Origin: Marsupella aquatica
Taxonomy: Eukaryota > Plantae > Marchantiophyta
Assembly (NCBI GenBank): GCA_973895155.1
Contig: OZ316900.1
Span: 1-64,000 of the forward strand
DNA: 64,000 bases
Direction: 5' to 3'
Below, in pieces: positions 1 through 64,000 of the stretch; the stretch's first letter is position 1, and every line of letters begins with the position of its first letter. The notes beneath the pieces are model-generated. The model was not told the origin of the DNA, searched no databases, and saw nothing but the letters and a program-made list of their open reading frames with translations. A program made the translations under genes and the position numbers.

Positions 1-331
1 TTCGACCCGCCGAACTCTCTGGCCCAAAGTCCGTAGCACCTCGCACGGCAAGTCTCGTGCCCTTTGGGCCCGCCGACGGGTCTTCGCGTGCTGAAATCAT
101 CAAGCCATTTCCGGCCTATTGATTGACCCCGCCAAATAAGTATCCTTCGGACGGACCGGTCGAGTGTATCGCTCTGGTTGGCCCTCTCCCCTATCGTGCC
201 TCCGGCCCTCAGTGATGCTTTTATGGCATGCTTCGGTTCCTCCGCCGTTACCAGCTTCCAGTAAGCCATATACCCCTCGTGTGAAGTTCGGCCACACACG
301 TTTATGACTGTAGGTAACCTAACGGCCGCCC
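1..331 (-). other. Group II intron nad3i140g2 (5' part; continues beyond the window start)
   Basis: Begins GGGCGGCCGTTAG exactly after nt 140 of nad3 (…TGT GGT TTT GA|). Same 5' end as the nad2 intron. Confidence 0.85.
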
Positions 332-471
332 TCAAAACCACATTCGTAAGCTGACAATTTCTCTGGGTAAGCCAAACTGGAAGAAGAAGCGAATAGAAAA
401 GAAACACCAATTAAGATCAAGGAAAGTAGCAAACTGATTACTAAATAGACAAAAATAGGTGCAAATTCCAT
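332..471 (-). CDS. nad3: NADH dehydrogenase subunit 3, exon 1 (140 nt)
   Basis: MEFAPIFVYLVISLLLSLILIGVSFLFASSSSLAYPEKLSAYECGF is the Nad3 N-terminus; 46 codons + 2 nt, then a group II 5' end. Confidence 0.95.
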
Positions 472-494
472 GAACCAAGAACCACTTTTTTTGA

Positions 495-567
495 AGGAGA
501 ATAGTTCCAATGGTAGAACAATGGTCTCCAAAACCAAAGGTTAAGGGTTCGAATCCCTTTTCTCCTG
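495..567 (+). tRNA. trnW: tRNA-Trp(CCA)
   Basis: Cloverleaf AGGAGAA…TTCTCCT, anticodon loop CT CCA AA, GTTCGAATCC T-loop. Confidence 0.95.
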
Positions 568-935
568 ATTTGACAACGAATGCGGAAACCCGAGGCGCTA
601 AGCGCTTGTTTCTCCCATCCCGAATTCCGGAAAGGAAGCGTCGTTGCGTAGGGGGCGCGGTTACGATTATAACTAAAAAATGAGAGACTTTACAAACTCC
701 CAACGACAAATTGCCCATGCTCTACCTTTCTTATAAGCCACGGCTACCCGGTACCCGGAGGGGGGAGGGGTGAAGCAAATAGCTGCTTTGCCCCTCTCCT
801 TTTCTTATGATTGATGAATCGCTAAGAAGCTCCGCGTACATTTATGGCGAGAGGTAGCCAGTTGACTACTAATTTGCTCAGTGATGTTTTTTTGTTGTAC
901 AATAGCAGAAAGTAGACCTGGGTCGATAGATTTCA

Positions 936-1150
936 TTTCAATAGCTCTTGCTCATAGTGTGTTGTGAGAACGACGGGTATTTGGTCTAAGTAACCTTTGA
1001 CAGCTGCATAAATAACCACGATTTGTTTTTCAATAGGAATTGGACGGCTATATCGTGGTTGTTCAAGTATCTTAGTTGACCTAGCCTCACGATTATTCAA
1101 TAAATACTGAGTCGCAGCATCGAGATTTGAACCAAATCGAGCAAAATCGA
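936..1150 (-). pseudogene. atp1: Degenerate 3' fragment of atp1
   Basis: FARFGSNLDAATQYLLN…EQPRYSRPIPIEKQIVVIYAAVKGYLDQIP resembles the ATP synthase alpha C-terminus (FAQFGSDLDAATQ…KQPQY..LPIEKQI.VIYAAV.G). Confidence 0.85.
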
Positions 1151-1162
1151 GCAAAAGGTAAA

Positions 1163-1698
1163 GGGTGGCCTCTTGGATGTAAGACCAGAGGGCCACGAAA
1201 TCAGAAAGCCTTTTATGCACTACGGGCCTGCGGAGAGCTAAAGCCTTGAGGGGGGATTTCTCTATATATGATAGATAATCAGCCGCGAAAACAAATATTT
1301 TTTTTCGTGCTGCGCCCCCCCGAGAAATCATTAGGCTCATAAACATAGGCAAAGTGCCATTTGATGAGTAACTAAAAACAGGGGAGAGGGATATAGAAAG
1401 AAAAAAGTGATGAGAAAGACAGTGATTGCTAGTAGTAAGGATTTTTCACGATCCATGGGTTTATATAAAATCCATGTTTCGGGTGTATCAAAATACATTA
1501 TTTTCACAAAGCGTATATAATAAAAACAACTGATAACGCTAGTAACTACTCCTATTAGGGCTGGTAGGTAGGCCCCACAGCCTAAAGCGGCAAAAAACAA
1601 ATAGAATTTGCTACGAAATCCAGCTAATGGGGGTATTCCTGCGTATGAGAACATAGTAATAGACAGGGTAATAGCTAAAATAGGATTAGTTTTGGCTA
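1163..1698 (-). repeat. ~535 bp near-identical direct copy of the nad2 3' end plus downstream DNA (other copy 25705..26240)
   Basis: Line-by-line match at constant offset 24542, with very few differences (e.g. gggctggtagg vs gggctagtagg). Confidence 0.95.
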
Positions 1699-2852
1699 GA
1701 ACAACAAAGCCAGGCGCGTAGCGTTGCTCTTGGGAAAGTTAAAAAAAACAAATCGAAGATATTAAACGTAGGCTCAAAAAGGCTTTTGTTACGAGCTCCC
1801 CTGGCTGAAAGCCCTCCATGCTTTTGAATAAATACCGATTGTGGATCCTATGGAGTCTTTTCAGGGGCGTTAAGATCTTACATGGCCGCCTCCCCTTTTT
1901 TAAACTTTTCGTACTCGAACTTTTCCTGATCCAGCTCATACTTTTCCTTATTCAGCTCATACTTCCTATCATTTTAGGCGAGCTCTTCATCTTTCTGCTC
2001 CAGGGCTTGGTCTTTTCGAGCGTTTCCACGCTCATTTACATATATTTTATAACCGAAAAACCCCGGCTACAATGACAGCAATAGACGCCCCAGAATTTTA
2101 ATAGACCCAATCAGTTGCTCATTGTCCCGCCGCGGATTTACCGACGGCCCCAGCGTCGGCAGATCCACCATCACCGGGTGCTTCTCTCGCAACTGAAGCA
2201 TGAGAAGGCCTTGTAAAAAACGGGAAGGTCACTGATTTAAGAGGATTTGTTCGATAGTTTATTTACAAAAAAAGACCCGATAAACTCTTCAATATTACCC
2301 TTGTAGCCGGCCGACTGTTGCTCAATAGCACCTCGGAGCTGACTCAATATAAAATCCCACGTTATTATTTTTTGTGAATTCTTGGTGATTTGAAACACCA
2401 AAAAATCGCGTCTTAATCGATAGTATATTATTATAAACACAGTTACTATTTTTGCTAAAACACTTACGAGTTCATTACTGGAAGGAAATATGAAAATAGC
2501 ATAAATAAGTTGAGAAAAGGTCAAAAATTATAAAACCCCAGAAGGGCAAAACGTTCGCTCGAAGCATAGAATTTTTAACAAAATGAACTGGAACACTGTA
2601 GAATTTGTTTGACGGATATATTATACGAAATTATGGGTTTGCAGTTTGTGACTGACTCCAAGTCCGAAGTATATCAAGAGAGTTATAATGGTGGCTAAGA
2701 TTGAGACCGTTCTTAAAATAGCATAAGTTTCAAAATATAAAACGGAATACTGGGAATAGGTAACGAGAATGAGCCGGCTAATGTGGTATTCGGCCATTCC
2801 GGCCAGTGCTGATAGTGATTCCTTCAGAATATTTGCTTTTTCTTTGTCTAAT

Positions 2853-3266
2853 TCAATAAGGTATTTGGCCATTTGACCAGTGCTGTCGGATAATATTCAA
2901 TAAAGCTAAGAAAGCTGCACAGAGTAACATAATAATTCCGGAAGTATACACTTTGGATAATTCTAGGAAAAGACCCGAATCCCACAATAAATGACGAACT
3001 CCATTACTCATATGATAGCACAACGCTAATAAAGTGAAATTGACTAAGCTTATAATGACCCAATTCAAATAAAGAGTGAGAAGGAAGAAATACTGGTAAA
3101 AATCAAAAAACGTGAGGCTGAGATCACCTATTTTGAAAAAAAAAATACTGAACAAAACCATAGTGGCCAAGAACGCCCCGGATATTCTATGGAAAATAGA
3201 AAACGTCGAAGTAAGCTGCGGCTTATAGATGGTAAGGTGGGGTGATAACGGTCGATTTATTTTCAT
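2853..3266 (-). CDS. sdh3: Succinate dehydrogenase subunit 3 (137 aa)
   Basis: MKINRPLSPHLTIYKPQLTSTFSIFHRISG…HMSNGVRHLLWD. Start taken at ATG 3266, because the longer ORF runs through trnP. Confidence 0.96.
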   Translation of the reverse strand: MKINRPLSPHLTIYKPQLTSTFSIFHRISGAFLATMVLFSIFFFKIGDLSLTFFDFYQYFFLLTLYLNWVIISLVNFTLLALCYHMSNGVRHLLWDSGLFLELSKVYTSGIIMLLCAAFLALLNIIRQHWSNGQIPY

Positions 3267-3291
3267 CTTTTTAGTTGACTCCGATTTTGAT

Positions 3292-3365
3292 TCAAGGTGA
3301 CAGGATTTGAACCTGTAACTTTCTGCGCCCAAGGCAGACGCGCTACCAGATTGCGCTACACCTTG
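3292..3365 (-). tRNA. trnP: tRNA-Pro(UGG)
   Basis: CAAGGTGTAGCGCAATCTGGTAGCGCGTCTGCCTTGGGCGCAGA…GGTTCAAATCCTGTCACCTTGA. Confidence 0.95.
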
Positions 3366-6300
3366 CTTGGCTCGCCCAAAGAATATTATATGAATGCTTA
3401 GAATTTGATTGATCAGCATTGGTAATGGGAAAGGCTAAGAAAAAAGAAAGATATTTTTGGCCTCACGGACGTGTATTAGTTCTTCAGCCATAGGTGCGCT
3501 CAAGTCCGTAAGAGTCCGAGTCGGTCATTGTCTGCCTTATCGATTTGCTTGAAAATGCGATTTATTATGTAATTGCATTTCCAAGTATCGTTGTAATCGC
3601 AGTATTAAAGTATCATTGGAATATACGAGGAATTTTCCGGTTATGCCATTAACTATGTAATTCCATGATGAATAGGGAAGAGGAACCCTCATGGATAAAG
3701 GCTGAATCCGATGAATCCTCATAGAGAAATATGGTAGGTAATAGGAGGCGATAAGGGACCCGATGAAGAAGTAAAATCCGAAACCTTCGGCCCTTCGGTC
3801 CGTGCGTAGCACCTCCCCCTATAGTTGTCTCGTGCCCTTCATCAGGTCTTTCTTCCGTAAAGAAGTATCCCGTCTGAAAGTGCTTACGCACCTCCTCCTC
3901 CGTCCGGCGGCGGAGGACCCATAGGCACGGAGTGCGCGGGGAGGGTGTTCGGGCTTGTAGATTGAAGTACTATGTGCCTTCCTTCTCAGCCATTTCAGCT
4001 CGCGGCATCCCTTTCTTGTTTTTTCGTCAATTTTTGTTCTCTCTTATGTCCGACTGACAGTCCCCGGTCGGCTTTGGGGCCCTTGAATTCCTTCATAGTA
4101 AGTCCAACAGACTCCCTTTCCGAATCCAAGAGCCCCTGCTGGAGCATGGCGTTGTTCTACAGTTGTCACCTTCTCTCCGTCGGACGGATTCATTACCAAA
4201 GTAGCACGACGGTGGATCCACATCTATGATCCGGCGTCGGAACCCACTACCAACGCCCCCCTTTTTCCCTAACAGCGCGCTTAACAGAATTAAAGGAGCC
4301 GGCCCTGCTTAGGGGAATGATCCGGTTTGTAATGAAAGGGCTCCTAATAGTTGTTTGTTATTTCTCTGGTAATCCGACTTTTGAGACTCCGAAGCAAGTA
4401 GACTTCTTTGGTTTCACCGGCCCCTTATCCGTGTGGATTCCAACCAACATATGCCCCCTTCTCCGTCGTCTACCAGCTCTTCAGAGGCCGGGGGCCTTCG
4501 CTGAGCAGCTATGTCAGGGGCGGGCCGCCGCGCAAGTAAGCTCGGTAAATTGTATTATACGTTCCGCTTCGAAGGACTCGATAGCCCGGAGCAAATCACT
4601 TAGCTCCGTGGCGAGAGGTCCCGGGTACGGGATTATGTATGACCCGGCGACATGAGCGATGAATGGGCGACGAGGAAGGTAGACCCTTGATCCTATTCAT
4701 GAGACGCTCACCTTCTATTATCTGCTTTGGAACTGCCATGTCTCCTCGAGAAACTTCGAAGGCAGATATAAGGACAAGCAATTCCGCAATCAACTAGACT
4801 TGTTGGCTCAAAGGCATTCGTGTTCAGTTCGCGGAGTGTTGGAGTCATGGAAATCCGAGGAAGCTTATTGTCTCGGCTTCAGGTATGGACATAGCGTATC
4901 CCAGGTTCCCTCTATCGGATCATGTAGTAGGAATGAGTCTATCCCATCGTAATTACAAAGGTTTCCAACGGGATTATTTACTAGGATGTCAAGGTCCCTT
5001 CTTAGTTTTATTTACAAAAAGTTGAAGTCGAGTTTCCCGACTTGAAAAAAATTAGTCATTCAAAAATTCTCAGTATTTAGTAGTATCAGTTCTCATTCTG
5101 AACCTAATAATTATTACTATCCTTAATATCTTGTCTAATAATAGTAATTTCATCTTACGTATAAAAGAAAGGGGATCGAAGTTCGTTCCTGGACCATATA
5201 GAGAGAGATAAATAAATAAATGAAATAAAGAAATATATATATATCTATTTGGCCCGTAAGCAACTATTCTATATGAATCGCCACGTATATATATATATAT
5301 ATATGTAATGTTCCAATCTTTCAAATTGCGATGGTGGAACAAAGCGAATATACTCGCTCTTCGAAAATTATCGGTGGCTCCCCCGTCGCGCTTGCCGGGA
5401 AAAGAGGGCGCCACTGTGCGCCTTTCGGCCCCCCCCCCACTTTCACTCGGGGGCGACAGAACGGGAAAAAGGGTTGCTCTGTTCATAAAAATGTATCAAT
5501 ATATGAGGCTAAGTACTAGGTACCCGTCAGCCACGAATAGAGAAACGATTAAGGAAAGGGCAAAAAGTCAGTCGACCAAAGAAGCACATAATACGGCCTG
5601 AAAGATGCGTGCGAGTAGGCGGCGGAAAAACTTAATCTTATATTAATCGACCTGACACTAAGGGCTATATAAAAGCAGACGTGAGCCTCATCACACGGGA
5701 TATCTGCTTGGATAACTTTTGCCATTCCATAATCTATCAAAGGTTTATTTTCCTACTTAGCGCTTAGGCCAAAAAGCTGCCGCAATGGATATCCCTGGCC
5801 GCCTTGTAAGATGGATGACGAAAGGCTCACATACAACCGCCGCGGCGGAGAGTGCTAAATAGACAACAAAGGAGCGGGGAGGAACGACTGACCAAAGAAC
5901 ACGAGAAACTTTGTGGGTCTGTCCGAAGGGCCGGGGACTGGCGGCTGACAGGGCCCCCGAGAGGTTGGACTGTCAGACAGGGGCCGGGGGGCTGTCGTCT
6001 CTTACGAACCGTACCGGGCCAATCTGCCCGAGTAAGAAGCTCGAACAGCGCCTCGGGGCGGCGAGGACGGAGGCGTCTGTCCCTCCCGACGCCTGATATC
6101 GCTCGCGCCTGGACGACCGATAACCGGTATAGGTCCTGCGCGAGAAAAAGTACAAGTCCACGATGCACCAAGGCTGGCGCACTTATCTGGGTTCTGCAAT
6201 AAGGACCGAACAAAGAAAGGGGTTCTTATTTTCCATCAAAATGCCTAAAACCCTCCTCCGGACCTTGTTCCCCATCCATCAACTTTAAAAACCCCGCCTT

Positions 6301-6898
6301 CGCCGTATACGCTGCATCATCTTCCGATTCAGCAGCTTTTGAAACCAAAAGATTATGCATTTCAAAAGATTATGCAGTTTTTTTTTTCTCCCTATATTTA
6401 GAGCAGTGTATCTATCAGGTAAAGAAAAAGCACAAGGCCCGTGGCCCCATACGACATCACATTACGTAAAACACAGGCCCGTAGGGTCCGAAACGTAATC
6501 GGCCAAAAAACGACCGAACTAGCGATGGCGAATCGCCGAATCAAACCTCTTAGGGCCAAAGGGCACACTTCTTTGTCTTAGGTCCTCCGGCCAGAAATGG
6601 CTTTACCGCGCACGATACCCGAATACGCTCCCTGCGCACTAGGTGGTGCCACCCATGCCCCCCCCGTGCTCAATGGGCCATAGGTTATGCGTCTGGCCTT
6701 TGCCAAAAGAGGTTCGGCAAAGGTCGTTGACCGGCAGCCTGGCAATCCCCGCCGAGTCGGATAATCGGATTTAAATACGGTCGGTTTCGAGTGAGTTAAC
6801 AGGGAAATAAAAAAAATTGCGTGAAATACTTTAATTGATAAGGTGTAGAACGTCCTACATAACATTTATTTGGTCTCACCCTTTCCCACTGATTCGGT

Positions 6899-6971
6899 CT
6901 CTCTAGGTTGGATTCGAACCAACGACCCAATAGTTAACAGCCATTTGCTCTAACCGCTGAGCTACTAGAGA
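6899..6971 (-). tRNA. trnN: tRNA-Asn(GUU)
   Basis: TCTCTAGTAGCTCAGCGGTTAGAGCAAATGGCTGTTAACTATTGGGTCGTTGGTTCGAATCCAACCTAGAGAG. Confidence 0.95.
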
Positions 6972-8373
6972 ATAAGCAGCGAAGGAACGAATCGGAAAAA
7001 AAAAAAAATAAATTATGGAGCCTTATACAAGCGTCGATTTTAGTCCGCGCCTCTTTCAACTGGATGAAGGTGGAGGGACCGCCGGGCCCGACGGCCCGGG
7101 AACGGTGAAAGAGTCGCGAACCGATTCAGGTTCGTATAGAACTCCAGCGGATTGCACTACGCGTGTTTTGTTGAAGAAACTGAATAAATCCTAGTAAAAC
7201 TTTTTGCGGTCTATAGGATTTGACACATCATTGACATATTCCAAAATGCCGTAGCGGGGGGGGGAAATGGAAAATAGAGATTTTTACTTATATTTATTTG
7301 CCCTTTCTTTGTCTGACGGGTAGCTCGCGTAAGAACTGATGCCGGGGGGCCTTTGTTATAGATATATCTATATATTTCTCTATTCGAAACTTAAAAATAG
7401 GAGTCAATTCAGTCGCGGTCCCCCTGCGGCGGGCGGTTATCTTAATGGCGTTCCCCGACGAATTAGGACTTAGAATTTCTGAAAAATTCGAGACTAGGGG
7501 ATAAACCACTTCAAGCCCCCAATGTTGCATAAGCCGAAGCTACCCACGTAAACGGAGGCACGTAGTGCTTCTTCTTTATCAGCCATTCCTAGAAGTTTCT
7601 GTTGGTCGAGTGTCAAAAAAGATATTTTTAACTCTTCCCGAGCACGTAGCGCCTCTCTCTAAGGTCCCCCCCCCGGCTAAAGCCAATTTCTATTTCTTTT
7701 ATTCCCCGCCCCACGGGCCTTTCTTTGTATCCCGGTGCTCGACACCGCCGAGGTCGTATACACTGCAATAACCCGGTCAGTTATCCATACCACCCGATGA
7801 TGGTCATGGGCGGGCACTCGATCTGCCGTTTAAAATACGGGAGGGCCGTAGGCCCGGTTGTTGTTGCTGCGCAGTTTTTTCCCCAGAGCCTATAGGTAGG
7901 GCTCTCCACGACTACTCATCAGCAGGTTCTGAAAGGAAAGAGCCGTAGCCCTTGTGAGGGGATTAGTTAGTTTAGCTGTCATAACTTTTTTCAGAATTAT
8001 TCAAAGATTTACTGGCTACGTGCTTAGCGGATCTATACTTTTTGTAATAATATTTTGCTCCCGTTCCGAGTTTATATACGAGCAAAGTAGCGCCCCCTGC
8101 GGCGGGACCTGGAGTAGCTAGTGCCAACTGTATGTAAGTTGGCTAAAGGCTTCAGGTTAACCAATTTATACACAAATAGCGAGAATTGAGCAATAAATAA
8201 CTTATTAGTGAGGGGCTACACTGGCGGCGTTTACACCAAGACTGGCGGCGTTTACACCAAGCGCGATCTGCCGGGTTGTTTCTTAACCGGGCGCATGTGC
8301 AAGGGGTAATTTATTAGGAGATCCCAAACTTATCCAGTTTTGGTATAGGTCCCGCCGCTGCAGGGCAGGCCTA

Positions 8374-8565
8374 GGATTTCCAAGCATTTGGTACGCTCGA
8401 GGCTCATAGTGACGAAATGAACGCCGAAGCGATACTAAACTGATAGTTAGTCGCATAAACAAAGATGAATTGGTAGATAGAAAATGCAAGTTCCCTATAT
8501 GAATCAATTTAATAATTGCAAATTGTTTTAGCGGACTCCAAGCCATATGATTAATTTTATTTTTT
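8374..8565 (-). pseudogene. atp6: Degenerate copy of the atp6 5' end
   Basis: MAWSPLKQFAIIKLIHIGNLHFLSTNSSLFMRLTISLV aligns to atp6 MACSPLEQFAIIQLIPIHIGNLHLPFTNSSLFMLLTIGLV; DNA aligns to ~14245..14445. Confidence 0.9.
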
Positions 8566-8757
8566 ACGATCCTTAGCAAGGCGAAACCATCAAGCCGCTT
8601 CGTGGCCTGATGGATTTCAAGCCCAAGTCTTGGAAGGAGAAGCCCTACGGGCTTTACTCGAGGATAAAGAGAAAGATAAACCCGAGTTCCAGACAACCTC
8701 ATTTGAAATTCTAATTGATACCATTATGTTTCACCAAAAAACGAATTGACAGCATTT

Positions 8758-9357
8758 TCAACGAACTTTTCTGATAGTATTCCGAAAATCTATAGCATTT
8801 TGTATGAAAACATCCTGACGTTTGACCCTAGTCGTTTTATGCATCGTAAGTACTATTGCCCCAATAAGTGCTACTAATAAAATTAGACTAGAAACCAGAA
8901 ACAGGAAAAAATAGGTTGTATAAAGTAAATTGCCTAATGTCTCCAAATTAGTCCAACTATGTATCTTTCCAGCATAAACTGTATATGTTAGGTAGGTCGC
9001 ACCCGATTTCGTTGGTAATATTGGGATGTAATCATTATCTACCATTAGAAAGATTTCCAACAAAAAAATAAGTCCAATAATACCACCTACAGGTAAATAG
9101 CGCAATACATTCTCGTGAATTTCTTCTATCCTTATATGTAACATCATAACGACAAACAAGAATAAAACGGCAATAGCCCCTACATAAACCACTAGGAAAA
9201 TCATAGCAAAGAAATCAAGACCTAACAAAACGAGTAAACCAGAAGTATTGCGAAAAACTAGGATTGAAAATGAAACAGAATGAACTGGATTTTTGGCACG
9301 TATCACCATAGCGCCTGACACTAAAGCGAGGACCACAAAAACATAAAAAAGTATCGT
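8758..9357 (-). CDS. nad6: NADH dehydrogenase subunit 6 (199 aa; ACG start needs C-to-U editing)
   Basis: (T/M)ILFYVFVVLALVSGAMVIRAKNPVHSV…FLVVYVGAIAVLFLFVVMML. ACG lies at the homologous start position; 600 nt to TGA. Confidence 0.95.
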   Translation of the reverse strand, partial: TILFYVFVVLALVSGAMVIRAKNPVHSVSFSILVFRNTSGLLVLLGLDFFAMIFLVVYVGAIAVLFLFVVMMLHIRIEEIHENVLRYLPVGGIIGLIFLLEIFLMVDNDYIPILPTKSGATYLTYTVYAGKIHSWTNLETLGNLLYTTYFFLFLVSSLILLVALIGAIVLTMHKTTRVKRQDVFIQNAIDFRNTIRKVR

Positions 9358-11774
9358 GGTGAAATTTTCCCCTTTTATTTTATTAGCTGTGAACAAAAAA
9401 TCTATATTTTTGATGCGAACCGCATCGTCAGCCCGAAATTTTCCAACGACGTACATATATATGTCTGAGATCTTTCCATCACGGCATTCGGCACGCTGAT
9501 TATGAGTCCCAACTTCACTAACGGGAGATTACACACATCGCGAGCTAGCCGCTTTGAACTTCCACGAAATAGTTTCTACGAACCTCTTAAAGGGAGGAGG
9601 GGCCCGGCGTAGCAGCCGCACGCACCCTGTTATTTCTGCAAATCAACAAGAAGAGTTGACGAGCAGCTCTGTCATTTGCTCGCGAGCTTAGTATCGCTAA
9701 TCTCTTTTTCGTTTATTCAGACAAAGCCCTCGGGCCTCTACCCATTAGGTTAGAGGCCCGGAGGAGGTTTGACCCGAACCCTTTGGCCCGGCGGGACGAC
9801 TATAGAGAGAGGTGCTACGCACTTCGTGGGCGGTCGCGCACTCCGTGCCTATAATATCGTGGCCTTTGGGTCGCCGGTTAATGCCCTATCCCGCGTAATA
9901 GGAACTGTTAGGATTCGAACCCGGCCGCGGGTTTAGACTTTGTCTTTCCTTCGTACCCGGGGGGCCTTCCACCAGACCCACAATTCCGGGTGTACCCGGG
10001 CGAGGATACAGTAATGAACGTAGAAAAAGAAATCCTTATTTTGTGATCTGGTAAACTAAAACCTAAGGTCTCGAAACTAGCACCCAAACAATTGAAAAAC
10101 GACTAAGCCAAAAACATAGTCATGTGCTTAAGGATTCTAGCAAAAATATGGAACAGAGAGGGATCGCTGTGAATAATAATAATAGCTATGATTTTACGCT
10201 GAAAGGACAATATACGTAAAGTCCTCCCACTAAACCACAGTATTAATTGATTAATACAAGGTTTCTGTTTTACGATGGTCAAGGTTCGCATTTCTTCCAT
10301 AGACTGAATTAGTACCAATTTTCTGGAAATGCCAGAAAGAGAACAGATTAAAAGCATTACCAAGAATTGGCGGGCGATATATACCAACAGCCTGGATCCG
10401 TGGCTGTTGAATCCATCGAAATATCCTACTGAGGGGAGGGGGGGGGCCACAAGGCCCACGGCGCTGCGGGTTAATTAACGCTGAGGCCACCGCAATCACC
10501 CCCGCCAGAGTCTAGTTGCTTGTAGCACTCGCTACGACGAGATGAACTCACACCGTGCCCTCGGGACCTACGCCAGGTTGTTCCGGCGCCAACATCGACG
10601 AAATGTGGATCGATCATCTTCATACCGCAAGGTACTCCCTCCCGCGTCGGTGCCTGCAAGCGCCGAGAAAGCTCTGGAATTAAATGGTTTTTTCATCGTC
10701 TCCGAAATGATTTTGATAACCAAATGCGCAAGCCCATAGCTTGCGCCGATTCGACGCCGCGGCGGTATCCGCCCTCCCCAGGCAATTGGCGAAATCAGTA
10801 AGGGTTTTTGTATATTTTCCGTTACTGCGGTGATTTTTACTGGTACCATAGGGACCTACACTTCTATTCGACCCGATATTGTTGCTTGAGTTGCCAAATC
10901 GCCGGCACCGGGGGGGGCCGGAATACCCGAAACGAGAGTATTAAGAACTCGTACTGAGAAAGAGCCTCTCCCTAAGGTCCTGTGTCCTGGCAGTTTCTTT
11001 CTTTTCCTGTGAGTTTGCTTTTTTCCCCGTTTTTTCTTCCTCTCCCCCTCTTCTCAGTTCTTTGTCCGTTTCCGTCTGACAGACATAGTCCGGAGGCAAA
11101 GATAAAAAGTCCGGCTTTGGGGCCGCCCTTCGGCGGACCCAGAGAGCGCAGATACTGAAACTGACTCGGCGAAGACAGTAGCGGATTTGGTTCGTTGATA
11201 CAGCTCCGAGGAGACCCCGGCAATATCTGAGACTGTGGCAGATTCGGTCCGTTGATAAAGCTCAGAGACCGGTCCTTAGACCTTATCGACGGATCATCTC
11301 ATCCGCGGAAGCACTCCACGAACCAAACTCGTGTAGTAGTGCGAGCTGCCGCAAATTATGGAGCTCTTAGACATTCGGGACAGAGGAAACGCGATGCAAT
11401 CCCATTTCGCTGTCTCCGCCTGTCCCGTAAATAACATTCGGTAATTGTGATAGAGCCCTCCCTTCCAAGTCCTCTACCGTCTAGGAGGAAGTAGAGCCTT
11501 GATACGAGCGCCTCAATCGGCCAGCGAAATAATCGCGGTCGTAAGCCCGAAAATCCGATTAAATCGCGAAAATAAAAACCAGACTCCGTCCCTAGCCCGC
11601 CACAGCGAGCTAGGGACGGATTCAACGAAGAGTGCTGTTGCGTAGGCCCGTAACTCTAAAGCTGAGGCGATCATGAGTGAAACCAAAAGGGGAGGGTGTA
11701 TGTATTGTAAAAGGTCGTAATCTGCGACCTTCCAAGCATTATACCTTTTTACGAATAATTCGGTTTTACATTCG

Positions 11775-13144
11775 TAAAGAGTGATCGTTACAGCGAAGTA
11801 GTAGAAAAAACCCACTGGCTGGAGCAATTTAATAGTAACATATGGTGCTTACACAGGTTGACATCCAATCCAACCTAAAGGCGAGCGATCTGCTACAAGC
11901 AACCGAAACAATTTTTGGTGAATTGGTAGAAAAAATCGAACTACGTACATATGAAGTGTTAGTGAAAGGTAGAGCCAATAATGACACAAAAACTAGTCCT
12001 ATGGTAGACTCCCCAATTCGTTAGGTATACTTCGAGGAATTGCATAGACTGGTAAGAAATACCATTCCAGCACCATATGAGCCGGGGTTGACATGGGATT
12101 TGCGGGATAGGGTCAAGAGTCCACCCTATACGGCCCCAGGTTTACCCCCGTTAACCGATCCGGGCTACTTAAGTGCTCTCCGAACCGTACAAGATAGTCG
12201 CCCATCACACGGCTCTCTAACATGACTTTATTCCTCCTTCGGAGCTTGTTCAAATCCGGAAGGGCACACCCCACGGTCCTTTGAAGATGGCCTGATAAAC
12301 TCGTCAAAGTCAAAAACTTGACAAACGGGAACCATTTAGTAAGTACATAGGCTACTTCGCCACTGTTTGTTATCAAGCGCTTTTTTATTGCTAGGGACCT
12401 TTCGCTTAGGTGGGTAGGGATAAAAGCAACCCCTAGGACCTCACCGTTGTTTCCTACACGGCGGCTCGTCCCTTACCTTTTCCATAAAAAAAAATAGGGA
12501 TAAAAACTATTTCATCTACATAGGAATTTATACTCAATGGATTTGGATTATTGTAACCATATCGATAATGCAGCCGGATGCAGGATACTAGCACCTACTA
12601 TTATAAAAGGAAGTAACTAATGAGGGCTAAAAAAACGATTTAAGGTCACATTGTCTAGCCGCCCCGAAGCCAAGTTACTATAGTGTCTCCTACGATAGGT
12701 ATTGCGCCAGCTGTGGCTCCATGAAGAGGACCCCGAGATAATACGTATCCTATAGAAGCTGTTACCATACTTGAGAATAGCGTGACGACCCCAAGACACC
12801 AAACTAATTTGCTAGGACTCACATAACTGTCGTAATATGAACCACGAAAAAAATGGAGATAAACGACGATAAAAAACATACTGGATCAGCATGCATATAA
12901 CGAAGCAACCAGCCTCCTTTCACATCTCTCACGATGTGTTCTACGCCTGAGAAAGCTACATCCACATGAAGTTATAATGTATAGCTAAGGAAACCCCTGT
13001 AAGTATTTAGATAACCGAACAAAGACCAGCCAACGAACCAGAACCTCACCAATAACTTATATCGCTAGGAGTTGGATGATCCATCAAGTGATTGTTAAGT
13101 GTAGGAGATATAGGTTGTTTAGGAATCGATAGTCGTCTCGCCAT
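11775..13144 (-). pseudogene. cob: Near full-length cob pseudogene with stops, frameshifts and an internal intron remnant
   Basis: ATG GCG AGA CGA CTA TCG (MARRLSI..KQP) at 13144; [14 protein letters not shown]; [13 protein letters not shown]; VTWLRGG..DNVTLNRFFS; [20 protein letters not shown]; GWIGCQP. Confidence 0.92.
12107..12470 (-). mobile_element. 3' half of a group II intron in the cob pseudogene (position matches cobi783g2)
   Basis: Domain V GAGCCGTGTGATGGGCGACTATCTTGTACGGTTC at 12182..12215; ends ACCCTAT, followed by CCC GCA AAT CCC ATG (PANPM). Confidence 0.85.
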
Positions 13145-13668
13145 AACTTTCGTGCCTTTTTTTTGCGTATCATGGAAACTTTGTGTTCTTCATGATTGAC
13201 GTCACGCATAATGGGCAGGATTGACCCATCAATACAAGGCCCCGCCGGGTTGAGAAAAATAAATATAGATTTTTTCTTCGTTCTATAACGCCACCTCAAG
13301 CCGCCCGCATTGACGGAGTCCATAGAGCGAATAAAAAGAATTCTTTGGCGATGTTTCGAAGCATTTTGACCTTGAGCTGCTATGGCCTGCTGGGCTTAGC
13401 TCTATCCCCGTAGGGGCAGGGGAAAGAGGCGGCTAAAAATATATATTTTTTTTGCTTGTCGTTTCATTGTCTGAAGTTTATGATTTCCACATGCTGAGTA
13501 ATACTCGTGTAGTTTTGTTTTGCGCACCCTCGCGGGTAGCGCATGAGTACCCAACCCCTAAGAATTAGGGGCGAGAGGGACCATTGGTGTGCATTGCTTT
13601 GCGTCAGCAACAGCAAACCCGGTTCTTTTATTACGGTCGATTATGACGCGCGAAGGAAGTGAGGCCCT

Positions 13669-14427
13669 TTAATGAAGGTTTATAGCATCATTTAGGTAAA
13701 TACATAGCAAAATTGTGAAAACATAAGCCTGTAGGATGGCAACACCCAATTCTAAACCAGTTAATGCGAATACTATGAAGAAGGGAGCAAGCTGCGCCAG
13801 ATACAGAATACCCCCCATGGATAGCATAGTCCAAGCGAACCCACTTAAAATCTTGACTAAACTATGACCGGCCATCATATTGGCAAATAAACGTATTCCT
13901 AAGCTTAATGCGCGAAAACAATAAGAAATTAGCTCAAGAAGTACTAAGAAGGGTGCTAACGGCAGGGGTACTCCTTGCGGTAATGAGATACTAAAAAAAT
14001 GGAGCCCATGTGTTTGAAATCCAACTATAGTTATTCCAATAAAAAGAGAGAATGAGAGACCTAGGGTAATTATAAAATGACTCATTACTGTAAAACTATA
14101 TGGTATCATACCGATAAGATTGCAGAATAATAAAAAGGTAAAGGTGACATAGATTAGGGGGAAAAACCGTTGTTTCACCGAAGAAGCACCACTTATTTGT
14201 TCGTTCACCAAGTTAAGCACAAAATCATAAATCATTTCCACACAGGATTGCCAAGCATTTGGTACTAAGTGTCCTCCATTCAGGGTGACAAAATGAACCA
14301 GAAGCAATACTAAACCGATAGTTAGTAGCATGAACAAAGAGGAGTTGGTAAATGGTAAATGCAAATTTCCTATATGAATAGGAATCAATTGAATAATTGC
14401 AAATTGTTCTAGCGGGCTGCACGCCAT
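13669..14427 (-). CDS. atp6: ATP synthase subunit a (252 aa)
   Basis: MACSPLEQF…LELISYCFRALSLGIRLFANMMAGHSLVKIL…LNDAINLH. Confidence 0.97.
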   Translation of the reverse strand: MACSPLEQFAIIQLIPIHIGNLHLPFTNSSLFMLLTIGLVLLLVHFVTLNGGHLVPNAWQSCVEMIYDFVLNLVNEQISGASSVKQRFFPLIYVTFTFLLFCNLIGMIPYSFTVMSHFIITLGLSFSLFIGITIVGFQTHGLHFFSISLPQGVPLPLAPFLVLLELISYCFRALSLGIRLFANMMAGHSLVKILSGFAWTMLSMGGILYLAQLAPFFIVFALTGLELGVAILQAYVFTILLCIYLNDAINLH

Positions 14428-14569
14428 AATTGATTCTATTTTTTTTAGAAAAGGAGGCCGCTGATAGCGACCCACCATAATAAGAGATAAACAATTGAGT
14501 TTGGGCAAGAAGGCGTATTATTTTCTTGGATAACCGGTAGGAAATGCCATTACCCGGCCTAAGCATTAC

Positions 14570-15540
14570 TGGGCAGGAATCAGAAAAGGTTCTGTGATAA
14601 GCCGCCGACTCGGTCTACTATATGGGAAGTCCCGACCGACGCATAACACACAGAATTTAGCTACTCCCCATAGCTTTTGATGAATGAGGTGTATACCACG
14701 GTTTGAACCGGAAAGAAAGTTTCTCATTATGAATTTCTTACAATGTCGAATCCGGAAAATAACCAAACTGGGGTAATAAACACCTAAAAATTCGAACCGG
14801 CCCCCACGAACGAAAATGTAAATATTACGTAAGAATGAATCCTTATCTACATATTTTCTGGAGACAGAAAGGGATACGTATAAAAATTCCAACAATTTGA
14901 TACCAATTAACCTTTCTAACAGTAAAACAAATAGGATTTCATGGGGCAAATAAGTTTGCGTAAATTATAGAGCCATTTCCGATCCGTAAGGCCAAAGAAG
15001 CACGTAGTGCCCGCAAAGGAGTGTTTTTCGGACCCAATGGGTCCGAAAAACACTCCTGCGGAAGAAGGGGCTGAGGGTTCGGCATGAAGACCCGATAGGG
15101 GAGAGTCCGATGCCCGTTGGTTGCGCGTCTTAGACCCGGGTAAAATTTTTTTATTCATCCCCGGGCGGGGAGGGATGAAATTAATTGAAAAAGGTAATCC
15201 ATCCGAGTAATCTCTATATGAGATAAGTTAATTATCTCGTACCAACCATATGAATATTCTAATAACCAATAGTCTAGTAGTTTATCCCTTTTTTGTATCA
15301 TATCATCCAGTACTGGAAGCTTTACAATCGCTGCGGGCTCCCCTATCAGATTGACAGAATATGGCGAAACAATCAAAGTGAGATAAAATTCGGCGCATAG
15401 TCAGATATTTCATTGCCAAGTCGGAATTGGGAACGAAGTTTGGGATGGTGTATCCGCCTAGGTATAGCAATCACTAAATCGAAATGACAAAATGTTTTCA
15501 GTTGCTCGCGGGTGAGCTTTTCTATAACCGATAAAGTAGA
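14570..15540 (-). pseudogene. Decayed group II-type reverse transcriptase/maturase
   Basis: Motif-like segments in the expected order across frameshifted ORFs: [23 protein letters not shown] (cf. [24 protein letters not shown] of the atp9 maturase), LEYSYGW (cf. F..SSHGFRP), FEFLGVYY (RT7 FLG). Confidence 0.6.
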
Positions 15541-15544
15541 TAGT

Positions 15545-16237
15545 TTACCACCATCTATAGTGGGAGAAACTACGATTGGCTTCAGCAAGTTTATGAAGAT
15601 CATCCCTTTTTTTACGGGCAATCCCCATCTTTTGGGAAGCCTCCAGTATCTCAGCGTATAAACATTGATCCAAGCTTATGCTCTTCCTGCCCATACGTCG
15701 TTTGGCTGCTGATTCAGGCATCCAACGAATAGCTAAGGTTTCTTGACGAGTTGTTGCTGTAATAGACGGTACTAATCGAGTAATGCCTGAGATTCTTACT
15801 TTTTTCACTCCACAAATAGGCTTGACATTTTCTATGGCGTTAACCAAAAGTTTTATTACATCGCCATGAGGAGCTAGACGATGAAACGTTTTATAAACAA
15901 TAGCACGAGATCTCGTTTTTTTCCCATCAATCATGCAAATGTGAACCAATTTTTTTATCAATTGTTTTTGTTTACCATTTAAGCCCCGGATATAGCCCAA
16001 ATTGTCTGAGCAATTGTATGTGCTTGCCCCACGGCCCCTAGGTCTTGATGGCAAAAGCCCTCCCAGGGCGTAGCATAAATATCTACGGTGGGATAAGCAA
16101 AGCGCATAAACGCTTTCTGTTTCGCGACAAAATCTATTCCTTTTCGTTCCCACCCTCTCTGAAAGTCCTGATGAGTGAAACCAATCAAGAGATGAACTAA
16201 AAACACAGTTGAAATTCGATTTTTCGAATAAATTCAT
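15545..16237 (-). CDS. rps7: Ribosomal protein S7 (230 aa)
   Basis: [17 protein letters not shown]…[18 protein letters not shown]…[13 protein letters not shown]; overlaps the rps12 stop (ATGA). Confidence 0.96.
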
Positions 16238-16614
16238 ATATAATCTTTGGGTTTTTTCGTACCATATTTAGATCTGCCTCGACGTCGACCCGGTATTCCT
16301 TGAAGATCTTTAACTCCTCGAATACAATGGTATTTTACGCCTGGCAAATCTTGCACTCTACCTCCTCGAACCATAACCACGGAATGCTCCTGCAAATTAT
16401 GCCCTTCGCCGGGGATGTAAGCAATTGTTTCATTTCGATTGGTTAAACGTACCTTAGCTATCTTGCGTAAAGCTGAATTAGGTTTTTTCGGCGATCTTGT
16501 CGAAACACGCAGGCAAACCCCCTGCTTTTGAGGACATTTATTTAAAGCTCGAGTACGCTTTGTCCGTCGTTTCGACTCCCTGCCTTTACGAACAAGCTGA
16601 TTCATTGTTGGCAT
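16234..16614 (-). CDS. rps12: Ribosomal protein S12 (126 aa)
   Basis: [12 protein letters not shown]…[18 protein letters not shown]…[18 protein letters not shown]. Confidence 0.98.
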
Positions 16615-16865
16615 ATTTCGCTTATTTCGTTTTTTTCCATTAATTTAAAAATTCTTCGTACCCAAAATTCGGCTCAAAATCGTTTGATTAATCCCCAACC
16701 GATAAATATGAATTTCTAGATATTTTCAAGCCCTTTGGCCCCGTACTCTCCTTCCTTTGTTTTGTCGTGGAGACTTTAAAAATTTATCATTTCGTTTATG
16801 CTACTCGCGCCACCTTCGGCCCTCTCGCATATCGCTCAGCCGAAGTCTGGTACGATTCATCCGTA

Positions 16866-17720
16866 ATAGGTAGAACTCATTTTACGTCACCCGAACCGTA
16901 CATACTAGTTTCGCATCCTCAAAACGTTACGGAACAGGTATTTGGGTGGCCTGCGTAGGCCTACAATTACTAGTCTTCGGGCGTCGGCCTCCCCCTGGAG
17001 GGGGGGGGGGGTAAGAGTCCGCGGGGCCTCGAAGTAAACTTCTTCTTTGCTAGCATCAGTTTCATTATGCTAGGAAAGTGGACTAGAAAAATAAATATGT
17101 TACTGCTGCTCGACCGAAGGGACGCCGTAGGTGTCCGATGGTCCGACTTCAAATTTGCCTTTGTTGTTTCGAAGTCCTGTTAACCACCAGCCGGCTCGCC
17201 ACTTTTCTTTCAAGTCGCGCTGAGGCGGTCTTTTGAACATACGACGCCGATAGGTGAGTGAAAAAGTATCTCCTCCATCGCCGCTCGAAGGTTGGAAGCA
17301 TTTCGCACTGAAGGATAGGAGGTTAGCGGCGTAACAGATCGTCTCGACTCCTCCCAAGTCCCGCGCGAAGAAGAGGATTGGCTAAGTCTGGACGTACTTC
17401 TTCGTGGATGATGCTCGTCCACGAACACGGATCTCTCCAACCCCCGACGTCAGACAAGCTTTTTCTCCTGTTTTAGCAGCTAGCTGCATATCGTGCGGAA
17501 TGAATGGCACATTACATTGATGGCGAATTCGGAAGGGATGATACTCTTCTTGGTAGCCGGGCTAGCATATTCTTCGGGCCAGCCAATGTGGTAACCAACC
17601 GGAGTGGTTCTGTAGGGTACGATGCTAGTACAAGGTAACGGGGACCACCCACCGGAGAGGTCGGCGGCCATGAACCTCTCGCTTCTCTGCACGGGATAGC
17701 GTTATTAGTATGTATCGCAC
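16866..17720 (-). mobile_element. Orphan, degenerate group II intron with no recognisable host exons
   Basis: 5' GTGCGA at 17720; domain V-like GAGGATGCGAAACTAGTATGTACGGTTCGG near 16890..16920; 3' end TCTACCTAT at 16866. Confidence 0.55.
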
Positions 17721-18889
17721 ATCGAAAGATGAAGAAGATTAAATGGATGGACATATTTTTTATTTATTTTTATGTCGAAAAGAACGAGTAAATTTACTGA
17801 TTTGCCAAGGGAGCGCAATGGTGGGTACCCAAGTAGTAACGTAGTCGAGGAGGTATGAAATCAAAAACTCATTTGTTTGATTTGATTATAAGTTTTTCTT
17901 ACAAAGCGCAACGATTCGCTCAGCATCATGCCTTCACCGGTAGTCTTAGCGAGGGAGACGACTTCTTCTCGGCTTTACCAAAGAAGGGCGGCCACCGTTC
18001 CCCATGTCGGCGTAGCTCTCTTACAAGAGTTTTTTGGGTATTCTAAAGTTTAGGCATCCCCTGTATTTTCGTGCTGTCTTAACGAATCAGATAGATTTAA
18101 ATCTCGTTTTTGTTGCTTAAAACCCAACTCTGTTTGCTTAATACGTTCGTTTGCACGTATCCCCTTCATACGTTTTTTCGATCGTTGCGGGGACAACTCG
18201 ATCTCGTCTTCTTTAATGCGTAAAATATGTACCTTTAGTCTACGAAGCGACCCCTTCCCGCAGGGCAGATGGTTAACCTGCGATAGGTTTCCAATTTTCA
18301 CTTGCAGTGCGCAGCGCCTGCCGGCCGGCGACACCCCTAATTCGAATATGGTTCATGGGCGGCACCACCGACACGTTCCCAGGGCGCACTAGTAAACTAT
18401 TTGGAACTTTCCGTTGGGTGCGCGGATTCCGTTCTAATGTAGTGCAAGTGGAGCCAAAGCCTCATACGAAGAAGATAGGGTAAAGTTGCAGCAGTTACGA
18501 TAATGGTTAGGAAGAAACGAAAACGTAATCATAAATGTCTGATAGACCGCTCAAATGTGCAAATAATGCAATTACAAGTAATAAAAGTGGTTGAGACTGA
18601 CAATAATAAATTTCGAAATTGAGACATTGAAAAAGACACTTTTGAAACCAATAAGATTCGTGAAAGCTCTTTCCGATAAAAATGCCAAAAAACCATGCGA
18701 GTAAAAAAAGAACGAATTCGAAACAAATATCTTCAAACTTGATTCAATATTAAAAAAGTGAATAATTTTGTACCGAACGGAAGCCGGGATAATTAAAAAC
18801 ATTGAAGTTTATTCTTTTTTTTTGTCGAAACCGCCATAAAGCCTTTTTCCCCTCGCTCCCGGAGCAACCTCAGTGGAGGTAAGTAAGAT

Positions 18890-18962
18890 TATCCCTTACG
18901 GGATTTGAACCCGTGTTTTCGACATGAAAAGCCGATGTCCTATACCCCTAGACGAAAGGGAC
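18890..18962 (-). tRNA. trnE: tRNA-Glu(UUC)
   Basis: GTCCCTTTCGTCTAGGGGTATAGGACATCGGCTTTTCATGTCGAAAACACGGGTTCAAATCCCGTAAGGGATA. Confidence 0.95.
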
Positions 18963-20706
18963 GAAATCGCTTCAAAAGTGCCTAACGGTGCCCCTACTAT
19001 TTCGTTCCGGAGTGAAAGTATAAAAACGAAAATATTTTGGGTTTTCTATCGGTGGTCCGTATTCACCGGAAGGCTTATTATTCGCTAGTTATTATTCGCT
19101 AGGCGGCGAAGCCCGAAGCATTACGGGGGCCCGTAGACCGAATGGCTCTGCGGCGGGTCAGCCGCTTCATCGATCGATGGAAATATATATCGAAGTCATA
19201 AAGGACTTCTTATAGCATCTTTTTACTACCACTCAGCAGTATACCATATCCGTTTGAGGCCGCGAGCCAAGCGTTGTATTGCGCTGGAAGTGGTTGGAAA
19301 GGTTCTCAAGTAGAATTAAATTGCCCGTTGTATATTTCGAGGTCCGAGGGTCGAGACCTGCGGTAGTTTTGCGTACTCGAGATGACGAATTACAGGTTCA
19401 AGATCCCCGTACGCAACGACTTATAGGAGAATAGCGCCCCCTCGTTCAACAGTGACGCTGGATTCGAAAACGAAAAGGGGGGTATAGCCAAACCTTTACG
19501 GGTTCCAATACTGTAAGAGATGTATCCATCCCCTTCGTACCGCCGGATGAATAAATAGTCTACGTAACGCTTCAATGTTCGATTCTCTATCAAAATCCGA
19601 GTTTCTCTATGATGTTGGTCACGAAGGGAGTGCGCACGACGAATAGGATCTTGAGCAGCACTTGGGGCCGTCGCAAACGAATGACTATTTTCCTATCGAG
19701 ATAACTCCAAATTACTTGCTTCGGATTCTTCGTCCTTATTAGATGTATGGAGACTAAATTTCAGATCGATGATGCTATGTCAACCTTACGGCGTATTATG
19801 TGTATTCCCGACCACAATTGAAGGCCTCATTCAGCAAAGATCCTAGACATTCAACCCATACATTTTGCACGAAGTTCTACTAGAGCAATCAATTATCGCA
19901 CAGGCTATATAACCCCAATCCCGACTCTAGATGCTCTTAGTTTACCGGTGTTGTTTTCGAAAAGAACGGAATATTACGGAAGAGCAACACACGTCATAAG
20001 TTAATGATGCCGTTGTGAAAAAACGGCAACTGGCCGAATTAATAACCAAAAGTCATACGAGCATCTTTTTCGAATAAAATATGTAAGCTACTATACGGTT
20101 TCGAAAAATCTCAATAGGTACTCCTTGGGATTGACGGTTCAGAAAACTACAAGTTTTCTTGTTGCATAATAGTATTCTTATTTATGATTGTAAAGTATTT
20201 TTTTATTTTGCCGAAACCCGTGCACCAGAAAGCCTTTCGGCTCTGTTTTTGGAGCAATCTAACGGTAGGTGCTTCGCCGCCCCTTACGATATTTGAGTGT
20301 CACGTCCAAAAAAATTTTGTTTTCAAAATGGAATGCGCTTCCATCCATATAACGCTTATAGAACCATCCGGGAAATGCTAAGCGAAGAAATATATATCCG
20401 TACGGCCCGGTCTTCAGCCCTATAGCTTATCGGGGAGATAGCCTCTGGCCCTCTCCCGGAAACAAACCGGTTTCCCTTTTTTTGTCGGTCTTTTTCCCTT
20501 CCCCCGTCTGACAGTACCCCGCGCTATGGGCCTTTTCTCTCGGCTTCAGCTCTATTCCCGACACGGGAATGGGGAGAAAATAAAATCCAAGAAACACAAA
20601 ATATGAGAGACGAACAAAGGGAAGAGAAGCTGATCGCGCCTTCTGCTTGCTCCGCCGATGATCACGATCATTTCGTGCCTGTTAGACTAAAGACCCGGTA
20701 CCTACA

Positions 20707-20778
20707 AGCGGAAAAAGGGACTTGAACCCTCAACCTTAGCCTTGGCAAGGCTATACTCTACCATTAAGCTATTTCCGC
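20707..20778 (-). tRNA. trnG: tRNA-Gly(GCC)
   Basis: GCGGAAATAGCTTAATGGTAGAGTATAGCCTTGCCAAGGCTA…GGTTCAAGTCCCTTTTTCCGCT. Confidence 0.95.
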
Positions 20779-21270
20779 CATAAATTGCGATATATATACA
20801 TGACTCGGCACAGGGTATAATGGCTCCTCCGTCCGCCTCACGGCGGACCAGTCAGGCCTTGGATCTCTGCCCCTCCTCCCGAAGCCAGAGACTGGGGTAG
20901 ACCGAGTAATTTAATACTCATATCTAGTCCTATACCGAATTTTGGGGTAAAGCCACCAGGCTCTAGTGGTACCTGCGGCGAGCAGTCCACCACATGTGTA
21001 GTAAGATTACCAAACTGGCGATAGTTCACACCACCCCCAGGGAGGGACTATTTACGATTTGGAACCCCATCTCGGCGCCACGAGTCCATAATAGTCGGAC
21101 AATACAAGAGCACAGTGTGCTTAAGCCATTAGTCGGGGGACGTAGGTATATATATATATTTTTTTTCTCGTAGCCTTTTCCGCGGGGGCGGAGCTAGAGA
21201 ACGTCTGCTTGGAACTAGTTATTCTCTACTTATCTGACGTATTCTCTTAGTCCAATCCGATGGATAGGCC

Positions 21271-21344
21271 CATGCTTGGAAAGATTCGAACTCTCAACCC
21301 CCAAATCCGTAGTTTGGTGCTCTATCCAATTGAGCTACAAGCAC
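21271..21344 (-). tRNA. trnR: tRNA-Arg(ACG)
   Basis: GTGCTTGTAGCTCAATTGGATAGAGCACCAAACTACGGATTTGG…GTTCGAATCTTTCCAAGCATG. Confidence 0.95.
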
Positions 21345-22893
21345 TAGTTGGCTATTCTTAAGCACTACGTGTCGTATACGCTTGATCGCTGCGAAATAAA
21401 TATGAGAAAGAGATATATATATACATATTTATGCTTCATCCTATTAGCTTAAGCCGCGGTATAAAGCATCGTGAATAGCCGCATGACTAGCATATTGCGT
21501 TATTAGGCAGGCGTTCGTGCCACAAAACTGCCCTTTTTTTTCTGCCCCCCCCCCTTCCTCCAGCAGGCCCCAACCCGAACCCTATGGCCCAAAGGGCACT
21601 CGCCCAAGAGGCTTTTACTACTTTTGAGGAATTTAAAGCTATCGAGGTTCGAAGAAGACGCCATTTGTGTAACTTAAGCACTGATCCGCTCTGTCCTAAA
21701 ATGCCTAGTCCTTGGAAGGCGGGGGGCCAGCCCCGAAAGAAAGTTAGGGACTTGACCGAGCCGCCGCCAGGCTCGGGAGTCGAGTAGGCTACGCCTACCC
21801 TGCAATGGATGAAAGAAAAGGGTTCAAGTACCGAGGGAATTTTTTCTTTATGAAGATTATGGGTCCATGAGTTCTATATATGTATCCGAGGTCGCGCTCG
21901 ACCAAAGGTAGAGGATCTATTATTTATGTGTTTCTGCATTCGACGTTTGGTCCAATAATGTTTTTGCTTTTTTTATGTATGCGGCTCTCGGAGTTTAAAT
22001 TCCTTATGTTAAGTGCAATGTGTTTGTTCCTTAATGACCTTCGGGATTGCATGTTTTACCGGCATTCTAGAAATGGCTCGAGCGATAATTTACCGCTACC
22101 CAGCTGGGAAAAAAAAGGGGGGGGAAACGCGCCGTTTTCGGCTATCGGGAGGCACGGCTTAGGTAAAGCTGCGTATTGTGCCGGTCGGACGATCGACGAC
22201 CTAGTTAATGACTGGCGGATGGAAACTTAGGCAAGGAAAATATCTAATCACATGCAAAAGGCCCCAGACTTTCGACGCAAGCAGATCTGAACAAAATTTG
22301 GCAGCAATCCGGAGCATTGGCCCATCCCTTACGAATAAGGTTTTAAGATGTCTTATCGAAAGCTTTCTCGGGAGCGCGTGTCAAGGACGTAAGTACTAGA
22401 AAATAGTCGATAAAGGACGCGTATTCTTTCTCTCCAGAGATTTCGGGCTACTAGATGCTTCTACAAGGCCCACATCTAGAACGTGCTCTCTCTTTGTATA
22501 GCTAATAACTTGCTCTTGTGATTACTGCTGGCTTCGCTGCATTCATCGCCCTGTAACCCCCCAGTACTTCTTTTTGGGCCAACAGCTACAATTTGCCCTG
22601 GTGTCGTTATATATACGACATAGGCTCTTGCGGCGGCCAATACAGAACTATGACATTGCGGTTGTATCTCCACCCTACGGATCCTGGCGGACATCTTGCT
22701 TTCAGTTTCATTAGATCCTTTCTTTCCGGCGGCTAAATCGGGAACAATTGGTAAAAGATAAATGGGAGGCGAACATCAACTTGGCGCGAAAAAAAAACGT
22801 AGACATAATCCGACAAACACTACGTGCCCCCGTCGATATCGTGGTTTCTGAGGCTTGGATCCCAGCCTCTATTTTTCAAATACGAAGTATACT

Positions 22894-22976
22894 TGGGAGA
22901 GGCAGGATTCGAACCTACGTAGAAAACCTTCAGCAGATTTACAGTCTGCCGCTTTTAACCACTCGGCCACTCTCCC
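22894..22976 (-). tRNA. trnY: tRNA-Tyr(GUA)
   Basis: GGGAGAGTGGCCGAGTGGTTAAAAGCGGCAGACTGTAAATCTGC…GGTTCGAATCCTGCCTCTCCCA, with a long variable arm. Confidence 0.96.
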
Positions 22977-23122
22977 CATGATAAGTAAGCTTCTATTTTC
23001 CGGCGGTGCAATGGGACTCTGACGAAAAATAGGTCAATCCACGCGTGTACCGTTGTTCCTATGGACTAATCGAACAAGTAAAAGGATGTACCGTTGATAT
23101 CTATTATTCATTGCACACCTTA

Positions 23123-23196
23123 CGCATCCTACAGGATTTGAACCTGTGACCTTCAACTTAGAAGGTTGTTGCTCTATCCAACTGAGCTAAGAATGC
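23123..23196 (-). tRNA. trnR: tRNA-Arg(UCU)
   Basis: GCATTCTTAGCTCAGTTGGATAGAGCAACAACCTTCTAAGTTGAAGGTCACAGGTTCAAATCCTGTAGGATGCG. Confidence 0.95.
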
Positions 23197-24503
23197 GGCA
23201 CATTACTAACCATTTCGCAAAAAAAAAGTGAATTCCAGAGAAGAAAGAAGCAAGCTTCTTTCTTCTCTCCTGCTTTATTCGCATCGCGAATGGAGGCCGA
23301 AGGGAAGGAAAGGGTCCGATGAAATAAAACAAACAAAAAATATTTTTTTTTGCTTTGCATTTTCCTGGTTTTGATCAGGTTCGACACATGACGAAATATA
23401 ATGCATTTTGTATTAAAAACTATTCTGGAGAAAATTCTAATTCGTGTTTTTTGTATATCGATTCGCTCCAGTTTCACATAGTTTACATGTTATTGGTTCG
23501 AGAAGACGGCGGCCCGGGGCGTGTCGCGGAGTGCGGCGGCATAACGCATAGCATGGAGGACTCTATCGTATAGAATACACGAAATTGGAGTTTCGCATAC
23601 AGAGAAATCATTGGAAATAGCATATACATATAGAGAAACTGAAGTTTCGTATATATATACATATAACTTCAAATAGTATATACAACATATATAGAAATTT
23701 CAGTTTCGTTTATATAATCGCTTTTCACATTCGTTGTCGAGGTGCACATCGAAAGAATTGATGTAACTAAGCTGCCGAAGTTACTATCTAGTTGCAGCAG
23801 TCGGAGGCGTTTATGTGCTAATCCGCGTTTATTATACCTAATGTCCCTCAACCCAAAATTTTGTTTGAAAGTTACTTATTTCTTCGGAGTGCCCGAGTTA
23901 GCCCGCGTATCGTACACTTTATATGTTTTTCTACCTCCCGTACGCGGAACGGCAGCGCGTACTGGACTTTTCCGAGCCTTTCATTTTTTCATGGATGGAT
24001 AGTCTGCGCAGTTTGCAGTTGATACGTTCTAGGCTTAATTCTAGCCTTTGCGCTTCCTTCGAGGTAATGACAAAGCAATTTGTGGAATACTTCGCAGGGG
24101 TTATGCGACAGCTCACATCGGCAATCATCCAGCATCCGCGAATGTCTACCGGATTTAAGCGTTGTATTATTCGATGGAGGACTCGACCAGGGGCAACCCA
24201 TTAAGTAAGAACAAGGTGGTCGATGCAGCCAATTATATCGAGTCCATAAAATCGTCCAATAAAGAACCGCGGCAAATGAAATATTTTCGCAACAGCGTCG
24301 GCACAAACGCATATGAGATGCTATTTGGGGAAAAAAATGATATGGAACGGGAGACCGAGCCGGGTAGAGAGATAGTGGAAGGAGAAAGCGTAATGGGGCA
24401 CGGATAACATAAGGCTTCTATTTCGTGTATACGGAAATAATAATACATAAATCAATAAATTTGGGTGGGAGCAAATTATAATCATTATATATGCATATAC
24501 GAC

Positions 24504-24587
24504 GAATCCATAAATCGAGAGATTGAATCCATAAATCGAGAGATTGAATCCATAAGTCGAGAGAGTAAATCTATAAATCAAGAGATT
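24504..24587 (+). repeat. Four degenerate tandem copies of a 21-bp unit (gaatccataaatcgagagatt)
   Basis: Directly visible; encodes ESINREI ESINREI ESISRES KSINQEI within ORF 24465..24689. Confidence 0.9.
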
Positions 24588-25878
24588 GAGGCAAGGGTTA
24601 AATCCGTAAATTTGGAGCAAATAATAATATTTAATCATATGAGTTCACGAAGTAAGAGATCCGACAGGAGTTCTCGGCCGCCATATTAGAGAAATGGGTA
24701 GGAACGGACCACCACATTAGATGAATGGATGAAAATCGTCAGGATTTAACCATTCATCTAATTTTGTGGCCCGTTGGGGAAGACTTCACAGACCGTAACC
24801 GGTTGGATTGGCTACTCCTGCGCGGGTGGTACTTCCGCCTCTTTGCTGAGGTTAGATGGTCGGACAGACCTTGGACCCTTTTATTTTTATGGCTATTTGG
24901 AAAACAAAATAGAGACTCGTGACGATATATGTTCGTAATGAGATATGTAAAAACTCTAACCAAATCCCCATCTTTCAAAGCGCCATCAATGATTCCCATT
25001 ATACGGCAGACGCGCTCCCTCTCTGCTTTCGGTTTTATCCCTTTCGCTTACAAGGTTTTAGATAATGTATCTGAAACCTTGTAAGTTTACGACGATAAAT
25101 ATTTACATAAAAGCGGGATTTAAGAAGCGGGATTGTACCAAAAATCTTTTAAAAAGCATAGATAGAATAGCGTTTATTGAATTGATTGGTTGATTGTCAA
25201 TAAGCCATTCTTTTATGGCTGGATTGCGGTCCCAGGAGAAAAATGGAATAAAAGGATATACGGAAGAAAAGGAGGTTGGGGAAAGCAACATAGTAGTTAA
25301 TATCCGAGAAGTCTAGCGTGGTAAGGGCAATCGGGAAATAAAGTACTACGCAAAGATTGATATAATTTTCGTATATCTAAGTAGAAGAGTCAAATAAATA
25401 TGTGCGGAGAAACAGTAAACAATGGACATTGTTTTTTACCGGGGGGTTTCCTTATACCGGATTGAGCAATAAAAAATAAGGCAAAGAGGCCCCCGAGTCC
25501 GAACTCGACGGGTTTCCCGTGGGTGTGGGGCAGATCTCTTCACCCCCCCAACTCTCGGGGCCGCTAAAGAAATGCGTAAGAAGGGCCGAAGGAGCCAACC
25601 GAGTCAAGTGCCACCCACTATCGTGCCTTAGCGAAGAACCTGATGACAGTCCCGTTTGAGCCCCGCGGAAAAAAAATATACATATTTTTTTTGCTCTCCT
25701 CGCGGGGTGGCCCTTTGGATGTAAGACCAGAGGGCCACGAAATCAGAAAGCCTTTTATGCACTACGGGCCTGCGGAGAGCTAAAGCCTTGAGGGGGGATT
25801 TCTCTATATATGATAGATAATCAGCCGCGAAAACAAATATTTTTTTTCGTGCTGCGCCCCCCCGAGAAATCATTAGGC

Positions 25879-26639
25879 TCATAAACATAGGCAAAGTGCC
25901 ATTTGATGAGTAACTAAAAACAGGGGAGAGGGATATAGAAAGAAAAAAGTGATGAGAAAGACAGTGATTGCTAGTAGTAAGGATTTTTCACGATCCATGG
26001 GTTTATATAAAATCCATGTTTCGGGTGTATCAAAATACATTATTTTCACAAAGCGTATATAATAAAAACAACTGATAACGCTAGTAACTACTCCTATTAG
26101 GGCTAGTAGGTAGGCCCCACAGCCTAAAGCGGCAAAAAACAAATAGAATTTGCTACGAAATCCAGCTAATGGGGGTATTCCTGCGTATGAGAACATAGTA
26201 ATAGACAGGGTAATAGCTAAAATAGGATTAGTTTTGGCTAAAGCACCTAAATCTGCTATATATTTGAAACGATTTTTACGTAACGCTAAAACCATAGCGA
26301 ATGCATTAACGGTCATTAATACATAAATAAAGGTACCAATTAATAGTGATTGAATTCCTTCTATGGTTCCGCATGAAAAACCAATTAAGAGATAACCTAC
26401 GTGTCCAATAGAACTATAAGCTAAAAGTCTTTTGATTTTGTTTTGGGCCATGGCAGCCAGTGCTCCTAAGATCATAGAAGCAATGCTGCAAAAAAAGAAT
26501 AGTTGTTGCCATGTTGGATCATAGAAACTATAAATAAAAACGCGTAACATATTGGCAAGAATAGATATTTTAGGTGCAATCGAAAAGAATGCTGTAACTA
26601 TAGTAGGTGAACCCTCGTATACATCGGGTGCCCACATAT
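25879..26639 (-). CDS. nad2: NADH dehydrogenase subunit 2, exon 2
   Basis: (H)MWAPDVYEGSPTIVTAFFSIAPK…KRLLAYSSIGHVGY…LCLCL*; 761 nt, which with exon 1 gives 1470 nt (489 aa). Confidence 0.96.
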
Positions 26640-28085
26640 ATAGAGTCAAAGATATATTCACCGAGTCGCGCAACAAGTCAATAAAAAATCTATATTTCTC
26701 TTATCCCCTACTGGTTCGAGGGCTCAAAAGCCCTTCAATCGGGAAGCGCTCCCCCTCTGGTCGAGTGCTATGTACCTCTCCCCTTTCCCGGAGCACCCTC
26801 CCCGCGCACTGCGTCCCTATGGCCGCCAGAGGCGCGGGACTGTAAGTAAGAAGAGGTGCGCAGCACTTTGTGGATGGTTCCGAGGGAGATTTCCTTAGCT
26901 TCACAGGGTCCTACAAAAGGTCGAAGGCCGGAAATGGCTCGTGGATTGATTTGATTCCCGCGCACTTATTTATCGGCCGGGACCCGCGGTAGAGGCCGGT
27001 AGGTCCATTTTTCTGTTTTATAGAAAAAGGGCCGGGCACTGCCAGACAAAGAAAGGGATGATTCTGATAAGTTTTTGGAAATAGATATATATATTTTATA
27101 TTTGTCGTTCACTCGCTGTTCGCTTAGCAAACGGTTGAGAAAGTTCCCAAATGACTTACTACAGTGCTCTCCGAACCGTACTAGATAGTGGCCCATCATA
27201 CGGCTCTCTAACTCTACTTAACTCTCGGATTATATATCAAAAGGGCGCCGCCGCAGCACTATCCCCCTTAGGGGGAAGGAGCACAGCGAGAAGTATATAT
27301 TTTTTTTAACCGGCAGGTCGAGCTCCCCTGGGCCTCTCCCTTTTCGCGCCTTCGGACCCTTCTTGCTTTCAGCTATTCCACTCCACACGCAGCCGGATCC
27401 ACTTGGATCACCTGGAATGATATCAGTTGATTTTGTAGAGTTCAACCCGCCAAATATAGGCAGGTACCGCATAGACCCCTTCCCTTATGTCGTTGCCAGC
27501 GCTCCACTGAGCCGAGAAGAATTTTTGTTTTCTTCTCCCGCTTTCGCACTTGATTGCGGCCGAATAGAAACAAAATATTTGGCCTCTAGGTAAGGTACTA
27601 AAGGTCCTCTGACTTCCAGCCGGGGATTTATTTCACCGTTGGATCTCGCCGGTACAGCCTATGGTTTTTGGTGCCTTGAGATATCGTTTTGTTAATTGTC
27701 CCCAAAGAGTAGGGTAATCAGCTTCCATGCAGTTTACAGCTCCAATCTAGACCTTGCCGCCTTTTCACCTCGACAGGCAGGAAGCACACCAGCGTGCGTT
27801 CGCGCGTTTACCCTTCGACGGGTGAACTGGGTAGCCGGTTGACGAGAAGATAACTTCGATTCGCCAGGCGGGCTTATCTCGTGTGAGTGACACTATTAGA
27901 GCTCACGCGGTGCTATTGAGCAGCAAAAAACTATTTAGCTCTCAACCGCGTTTTTGTGACATGCTATGGTCTCAACGCTCTCACGAGGTAGTGATGAGTT
28001 CTCCACGCTCGGCGCACAGGGCGCCCCGAAAGTATTGAGATTGGCCGCAATCTGTCGGTACCCATAGGCCGTCTAACGGCCGCCC
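26640..28085 (-). other. Group II intron nad2i709g2
   Basis: 5' GGGCGGCCGTTAG after nt 709; domain V at 27173..27206; ends GACTCTAT. Confidence 0.92.
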
Positions 28086-28794
28086 GAAAAGGAACTGCAG
28101 TGATCTTGAATAAAAAACCTACAGCGATAAATAAAATTCCCATAAAGATACCACTAGATTGAGCACCGAACAAAGTGATTTCATATCCAGTGAAAATCTT
28201 AGCTAATTCCTCAAAGTTGGTAACTCCAGTAAACCCATAAATCATGGAACAACCAAACAATAATATTCCGGAGGAGAAAGCACCTAAAATGAAATATTTT
28301 AAGCCGGCTTCCGCGGAAAATTCAGAGTCTCTTTTTGATGCTGCGATCACATAAAAACATAAACTTTGAAGCTCAATAGCTAAATACATGGCGATTAAAT
28401 CATAAGCCGAGATCATAAAAAGCATACTGCAAGTAGAAAATGAAATTAATACAATAGATTCGAAAGCATTCGAACTCTCCTGTTTGGAATAATCCAAACA
28501 CATAACTATGGTACTAGCCGTACTTAATAATAGAAATATTTGGCAAAAATATGTAAAATTGTCTATTATCAAATTATTATATACTAAATTGGCAACAGCT
28601 AGAGGTGAGCCAACGGCGACCAATAGGATGGTTATTAGAACACTAAGTAAACCAAGCCAACCCACATTACGCACCAACGGTGGATAATCGTATTTTTTGG
28701 AGGTACTAAATACAACTCCATAAATAAGCAAAATGATGGTTGCGTTAATAAGAAAGATCTCCGGGAAAAGCGCTAAAAAATCATGCTCAAACGT
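28086..28794 (-). CDS. nad2: NADH dehydrogenase subunit 2, exon 1 (ACG start needs editing)
   Basis: ACG TTT GAG CAT GAT ((M)FEHDFLALFPEIFLINAT…AGLKYFILGAFSSG…FKITAVPF); exactly 709 nt. Confidence 0.96.
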
Positions 28795-28820
28795 TTCTTC
28801 GAACCTCTTTTTTATGTTTT

Positions 28821-29760
28821 TTAATCAAATTTTCCATGTTGCACTAAGTTACTCACGGAAGTATGCATACACTCTACGAACACTTCGGGGTAAACACCCA
28901 TCCAAATAACTCCAGCAATAAAAGGTAAAAAGATGAGAACTTCTCTTCTATTCAAATCGGAGAATTTGAGTAGAAAATTGGGTTTGAAATTACCGAAAAC
29001 CACACGATTATATAGCCAAAGGGAGTAAGCGGCGCCTAAAATCATACCAAGTGCTGCCAATGCGGCCACTAAGCTATTTCTTTGGAAAGCCCCTACTAAA
29101 ATAAGAAATTCCCCGATAAAGCTGCTAGTACCGGGTAAACTCATATTGGCTAGGGTAAAAGATAAGAAAATGGTAGAGAAAATAGGCATGGTGCTGACTA
29201 AACCTCCATAATATTTAACAATTCTTGTTTTGTGTCGGTCGTATAGCGCCCCAACACATGAAAGAAGGGCTGAAGAAACCGGTCCATGACTTAACATAAG
29301 TAAAATGCTACCTTCAATTCCCTGTATGTTCAGACTGAACATACCAATAGTCACAAAATTCATATGGGCTACTGAAGAGTAAGCAATAATTTTCTTCAAA
29401 TCGATTTGTCTTATTGTAGTTAGGGAAGTATATATAATAGCAATCACACTTAAAGCATAAATGAAAGGAGTGAAATAAAGTGTCGCTTCAGGAAACATGG
29501 GTATAGAAAATCTTAAAAAACCATAGGTTCCCAATTTTAAAAGAATTCCTGCCAAGATTACAGATCCAGCCGTAGGTGCCTCCACATGAGCTTCAGGTAA
29601 CCAAATATGAACTGGTACCATAGGCACCTTCACGGAGAAAGAAGCGAAAAAAGCAATCCATAGCAAGATTTGGCGCCGCTCACTAAATTCTGTGGTTAGT
29701 AATATTTGTAGATCAGTAGTTCCTGTTTGGAAAAAAATAAATAAAATGGCTAGGAGCATG
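28821..29760 (-). CDS. nad4: NADH dehydrogenase subunit 4, exon 2
   Basis: MLLAILFIFFQTGTTDLQILL…KVPMVPVHIWLPEAHVEAPTAGSV…HGKFD*; 940 nt. Confidence 0.97.
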
Positions 29761-30670
29761 GTAAGAGATGGGCCACCAACCTCAACTACCCAATAAAACC
29801 AAGTTCTCTGCACTTCCGAGGCGCGGCTTGTACCCCAGTCATGGTGATATCTTCATCAGGTATCAATGGCCTTCCTCCGAACCGTACGTGCAAGTCTCCC
29901 CGCATACGGCTCTCCGAGTGATCCTTGAGCTTATAGATTGGTTGGAAGTTTTTAGGGCGGGCCATCTGGCCTCCCCCCGCTCCCAGTATACCCTGTGTTC
30001 CTCTCAATTCCAATCCGACTAACCGAGGTCGGACCCCGCCCGCCGCCCGGGCCTTCTTGTTTGGGTTCGGCCTCTTGCCTCAAGACAAGATGAACAGTAT
30101 AAGGTTTTTACTTATAATGTCATCATCTGTTCCCTCTGGGCCCCTTAGCAGAATCATGTCCGTTATTACGGGCCCCCCGTTGCCTACCCTTCCCCCGCCA
30201 GGTCTGACACCCCCCCCCGGAGAGGTTAAAAAGCCAGTTCCCCGGAGTGACCTTAGACAATCCCACGTTTCATCCTAGTGTGTCGAATCGGTCCCTTAGG
30301 TTCCGAGTCCTTGCCCGTATCTATACGGTAGCTGTCTTCAAGTGCGTTCCACTCTTTTTACTAGCCCCCCGTTCAGGGGCGGTGGCTGTGAAGAAGATCG
30401 CTGTTCCCGCTGGCGACGTAATAGCTGGGCCGTTTCCCAGCCAGACTGAGTGGGATACCTCCAGTAGACTCACAAGACGAGCCATAGAACTTCTAGCTCG
30501 GGGAACGAACTCCTTAGCGCTATCGGTTTCACGCCGTGTTCCCCTTTTCCCACATGCTACAATACCCTTTGGGCTTTCCCCGCGAGGATAGTGGGACGCT
30601 TTACATAGAACACCCCATGCCGGCTTATTTCATTGCTGTCCGGAGACTCACTGGTACCAACGTGGCGCAC
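29761..30670 (-). other. Group II intron nad4i548g2
   Basis: GTGCG after nt 548; domain V GAGCCGTATGCGGGGAGACTTGCACGTACGGTTC near 29880..29913; ends CTCTTAC. Confidence 0.93.
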
Positions 30671-31218
30671 AACAAGGATCCCATCAAGGTGTACAAGAAG
30701 AACTGATATGCTGCTTTGATTTTCCTCTGTCTGGACCCCCAAACACCTATAATAATAAACATGGGAATTAACACGCTTTCGAAAAAAACGTAAAATATTA
30801 AAAGATCGAGTGAGCAAGACACAGCAATTAATAAAGATTCGCAAATGGAAAACGCTATCATATACTCTTTTTTATAACTCTTGACGCTGTAAAAGCCAAC
30901 AAGAATGCAAATAGGCGTTAAAAACGTGGTCAAGATCACAAAGAATAACGAGATACCATCTATACCTATATAGAAATTTATATTTGGATACGGAAGCCAT
31001 CGAATAGTTTCCACAAACTGAAATTTTGCTGTATCATTCTCGAAGCGTATCCAGAAAAAAAGAGAATATAAAAAAGTAATCAGAGAGGTCCAAATTGTGA
31101 TACCTTGTATCAGACGTACTCTCGAATTCGGGATCACCAAAATAATAAGGCTTCCTAGCAAAGGAAGCAAAATGAGACCACTCAAATTGGAATAAAATGG
31201 AGCTAAAACTTGTAACAT
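30671..31218 (-). CDS. nad4: NADH dehydrogenase subunit 4, exon 1
   Basis: MLQVLAPFYSNLSGLILLPLLGS…GIDGISLFFVILTTFL…FFLYTLMGSL; 548 + 940 = 1488 nt (495 aa). Confidence 0.97.
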
Positions 31219-31504
31219 ATACGTTTACTCTTTTTCCTAGGAATCCCGAAAAAAATATATATATTTTTGCTGCGAGGAATATATATGCTGCGAAAAGGCC
31301 CGTAGCGCTGCCCTACGGGCCGGAGGCCTCCGCTTGTTAGGCAAGTTTTTACCGCCCTTTTCTTGTCTGTTTCTTCTCCTCCAGTTTTTGGATAATAGAT
31401 AGTTATTCACAATGGAATCAGAATGCGCTAATCTAATTATTATGAGAAATGCCAGTACAATAATAAATAGCCTAGAGCAAAAAATTAGCATTTGATACTA
31501 AAAA

Positions 31505-31790
31505 TCTGCGGACCCGGTCCGTTTTTGGAGAATTAAGTTGATTATTGCCATCGGGCGACCGGTCTAGATTCCGCACGATAAAAAGCACAAGTCCATTTCT
31601 GTGCAAAGGCGTTGCACTCATCCTTGTTCGGCAACGAACACGGAGACCTTAGCATGTGCAAGAAGCTCTGTTGAGGGGGTTTCATTTACCTCCTACCCCG
31701 CCGGCCGGGGGGGGGTAACCCAAAAGTATGGAGCAAGCCGGTTCTCTTGTATTTAAGATGAGGTTCTGTACCGGCGAATCGGAGACTCTT
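31505..31790 (+). mobile_element. Inverted group II intron fragment in the nad5-nad4 spacer
   Basis: Shares gggcgaccggtc, cggcaacg..ggagaccttagcatgtg and gccgg..tc..gt.tttaagatgagg..c.gtac.ggcgaatcggag with the orphan intron at ~39620..39830. Confidence 0.7.
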
Positions 31791-32314
31791 TCGGTCCTTG
31801 TCAACCAGCAATTAACCATTGGCACCTGAGCTCTGCAAATGGTGAAGCGCATGAACGTACGTTGCTCGCTCCATGCCTATTGATGGTATATATCAACCAG
31901 GTCACAAATGGTTTGGCCTCTACTTACTCTCTCGTGTGGAAGGATAGAGTTCAAGATGGAGCGGATTACCTATACTACTAGGGACAGGAGTCTAAACGCC
32001 CTTCCAAGGACCGACGTGTAATAGGCGCTGGTGCGCCGTGAAGCTCCTGAAAAAGTCAGGTCAGAGAGCCGATGGGCGGCAGCTATCGCTTCGGTTATTT
32101 TTTTTTGTTCCCGAGGTCCGAAGGTCTCGACCAGCGGGAGAGTTCTTTTATGTCGGAGAAAAGGCCCGAAAACCAGGCTCTACCCGCCCGGGGAGGCCGG
32201 GGGGGACCCCCGCCCGGGTCTTTCATAGCTAGCTTTGCCCCTCCCATTGCGTTCCTTAAAGATTAAATATATTATACAATGAAGTGTGGGCCTTTAGTTC
32301 GTACCAATGTTTCC

Positions 32315-33571
32315 TTAGATATTAATAAATAAAAAGCTAACTATGTAAATGAAATACAATCGATTATCTACCCAGAAGGAGATGAAATCCCACAGGCCTA
32401 TAACGGAAATGAATATTGTTAATCCGAGCAACATAACAAAGGCATAATGATAAACAAATCCACTTTGAATTTTACTTATTTGCTGGGCCATTTTTCGAAT
32501 CGTGTACGAAATTCCATAAGGACCCAAGATTTCAATAGCACCTTTGTCTAAAGCTTTGAACGAAACTTCATATCCAAAACGCAAAAACGATCTAGCTAAG
32601 AAGTCGTTAAAAACTTTATCGAAAAACCAACGCTTATTGAAAAAGCAATATAGTCGATTACCAAAAGTACTAGTTTTCAAAGCGAGAATGAGTGGATTCA
32701 CCACAAAATTTACACTATACGCCACGAATGAACCTAAAGTACTAAACAAAATAGGAATTAGTTTGATAATGGTTGGAGTAGCAAACTCAGATTCGGCCAT
32801 AATTTCATTTCTGGGTAATATGAAAAGTGAATTAGCCCAAAAATTGGTACCTGAACCAATCATCATATCTCTGGCCAAGTATCCTACAAAAATACTCCCA
32901 AAAGCCAAAAGGATTAGAGGTATTGCCATAAGAATGGGCGCATCATGACATTTACTTAAATCTCGCTTGAATGAATTAGTTGGTGCTAGAAAGGTTAAAA
33001 ACAGTAAACGGAAAGAGTAATAAGAAGTGAAAAAGACCGATACACTTCCTAACCAGAAGGCGAAGTTACCACTGATAGTATATTTCGTGTAAGCAAGTTC
33101 CGGAATAACATCTTTTGAATAAAATCCCGTTAAAAAGGGGAAACCAATTAAGGATAAGCTACCTATAAGCATCATAGCATAGGTAAAAGGTAACAAGGAA
33201 GCAAGCCCTCCCATCTTACGCATATCTTGCTCATCCGACATGGCATGAATCACTGAACCTGCACTCAGGAATAAAAGTGCTTTGAAGCAGGCGTGATTCA
33301 TTAAATGAAATACGCTAACGGAATAGTTGGGAATGCCGCAAGCAAAGATCATATAGCCTGACTGACTACAAGTTGAATAAGCTATAACCCTTTTTAAATC
33401 GTTTTGTAATACTCCGGTGGTTGCCGCGAAGAATGACGTCATAGCGCCTACGAAAGTAATAACAATCAGAGCATTGGGTGAGTATTCAAATGAAGGAGAA
33501 CACCTTGCTATCATAAAAACGCCTGCTGTTACCATAGTAGCTGCGTGAATCAAAGCGGATACTGGAGTGGG
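32315..33571 (-). CDS. nad5: NADH dehydrogenase subunit 5, exon 2
   Basis: [25 protein letters not shown]…[15 protein letters not shown]…; 1257 nt. Confidence 0.97.
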
Positions 33572-34259
33572 CCACTCTTGCATAACCATTTACGATTTCA
33601 CAAGGCCGGAAATATCTATATATATTTTCTCCACAGCATTGGGTAATTGGTTGGTGAGTCTACCTCTGGCAAGAGTAGGGACTGGATCTTCCACTTATGA
33701 AATATGGGCTCTCCCAATAATCTTACGGGTGGCCGCTGTGCCATCAAAAACTAAGATGTGGTTTTTCCTTCATACATGAATGGACTCAACGCCGAAAATA
33801 TAGATTCTTACAAAAACTTATCAGTTTTTTTTTTCGTCTATTTCTCCTCGTAAGTCCGTCAGTTTTTTTCTTTCCCTCCTTCTCAGTTTTTTTTACTTTC
33901 CCGTCTGACATAAATAGTCCGGGGGGGGGCCCTGTCAGACAAAGAAAGTACTACGATGCCCTTCGGGGGGGGGGCCTCTTCCTCCGGTCTTCGTGCCCTT
34001 TGGGCCAGCGGAGCGGGTTCGGGATAAGAAGAGATTCTATTTCGAACAAGAGGTCTTACGTACAGTCTCTGGGGATCCTATAGAGCTGCTCCTTCGGCCT
34101 TGACTTCGCCGAGTGGGACCCTGATAGGTTTCCTGCTGATTGGTCGAAATGAGAGATTTTTCCGATAGGGACTCTCATTTGGACGACGATTCCAGCATAC
34201 AGTGAGATTGTTGGAATGTACCTAATGGCACATGAGAGCCCTCAAACAAATATTATAAA
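33572..34259 (-). other. Group I intron nad5i753g1 (688 nt)
   Basis: Exon ends in U (GAG GGT|) and the intron ends in G before CCC ACT CCA; insertion after nt 753; no group II termini. Confidence 0.9.
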
Positions 34260-35012
34260 ACCCTCCATTGCATCGGGTAACCAAGTATGCAATCCAATCT
34301 GTGCGGATTTTCCAACAGCGCCAATAAACACTAAAATACAAATAACAGTTATGGCATGAAATTCCATGTTACAAAAAAGGAAATAATGATGGGGTTCAGA
34401 AAAGGCACTGGCACAAGCAAAAATAGTAGAAAAGTCAACTGTTTGGAAAATAGTAAAACAACCCATAATCCCGAGAGCTAATCCGAAATCACCTACGCGA
34501 TTTATGAGCATAGCTTTAATAGCCGCTTTATTCGCCTGAATGCGCGTAAACCAAAAATTTATCAATAAATATGATGCGAGTCCAACCCCCTCCCATCCCA
34601 AAAATAACTGAATGAAATTATCTCCAGTTACCAACATGAGCATAAAAAAAGTAAAAATTGACAAATAGCAAAAGAAACGTGGACTATGCGGATCCCCAGA
34701 CATGTAGGAAATTGAATAAATATGAACTAAGCTACTTACAATTGTGACGACCAATAATAAAATGACTGTAAGGCTGTCGAATAAAAAGCCCCAAGCAGCG
34801 TCAAAGAGTTCCGAAAAAATCCAAGGAGCAATCCTTATATAGCAAGCACTGGCACACAGCGCGACTTCGTAGAATGCAATACACGATAAAATAGAAGATA
34901 ATGAAACACACGTGGTTGTGACTACAGCCGCTCCCCTTGAACCAAGAAAACGACCAAAAAACCCTGCCGCAAAACTCCCGATCAACGGTAAAATGACTAT
35001 AAGTAAATACAT
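34260..35012 (-). CDS. nad5: NADH dehydrogenase subunit 5, exon 1
   Basis: [13 protein letters not shown]…[16 protein letters not shown]…[18 protein letters not shown]; 753 + 1257 = 2010 nt (669 aa). Confidence 0.97.
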
Positions 35013-36992
35013 AAGTACTATTTTTTTTTTTGCTCGAATCCGACCTGCCGGAAGGCATTCTTATTTATCGATGGAAAAAGGATCCAATTTATGTAGGCTC
35101 TACTTCTAATCCGCGGAATAGATTCGGGCAACCTCAGGGGTCGGCCGGGGTTCATATAACCTACGGTTATAATATAGCGAGTTCCCATGGAGTTGCTTCT
35201 ATCCCTTGTAGTCTCTCGCTCAGCTTCCCTCACATTGGCTTCGTACTCAGGCACTAAGTATTATCTTTGCTCTATTCTATGAAAACAGTGTTCTCTCGGT
35301 CCGTGTAAGGTTTACCCGTCTGACGGTGCCCGGCCAGCAGTAAAATTTCGAATGGAATTACTTATCCACTTTTAACTAATGTGATAAATAGTTGAGGACT
35401 CCGGCTTGTAGAATCGAAAACCTAAAAGATATGTTTCCTGTTTGCCAGAGCCGTACCGATAACTTAAACTTTTTATTTTCAATAATGTCTGTTTTTCGAT
35501 TCCCACCTTGATTTAGTAAAGTCGGTTTAGTCGGTTTCGATCGCCTATACACCTTTTTTTGCCATTTTTTAGCCCATTGCTAAGGGAATCGCTTCGCGAT
35601 AAGATGATCTCGTTTTCATGTATAATCATATATTAAAGAATAAGAATTGAGTAATAAATTTACCTAATAATTAATTAATGTCCCGTACTCGAATTACGGT
35701 TTGATTTCGCGTCAGCGAATTACAGTTGGATCACGAAAGAGAGACTAATGCTTCGGGACCCGCGAAATATATGGCTCAGTATTAGCCATAGAGAAAGAAG
35801 GCTCTACGCTTTAGCAGATGTTGTCGAGCGCACGGCAAGGCGAAAGAAACAGAAAGGACTAAAGCAATATATCTATCTTTGTCTCCGCCCTTTCGCGCGC
35901 GCATTTGGTGAAAAAGGTAAACACGACGGATTTAAAATCCGTTCCTATTGGTTATTGGTTCAAGTCCAATAATGCGCATCTCTTACAAACTTCATAAGAA
36001 TGAGAGATTATCGTAAAAAACAAGATAAAGTCCTACGACCTATGGATGGAAAATCTAAATATTAATAAGGTTAAAGCGTCGGCGAGGAAAGACCACTGGG
36101 GAGCGAGTATACAGAAATTCCGTTTGGGATATTCACCTCGGTATTATGGTAAGCGCGGGGTTAACGGGGCTACGGAGTGAGTGGTTTACCCGAAACTAGA
36201 AGCAGACAACGGGATAGCTTCCGTTTTGGAGGGTTCAATGATTGATAACTGGCTCCAAGCTCATCTTTGCTTAAAAACCAACTATCCTTACAGTGTGACA
36301 GGAGGCCTCTTTGAAGAAAAGCTCAAGCATGAGGTAACGGGTGACAGGATTTTGAACCCGATATCGAACCAGACACACCATCAGGTAACCCGTTGATCTA
36401 TTATACGTAGAAGGTCGGTCCCCTCCGACATGGGCTGCTCCAAATTGCTTACATATTTTATGGCCTTGAAGACTTGTATTTCTGTTTCTGCGACCCCATC
36501 CGACTCGAAGATTCAGTTGTCTATCCGCCGGTTGGTTGTTCATCTCCAATGACTCGTCGGTTATCTCTCGTGTCAAGCGGTAATACCATACATAATTGGA
36601 CGAAATCACGTTAGTGGCCGTAAATTCGAACCGGTTTAATAAGCTAGATCTCTATCTTCGGAGCATTTTTTTTCTCCAATCATACGGATCATTCCGAGCC
36701 TCTCAAAACCACGCCAAAGGGTTCTCTGAGTTCGGTGGACATACCCACTGGACGGGGTCTCGGGCGAGAATGATCTGACTGCTGGTCAGGAAATTCAGTG
36801 CGTAGCGATCCAGGTTCCTGGGAAGACTGCAAAACTAGGGTCAGCGGTTCAGGATAATTTGTATAGGACTAAATTTGCCCGATCGCAAGCGGCTCTTGAT
36901 CAATGTGAATGTGTTCAAGGCGTATTCCGCCTACAACGCCCCTCCCGTTCGATGAAATACGCATTAAAATTAAGGGATATTTAATTGTTTTA

Positions 36993-37219
36993 GGTGTATC
37001 AAAATACATTATTTTCACAAAGCGTATATAATAAAAACAACTGATAACGATAGTCATTACTCCTATTAGGGCTAGTGAGTAGCCCCCCCCCGCCCGAAAA
37101 AGCGACGAGAAACAAATAGAATTTGCTACGAAATCCAGCTAACGGGGCTGCGTACGGAAACATAGTAATAGACGAGGTAATAGCTAAAGATTAATTGTGG
37201 CTAAAGCACCTAAATCTGC
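36993..37219 (-). pseudogene. nad2: Older, diverged nad2 exon-2 fragment
   Basis: Matches ~26024..26255 with indels (ggtgtatcaaaatacattattttcacaaagcgtatataataaaaacaactgataacg…ctaaagcacctaaatctgc); encodes VISCFYYIRFVKIMYFDTP. Confidence 0.9.
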
Positions 37220-37438
37220 ACTCCTGGTAGGTTTATGCAACGCACGGAAAAGTAAACCGCCCTACGGGACTCGTGCCGCGCAGAGTGGCTTTTTCGACCC
37301 CGCCCGGGTCCCTGGCCTTCTAATTCTCATCAGTGGTCTTTGAGAATTTTCATAATTTCATCAACGGTCGACGGGGAATGCAAAGGGGGGGCAGGTCAAC
37401 CGCTGCAGATTTTCGATCTATTCCTAATAAAAGCCAAG

Positions 37439-37518
37439 ACTCGCTTGGTGGAACGGCAAACACGGCAGACTCAAAATCTGTTTCTAATAGAATATCGGTT
37501 CGAATCCGATAGCGAGTA
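37439..37518 (+). tRNA. trnL: tRNA-Leu(CAA)
   Basis: ACTCGCTTGGTGGAACGGCAAACACGGCAGACTCAAAATCTG…GGTTCGAATCCGATAGCGAGTA. Confidence 0.93.
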
Positions 37519-37536
37519 TCTCATTTATAAATAGGG

Positions 37537-37608
37537 GCGGATATAACTTAGGGGTTAAAGTTGCAGATTGTGACTCTGAAAACACGGGTTCGAATCCCGT
37601 TATTCGCC
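37537..37608 (+). tRNA. trnH: tRNA-His(GUG)
   Basis: GCGGATATAACTTAGGGGTTAAAGTTGCAGATTGTGACTCTGAAAACACGGGTTCGAATCCCGTTATTCGCC. Confidence 0.93.
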
Positions 37609-38564
37609 GAAAGAATTAAATCTTTTGTCATAAAATATATATTTCATTTTGCCTGCGGCCCTCCTCCCCTAGCTTGAATATTTATGCAAGAAAAAGATAT
37701 ATTTCGCAAATATATTTCTTTTCGTAGGCCATACTCTAAAGTTTTTTGTGAAATTGCGGAGGATTCCTTGTCAAAGAAAGGCAGAGAGCTTAAAGGCTGC
37801 GATCGGGCCGCCGACTTTCGGCCTGAAAGGCTTTAGCCCTTTGTTTTGTCGGACAGTATTTCAATATTGTGGTGTCCGACAAAATAAAGTCCCCTTGGGG
37901 CCCTGCCCATGGAGTGCTAGAAAGATGCAGAGCAAAAAAAATCTTTTTTTTTGTTCGCGTAGCGCCGGGCTACCATAAAGACTAGATTAATGATACAAGG
38001 CGCTGAGAAACCCGGTGGCTCCAATTATGCTGTAGTGAATCCATTTATATAAATTTTAGCAATTCAACTGCCGTCCGGAGCGGTTCATGGTAAGACACGG
38101 ATAGTACCTTGTACAACTATGTACGGTCTCAGCCACTGGAAAATTTGCCCATTGCTATCCCAGGCTAGGACTTGAGCCCTGCCTAACTCAGCGCTACCTA
38201 TGCGGAAGGTTTTAGGTGCTGTGTCGTCCGGCTCCTGCATTAAACGTTCACCAGCCAATTCGGGGAGGGATACTTCTTTGGCTCCGGGGGTTCTCGGGCC
38301 GGCTCTACCTACGATTTACTTCGCCGAAATTGCTGAGAAAGAAGAGATTTCACAGGTGTTTTATGTACCCAGAAAGCTTTTTGTCATGAACTAAGCCACC
38401 AAACTGCGCCGCCAATCAAGCCTACGGGCTCGATTGTCAAAGTAAGGCCCCGTCACTTGGTTATTCCCCGTGCACCAAGTAGCCGCCGATCCTCACCTCT
38501 CTTTCATATAACGAATAGAGCGTCAAATGGGTGTGACGTTAAACATTGTTGCGCTCAAAACTCA

Positions 38565-39116
38565 TCAACCATGTTTGTTAATGGATAACTTCTGTCCGTT
38601 GGCTTGTTCAACCAAAAACAAAAAACACGCGCCGGGTAAAAACATAAGACCAAGAAGTTGTTGAAATACCGATGTTGTTTCCAAAGTAGTCGCTTTTTTC
38701 ATATCCATATGATTGAGAACAGTGGCTCCTACGTCTTGTCCATATAATAAAACTAAATTTTGGCTGTAGGAGGCGGCTGTAGGTAGCAGCAATTGTGACC
38801 ATGTATTGTTTGGTGCTTTCTTAGTCAAGTACAAGATACAAGTAGGACCCGCGCTAGAAGCAAGCTGTGCGATCCAATGGCCGCCGCCCCGATTGTTTGG
38901 CAGACTATTTTTATTTTTTTCTATCTCTTTCGGTTTAAATAAAGTTTTACCTTTAATGGTACACAATATATTCTTGATTTGTCGCCATTGTCGGCTTGTC
39001 AAGCCACTACAATGAAATAAAAGAATATATGGATATTGTTTTTCGATATCTTCGGCCCGCCGAAGGGCACTCGACCTTAGGGAGAGGGCTTTTTTTCGTA
39101 GAAATTTTCGTTGCAT
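38565..39116 (-). CDS. rpl10: Ribosomal protein L10 (183 aa)
   Basis: YPYILLFHCSGLTSRQWRQIKNIL…SSAGPTCILYL is the plant mitochondrial Rpl10 pattern. Start taken at MQRKF. Confidence 0.85.
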   Translation of the reverse strand: MQRKFLRKKALSLRSSALRRAEDIEKQYPYILLFHCSGLTSRQWRQIKNILCTIKGKTLFKPKEIEKNKNSLPNNRGGGHWIAQLASSAGPTCILYLTKKAPNNTWSQLLLPTAASYSQNLVLLYGQDVGATVLNHMDMKKATTLETTSVFQQLLGLMFLPGACFLFLVEQANGQKLSINKHG

Positions 39117-39569
39117 AAGGCCATTTTCATTTTTTTTTTTCGAAACGACTATTACAACGCGCACAACAGGTATGGCCTTTGTTTGGGTCACTGATGAACT
39201 AAGTGGACAGGAGGTGCTTACCTTATGAATGTGATACTGGATGGGCAGAGGTACGAGCCTGAATCAAAAGTATAGGTCAGTTTTTTATCAAAGATAAAAA
39301 CGTTCCAATCATCCTTATTCGTAATCAATAGCCTAAATATGAAAATGAGGTGTCGACAGCCGATAACAATTTGATCAACGATCCACGATGGTTGACGACG
39401 GGGAAGAAAAAACATTTGTTTGAATATCGTGTGCTTGAGTTGCGAAGGAATGAAACTGCACAGAGGGGAAGAGCGATCAAGCAGCATGGCTGCTTGATTG
39501 GCGAAGAAATAATCTACGTGGATGGAGTCATAACGCGAAGCGCGCTCGATTCGGAAATCATATTATAAG

Positions 39570-40440
39570 CTGCGGGGACTATTATGTCCGCGAAGGGGGT
39601 ACGAGCCTCCTGGTTTAGCACTGACTGGGGCGACCGGTCCTGCCCGCGCGCTAAAAGTACAAGTTCACGATGTACTAAGGCATTTCACTTATCCCGGTTC
39701 GTTCGGCAACGGAGACCTTAGCATGTGAAAAAAGCTCCGGGATTTCGCTCATCCCGAAAAGGATGACCGAATAGAGTAGTCGAGCCGGCTCCTGTGTTTA
39801 AAGATGAGGATCCGTACTGGCGAATCGGAGTTACGGCGCTACACCGAATGGCTGACCTTGGGCCGTTGTCCTCCGTTTCGCGTCGCGCGCGAACGTACGC
39901 TGTTCACTATACTCCTTTCGAGGATGATGCGCGACGAGGTGGCCCCCTAACCTTATCATGGAAGAGATAGACCTAATGTAGTAGTGGATTATATCACTAG
40001 GAAAAAGGGGGGGGGGCGACTGAACGACATCTTTCTTATTTTTACGGAGGGGGGCGTCCACTAGATTAGACAAGCCGCACGGGAAAGGACGGTGAGACCC
40101 TATAAATAAAGCCAAAGAGGGACACGTAGTGCCTATGGATGCATTTACCGTCGGAAGTGGGGGACTCCACTGAGAAAAGGACCTAGCAATAGAAAAGCGC
40201 GTGATAAGTGGGTAAGGAGCCTATGTACTTACTAATCGGTCCCCGTTCGGCAAGTTTCACTTTGACGACGCGGTCTATCGGGCAATCTTCCAAGGTGTGC
40301 CTTTCCGGGTTCGGCGAAGGAGCTACGAAGAAAGGCAGGTTAGGGAGCTGTGTGATGGGCGGCCACTATCCCGTACGGTTCGTGGAGCAGTAGCCCGGCT
40401 CATCGGTGAGCGAAGTAAACCCACGGCCGGGCTCTCTCTC
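39570..40440 (+). mobile_element. Orphan group II intron copy, paralogous to the intron in the cob pseudogene
   Basis: Domain V GAGCTGTGTGATGGGCGGCCACTATCCCGTACGGTTC near 40345..40380. 40170..40310 aligns with the reverse complement of 12250..12420 (cctagcaata.aaaagcgc.tgataa…agcctatgtacttactaa…). The 5' boundary is approximate. Confidence 0.75.
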
Positions 40441-41144
40441 GGGTCATTCATCTCTGATAGAATCATTCAGTTTTGAAATAGCGGCGTGGAGAGATAACCA
40501 GACTGCCCGCCGGGGGCAGCTTATTTCTCATATCGATCAAAACAGATATCGAAGTCATGATGGACTTCTGCGAGCGTCTTTTCTTCTTCTACCTCCCAAA
40601 AATTTTGCAAAGCACCATCGATCGAGTGTTAGCTCCGAAGAATTATAACTCAACATTATACGCAGCATCTGTGCTTAATAAGGCCGCGAGCCCACCACTG
40701 TAGAGAAAATTGCGTAGAAAGCTTCTCAAGCGAACTAACTTTGCCTGTTTTCTAGACTGAAGTACGGAGTGCGGACAAATCCCAGGGGAAAAATCATCTA
40801 AGTAGTAAGCAACTACTGGCTGGGGCCTCAAACAAAAAATGAACCATGAGACGGGTAAAGCATAAGCCTACGAAAGATGTAGCTCTTCAATTAGCTGCTT
40901 TTAGTATATACATATGATTGATTATAGATGATAGTTATTTTCCATGCAATAAAATAAATTAGTAACTGAAAACCTTTTTTGATAGGTTCCGGAACAACTT
41001 TTTTGTCTGTCTGACGGGTATGTTTGGACTTTCTCCGAAATAAGAAAATGCAGAGCGCGAAGTGATCAACCGTTCCCTAATGTGCCAATGACGCCACGTG
41101 GAGTGATTTCATTCTCGTGTAAGGTTGATTTATGGGCTTTTTTT

Positions 41145-41216
41145 TGGAGTATAGCCAAGTGGTAAGGCATCGGCCTTTGATGCCGGGAAACAAAGGTTCG
41201 AATCCTTTTACTCCAG
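41145..41216 (+). tRNA. trnQ: tRNA-Gln(UUG)
   Basis: TGGAGTATAGCCAAGTGGTAAGGCATCGGCCTTTGATGCCGG…GGTTCGAATCCTTTTACTCCAG. Confidence 0.95.
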
Positions 41217-41872
41217 GCCGCCCCCCCCGTTTGGCGAAAGCAGAAAGAAATATTTTTGCTTGGTCGAAGGCCCATGGGGCATAAGGCCAGGCTGGCGCTC
41301 GTACCAATAAAATTTGTTTTATTTCGCCTTTTCGCTATCACTTCAGAAAAGAGCTTGCGTCCTTTCTTAGCGTCTCTCATCTCATACGAGGTGGTCTCCT
41401 CGGAATGCTTATAATCTGGTGTAGAACCCACCGGCCGCCATCCGGTTTATGTCGGGGGAGTAATAAATCTATGTAATGCTGCTCTCTTTATATAAGATTG
41501 GACACCTCATCGATATCAAAATTCTATAGCGGAATTTAGTGCACAGAATTATAAAAAAACGGATATGATTCCGCACCGGCGACCTATGTCCCTATGTCCT
41601 AAAGATATAATATACGATAAAGCATCTTCGTTTGCGCGACCCACATAAATAGAAATATGCGCTGTATCTATAATTTTATTCCGAGCAGCAGGCTCCTTCT
41701 ACGCATGTGGTAAATATATATACCGGGGTCCTAGGTAAAACAAAATCTATAATAAAATCATTCTCGCAATACCAGGTTATTCGTAGATTCCTTTACTCAG
41801 ATACATTTTTTTGGTTTCCTCAACATAGCTAAATCCAAAGTATTAAGAAACAGAAATAACCACAATAAATTT

Positions 41873-43369
41873 TTAATTCCAATCCAATCTGTAGAAGGTG
41901 AGCTTACGGAAAAGACTGAGCGAGCCTCCCAACGAAGCCATAATGAAACCTATCCAAATACGGAAAATAAAAGGGAGCTTAATTACTGTCGTATACCAGC
42001 CTGTTTCAAAACTTCCAGTTCCGATCAAAGCATATAGATCCGTAAAGAGATTGGTATGTATAGCCACTTTGGTAGTGCTCGTTTCTTGATTCGAAAAATA
42101 GAATCTTTTTTCTGGGAACATAGTCAACCAATGTGAAAAACTGTTATGTTCGAGAACTGTAAAGCCCTTCTTTCGTAAAGAAGTGTGCGTAAATCTACCA
42201 GCCATTTCTGGCCTTCGTCCCTTCGGCGAACCACAGAAGTTTCCTCCTTCCGTTGGTGGAGAGCTAAAGCCTCTACCGTCGGTCGAGAGCTTTGCACCTT
42301 CGGTAGGCCGGGATTGCAACAGGGCAGGACGTGATTCGTCATGCTCAAACATTAATGGGTTTGTCAGGGACATTAATGGGTTTGTCAGGGACGGTTTATA
42401 AATGATTGAATTACCACAAATGGAGTGAAAAGTGGGCCCATGTAATTGATCAATACCTCGCAAAGTGCTACGAACCTTCCCTATATGTAGTTCGGAACCC
42501 AAAGGTGTTTTCCCTGTAGATTGTATCTTTTTCGCGTTGGGCAGAATTACACCCATGATGAAGATGCAAACTCCTCCATGTGAAAGCTTCATATTAACGG
42601 GAGCTTTTCGAAAGTAATAACCAACAGTCATCGGTCTACTCGGTAAGGCGCGAACAAGAAAACATCTACTCCAATTCAAGTTATTTATTCTCAGTGACGA
42701 TATAATAAGCTCGCGTCTTTTCTGCCTGTGAAAAACAAAGAAAGGAAATTTGTGCCTCGCTAACCTATCGCGCCTATTATGAGACGATAAAAAGAACGTA
42801 CGGAAGAGGAAGAAACAAAGCACACCGCAAAAAGATTCCAAATATGAAAAGTCCCCCATGAATTTGATAATAGTAAAATGAAAGAACAACAACAAGGCCC
42901 GACGCAGGGCCCGTACACTGTCAGCCAGGGTCCCGGACTTTGTTTTGTCGGACACCACAAAACCAAAATACTGTCCGACAAGGGCCGCCGGGGACTGTAT
43001 GACAAGAAGGGGAGGAAAAAATGGACGAAAAAAGGAAAGAATTGACAAGGCTTTTTCATCCGGAGAAGAGGAAATATATTGGATTTTCTCAGGTGAGCTT
43101 CTCTCAATTATGTTGGGTAACAGAAGGGGTCTTGCTCTTATCGAAACTATCCTTTTTGCTTCGTCCAGAGAGCGCATGAACCCCCTGGAATGTATGATAA
43201 CTGAAACAGGTAATAAAGATGTAGAAATAGGTATTATAGTACCATTAGAAAAAGGAGCACCTGTGGAAACATCTCTACTTACCAACCATTGAAATAGTAT
43301 GGGTGCTGCTGTGCCACAAAGCACAACCAAAAAAATAGGAAAAAAGAAAAAATTCTGTAGTTGGACCAT
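41873..43369 (-). CDS. ccmFC: Cytochrome c maturation CcmFC (498 aa, intronless, with in-frame insertions)
   Basis: MVQLQNFFFF…LCGTAAPILFQWLVSRDVSTGAPFSNGTIIP…LSHGGVCIF…HTNLFTDLYALIGTG…WIGFIMASLGG. Confidence 0.93.
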   Translation of the reverse strand: MVQLQNFFFFPIFLVVLCGTAAPILFQWLVSRDVSTGAPFSNGTIIPISTSLLPVSVIIHSRGFMRSLDEAKRIVSIRARPLLLPNIIERSSPEKIQYISSSPDEKALSILSFFRPFFPPLLVIQSPAALVGQYFGFVVSDKTKSGTLADSVRALRRALLLFFHFTIIKFMGDFSYLESFCGVLCFFLFRTFFLSSHNRRDRLARHKFPFFVFHRQKRRELIISSLRINNLNWSRCFLVRALPSRPMTVGYYFRKAPVNMKLSHGGVCIFIMGVILPNAKKIQSTGKTPLGSELHIGKVRSTLRGIDQLHGPTFHSICGNSIIYKPSLTNPLMSLTNPLMFEHDESRPALLQSRPTEGAKLSTDGRGFSSPPTEGGNFCGSPKGRRPEMAGRFTHTSLRKKGFTVLEHNSFSHWLTMFPEKRFYFSNQETSTTKVAIHTNLFTDLYALIGTGSFETGWYTTVIKLPFIFRIWIGFIMASLGGSLSLFRKLTFYRLDWN

Positions 43370-43556
43370 CTGCTCTATTCGTTTTGATTATTTCGCTCCC
43401 TCGGATCAGAGAATACGGTCTATTCCCTCGCGTTCGCTCCCATGGAGAATGCGTACAGAAAAAAATATTTTTTAGGTCCGGAAGTAGGCTCCTTCTGGCC
43501 CGATACAACGCAAAGTGCTGAATCGGGCTGAAGTCACTTATAATAGGTAGCTTTTT

Positions 43557-44984
43557 CTATTTAGGCTTTCTACTTGCTACGTATACAATGACTTCGTCGT
43601 GACCTTCTGTGCCCTCCACCATGAGCTTTGCTAAACGATCGGATCGATACGAGTGCGCAGTGCTTCGTGAATGCCACAAGATCTGGTTCACGGGTTTTGG
43701 GACCGTAGGATCTCGGTTTGATGATGGAACAGATAATGCCCCAACTAGCTGGGTACCTGATTGCTGCTTCATTCTGAAAAGAGAAGTAAAAGATATGCTG
43801 GTAATTATAGAGAAAAAACACCATAAAAAGATTCCTCGTGTCGAATCTGTAGCAAAACTATGAACGGAAGCTAGCAATCCGGAACGCACAAAAAAAGTTC
43901 CTGAAATACGACATAAAAAAGTAACCATATTGAGAAACAAAGTCCAATCATTCAATTTAGGTAAAATGACTGAATGAATACAAGCCGTAGCTAATACCCA
44001 AGGCATGAAAGAAGCATTTTCTACGGGATCCCAGAACCACCAGCCGCCCCAGCCTAATTCATGATAAGCCCACCAACTTCCTAGCAATATGCCTACCGTT
44101 AAAAAGCACCAACATGTCAAGATCCAAATTTGAATTTGTTTCCACACTACCGTATTCGCGCTACGGGTCCCACCAAAATGAAGATACATAGTATTTGTTT
44201 TACGAACAACACTTTCAGCCCGCTCTCTATGGGCCAATGACCCAAAAGGCACACATAGAGCGGTTCTCGTGTGTGGAAATCCACGAGCCATTTCCGGCCT
44301 TCGGACCTTACTTGGCTTTACCGGAAAAGGACCAAAAAAGAAAAATATATTATTCAAACGCGGCCCGTTTATTATTCCAGATAAACATAAGCAAAAGCCA
44401 ATAGCACTTGCGACGTATCCCGCATAAATGCGAGGAGGATGTATAGCTAATATGGGATCTTGTAAAACAGGATTTAATTCCCCAAGTGATTTAGTACAAA
44501 CAAATGAAATTCGAACGAAAGGATTGGAACTTGCTAATAGAAAAATAGGAAAAAATAAAGCAATGCCTTTATAAATTTGCTGTTCATCCATGAGCGAAAT
44601 TGCCCGCTGGTCGAGACCTTCGGACGAAAACAAAAAATAAATATTTTTTTTCTTTCCGCCCTTTGCTTGTTCCGATACATTGCTGGGTCGGGCCGGGTAG
44701 CAAAAAAGGAATCCGTAAAAACTTGGGGTCCAACACCATAATAACAGACTACCCTCATGATTAGACCAGCTTCCTGATATTCTATAAAACAAAGGCGCAT
44801 TAGCATTTGGGTTGGTGAATACGTTGTAATTGGAAAAGTCGGAAGGAATATAACAGAACAAAATACCAAAGAAAGACATAGTGAACAAAAAAAAATAGAG
44901 TGGAACAGCCACGGGACGCAGCTTGTTAGTTAACGCAACGGAAATACTCAGTACTAAAAAATAATGGCCCAATTCCGGTGACAT
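43557..44984 (-). CDS. ccmFN: Cytochrome c maturation CcmFN (475 aa)
   Basis: [13 protein letters not shown]…[12 protein letters not shown]…[28 protein letters not shown] (WWD motif)…SVHSFA. Confidence 0.95.
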
Positions 44985-45709
44985 AACATTATAAACTTTG
45001 CTTATAATTGGCAACAAAAAAAGATTTTTTTGCCGTACAACCCTGGGTTCGTTACGGCATTTGGCATGCCGATTATGAGTCCTACCAACCTCAATAACGG
45101 AGGATTACACACGTCGCAAGCTAGCCGAAAAACTCTCACGGAATAGCTTCTATGAACCCTATGGAGGGGATAGGGAGCCCAGCATAGAGCCATACGCGCC
45201 TTGCCTTTTTTTTCTGCGAATCAGCAAGCAGAATTGGCGAGCAGCTCTATCAGTTGCTTTTTCACGGATCATGGAAACTTTGTGTTCTTCATGATTGACG
45301 TCATACATCATGGGCAGTATTTACCCATCAATACGAGATCTTGGGTATAAAAAAAATATATATATTTTTTTCATACCTAAGGGCTAAGCCAGCATTGACG
45401 GGGTCCATATAACGAATAAAAAGAATTATTTGACGAGGTTTTTGAATGAAAGAAACTTACCCTTGAGCTGCTACGGCCTGCTGGTTCTTAACCCTCGAAC
45501 CAATAGCCCCCTCTAAATGTTTCAACCAAATTGTTGGCTCACCGCACTACGTGCCTTGCGCGCGTTTTCCTTCCCATAGGCTTTTGGCTCCCGATGACAA
45601 AAGGCCCGCCGCAGGGCGGGGCGCTGTCAGACGGGACCAGGTACTGTCCGACGTAGAGAGAGAAGAAGAAACTGACGAAATAAAAATTATTGACAAGGCT
45701 CCAGGAAAG

Positions 45710-46396
45710 TCATTGGCTTTTTCGCCGTAAATAAAAAGATAGAATTATTTGACGTGTCTCCAAAATAAACAAAATCCCAGTTAAAAAGAAAGAGCTAGCA
45801 AAGATTAAAAAGATTGGAATGGGCATAGAAATATGTATTGAAGTACCAAATTGGCTAATGCTTGAAGGTTGATGCAATGTATTCCACCGGTTGACAGGAA
45901 ACTTAATTATTGGTATATTGATTGGCCCTATACATATAAAAATAGAAGCAACATCCGCAGAAAACTCTTGAAAACGCAGTGCACCCAGGTAAATAAAAAA
46001 CAGGATTAATACAGAGGTTAAACGAGCATCCCATACCCAAAAGGTCCCCCACATAGGTTTTCCCCAGAACCCCCCGGTGACTGGGGTGAACAACGTAAAC
46101 GAAGCACCTATTTTGGCACCGGTTTTGGAAAATAACTGAAAAAGGGGATGTTTTGTTAATAAGAATAACACACTGCTAATAGCCATTGCAATATAAATAA
46201 GTAAACTCATCCAAGCTGCAGGAACATGCACATAAATAATGCGATAATTTTCACCCTGTTGAAAATCGGATGGTGCTACCCAAATACTTAAATAAATAGC
46301 TATCGCTGTTAGAAACCAGCAAAATCCAATGAGAATTTGCGCGTAACGGAAAGAGCAGCACATGAAAAGAAAAGGACGTAATAACGGGACATACAT
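45710..46396 (-). CDS. ccmC: Cytochrome c maturation CcmC (228 aa)
   Basis: IIYVHVPAAW…GGFWGKPMWGTFWVWDARLTS…WNTLHQPSSI. Confidence 0.96.
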   Translation of the reverse strand: MYVPLLRPFLFMCCSFRYAQILIGFCWFLTAIAIYLSIWVAPSDFQQGENYRIIYVHVPAAWMSLLIYIAMAISSVLFLLTKHPLFQLFSKTGAKIGASFTLFTPVTGGFWGKPMWGTFWVWDARLTSVLILFFIYLGALRFQEFSADVASIFICIGPINIPIIKFPVNRWNTLHQPSSISQFGTSIHISMPIPIFLIFASSFFLTGILFILETRQIILSFYLRRKSQ

Positions 46397-47666
46397 AGTA
46401 ATTTTCTAGCTTTTGTCAAACAGAAACGCGAAGCGGGAAAGCTAAAGCAAACCTGCGCTGCGCGACGTTCCAGCCGTTTAAGCCCTGGGACCTCGGTTCT
46501 AGAAGCCGAAGTTCGTTCGTAAAGCCCTTTGCGCTTTTACTGAAACGCTTATTTCACGGAAATTCGAAAAAGATAAGTATTTTTTTACTTTTTATAAACT
46601 TACGCCGCTTTTTCGATTCAAAAAAGATGGTTTTTTCATGGAATAGAAAATGCTGTTTTTTTATCATCTTATTCAAGGGTCGACCAAAGTAATTTATCTA
46701 CTTCTTAGGTCGCCCGCGTCGACGGACATCGGTTTCTGCAATACCTTTGGGATTTTATTATATGATTATTGAATGAAATCAATGGTTTCAAGCAATATGA
46801 TTGTAAAGGCACCTCTGGCGCATTTTAATTAATTCGCCGAAACACGTTCATAGAACGTAAAATACAATTACTTTTACTTCCCTGTACTTGCATACACTAT
46901 ACAAGGATTTCTTTTCCAATATTCACACGTCTAACATAAAAGGTGGTGTTGATTTGGACCTTTTTCTATTCGAAAGACGGTTCGTACTCGAACGTAGTAT
47001 TACAACCCGACGTGGTGACCCACATATTTATTCACAGGTCGGAAACACAACCTTTTTACGTTGTCACCATAAACCTATCCGCCATAAGGGAAACAATTTC
47101 CGCCAGTGAACGAGCCGCCGGAGTCGACTGGGCCTTTGGGAAAAAATAAAAAGTCGCTCTCAAGCTATGGTACAAAGACTGGAATTACGGTGAGCTTCAT
47201 CAACACCGCGGCGAATTAGCTTAGGTGCGTGACCACGCCGAAGGAGATAGTTGCGAATACTAAACACGATTACTCGACTATTGGACAAATCCACCAAGTC
47301 CTCCATTGCCGCGGGGCGGAAATACAGACGAAGCGGATTTTATCGTCTTACAGACCGTCAAGTACTTCGGTACACTGTTGTAACAATTTGACGGTGGGGT
47401 ACGTAAGATTTGATAGCTTCTTCTCTCGAATTTTTTCACCACCCTTGAGCAGCACAACACCTTAAAATTTCAAGGCTATCGTTCATCCCCCTGCCCCTCT
47501 TAGCCTTTTGTAACGGCCTCCCGGCGATTAATCGAAAGGTTAAGGGCGGCATATATGCCGAGGTAGGTCTTTTTCACGGCAGCGTGCACACTTCCACTTT
47601 TTATGTTTAGGGTCGATCAAATCGAGACACTTGACCAGAGGAAAAATTGGTGAAAAGAATTTTAAA

Positions 47667-48314
47667 TCATTTTGCCAGTAAAGTTTGAAAAGTTATTGAG
47701 ACTAGAATGGGATAAAAAAATAGAAACAAAAGTAAATATCCTATTAATGAAATAACATGGAACCATTCTGTTTCGATAGAAGTACAAAAAACGATTGAGG
47801 GCGATAAAGTGGGTAAGGTTGTTAGATTTTGCAAGCTGTTCCAACCATTGGATGTGATTCCAAGAGCCAAACGAGAATGAATACCACACATAAGAGTAAA
47901 TATCTGGCTTCCTATAATAATAGTGAACCAATTCATTTTGGATTGATCAAATTGGTACAGAAGTTGTAACACGGGAAAACTACAGAAAACACCACTTATT
48001 TGAAGAACCCAGTGACCATACAATTTAGAAAGTAGGATTTTTTGCAAACAATAACCGCTTAAATAATACAATTCGAGTGTACCGTCTTCAAAATCATTTT
48101 GAAAAAAACGTTCAGAGAGAAAGGCAAACAACAAACAAATCCAAATTAAACCTAAATGAGAATGACATAAGAAATCTTTGGAAAAGCCTATCGTTAAAGG
48201 CATGGCTACGATATACAACGGAGATGGAGAAAAAGTCGTTATTAGTATAGAGAAATTGAGTGAAATATGTTGATAAAACAGTTTCATAAAGATTTTCAAG
48301 GCACGTAGCGCCAT
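47667..48314 (-). CDS. ccmB: Cytochrome c maturation CcmB (215 aa)
   Basis: KDFLCHSHLGLIWICLLF…DFEDGTLELYYLS…QNLTTLPTL. Confidence 0.93.
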   Translation of the reverse strand: MALRALKIFMKLFYQHISLNFSILITTFSPSPLYIVAMPLTIGFSKDFLCHSHLGLIWICLLFAFLSERFFQNDFEDGTLELYYLSGYCLQKILLSKLYGHWVLQISGVFCSFPVLQLLYQFDQSKMNWFTIIIGSQIFTLMCGIHSRLALGITSNGWNSLQNLTTLPTLSPSIVFCTSIETEWFHVISLIGYLLLFLFFYPILVSITFQTLLAK

Positions 48315-48822
48315 CGAGAGAAGTTCCTTTTTTTTTAGTTTTTGGATCCAAATATATATATATTTTTTTTCGTGGAGTTACGCCGCGAATGGACTAAATA
48401 CGGGGGAGGCCCAGAAAATGCGTTGAGGCCAAAGATGGAGAACGCGTTTTCAAGAGTCTCGTTCCCTTCTCTAACCCGCTCCCCCATCGTCAAGGGAAAC
48501 AGCCGGTAAAGATGCGTAGTCAAGTGTAGTCGCCGAGGGGGAGACAGTAAGCAGTGACGAGCTACGAAAAAAAATATATATATTTTTTTTACATTGTAAT
48601 ATTTTGGGCTTTAGCTCCCGATCAAAGCGAGAGGCACGTAGTGCTCGACCCGAACCTTCGGCCCGTAGGGCTGCAACACCTCCTATGGCGGCGGAGTCTT
48701 TGCCAATCTACGGGATTTCCGGGCTTACCCGTGGCTGACGACGACGCTGGCCGGAGCACAGCAGAGACAAGTTTTTTTCGATTCGCTAATCGAGCAGGAC
48801 AAAGTAACAGCGTTTGATTCTT

Positions 48823-49536
48823 TCAAAGCCCTTTTACTTTCACCTTTGGCCTCTGCGATCTCTTCGCAAGAATGACTGTTTTCACAATCAAATTACAGAA
48901 TAAGTATACAAACTTTATAGAATCATCATTCACTGGAACGGGATAAGTTATTAATTTATGTAATCTGTTTGGAATATTAGAATCCACCAAAGCTACAATA
49001 GGTATTTGTAATTGATTAGCTTCAAGTATAGCCATGGAATTTTGATTTGCATTTATTATTACTAAACAATCCGGAATATTGTGTGTCACGATTCCTTCAA
49101 AACATTTTTGCATCTTCCTAAAACGTGGGAAATAATCGAAAGGCGAAGATGTAAAAGCGTCTTTCAAATTGGGATGTGCAGAGAAATCTCGAAAGTGTTT
49201 TTGTACTCTTCTCATATGTTTCCAATTGGTCAAAAAACCCCCAATCCATTTATGATTGATATAGCTCTGATTGGTTCTTTTTGCCACTCGTTGAATTATT
49301 CTATTATATTCCGGATTGGTATTTACCAATAATAAATGGCCTTTTGCACCAATGATAGATCCAATCAAATTACAAGCCCTTCGTAAACAAATAAGTGTTT
49401 TTTCTAAATCAATAATAGCCATTTCATTTCTAAATCCGTATGAATATCCCCGAAAATCAGGAGTTGGTATCCGATGGCCCAGATATGCGTTTGTACTCAG
49501 TAATTTTTGAATGACCAACAAATTAGAATTGCACAT
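48823..49536 (-). CDS. rps2: Ribosomal protein S2 (237 aa)
   Basis: MCNSNLLVIQKLLSTNAYLGH…IIDLEKT…KWIGGFLTNW…EANQLQIPIVALVDSN…YPVPVNDDS. The longer ORF extension runs through trnF and is ignored. Confidence 0.96.
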   Translation of the reverse strand: MCNSNLLVIQKLLSTNAYLGHRIPTPDFRGYSYGFRNEMAIIDLEKTLICLRRACNLIGSIIGAKGHLLLVNTNPEYNRIIQRVAKRTNQSYINHKWIGGFLTNWKHMRRVQKHFRDFSAHPNLKDAFTSSPFDYFPRFRKMQKCFEGIVTHNIPDCLVIINANQNSMAILEANQLQIPIVALVDSNIPNRLHKLITYPVPVNDDSIKFVYLFCNLIVKTVILAKRSQRPKVKVKGL

Positions 49537-49554
49537 AGTTCCTTTTTCCTTTTC

Positions 49555-49628
49555 GTTTAGATAGCTCAGGTGGTTAGAGCAAAGGACTGAAAATCCTTGT
49601 GTCAGTGGTTCGAATCCACTTCTAAACA
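49555..49628 (+). tRNA. trnF: tRNA-Phe(GAA)
   Basis: GTTTAGATAGCTCAGGTGGTTAGAGCAAAGGACTGAAAATCCTTGTGTCAGTGGTTCGAATCCACTTCTAAACA. Confidence 0.96.
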
Positions 49629-51095
49629 CAATAAATAAGGGTCGGGTGGGACGGCGGCCCCCCCCGTTATCGGATGTAGGGCCGGGGGCCACCGCCCGCT
49701 CGGGCGAATGGCACTAGGGATCGCGGCGGCGGGGCTCCACACACCATCGTAGCCCCGTATAAATAATAAATCTCGAACGCCGTTCACCCCTACCCCTGGA
49801 ATGAACGTTCGTCGAACCTCGGATACTTTATTACCTCGCTCCCGGTATATGAAGTTGTTTACAAAACGCTTCCCAGAAATAGGCTTTAATGAGCCAGTCC
49901 TCAGACATTAACGCTCATATGCTGGGTACGAAGGCGTCTACTGGGGCGGCGGGCCCGGCGGCGGCCTGGAGCATAACTAATAAAGGATGAGGCGCTTGGT
50001 ACTTTGTGTTTGCTTTTTGGGAAAAAGTGACGAATTCGAACGATCACGTTTAGCTCAATCGTACATTTTGGCAATCAAATGGTACATTTTTGCAATAATA
50101 AATGGCAGAGGTAGAAGGCAACGACGGGTGAACGATTTATCGCAAAAATGTACCATTTCTCGTCTACCTCAGTGTCGCAAGAGGTGAACCCATTTTCCTT
50201 ACCCTTCTCCCTCGCCATCTCTGGTAACCGAATATACCAGCAGAAACTCACAAAATTTTTGAACCTTTTCTCACCACGAAAATCGTGAAGGAAAAGAAAA
50301 AGGGTCAGGTTCTTATCAGAATTACTGGAAATTATGCATCTACAATTGGGTTTAGTAATGAGCATCAAAATGATGAAGAGGAGGATGATAATGCCCATAT
50401 CATGATTATTCCCAACGATGTATTTATCATTGGAAATAGTAATGGTCATAGAAATTGTAGAAGAATGATCAAGATGATCATAATTAAATTACAATCATCG
50501 TGATTATGATTATCAACACAGGGATTAAGATTCATATATATATATATACAGCAGATATATCCTTTCAATATCCTTGATCATCATTATGACGATCGGAGAG
50601 ATCATCATAATTAACCCCGTCCTCGTGGTGACTTCTCTACCATTCAGATAATGAATGACCTTATTTGGTGGATTACTGATTCTACTGGATAGTAATAATA
50701 ATAATGTTGATGTCTATCCATCGACTCGATTCTTACTTCATTCGGATCATTCATATATGTATATGATCAAACCATATACATATTTTCTGCTGTAACTCCC
50801 TTTATCCGGATCACCGGATTGAGATGAGAGATTCACAAAGAGAGGCTTGTATCTCATTGTTCTCAGTTACCCCCCCCCCTATTTATTCCCTGTTTAAACC
50901 ATCACGGCCGGGCTTATTCCGTCATATACTTCATTACCCATATTTTTCTATTTCCCACCAATATATTTTTTTGCCGCTGGCTGCTTGTTGTTCTCACCGT
51001 CTACGTTGCATACGGTGGGTAAGCTTAAAGGTTAGTCGAGATCTTTGTACTCAGTAGGTAATAGGTTAGTTACAGGAACAATAGAATCGTGAAGT

Positions 51096-51166
51096 AGGCT
51101 AAGGACGGATTCGAACCATCTTTATAGGATTTGCAATCCAATACATTACCTTTATGTTACTTAGCC
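51096..51166 (-). tRNA. trnC: tRNA-Cys(GCA)
   Basis: GGCTAAGTAACATAAAGGTAATGTATTGGATTGCAAATCCTATAAAGATGGTTCGAATCCGTCCTTAGCCT. Confidence 0.94.
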
Positions 51167-52603
51167 ATTTCTTATATTTTTTGGACCGGAATAAAAAAGA
51201 ATATGAAGAACAACAAGATTGGCATCAGCCAAAAACGCTTTGTCACAACCATTAATATGACTCAATCGTACCAACGGACTTTTTTTACAACATCATTTTT
51301 TTTTAATACCACCTCGAGAGGAATACAGCAACGTATTCAACTACCGATTGGTATTCATTCGATAACCATCTCTTTCCTTTCATTCAGTTCAACCTTGTGG
51401 AAGGAGCTAAATTTTGTCATATGTGAGTAATGGCCGTTGCTACCTACTTCGTTTTATTGAAGCTGTTGTCGATTCGGAATCCCGGCCGGGGATTCCATAG
51501 TTTTTATTGTATCGAACATTATCAAATGCAATATATGTTCAATAAAATTATTTTCATATTACGTAAAAAATGAAGGGAAACTGCGTAGCACCTCTGCCTA
51601 TAGTCCCGTGCGTGCCATTCAGGTCCCTCTCCCGTAAAGCCAAAGAAGTCTCCTTCGGACCCATGGGCACGTAGTCGGGGAGCAGTATAAGGCCCCGAGG
51701 GGGCCCGTAGACCTTAGGTAGGGAGGGGGCGTGTAGATTGGGTGAAGGCATGTAGTGCTCGACCCGAACGCTTTACGTAATCCTCGCTGCACCTTATTCC
51801 ACGCGGAAACATCGATTTTCACAACATCACGGAACAAGTACGCCCTTTGGTTTTCCATTGTGAATACTAGGGATTTATAACGAGGTGTAGCCAGTCAAAT
51901 AGCCCGACGCTACGTAGTATAACTTCTTTCATGGTTACAGATAAGTATAGCAAGACCGATAGTTCTCTCGGGCTTACTTGGTTATCGTTTCCGTCACGAT
52001 TTATTCCCGTGATTTAGGAGAGTTGACCGACGGCGAGGTCGGGTTTCTAGCTCTTGAATTGATTATGTCTTCAGTCACGGCATTCTTTTCAAATTCGAAA
52101 AGCATGCGGGCACTCTGAGCGGCGGCGCTCAGGTCTAGATAAAAAGTTAAAATTCACTTTGCTTTGGTAGCTTCCGACTTTCTTATTCAGCCTTTATATT
52201 TCTGTTTATATTTACGAATTCAGATGCTAGCCGGTAAGGTGGTCCGTTTATTACGACGAGCCTTGCTTGGTGCTAAGCTGAGAATGAAGCGCATAGAGCC
52301 TACCAAATACTACTATCTGGTAGGAAAGAATTCATTATCTCCACCCAGGCTCTTCCTAATCTATATAAATCTTGAGTATTTCGTGCCTCAGGCATGGTCC
52401 GGCGGGGCCAAAGGTTATCGCTCATATATGGTATTATACATATTATGTCTCTCCCGTTAACCCGACGCCGTCCCCTTCCCCCCCCTTTCGGGCCACAAGG
52501 GTTAGGGTTGATTTTAGTATATCGGGTTGTTCTTAGTTTGGCTGCATTTCGATTGATCAGCCATGAATGGTCATTGTTTTGGCAAAAACAAAAGTAAACG
52601 GTT

Positions 52604-52690
52604 ATGCTAGAAGGTGCAAAATTAATTGGAGCAGGAGCAGCGACCATTGCTTTAGCGGGAGCTGCTGTAGGTATTGGAAACGTTTTTAGT
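52604..52690 (+). CDS. atp9: ATP synthase subunit c, exon 1 (87 nt)
   Basis: [29 protein letters not shown], followed by GTGCG. Confidence 0.97.
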
Positions 52691-55054
52691 GTGCGCCTCG
52701 CCGGAGCGCGTTTGGATCAGCGAAGGTTAACAGATTATCGCACGGCCTTAGCCCTAACCTGTAGCGGGAACAGACCGCAGGGAACCATAGCATGGGTTTC
52801 AGTCGAATCTCGTCGCACGGTGTTCACGAGTGCTTCAGAGTCAAGCGTTACTCCCTCCAACGAAGGAGGCCCAGAGGAAGGCACTAAGGGCCAACTAAAC
52901 CCTTTGTGCAAACAACCCCATGGGGGAAACTGCAGGAAGCAGGAAAAGTCGCTCACTAACCTAAACGACGAGCAAACAACCAAACGTGAAAGCAAGGGAT
53001 CACCCCAATGGACCCCGAAAAGGTTAGCACCTAGGTGCCAAACCCCGGAGGACCAAGGTATATCCAAAAATGTAATGGGTGACAGATCAGTCATAAGTAC
53101 TCCGAGGGATACACTGGGCAAACCAAGTTGCGTATACGACGATGCCCGTAATGTGAAAGACTCTGAGGGAAGGACTGTAGATGGTAATGTGCCACCACAG
53201 AAAGGCGCGGAAAAAACTTTTTTATGTCAAACAGCCCGCAGGCACGTAGTGCGAAGACAGAGGGAGAGGGTCGACCAACAGGAGAGGACGGGAAATCGGA
53301 GACTGGGAAAAGCTGAAATATTTTTTTTTGGGAGTGTAGCGGAACCGGCGGAAGCAACTACTAAAACTAAGGCCAATAGAGGTGAGTTTAGACCAGTGAC
53401 GCCTCCCGCGCTCGGTCGCGTCTTCTATGAAGACATTTACAATATAGACAACCTTAGGGCTGGCTATAAAAGGCTAAAAGGAAATGTAGCCCCGGGAATC
53501 GACGGTAGAACTAAAGCGGACATGACCGACAAGGCCCTTGAAGAACTATCCAAAGAGTTGAGAAGGCAGGCATATGCCCCAAAACCCGCCAAACGGATAA
53601 TGATTCCTAAACCAGATGGCGGCAGTAGGCCCCTTTCTATTGCTTCGACGGTCGACAAAGTTGTGCAATCCACTTTAAAAGGACTCATGGAACCGCACTT
53701 TGAGTCGCTTTTCAGAGACTCAAGCCACGGGTTCCGCCCTGGGAGAAGCTGTCACGAAGCCCTGCGAACCCTACGTTACTCGTGGACGGCACCGACTTGG
53801 CTTGTACAAATTGATATTAAGAAAGACTTTGACAAGATTCATCACGACCTGCTTATTAAGGAGATGGGATCAGTACTGCGATCTAAAGCACTACAGGATC
53901 TTATGCGAAAGCTACTTAACGCAGGATACATAGATGTATATAACCTTACGGATCGAGCGGGATACAACACAGAGGGCGTTCCGCAGGGCTCTATACTATC
54001 CCCGCTTTGTACCAATATCTTCCTACATAAGTTGGATTGCTACGTCGAAGACATACTCGTACCCAAATACAATGTAGCGAATATGCGCCTCGCGTCGGCA
54101 GAATATAGTAGGAAAAGGCTTGATATCCATTCAAAATACAAAGCCTTCTCCGAGTACTATACAGAATTGGGGCAGGCCATCAAAAACATCGAACACCTAG
54201 AATGGATGAACCGCGAGCAACAAAAGAAATATATTTTCGTAAAAAAAAAAGATTTTTTTGTAAATTTCTTCTTCTTCCGAAACCCTAAAGTTTCGTGCCC
54301 TTTGGGCCGAAAGACGCTTCCAGAAATGGCTGAGAAAGAAGGATTAGAAAGACTTAAGTACCTACGGTACGCGGATAACATAATTCTAGGTGTTATGGGC
54401 ACCAAACGAGATGCCCTAGATATTATAAAAGCCGTGCAAAACTTCCTGCAGGAAGAACTGGAGTTGGACATAAACGAACATAAAATCTTACACGCAAAGT
54501 CCGGGATGGCCAAATACTTGGGCGCATTAGTAATATATTACGGCACCCGAAGTGTGGAAATCTCAAGCACTGGCAAGATATCCGGTGTCAACCAAGTAAG
54601 ACTCCGATCTCGTCCACAACTAATTGCTCCCATAACGGACTTAATAACCAAAGCCTTGGAACTTGGATACGCGAGAAAAAACGCCAAGGGCTTAGCTCGG
54701 GCAACCTCCAATCCACGATTGGCTTCCTCGGAGGACAAACACATTGTTACCCACTTCTCATCGGTGATACGCGGCATTGTTAACTACTATTCATTCGTGA
54801 ACAAGCGCTCTTCCCTGTGGAAAGTTGTGTCCATCTATAAGAAGTCCTGCGCGCTAACCTTGGCCAGAAAACACGGCTTACGGTCAGCCAGGGCTGCTTT
54901 ACCCAAATTTGGTCCGAACCTGCGGATCACAGAAAAAGGCAAGGAGGTTGCGTCACTATACTACCCCACCTCTCCAAAAACTACGGGGAAATTCCATGCT
55001 ACTAGGTTCAGTCAGGTTACTATACTCGAGGAAGCATATTATGGAGTCAGGTGA
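52604..55054 (+). CDS. Intron-encoded RT/maturase, in frame with atp9 exon 1 (816 aa fusion)
   Basis: [63 protein letters not shown], and domain X ([10 protein letters not shown]…[11 protein letters not shown]). Confidence 0.93.
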
Positions 55055-55643
55055 CTACTATATTCGAGGAACCCCGTGATGGAGTGGCGTGGATGGAGCG
55101 GGCACCTACTCACTCACAACGATAGGCTCTTCTATCTATCCAGCGCCTCCTCCGACAATAAAAAATCTGTTTAGGTCCTCCGCTGGTCGAGTGTCTCGCT
55201 CTGGTCGACCTTACCTCTCTGGTCTTCGCGCCTCTCCTCTCTTTCCTCTAGCACTCGTGCATGGAAATCTACGAGCCATTTCCAGTCTGCGAACCCCTCC
55301 TTATCAGCTAGGCTAGTTTAAATTTTTTTTCCTTCGTATCACTCGGGACGACTTTTTCGAAATATCCCGGTCTCGGCGCTCTTGCTGGGGCAACCATAGC
55401 CAAATTGAGAAAGCGGATCACGCTATGCCTACAATGACTTAGTTAGGAGGAGGTAATGACTTAGTTAGGAGGAGGTGCAGGGGGGTAGTCGCGGGCGGCG
55501 GCGCCCCCCCCCCCCCGTCTAAGGAGGGCTAGTAGCGCTTATACGGCCAAGCTACAGAAGCTGTAGAAATTGCCATGGACGAGCCACATGCGGGGAAACT
55601 CGCACGTGTGGTTCTGACCGGGGGGTAAGAACCCTATCGGTAT
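52691..55643 (+). mobile_element. Group II intron atp9i87g2 carrying a maturase ORF
   Basis: GTGCG 5' end; domain V GAGCCACATGCGGGGAAACTCGCACGTGTGGTTC at 55581..55614; ends CCCTATCGGTAT. Confidence 0.95.
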
Positions 55644-55781
55644 TCTTTGATTCATTCTGTTGCGCGAAATCCATCATTGGCTAAGCAATTATTTGGTTAT
55701 GCTATTTCAGGTTTTGCTCCAACTGAAGCTATTGCTTTGTTTGCCTTAATGATGGCATTTTCAATATTATTCGTCTTTCAA
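55644..55781 (+). CDS. atp9: ATP synthase subunit c, exon 2 (CAA edited to UAA as stop)
   Basis: [21 protein letters not shown](S)GFA(P)[13 protein letters not shown](S)ILFVF then CAA at the conserved stop position; total 225 nt = 74 aa + stop. Confidence 0.93.
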
Positions 55782-56115
55782 TGTGCTGCAAATATTTCTT
55801 CTTTTCTTTCTGATTCCCTAAAACGAGCACCTCAGGGCTCGAACGTTTCGTACGTTCGAGCCCTTCCCTCGCCGCGCGCGCGTGAAAGAGCTAAAGAAAG
55901 AGAAACAAGGGGTATTTATTTGACCTTTGCATCCGCTTAGACAATAGGGCCCCCAGGCTTCAGCTCGCGGCACCTAGAAGGCTTTGACTTACCACCCCGG
56001 TCGGGGAGCGAGAAACGTAAAAGGAAATAAATCTTTTTTACATATATTTTTATGCTTACTTTTACAGGGTTCAAGGGAGATTTCATTTGGCTTGTCGAAC
56101 CCGTAAAGCCAAGGA

Positions 56116-56162
56116 AATCTACAAGCCATTTCCGGCCGAAGGCCGGAAATGGCTTGTAGATT
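56116..56162. repeat. Perfect palindrome (22-bp stem, GAA loop); the complete form of the dispersed GAAATGGCT repeat family
   Basis: aatctacaagccatttccggcc gaa ggccggaaatggcttgtagatt. Confidence 0.95.
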
Positions 56163-56338
56163 CTTCGGACGGACTCGACGGGGGGAGGCACGTAGTGCGA
56201 AAACCTGAAGGATAGGTGCATAGCACTCGACCAGACGATTGGAGGAGCGGGGCGCCTCTTTTTCGTTTGGTTTTCTACTCTACATAGCGCCGCGAGTGGG
56301 CGGCTTAATTTGCTATGTTAGTGAGCATAGCGAATCCA

Positions 56339-56412
56339 GGGCTTATAGTTTAATTGGTTCAAACGCACCGCTCATAACGGTGATATTGTAGGTTCGAGTC
56401 CTACTAAGCCCA
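56339..56412 (+). tRNA. trnI: tRNA with CAU anticodon, sequence type of plant mitochondrial tRNA-Ile (lysidine)
   Basis: GGGCTTATAGTTTAATTGGTTCAAACGCACCGCTCATAACGGTGATATTGTAGGTTCGAGTCCTACTAAGCCCA. Ile versus Met is assigned from recalled sequence type. Confidence 0.85.
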
Positions 56413-57224
56413 TATTCCATAAGACCAGAGTAATGACCGTTGGGCTGAAGGACGGTACAAGGATGCATATTACATTTCGCGCTAGATTGACATAATAGTA
56501 GATCCATTACGAACCACCCGCGGCGGCTTGGCAGCTGGGTGATGTGTTGAAGTTGATTCCGAACTTTGCTATAATATTGTTTTTGGGAGAAGCGAATGAA
56601 GGCCGTAGGGGGGAGGGAGGAAAGAAACGGGAAAAGCGCATGGCGCTGCGACCACCGAGAGGCTGGAGGCCTGCGTCGTACAGTAATTGTCCACACAGCA
56701 CTAAAAAAAATATATATCTCTTTCTCCCATTCTCTCAAAAACTGGAAAAGGGCCCCGCCTGTCAAACGTAACGAAGTAAAAAAACTGACAAAAAGGAAGA
56801 ACTGATGAGAAAATAGAGAAACTGACGGGACACTAGCCGAAATGGCTGAGGAAGAACTGCATTACGAAGAACCCTCTCAGCCGGCGAAGTGCGCGGAAAT
56901 CTACAAGCCATTTCTGGTCCCCGGCTCCTCGTCCGGACCCAGTTCTAAGCTATCTCTCGACCACTTTGATTGGTAAAGCGGTCAACAGATAGCTGTGACC
57001 AAATATCTGATGGTGGCTCTCCCCACTTCGTTCTCTCGCTTATCCTAGTTTTTCTGTTTCCCAGTTCCAAAATATGGGAAGAAAAAAATATATCTATTGT
57101 TTTATCTATCGCTACGCGGTGGATGAATCGCTATACGCTCTGTTCATGGCTCGCATTCCAGGTCAGAATTTTTTTTCACTGTTGTCCAATTAAGGAATTG
57201 AGATTATCATAATGAAGAATCTAC

Positions 57225-57297
57225 GGGTGTATAGCTCAGTTGGTAGAGCAATAGGCTTTTAACTTGAAGGTCGCAGGTTCGAGTCCTGCTATACCCA
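57225..57297 (+). tRNA. trnK: tRNA-Lys(UUU)
   Basis: GGGTGTATAGCTCAGTTGGTAGAGCAATAGGCTTTTAACTTGAAGGTCGCAGGTTCGAGTCCTGCTATACCCA. Confidence 0.93.
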
Positions 57298-57990
57298 AAC
57301 TTTGGATCTAGTAATTCCGGCAGTTCGTATACGCGTCCAAAGATCACTTAGCGGAGGGATCATTACGAGCCATTGCGCTAAGCCTAACAGGCGAAAATTC
57401 GATATATATATAAAGAATGGGAAAAGACCAAGCGTGTTTCCGGGCTCAGAGAAGGAAAAATGTATTATTCTCTTCTCTCCATCCCTGTTTAACCATGCGA
57501 GCATAACCAAGTTGAGCAAAGCACGCACTTTGTAATGGCATTATAAAAATTTTTCTACGATCGTAACTTCGTGACTCAACTTGCATGAGCTGAACGTTAG
57601 GGCGCAGCTAAACCTTCGTGGATGGCTGCTGGGGTCGGGCACCCCTACTACGAAAGCAGCGTTGCATGAAAAGAATCATTATAGGCTCCGGCCGCGGGGT
57701 TGTGAGACAAAAGTTATCGTCCCTGCGGGCAGATACCGTAAAGTTTCAGGTCCGGAGAGATACTCTACGAAATATTTCTTCGTTTGACATTTTCCACCCA
57801 TAGGTGCGACGCTTCTATAAATGGCTGAGAAAGAAGGCGCGTAGCAGAAAAAATCTAGATTTTTCTACCCTTCTCCCATATTGGGTCGAGCATTATGTGG
57901 CTAAAATAGTTTTTTTTAACTACGCTTTTATCTTCCACATTTTCTTATCATTCGAGGCCTAGTGATTGATTGCATAACTTCAGGGGGTTG

Positions 57991-58075
57991 GCGGATATGA
58001 TGGAATTGGTAGACATGCCAGGTTTAGGTTCTGGTGACCACAATGTTCGTGGGGGTTCGAGTCCCTCTATCCGTA
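57991..58075 (+). tRNA. trnL: tRNA-Leu(UAG)
   Basis: GCGGATATGATGGAATTGGTAGACATGCCAGGTTTAGGTTCTGG…GGTTCGAGTCCCTCTATCCGTA. Confidence 0.93.
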
Positions 58076-58541
58076 TGAGTTGAAATTGGTTCAATCGATT
58101 TTTGTACCGCGGGAAAGGAAAATATTTTGTTTGGGTAAATCAGTTTTTTTGCCCGACAGGCCCCCTGGGGAAACTGTCGGACAGTCGCGGGCCCTTGTCA
58201 GACAGTATTTCGGTTCCGTGGTGTCCGACGAGACAAAGTCCGGGGGGGGGCGGTCAGACAAAAAAGTCCAAGTCCTATACCTTTTGTTTTTTCCCGCATC
58301 GCGTGCCTGCGGGCAGATACTTTTAAGTTTTTGCGCCTTCTTCTTTTTCGTAGAGCGGTCTCCTTTGGACTCTTCCTTTGGGCCCGCCGGAGGGCCGAAG
58401 GCTAGAAATGGCTTGACGATTTCCGCCCACGACAGAGGTGGCTCCTCGACCCTCTCCTTATAGGTCGAGTGCTCGAGGGGCCATAGGTTTCGGGAAAACG
58501 CATTGAAGAGAATGCAGTTGATTGATTCGTTAACATACCCA

Positions 58542-58625
58542 CGGATGGAGAGGGATTCGAACCCCCGGTATTCTCGATACTTCGGTTTTCAAGACCGACT
58601 CTTTCAACCGCTCAGACATCCATCC
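58542..58625 (-). tRNA. trnS: tRNA-Ser(UGA)
   Basis: GGATGGATGTCTGAGCGGTTGAAAGAGTCGGTCTTGAAAACCGA…GGTTCGAATCCCTCTCCATCCG. Confidence 0.95.
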
Positions 58626-59431
58626 CTTTCGTAATAAGCTCTTGAGCTTGAAGCAAACAATAAGAAACCTAATATTCAATTACTATGTAAATTAAAGTTC
58701 AGAGAATACACGAAAATTTTTGTTTTGTTTGGCTAGACTCGTAGAGCTCGACCCGAACTCGAAGGGGCCAAAGCACGGAGTACGCGACCCGAGTGGGCCC
58801 GAAGGCTAGAAATGGCTTGACGATTTCTGCCCACGAGCACCAGAAGGATAGGTCTTGGCTAAAACGTTCAAGCCAGAGTCGGAGTATCCCGGCGGGCTAT
58901 TCTGTATTCCACGGGGCTTCGCGTAAGTAATTAACTAAACATGGCCGTTCAAAATCTGCAGGAGCTGCTGCCGGAGGAGGATAAAATCTATAGATTTTGT
59001 GTGCCCTCTACCGAGGAATGAACAACACGCGTCAGCAGCCCGGAGCTTTATTGGTTCCATTAGCATGGGGGGTGTAGCCGATCGAAGAGCGAGAATAAGC
59101 TAGTCAGTGAGAATAGCTCTACTTTCTACTAGTAGCTAGATTTGTCCCTAAGCCTCTCGCATAACAGCTTTATGCTCTGTGCTTTGCTCACTCTGCGGGC
59201 TTGCTCCTTTTCATTAAAGCTTCCCCCTACAGGCCATAGAAGCATGCCGCAGGAAATAAAAATATCTTTTTCGCCCATACAGATATGCTACTCGTTCAGC
59301 TAGCTTCCAGTCTCTAGTCACTGTGTTCAACGAGCTTCGCGATACAAAATAACCTCATTTCGCGAATCAAACAAGTGTTGATCATAAATCATCGGCGATA
59401 ATGATGGTAAAATTCTATTTTTTGTCTCAAT

Positions 59432-59502
59432 GCGGATATAGATTAAAGGTAAATTATCTGCCTTCCAAGCAGAGGATATGGGTTCGATTCCCGTTATCCG
59501 CA
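59432..59502 (+). tRNA. trnG: tRNA-Gly(UCC)
   Basis: GCGGATATAGATTAAAGGTAAATTATCTGCCTTCCAAGCAGAGGATATGGGTTCGATTCCCGTTATCCGCA. Confidence 0.94.
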
Positions 59503-59531
59503 ATGGCTAAAAAAAACGAATTAAACTTCAT

Positions 59532-60122
59532 ATGTTTGCATCAAGATTTAAAGTTTGTCGCCAAATTTTGGAAAATGTTTGGCAGACCAAAAAACTTACT
59601 CTGAAACAAAAATTACTTATTTCGGAGCTTAGGAGGAACAAAAAAAATAAAAAACAATCTGACTTTTCCGTACAATTACGAACTATGAAAAAGTTGTCCC
59701 TTTTTTATGGAAATTTACCGATAAGAAAGCTGCAAAGGGCTAAAACACGCACTTATATGGATAAAAAAAACAGTTTGCTATTCAATATAGAAAAAAGATT
59801 GGACGTTATTCTGGTTCGTCTTAATTATTGTTCAACTATGTTTCAAGCGAGGCAATTGATAAATCATCAAAATATTTGTGTCAATTATAAAAAGGTAAAT
59901 ATTCCTGGGTTTCAAGTATCCAACGGTGATCTAATATCTATTCAGGAAAATTATTTAGCTTTTTTCGAATCAAACATAAGACGAAATTTACAAACTAACC
60001 GAATAGGGAGAATGAAACCTAATCATTTAGAAGTTAATTATAAAACACTAAAAGCTGTGGTATTATACGAACCTCAACAAATACGATTTCCTTACAAAAT
60101 AGATCTAGACCTTCTTGCTTGA
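59532..60122 (+). CDS. rps4: Ribosomal protein S4 (196 aa)
   Basis: S4 domain EKRLDVILVRLNYCSTMFQARQLINHQNICVNYKKVNIPGFQV. Confidence 0.96.
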   Translation: MFASRFKVCRQILENVWQTKKLTLKQKLLISELRRNKKNKKQSDFSVQLRTMKKLSLFYGNLPIRKLQRAKTRTYMDKKNSLLFNIEKRLDVILVRLNYCSTMFQARQLINHQNICVNYKKVNIPGFQVSNGDLISIQENYLAFFESNIRRNLQTNRIGRMKPNHLEVNYKTLKAVVLYEPQQIRFPYKIDLDLLA

Positions 60123-61539
60123 TTAGAAGGAACGAAAAATTAATATTTTTGTTGCCTCGGCAATTTGTCAGTTTTTTTGTCTCTCCCGCCCTCCCTTCGA
60201 TGATAGTCCCCCTCCCGGGGCCCTCGTCGGCTCCTATCGTAGACTTGTACAGCTCATAGAATCCTGGGGGGGGAGGGTAGTAACTGAAGTGAGGCTAAAT
60301 GTTGTGGTCGAAAACCAGATGAATTATCATCTTGACGATCCGAGATGGGTGGTGGAATAATGCGTTATGACGAAAGAGTTGAAATATGTGATAGGAAGAA
60401 AATAATTTTTTGTTTTCTCCGAAGGGCCCAAAGGCTTTGGTTTTCCGAAAGAAGGGTCCTTTGTAATGGACCTGAAATGGCTTTTCCGCCAGCCGATACG
60501 GCCGGCTCGTAGATTCACGCCCACGGCGGGCGGCCCCCCATTAAATAAAAATTCCAACGCGTTTATTTCATTTCTTCCAAATAATGTCACTACTAAATTC
60601 ATTTATTAGTTGGTAGTGACACCCTCCCCATGCGCCGCCCTATCTATGGGTTTTTCATCATATACGTATCTTCTATTACCACGCTGTGCTTTCTCCATTC
60701 ATATATGCTTTTGTATATTACTATTATTATTCCATGAAATAATTGATTTACTACATTCGAGTGGTAAAGGCACCTCCTTCGGTGCCTTCCCGATGCGAGG
60801 GGCTTATTATAGCCTATGTTTGTTATTGGGGCTTTTGCTTTCCGCGAGGAAGTTGGTTATGCGCTCGCGGCTGCTGTATGTTTGCAGCTTACAGCCAAGA
60901 GCTCACTGGAACTGCGAACAGGATACGGCATGGCTCGCAGAAATCATCTGTGTACACTTGCAAATAAAATTCAGGATTCATATGCAGGCTGCTGGGGTGT
61001 AACCGGTTTTGAGATTTTGAGAAATATATTTATGAATCAAACCGGATTATACTCCGGTTTATCGACCGAAATTCATGTATTCAAATTTGAAGTCTTCTTC
61101 ACAAACCTTAATTTATAAAGATTTCGTTAGGGAGATTGTAACCAACGCATATTGTTATAGTATCGACAGGGTTAAATATTTTAATAGTAAATTTGATGAG
61201 GCCTATGATAGATAAGCCAACGGATTACAGTAAAGTAACTTGGAGGGATAGCGAAGCCGATCGGTGCAACGATAGACCCATGAAAAATATATTAGAAGTT
61301 TTTGGGGGTCTCGATTCAGAATATGTTCGGAATGATTTCAATAGTACTCCAAGTATGGTAAGTATTTCGTAGATTTTTCGACACACTCAGGGAGAATAAT
61401 GAATGTGTCAAGGGATTGAATGCTAAAGATAGAAAGAGGGTCAAAGATAGGAACCGAAGTTTTAATTTCATGTTCGGTAATAAGGTATTGTCTTACCAAC
61501 TATTGATAGTGAGCATTGATCCGGGAGTGAATCCGAATC

Positions 61540-61900
61540 ATATTATTTCGATTGAAGGATTAATTCTACTTTTCTAACAGGTTGTATTTCAAGTATTTCA
61601 AAAAGTATGATATGACGGGAGTTCCACTTCATAATAGCTGCGAGATCATTACGGTTACCGTACCCAATCAGTAAAGTTCTCCTACCCCGGACTAAACCTA
61701 GTAGCCTCAATAACTCTTTCGTTGACATTCGAATAGTAGATTGGTTTTCAGTAAATTTTAATAGGAAGGTCCAGATTTTTTCTTTAAAGTGAAATGAGAA
61801 CCCAAGGTATGCCCGGGGGGAGGTTCGAGTGAAATGGATACGAACTTTATTATAACTAAAAGTCGTCAAACAATCGAATACAAGTTTATATTTTTAACTA
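61540..61900 (-). pseudogene. Decayed maturase fragment (RT7 and start of domain X)
   Basis: NKVRIHFTRTSPRAYLGFSF (cf. EKT.I…FLGF), then RMSTKELLRLLGL…NDLAAIMKWNS (cf. AP…L…LG…D..I…Y.S). Surrounding 61000..62600 may belong to the same relic. Confidence 0.5.
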
Positions 61901-63029
61901 TTAAAGAGTTTTTAGATAATAAACGTTCTTAGAGCGCTTGATCCTGATTTAAAAGGTTTGGCTCTAGTCTTTGATGAAAAGGTTATGTCAACTTCACTCA
62001 ACACCCAATTGTTATGTGTTTAAGGATACCCACGGGAGATTGGGTACAGGTTCATAGGAATACGTTAGACAATGTGATGGGGATACGAAGTTTGATGAAT
62101 AATAATGTATAAGGATCAGTTATCATATATAAGGGATGGAATATGAAAAAGAGGTTGGGTTTGCCTACAAAAAATTTTTCCATTGAATACACTGAAAGTT
62201 GCTTATAGAAAGGGTGAAAAAGCATCTACTTTTTCATTTACGGTAAAACAGATTGCCATAAAATTGTTAAATTCGTGAGTCAGGCATTCGAAATATCATT
62301 AGACCCGAATTTGGTACAAAGACGTTAGTATCGTAAAGATAAAGATTTGTGTAGTAATTCCACGGAGAGTACCGTATGAATGAAAACTTTGTATGGTCAT
62401 ATCCAGAGAGCTTTCTTAAGCTTATTTTGCACTTGGTATAATTATTCGGATAGTTTTTATGCAGAATTATGCCGTAATGTTAAGGTTTGGCTAGCCTTCA
62501 CTGGTTTTGTAAGGGGAGTCAGCTATATAAGCGTGAAGAACTTCCGTTATTTAAGGGTATATTATGCTTCTCATTCGTAGTCGTTACCGACCCCCTGGCC
62601 CGTCGTCAGAGTCCATGAGTGCTAGCTTTTCTTCTCGTACTGGTCATTAAATAAGTTAAAGGGTTTTTTGGTTAAAACACGTGCTAACCAAAGGCCCGTA
62701 GGGAATGTGATTTACAACTTCGCAAACTCGTAATCTGGTTGGTAACCACAGGGTCCTGTGGTTGGATTGTCTTCCTTTTATATACATCTTTATTTCATTT
62801 CCGTTATCATAAAAACGAAAAAACACTCAAATTTTTTCGTTTTGGGGCTGAAACCCAAGGATGAAGCATCATATAAAATGTATGGAAATATTTGTGCAAT
62901 TTTTTGTTCTTGGTGCCCCTTATTTTTAATTTTTTCCCAGTACGATGCCTAATTTAGTTGGTAATACGCAAGATGATTTATATTGTAAGTTTGTATAGGT
63001 TCAAATCCTATTTATGCGTAAATTAAATA

Positions 63030-63558
63030 ATCATACTCAAAAAAAAGAGTTTGATCCTGGCTCAGAATGAACGCTAGCGATATGCTTAACACATGCAAGT
63101 CGAACGTTGCTTTCGTTGTTACGTGTTGAAGGTCGCATTCGGAGGAGAAAACCTTTTCTCTGAGCTGCTCAACTCAGTTGAGCCTGCGGCCTCCGATCAA
63201 CCGTGAAAACCGTTGAAAACAAAGTGGCGGACGGGCGAGTAATATGTGGGAATCTGCCAAACAGTTTGGGCCAAATCCCGAATAAACGAAAGCTAAAAGG
63301 CGCTGTTTGATGAGCCCACAAAGCATCAGGTAGTTGGTTAGGTAAAGGCTGACCAAGCCAACGACGCTTAGCGGGTCTGTTAGGGCGATCCGCCGCACTG
63401 GGACTGAGACACGGCCCAGACTCCCACGGGAGGCTGCAGTGGGGAATCTTGGACAATGGGCGAAAGCCTGATCCAGCAATATGGCGTGAGTGAAGAAGGG
63501 CAATGCAGCTTGTAAAGCTCTTTCGTCGAGTATGCGATTATGACAAGACTCGAAGAAG

Positions 63559-63594
<36 letters not shown>

Positions 63595-63835
63595 GACGGG
63601 GGGGGCAAGTGTTATTCGGAATGACTAGGCGTAAAGGGCACGTAGGCGGTGAATTCAGTTGGAAGTGAAAGTCGCCAGCTCAACTGGCGGAATGCTTTCA
63701 AAACCAATTTACTAGAGTAAGGCATAGAGGAAAGCGGAATTTCGTGTGTAGCGATAAAATGCAAAAATATACGAAGGAACGCCAAAAGCGAAGGCAGCTT
63801 TCTGGTTCTTTAACCGACGCTGAAGTGCGAAAGCA

Positions 63836-63871
<36 letters not shown>

Positions 63872-64000
63872 TGCTGTAAACGATGAGTGTTCGTTCTTGG
63901 TCTACTGATATTGCACTCTTTCGGTCCGACTTAAGCTCGGCTTAATGCTTAAATTACCGCAAAGGTAGTGTGACTCGATTGTTTCCTTCAAGTTCCAATA
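63030..64000 (+). rRNA. rrn18: Mitochondrial SSU (18S) rRNA, 5' part; runs off the window end
   Basis: AGAGTTTGATCCTGGCTCAG, ACACATGCAAGTCGAACG, CCCACGGGAGGCTGCAG, GTGCCAGCAGCCGCGGTAA, GGATTAGATACCCTGGTAGTCC. The 5' end is approximate. Confidence 0.97.

Follow-up and report, generated by a model that had tools for sequence, protein, structure and literature searches.

The mitochondrial genome of Marsupella aquatica carries several families of dispersed mini-repeats of 25-55 nt, and the main correction that we make to a preliminary description of this DNA is that the repeats are not an active mobile-element system. We think it rather probable that they are ancient modules of spacer-type repeat, inserted as patches into tolerant loops during the stem lineage of liverworts and now fixed fossils. 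The stretch of 64,000 nucleotides that we analysed (hereafter referred to as the window) is part of the mitochondrial genome of a leafy liverwort (Jungermanniales). An exact-sequence look-up among protein cluster members found none of five window proteins (0/5). A metagenome scan with the maturase as the query returned three distant relatives only and no liverwort mitochondrial DNA, and pattern scans of viral and genome contigs gave single chance matches without similarity to the window.

A dispersed repeat in spacers, introns and genes

Family A is a real, non-random repeat, with a single-arm unit of about 40 nt found at ten loci in the window (Table 1). Reading the positions confirmed the repeat sequences that had been reported in the preliminary description. 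The core GCCATTTCYGGCC, allowing at most one mismatch, occurred 10 times in the window, compared with 0.27 expected occurrences, and no shuffle reached 10. Searching the window with an nhmmer profile identified 11 significant copies at 10 places (E 5e-14 to 6e-8). Roughly a dozen further partial copies had been proposed; those near 56835 and 57825 proved to be members of a second repeat, family B, and those near 22070 and 60475 were marginal (E 0.03-0.14).

Half of the family A loci (5/10) lie in the tRNA-rich 55-59 kb region. The copy that is probably intronic lies upstream of an exon (25879-26676) for a complex I antiporter-type subunit (nad2 or nad4), the ORF of which carries Pfam domain PF00361. 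Domain V of the atp9 intron, which contains another copy, is at 55579-55643. Near-identity was confined to local pairs, namely the two arms of a palindrome (22/22) and the pair around trnS-UGA (39/41); all remaining pairs had 21-34 of 41 positions in common (51-83% alike).

Table 1. Repeat copies and the genes that contain them, by position in the window
Feature	Position	Strand	Context and evidence
Family A copy	82..136	+	spacer upstream of trnW; nhmmer E 2e-10
Family A copy, 6-nt deletion	6575..6617	-	spacer near trnN; nhmmer E 6e-8
Family A copy	26906..26952	-	non-coding, probably intron; nhmmer E 5e-11; 26/26 identity to ccmFN copy
Family D spacer copy, 17-nt hairpin arms	37846..37892	+	self-BLAST and alignment
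ccmFC ORF, 498 aa, uninterrupted	41873..43369	-	best matches liverwort CcmFC, 93% (Calypogeia); PF16327 on those matches
Family A copy in ccmFC	42180..42233	+	antisense to gene; nhmmer E 2.8e-13
Family D hairpin-type repeat in ccmFC	42932..42986	-	aa 128-146; self-BLAST to 58190-58244 and 37846-37892
ccmFN ORF, 486 aa as listed	43557..45017	-	best match Gymnomitrion concinnatum CcmFN, 97%
Family A copy in ccmFN	44266..44316	+	antisense to gene, aa 234-251; nhmmer E 4.9e-14
Family F repeat in ccmFN	44603..44625	-	aa 131-139, SSEGLDQRA; liverwort-type linker; 23/23 match to 32116-32138
816-aa ORF, atp9 exon 1 continuing in frame into group II intron maturase	52604..55054	+	matches with PF00078, PF01348
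34-aa maturase segment, liverwort orthologues only	54230..54331	+	alignment with other maturases
Family B copy in maturase	54313..54342	+	27/30 match to 57808-57837, E 2e-4
Family A copy	55253..55298	+	atp9 intron, 3' of maturase ORF; nhmmer E 2.5e-11
Two family A arms, perfect palindrome	56116..56162	.	between atp9 and trnM; nhmmer span 56110-56165
Family A copy	56885..56934	+	trnM-trnK spacer; nhmmer E 3.7e-12
Family B spacer copy	57808..57837	+	between trnK and trnL; alignment with maturase copy
Family D spacer copy	58190..58244	+	self-BLAST and alignment
Family A copy	58377..58434	-	direct pair around trnS-UGA; nhmmer E 1.1e-13
Family A copy	58784..58837	-	second of trnS-UGA direct pair; nhmmer E 1.2e-12

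Copies inside ccmFC and ccmFN

Both genic copies of family A lie in variable loop regions and encode a GRRPEMAGRF(P/T)HT-type peptide; they form a direct pair, 2,086 bp apart. The ccmFC copy corresponds to nucleotides 1137-1190 of the gene and to residues 379-397 (CGSPKGRRPEMAGRFTHTS), and the ccmFN copy falls within a 79-aa linker whose counterpart in Thermus CcmF (6ZMQ) is an 11-residue loop. They are ordinary members of the family, being identical to the consensus at 34/41 and 36/41 positions, and the similarity ends at the edges of the repeat (the core of about 40 nt) without taking in gene-specific flanks. As had been claimed, all three ORFs, that of the maturase included, stay open through the repeats and yielded the quoted peptides on translation, and a dispersed repeat lying in frame in coding DNA adds peptide. 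We found the ccmFC and ccmFN segments to be missing from non-liverwort orthologues. The accompanying phrase "three unrelated proteins" is loose where CcmFN and CcmFC are concerned, because these are two halves of a single ancestral CcmF.

The two genes hold the repeat in the same frame but at non-homologous positions, and therefore at least one of them received it. Agreement in frame has a chance of 1 in 5, five of the six frames being open, and might point to an origin in coding sequence or to selection acting on the peptide. From more than 400 My of intact frames, we assume that both segments are kept in mRNA and protein. AlphaFold runs on alignments of 21-22 sequences gave no usable model of CcmFC or CcmFN (mean pLDDT 28 and 31, respectively), and neither a single-sequence nor a profile search found a solved structure for CcmFC.

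Other repeats in liverwort-specific segments

The matches to the maturase ORF include Marchantia Mp_Mg00880. We aligned the protein with five liverwort-type maturases, that of Treubia and nine algal or other maturases; the segment found in liverwort orthologues only is a mosaic of three spacer motifs, consisting of an AT-rich run, a family C motif and a family B copy. The repeat in this ORF, previously taken for a half copy of the ccmF repeat, scored E 0.21 against the family A profile and belongs instead to family B, which has a core of 9-13 bases in common with family A.

In ccmFC, the family D repeat (nucleotides 384-438; 55 nt at 89% to the copy at 58190-58244 by self-BLAST) lies inside a clean 60-aa liverwort-only insertion, which was absent from the five mosses, three gymnosperms, Silene and Nitella in our alignment. 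All dispersed-repeat matches in ccmFC and ccmFN (family A twice, family D and family F) fall in lineage-specific linkers and none in the conserved core. Comparing families A and D, we found the hairpin to be confined to family D and the single family A palindrome.

The genic copies predate crown liverworts

We examined 17-18 liverwort orthologues per gene, covering all classes and also Metzgeriales and Fossombronia; Treubia has lost ccmFN. Every liverwort class, Haplomitrium and Marchantiopsida included, has the GRRPEMAGRF-type peptide in both CcmFC and CcmFN, whereas orthologue alignments showed that mosses, seed plants, Psilotum and Nitella lack it; therefore, the event predates crown liverworts. 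As judged from these protein alignments, the distribution shows that the ancestor common to all living liverworts already had both genic copies, which its descendants have kept as loop sequence. The preliminary description had supposed recent mobility of the genic copies, a proposal contradicted by the same peptides in the most distant liverworts, an outcome that it had itself named as evidence against it. Among protein orthologues from all classes, we saw no empty-site alleles of the genic copies within liverworts, and we saw no target-site duplications. Part of the peptide has been deleted in frame in Makinoa, Heteroscyphus, Aneura, Riccia and Cyathodium. The linker flanking the repeat peptide is as conserved as the peptide itself, as expected because liverwort mitochondrial DNA evolves slowly.

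The F-x-H of the ccmFC peptide falls opposite an F-x-H of mosses and seed plants in the alignment. The ccmFN linker 3' of the LKNIF anchor measures 44 aa in liverworts and 48 aa in mosses, and a clean empty site is therefore lacking. Given the weak H-x-R-(S/T) similarity to mosses in ccmFN, some of the repeat may have arisen inside this gene. In a first alignment, the ccmFN peptide also resembled the moss sequence KEGRAEDNQMLGAF, but the likeness vanished once more outgroups anchored the LKNIF motif, and we therefore dropped it as evidence for an origin within the gene.

A single palindromic locus

The preliminary description correctly identified 56116-56162 as a perfect palindrome (22-nt arms and a 3-nt loop), which folds as DNA at -30.2 kcal/mol (z -8.9 against shuffles). 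It went too far in calling the element itself palindromic: this is the only hairpin among the ten loci, and the nine single-arm copies, both genic ones included, folded no better than shuffles (z -1.4 to +0.8). Several unrelated perfect palindromes are present in spacers of the window. On the basis of these palindromes and the fold tests of single arms, we rejected the idea that 56116-56162 represents the complete element. More probably, the locus is a local fold-back duplication of one family A copy, seeded at that copy's small GGCC-TTC-GGCC hairpin. The palindrome may now act as a stem-loop towards the 3' end of the atp9 transcript; 3' stem-loops reportedly occur on plant mitochondrial mRNAs, as in pea atp9 (Dombrowski et al. 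1997).

Origin of the genic copies

The explanation that we favour holds that, in the liverwort stem lineage, short spacer-type repeat pieces were copied into tolerant, length-variable loops, at two sites each in ccmFC and ccmFN and also in the maturase of the atp9 intron. The likely route would be break repair with templated patches or ectopic conversion, with no transposase involved, and slow liverwort mitochondrial evolution would then have frozen the patches. The copying direction would thus run from spacer to gene.

The similarity had not gone entirely unremarked in liverworts. Liu, Xue, Wang, Li and Qiu (2011; PMC3187804) described "retroposed pseudogene pieces" from ccmFC and rtl between the mitochondrial genes of liverworts, pointed out that some parts of genes turn up in more than one spacer, and listed "ccmFC (1102-1188)" pieces from Marchantia and Pleurozia spacers in their Table S2. 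Their ccmFC (1102-1188) pieces are family A and their ccmFC (318-461) pieces are family D. That study, which dealt with matches of more than 50 bp only, regarded the pieces as derived from the gene by retroposition; it does not include the ccmFN copy, the coincidence with liverwort-only segments or the palindromic copy. In Marchantia, all 12 of the 12 spacer "ccmFC pieces" in that table map to just the two stretches of ccmFC that hold families A and D, which would be unexpected if random gene pieces were being copied out.

The converse direction, in which the sequence evolved within ccmFC or ccmFN and was then retroposed or otherwise copied to spacers, introns and the other ccmF gene, strikes us as rather unlikely. 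It has in its favour the many spacers with ccmFC pieces, for which retroposition was the preferred explanation (PMC3187804), the several reverse transcriptases encoded in liverwort mitogenomes, the frame common to both genic copies, and the weak positional similarity of the C-terminal part of the peptide to moss or seed-plant sequence in both genes. However, a pseudogene piece should match beyond the repeat core and come from a random sample of the gene, and we found neither: the matches stop at the core of about 40 nt and never enter gene-specific sequence, and the "copied" stretches are always linkers that non-liverworts lack and never the conserved core. Moreover, the genic copies are no nearer to the other copies than those are among themselves, and in-frame insertion into a second ccmF gene would still be required.

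We regard as doubtful the idea that the repeat is a functional element, acting either as a cis-acting RNA or DNA signal (for binding, processing or stability) or through a peptide role in the split CcmFN/CcmFC heme lyase. The very long conservation of the peptide in both CcmF halves would fit such a role, as would the clustering of loci in the tRNA-rich region and the position of the palindromic copy in the atp9-trnM interval, where 3' stem-loops are known from plant mitochondrial mRNAs. Yet the flanking linker is equally conserved, five genera have lost part of the peptide in frame, the genic copies are antisense to most others, and the single arms have no supported structure. A related proposal, that a repeat-derived peptide of 13-16 aa (or its RNA) was domesticated and kept in CcmFN and CcmFC of every liverwort class for an acquired function, seems to us improbable as well; it might serve as a motif by which the CcmFN and CcmFC halves assemble or interact, or be bound by a liverwort-specific factor. 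If domestication is true, a single ancient burst would have assembled the liverwort-only loops of ccmF genes and of an intron maturase out of repeat modules from spacers.

The least probable reading, and one that is largely refuted for the genic copies, is a currently mobile palindromic mini-element still inserting into genes: although a perfect 47-nt palindrome, many family copies, in-frame genic copies and strongly differing numbers of ccmFC-type pieces in Marchantia, Pleurozia and Treubia would suit it, nine of the ten loci are single arms without a significant fold, copies outside the two local pairs have diverged, the genic peptides are common to all liverwort classes, and we saw neither empty sites nor target-site duplications.

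Comparison with known repeat systems

The earlier analogy with Rickettsia palindromic elements (RPEs) and fungal mitochondrial GC clusters fails on the defining structure of those elements, because the genic copies are not hairpins. Dispersed copies, some of them in frame in genes, are indeed present (11 significant copies); however, it is not the case that every copy is an inverted-repeat hairpin, and the genic copies, as judged from their peptides, do not vary in presence or absence across the liverwort classes. RPEs are reportedly palindromes of 100-150 bp in a bacterial genome, with a presence that varies between species (Ogata et al. 2000). Family A resembles them as a dispersed repeat that lies in frame in unrelated protein genes and adds extra peptide in tolerant regions, but differs in having a unit of only about 40 nt and non-palindromic genic copies that are fixed across a whole plant division. 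The Bpu elements of Cycas, which are likewise plant mitochondrial short interspersed repeats, are said to be about 36 bp long, with hundreds of copies, conserved termini and a mostly non-coding distribution (Chaw et al. 2008); by contrast, family A has about ten copies per 64 kb, translated copies included. The GC clusters of yeast and the hairpin elements of Volvox, sponge and placozoan mitochondrial DNA are defined by GC-rich hairpins; their insertions are recent and polymorphic, and in some cases flanked by duplicated target sequence. Family A shares with them the occurrence of short mitochondrial interspersed repeats inside coding regions with the frame intact (for example, in var1), although it has no hairpin. 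The placozoan elements are described in PMC7813641.

Implications and recombination

Read as ancient patches, the Marsupella repeats would provide a datable land-plant mitochondrial case in which short dispersed repeats became translated protein segments that have been fixed for the whole history of a division. They also offer an alternative view of the "favoured" retroposed gene pieces reported from liverwort mitogenomes, since it is precisely the stretches missing from non-liverwort orthologues that are repeated. In practice, the consequences are modest; one is an annotation hazard, in that the repeats can mimic ccmFC pseudogene pieces.

The family's remaining activity would be low-frequency homologous recombination between copies. 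The gene for trnS-UGA (58542-58625) is flanked by a direct pair of family A copies 404 bp apart, which match over 38 nt at 97% (to 58799-58836). In Bazzania and Trichocolea, direct repeats of 51-63 bp flanking trnS-UGA at a distance of about 410-418 bp recombine (Dong et al. 2019, PMC6902596, Table 2). The window pair is like these repeats in position and spacing, which suggests orthology from position, not sequence. Dong et al. (PMC6902596) catalogued repeat pairs of at least 50 bp and did not define families or presence in coding DNA. The repeats would mark low-frequency recombination sites, among them the two direct copies carried by ccmFC and its neighbour ccmFN.

A dispersed repeat lies in frame in two ccmF genes

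The window contains nad5, nad4, nad2 exons, ccmFC, ccmFN, ccmC, ccmB, rps2, rps4, atp9 with its intron maturase, 19 tRNA genes, group II intron domains and the start of the small-subunit rRNA gene. The top protein matches of its ORFs were liverwort mitochondrial proteins (best matches: Gymnomitrion concinnatum for CcmFN, 97% identity; Calypogeia for CcmFC, 93%), and many sites that are Leu and Phe in other plants are Pro and Ser here, the pattern that unedited genomic sequence from a leafy liverwort should show. The window is therefore part of a Jungermanniales mitogenome. The CcmFN start is uncertain: the listed ORF begins at a TTG, other liverwort entries are annotated with an N-terminal extension of 17-30 aa (MPNAVTN...), and several database entries begin later, at MSPELGHYF.

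The preliminary description had proposed a mobile palindromic mini-element sharing a PEMA peptide in ccmFC, ccmFN and the atp9 maturase (atp9 exon 1 fused in frame to a group II intron maturase, 816 aa). The repeat sequences quoted there were found at their positions, and all three ORFs are open and encode the quoted peptides. A 13-base core of the repeat, hereafter family A, occurred 10 times in the window with at most one mismatch, against 0.27 expected, and a profile built from the copies recovered 11 arms at 10 loci (E 5e-14 to 6e-8). Copies share a unit of about 40 nt whose consensus is TCGTGCGCGGAAATCTACAAGCCATTTCCGGCCTTCGG. Five loci lie in a tRNA-rich stretch (55.2-58.9 kb). One copy is inside the atp9 intron, and another adjoins a complex I subunit exon in non-coding DNA that is probably intronic. 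Two copies that flank trnS-UGA, 404 bp from each other, are 97% identical over 38 nt. Family A is an old, diverged repeat family with one local near-identical pair and one local palindromic duplication; transposase and terminal structure are both lacking. The existence of the repeat and its in-frame position within ccmFC and ccmFN are confirmed.

Repeats and related features in the window
Feature	Position (nt)	Remarks
Family A, ccmFC copy	42180-42233	antisense to gene
Family A, ccmFN copy	44266-44316	antisense to gene
Family A, trnS-UGA pair	58377-58434; 58784-58837	
Palindrome of family A	56116-56162	arms 22 nt, loop 3 nt
Maturase ORF	52604-55054	
Maturase 34-aa segment	54230-54331	
Family B	54313-54342 (maturase); 57808-57837 (spacer); 56840; 3995	
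Family C (CGTGCCCTTTGGGCC motif)	maturase segment; 59; 6564; 21597; 33995	
Family D	42932-42986 (ccmFC); 58190-58244, 37846-37892 (spacers)	
Family F	ccmFN aa 131-139; 32116-32138	23/23 match
11-mer GCACGTAGTGC	7558; 15000; 45554(-); 48634; 53242; 56188	
Unrelated perfect palindromes, spacers	15017-15057; 23237-23268; 25047-25085	
Further spacer palindrome	50077-50158	
AT-rich palindromes	25668-25692; 31248-31268; 45344-45377; 48567-48590	
536-bp direct repeat	1163-1698; 25705-26240; 36993-37219	third copy 86% identical
Collinear spacer segments	45054-45484 (ccmC-ccmFN); 9481-9680; 13169-13393	
CcmFN TTG start	45017	region 45018-45070
atp9 CAA codon	~55779-55781	

One family A locus is palindromic

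The element had also been described as a palindrome, which does not hold for the family: nine single-arm copies, including both genic ones, gave z scores of -1.4 to +0.8 against shuffles, and only the copy near atp9 folded better than shuffles (-30.2 kcal/mol, z -8.9). Its minus-strand arm retains the usual TTCGG continuation of family A and its plus-strand arm the usual GGAAATC start, which fits an origin by snap-back at a small GGCC-TTC-GGCC hairpin of a family A copy. Because unrelated perfect palindromes also occur in spacers, fold-back duplication appears to be a general and recurrent process in this mitogenome that hit family A once. Including a fourth, these unrelated spacer palindromes are perfect or near-perfect, with arms of 15-22 nt.

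The palindrome lies between atp9 and trnM, 176 nt from the genomic stop of the exon 2 ORF and 177 nt from the tRNA gene. Pea atp9 mRNA carries 3' inverted repeats, and by this analogy the palindrome may be a transcript-end stem-loop. The exon 2 ORF extends about 50 codons beyond the usual atp9 end; the codon after LFVF, which ends recognizable atp9 sequence, is a CAA that could be edited to a stop by C-to-U, in which case the true distance from the atp9 stop might be about 335 nt. A separate family of AT-rich palindromes (A run, TATATA, T run), often GC-clamped, lies in spacers 3' of genes (ccmC, rps2). In ccmFN and the maturase insertion, AT-rich runs of a similar kind are translated as KKNIYF-like peptides.

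The genic copies are shared across liverworts

We aligned the window CcmFC with 18 and CcmFN with 17 liverwort orthologues, covering Haplomitrium (two species), Marchantiopsida (Asterella, Cyathodium, Riccia), Metzgeria, Aneura, Riccardia, Fossombronia, Makinoa, Moerckia, Pleurozia and several Jungermanniales. A GRRPEMAGRF(P/T)HT-type peptide stood at the same position in nearly all of them. In-frame deletions were few (Makinoa, Heteroscyphus, Aneura, Riccia, Cyathodium), and the Pellia sequence is strongly diverged; mosses, Psilotum, gymnosperms, angiosperms and Nitella lack the peptide. Such sharing by distant liverworts is the outcome that the preliminary description had itself taken to speak against recent mobility, and no empty site was found among the aligned liverwort orthologues. 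Judged from this distribution across liverwort classes, the genic copies predate the crown group. Two in-frame, translated copies are fixed in all liverworts, and family A is an ancient, mostly non-palindromic fossil common to them.

Insertion is favored over origin in place

The same 40 nt occupy non-homologous positions in ccmFC and ccmFN, and at least one gene must therefore have received the repeat. In a self-comparison, the short dispersed repeats touching these genes (two family A copies, family D and family F) all fell in lineage-specific linkers and none in the conserved core. Family D, about 50 nt with a hairpin of 8-17 bp, covers ccmFC aa 128-146 inside a clean 60-aa insertion that is lacking in five mosses, three gymnosperms, Silene and Nitella, and is a cleaner coincidence of repeat and in-frame insertion than the repeat originally flagged. 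On the solved Thermus CcmF (6ZMQ), the ccmFN copy maps to a linker of 79 aa; the Thermus protein has a loop of only 11 residues there, between helices, where extra sequence should be tolerated. The genic copies are ordinary family A members (34/41 and 36/41 matches to the consensus), and similarity stops at the repeat edges. These comparisons, together with the mosaic maturase segment described below, favor copying into the genes.

Alternatively, the repeat may have arisen inside one ccmF gene and then been copied out. Past the LKNIF anchor, the ccmFN linker shows no clean indel (44 aa in liverworts vs 48 in mosses), and its PHTRT lines up with moss LHNRS; in ccmFC, the F-x-H of the peptide lines up with F-x-H in mosses and seed plants. 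Both genic copies also use the same frame, a 1 in 5 chance given that five of six frames of the consensus are open by our own reading. Origin in a ccmF gene is therefore possible.

The maturase carries an apparently related module

The maturase site, previously counted as a half copy of the same element, reached only E 0.21 against the family A profile. It belongs firmly to another repeat, family B: 27/30 of its bases agree with the spacer copy (E 2e-4). Families A and B have a common 9-base core, and an exact 13-mer is common to the ccmFC and maturase copies. Since the chance of two such families having a common 9-mer was estimated at about 1%, they look like related modules, not one family. 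The surrounding 34-aa segment combines, as a mosaic, an AT-rich run, the CGTGCCCTTTGGGCC motif and family B. Liverwort-type orthologues have this segment, those of Marchantia and Treubia among them, whereas algal relatives lack it. The near-palindromic 11-mer GCACGTAGTGC occurs six times, mostly in spacers and adjoining other mini-repeats; its CGTA core recalls plant mitochondrial promoter cores.

We infer that tolerant loops acquired short spacer-type modules during the liverwort stem lineage, by break repair with templated patches or by ectopic conversion. Patchwork repair accounts better than one transposing unit for the way modules A, B, C and GCACGTAGTGC are combined in mosaics; RNA-mediated copying, per Liu et al. 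2011 (PMC3187804), is another possible route.

Relation to described repeats

Liu et al. compared genes with spacers and catalogued "pseudogene pieces". Each of the 12 ccmFC pieces of Marchantia maps to nt 318-461 or nt 1102-1188, with "ccmFC (318-461)" pieces in nine spacers; Pleurozia has two ccmFC pieces and Treubia none. Family D here corresponds to nt 384-438 of ccmFC and family A to nt 1137-1190, which makes them the repeats of that list, already known under another name. That study interpreted the pieces as retroposed gene fragments, terming some gene portions "favoured", and reported neither the ccmFN copy nor the fact that the repeats coincide with protein segments confined to liverworts.

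Dong et al. 2019 (PMC6902596, Table 2) found recombination between direct repeats of 51-63 bp that flank trnS-UGA at a spacing of 410-418 bp (alternative reads 32% in Bazzania, 18% in Trichocolea); in the window, the two family A copies around trnS-UGA have a similar spacing, 404 bp. In other liverwort mitogenome papers, only repeats >50 or >100 bp were taken into account. A search of open-access literature found no description of these short families as such. One metagenome scan and the pattern scans returned no liverwort mtDNA, and an exact look-up of window proteins gave no match.

Two longer repeats were also observed. Five collinear segments (24-74 nt, 84-96% identity) of the ccmC-ccmFN spacer recur at two other loci, forming a medium-sized dispersed repeat just upstream of ccmFN. 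A 536-bp direct repeat, its copies 99.4% identical, overlaps a nad2-type exon region. Its length would allow recombination, and it probably corresponds to the nad2 pieces and long repeats described for liverwort mitogenomes.
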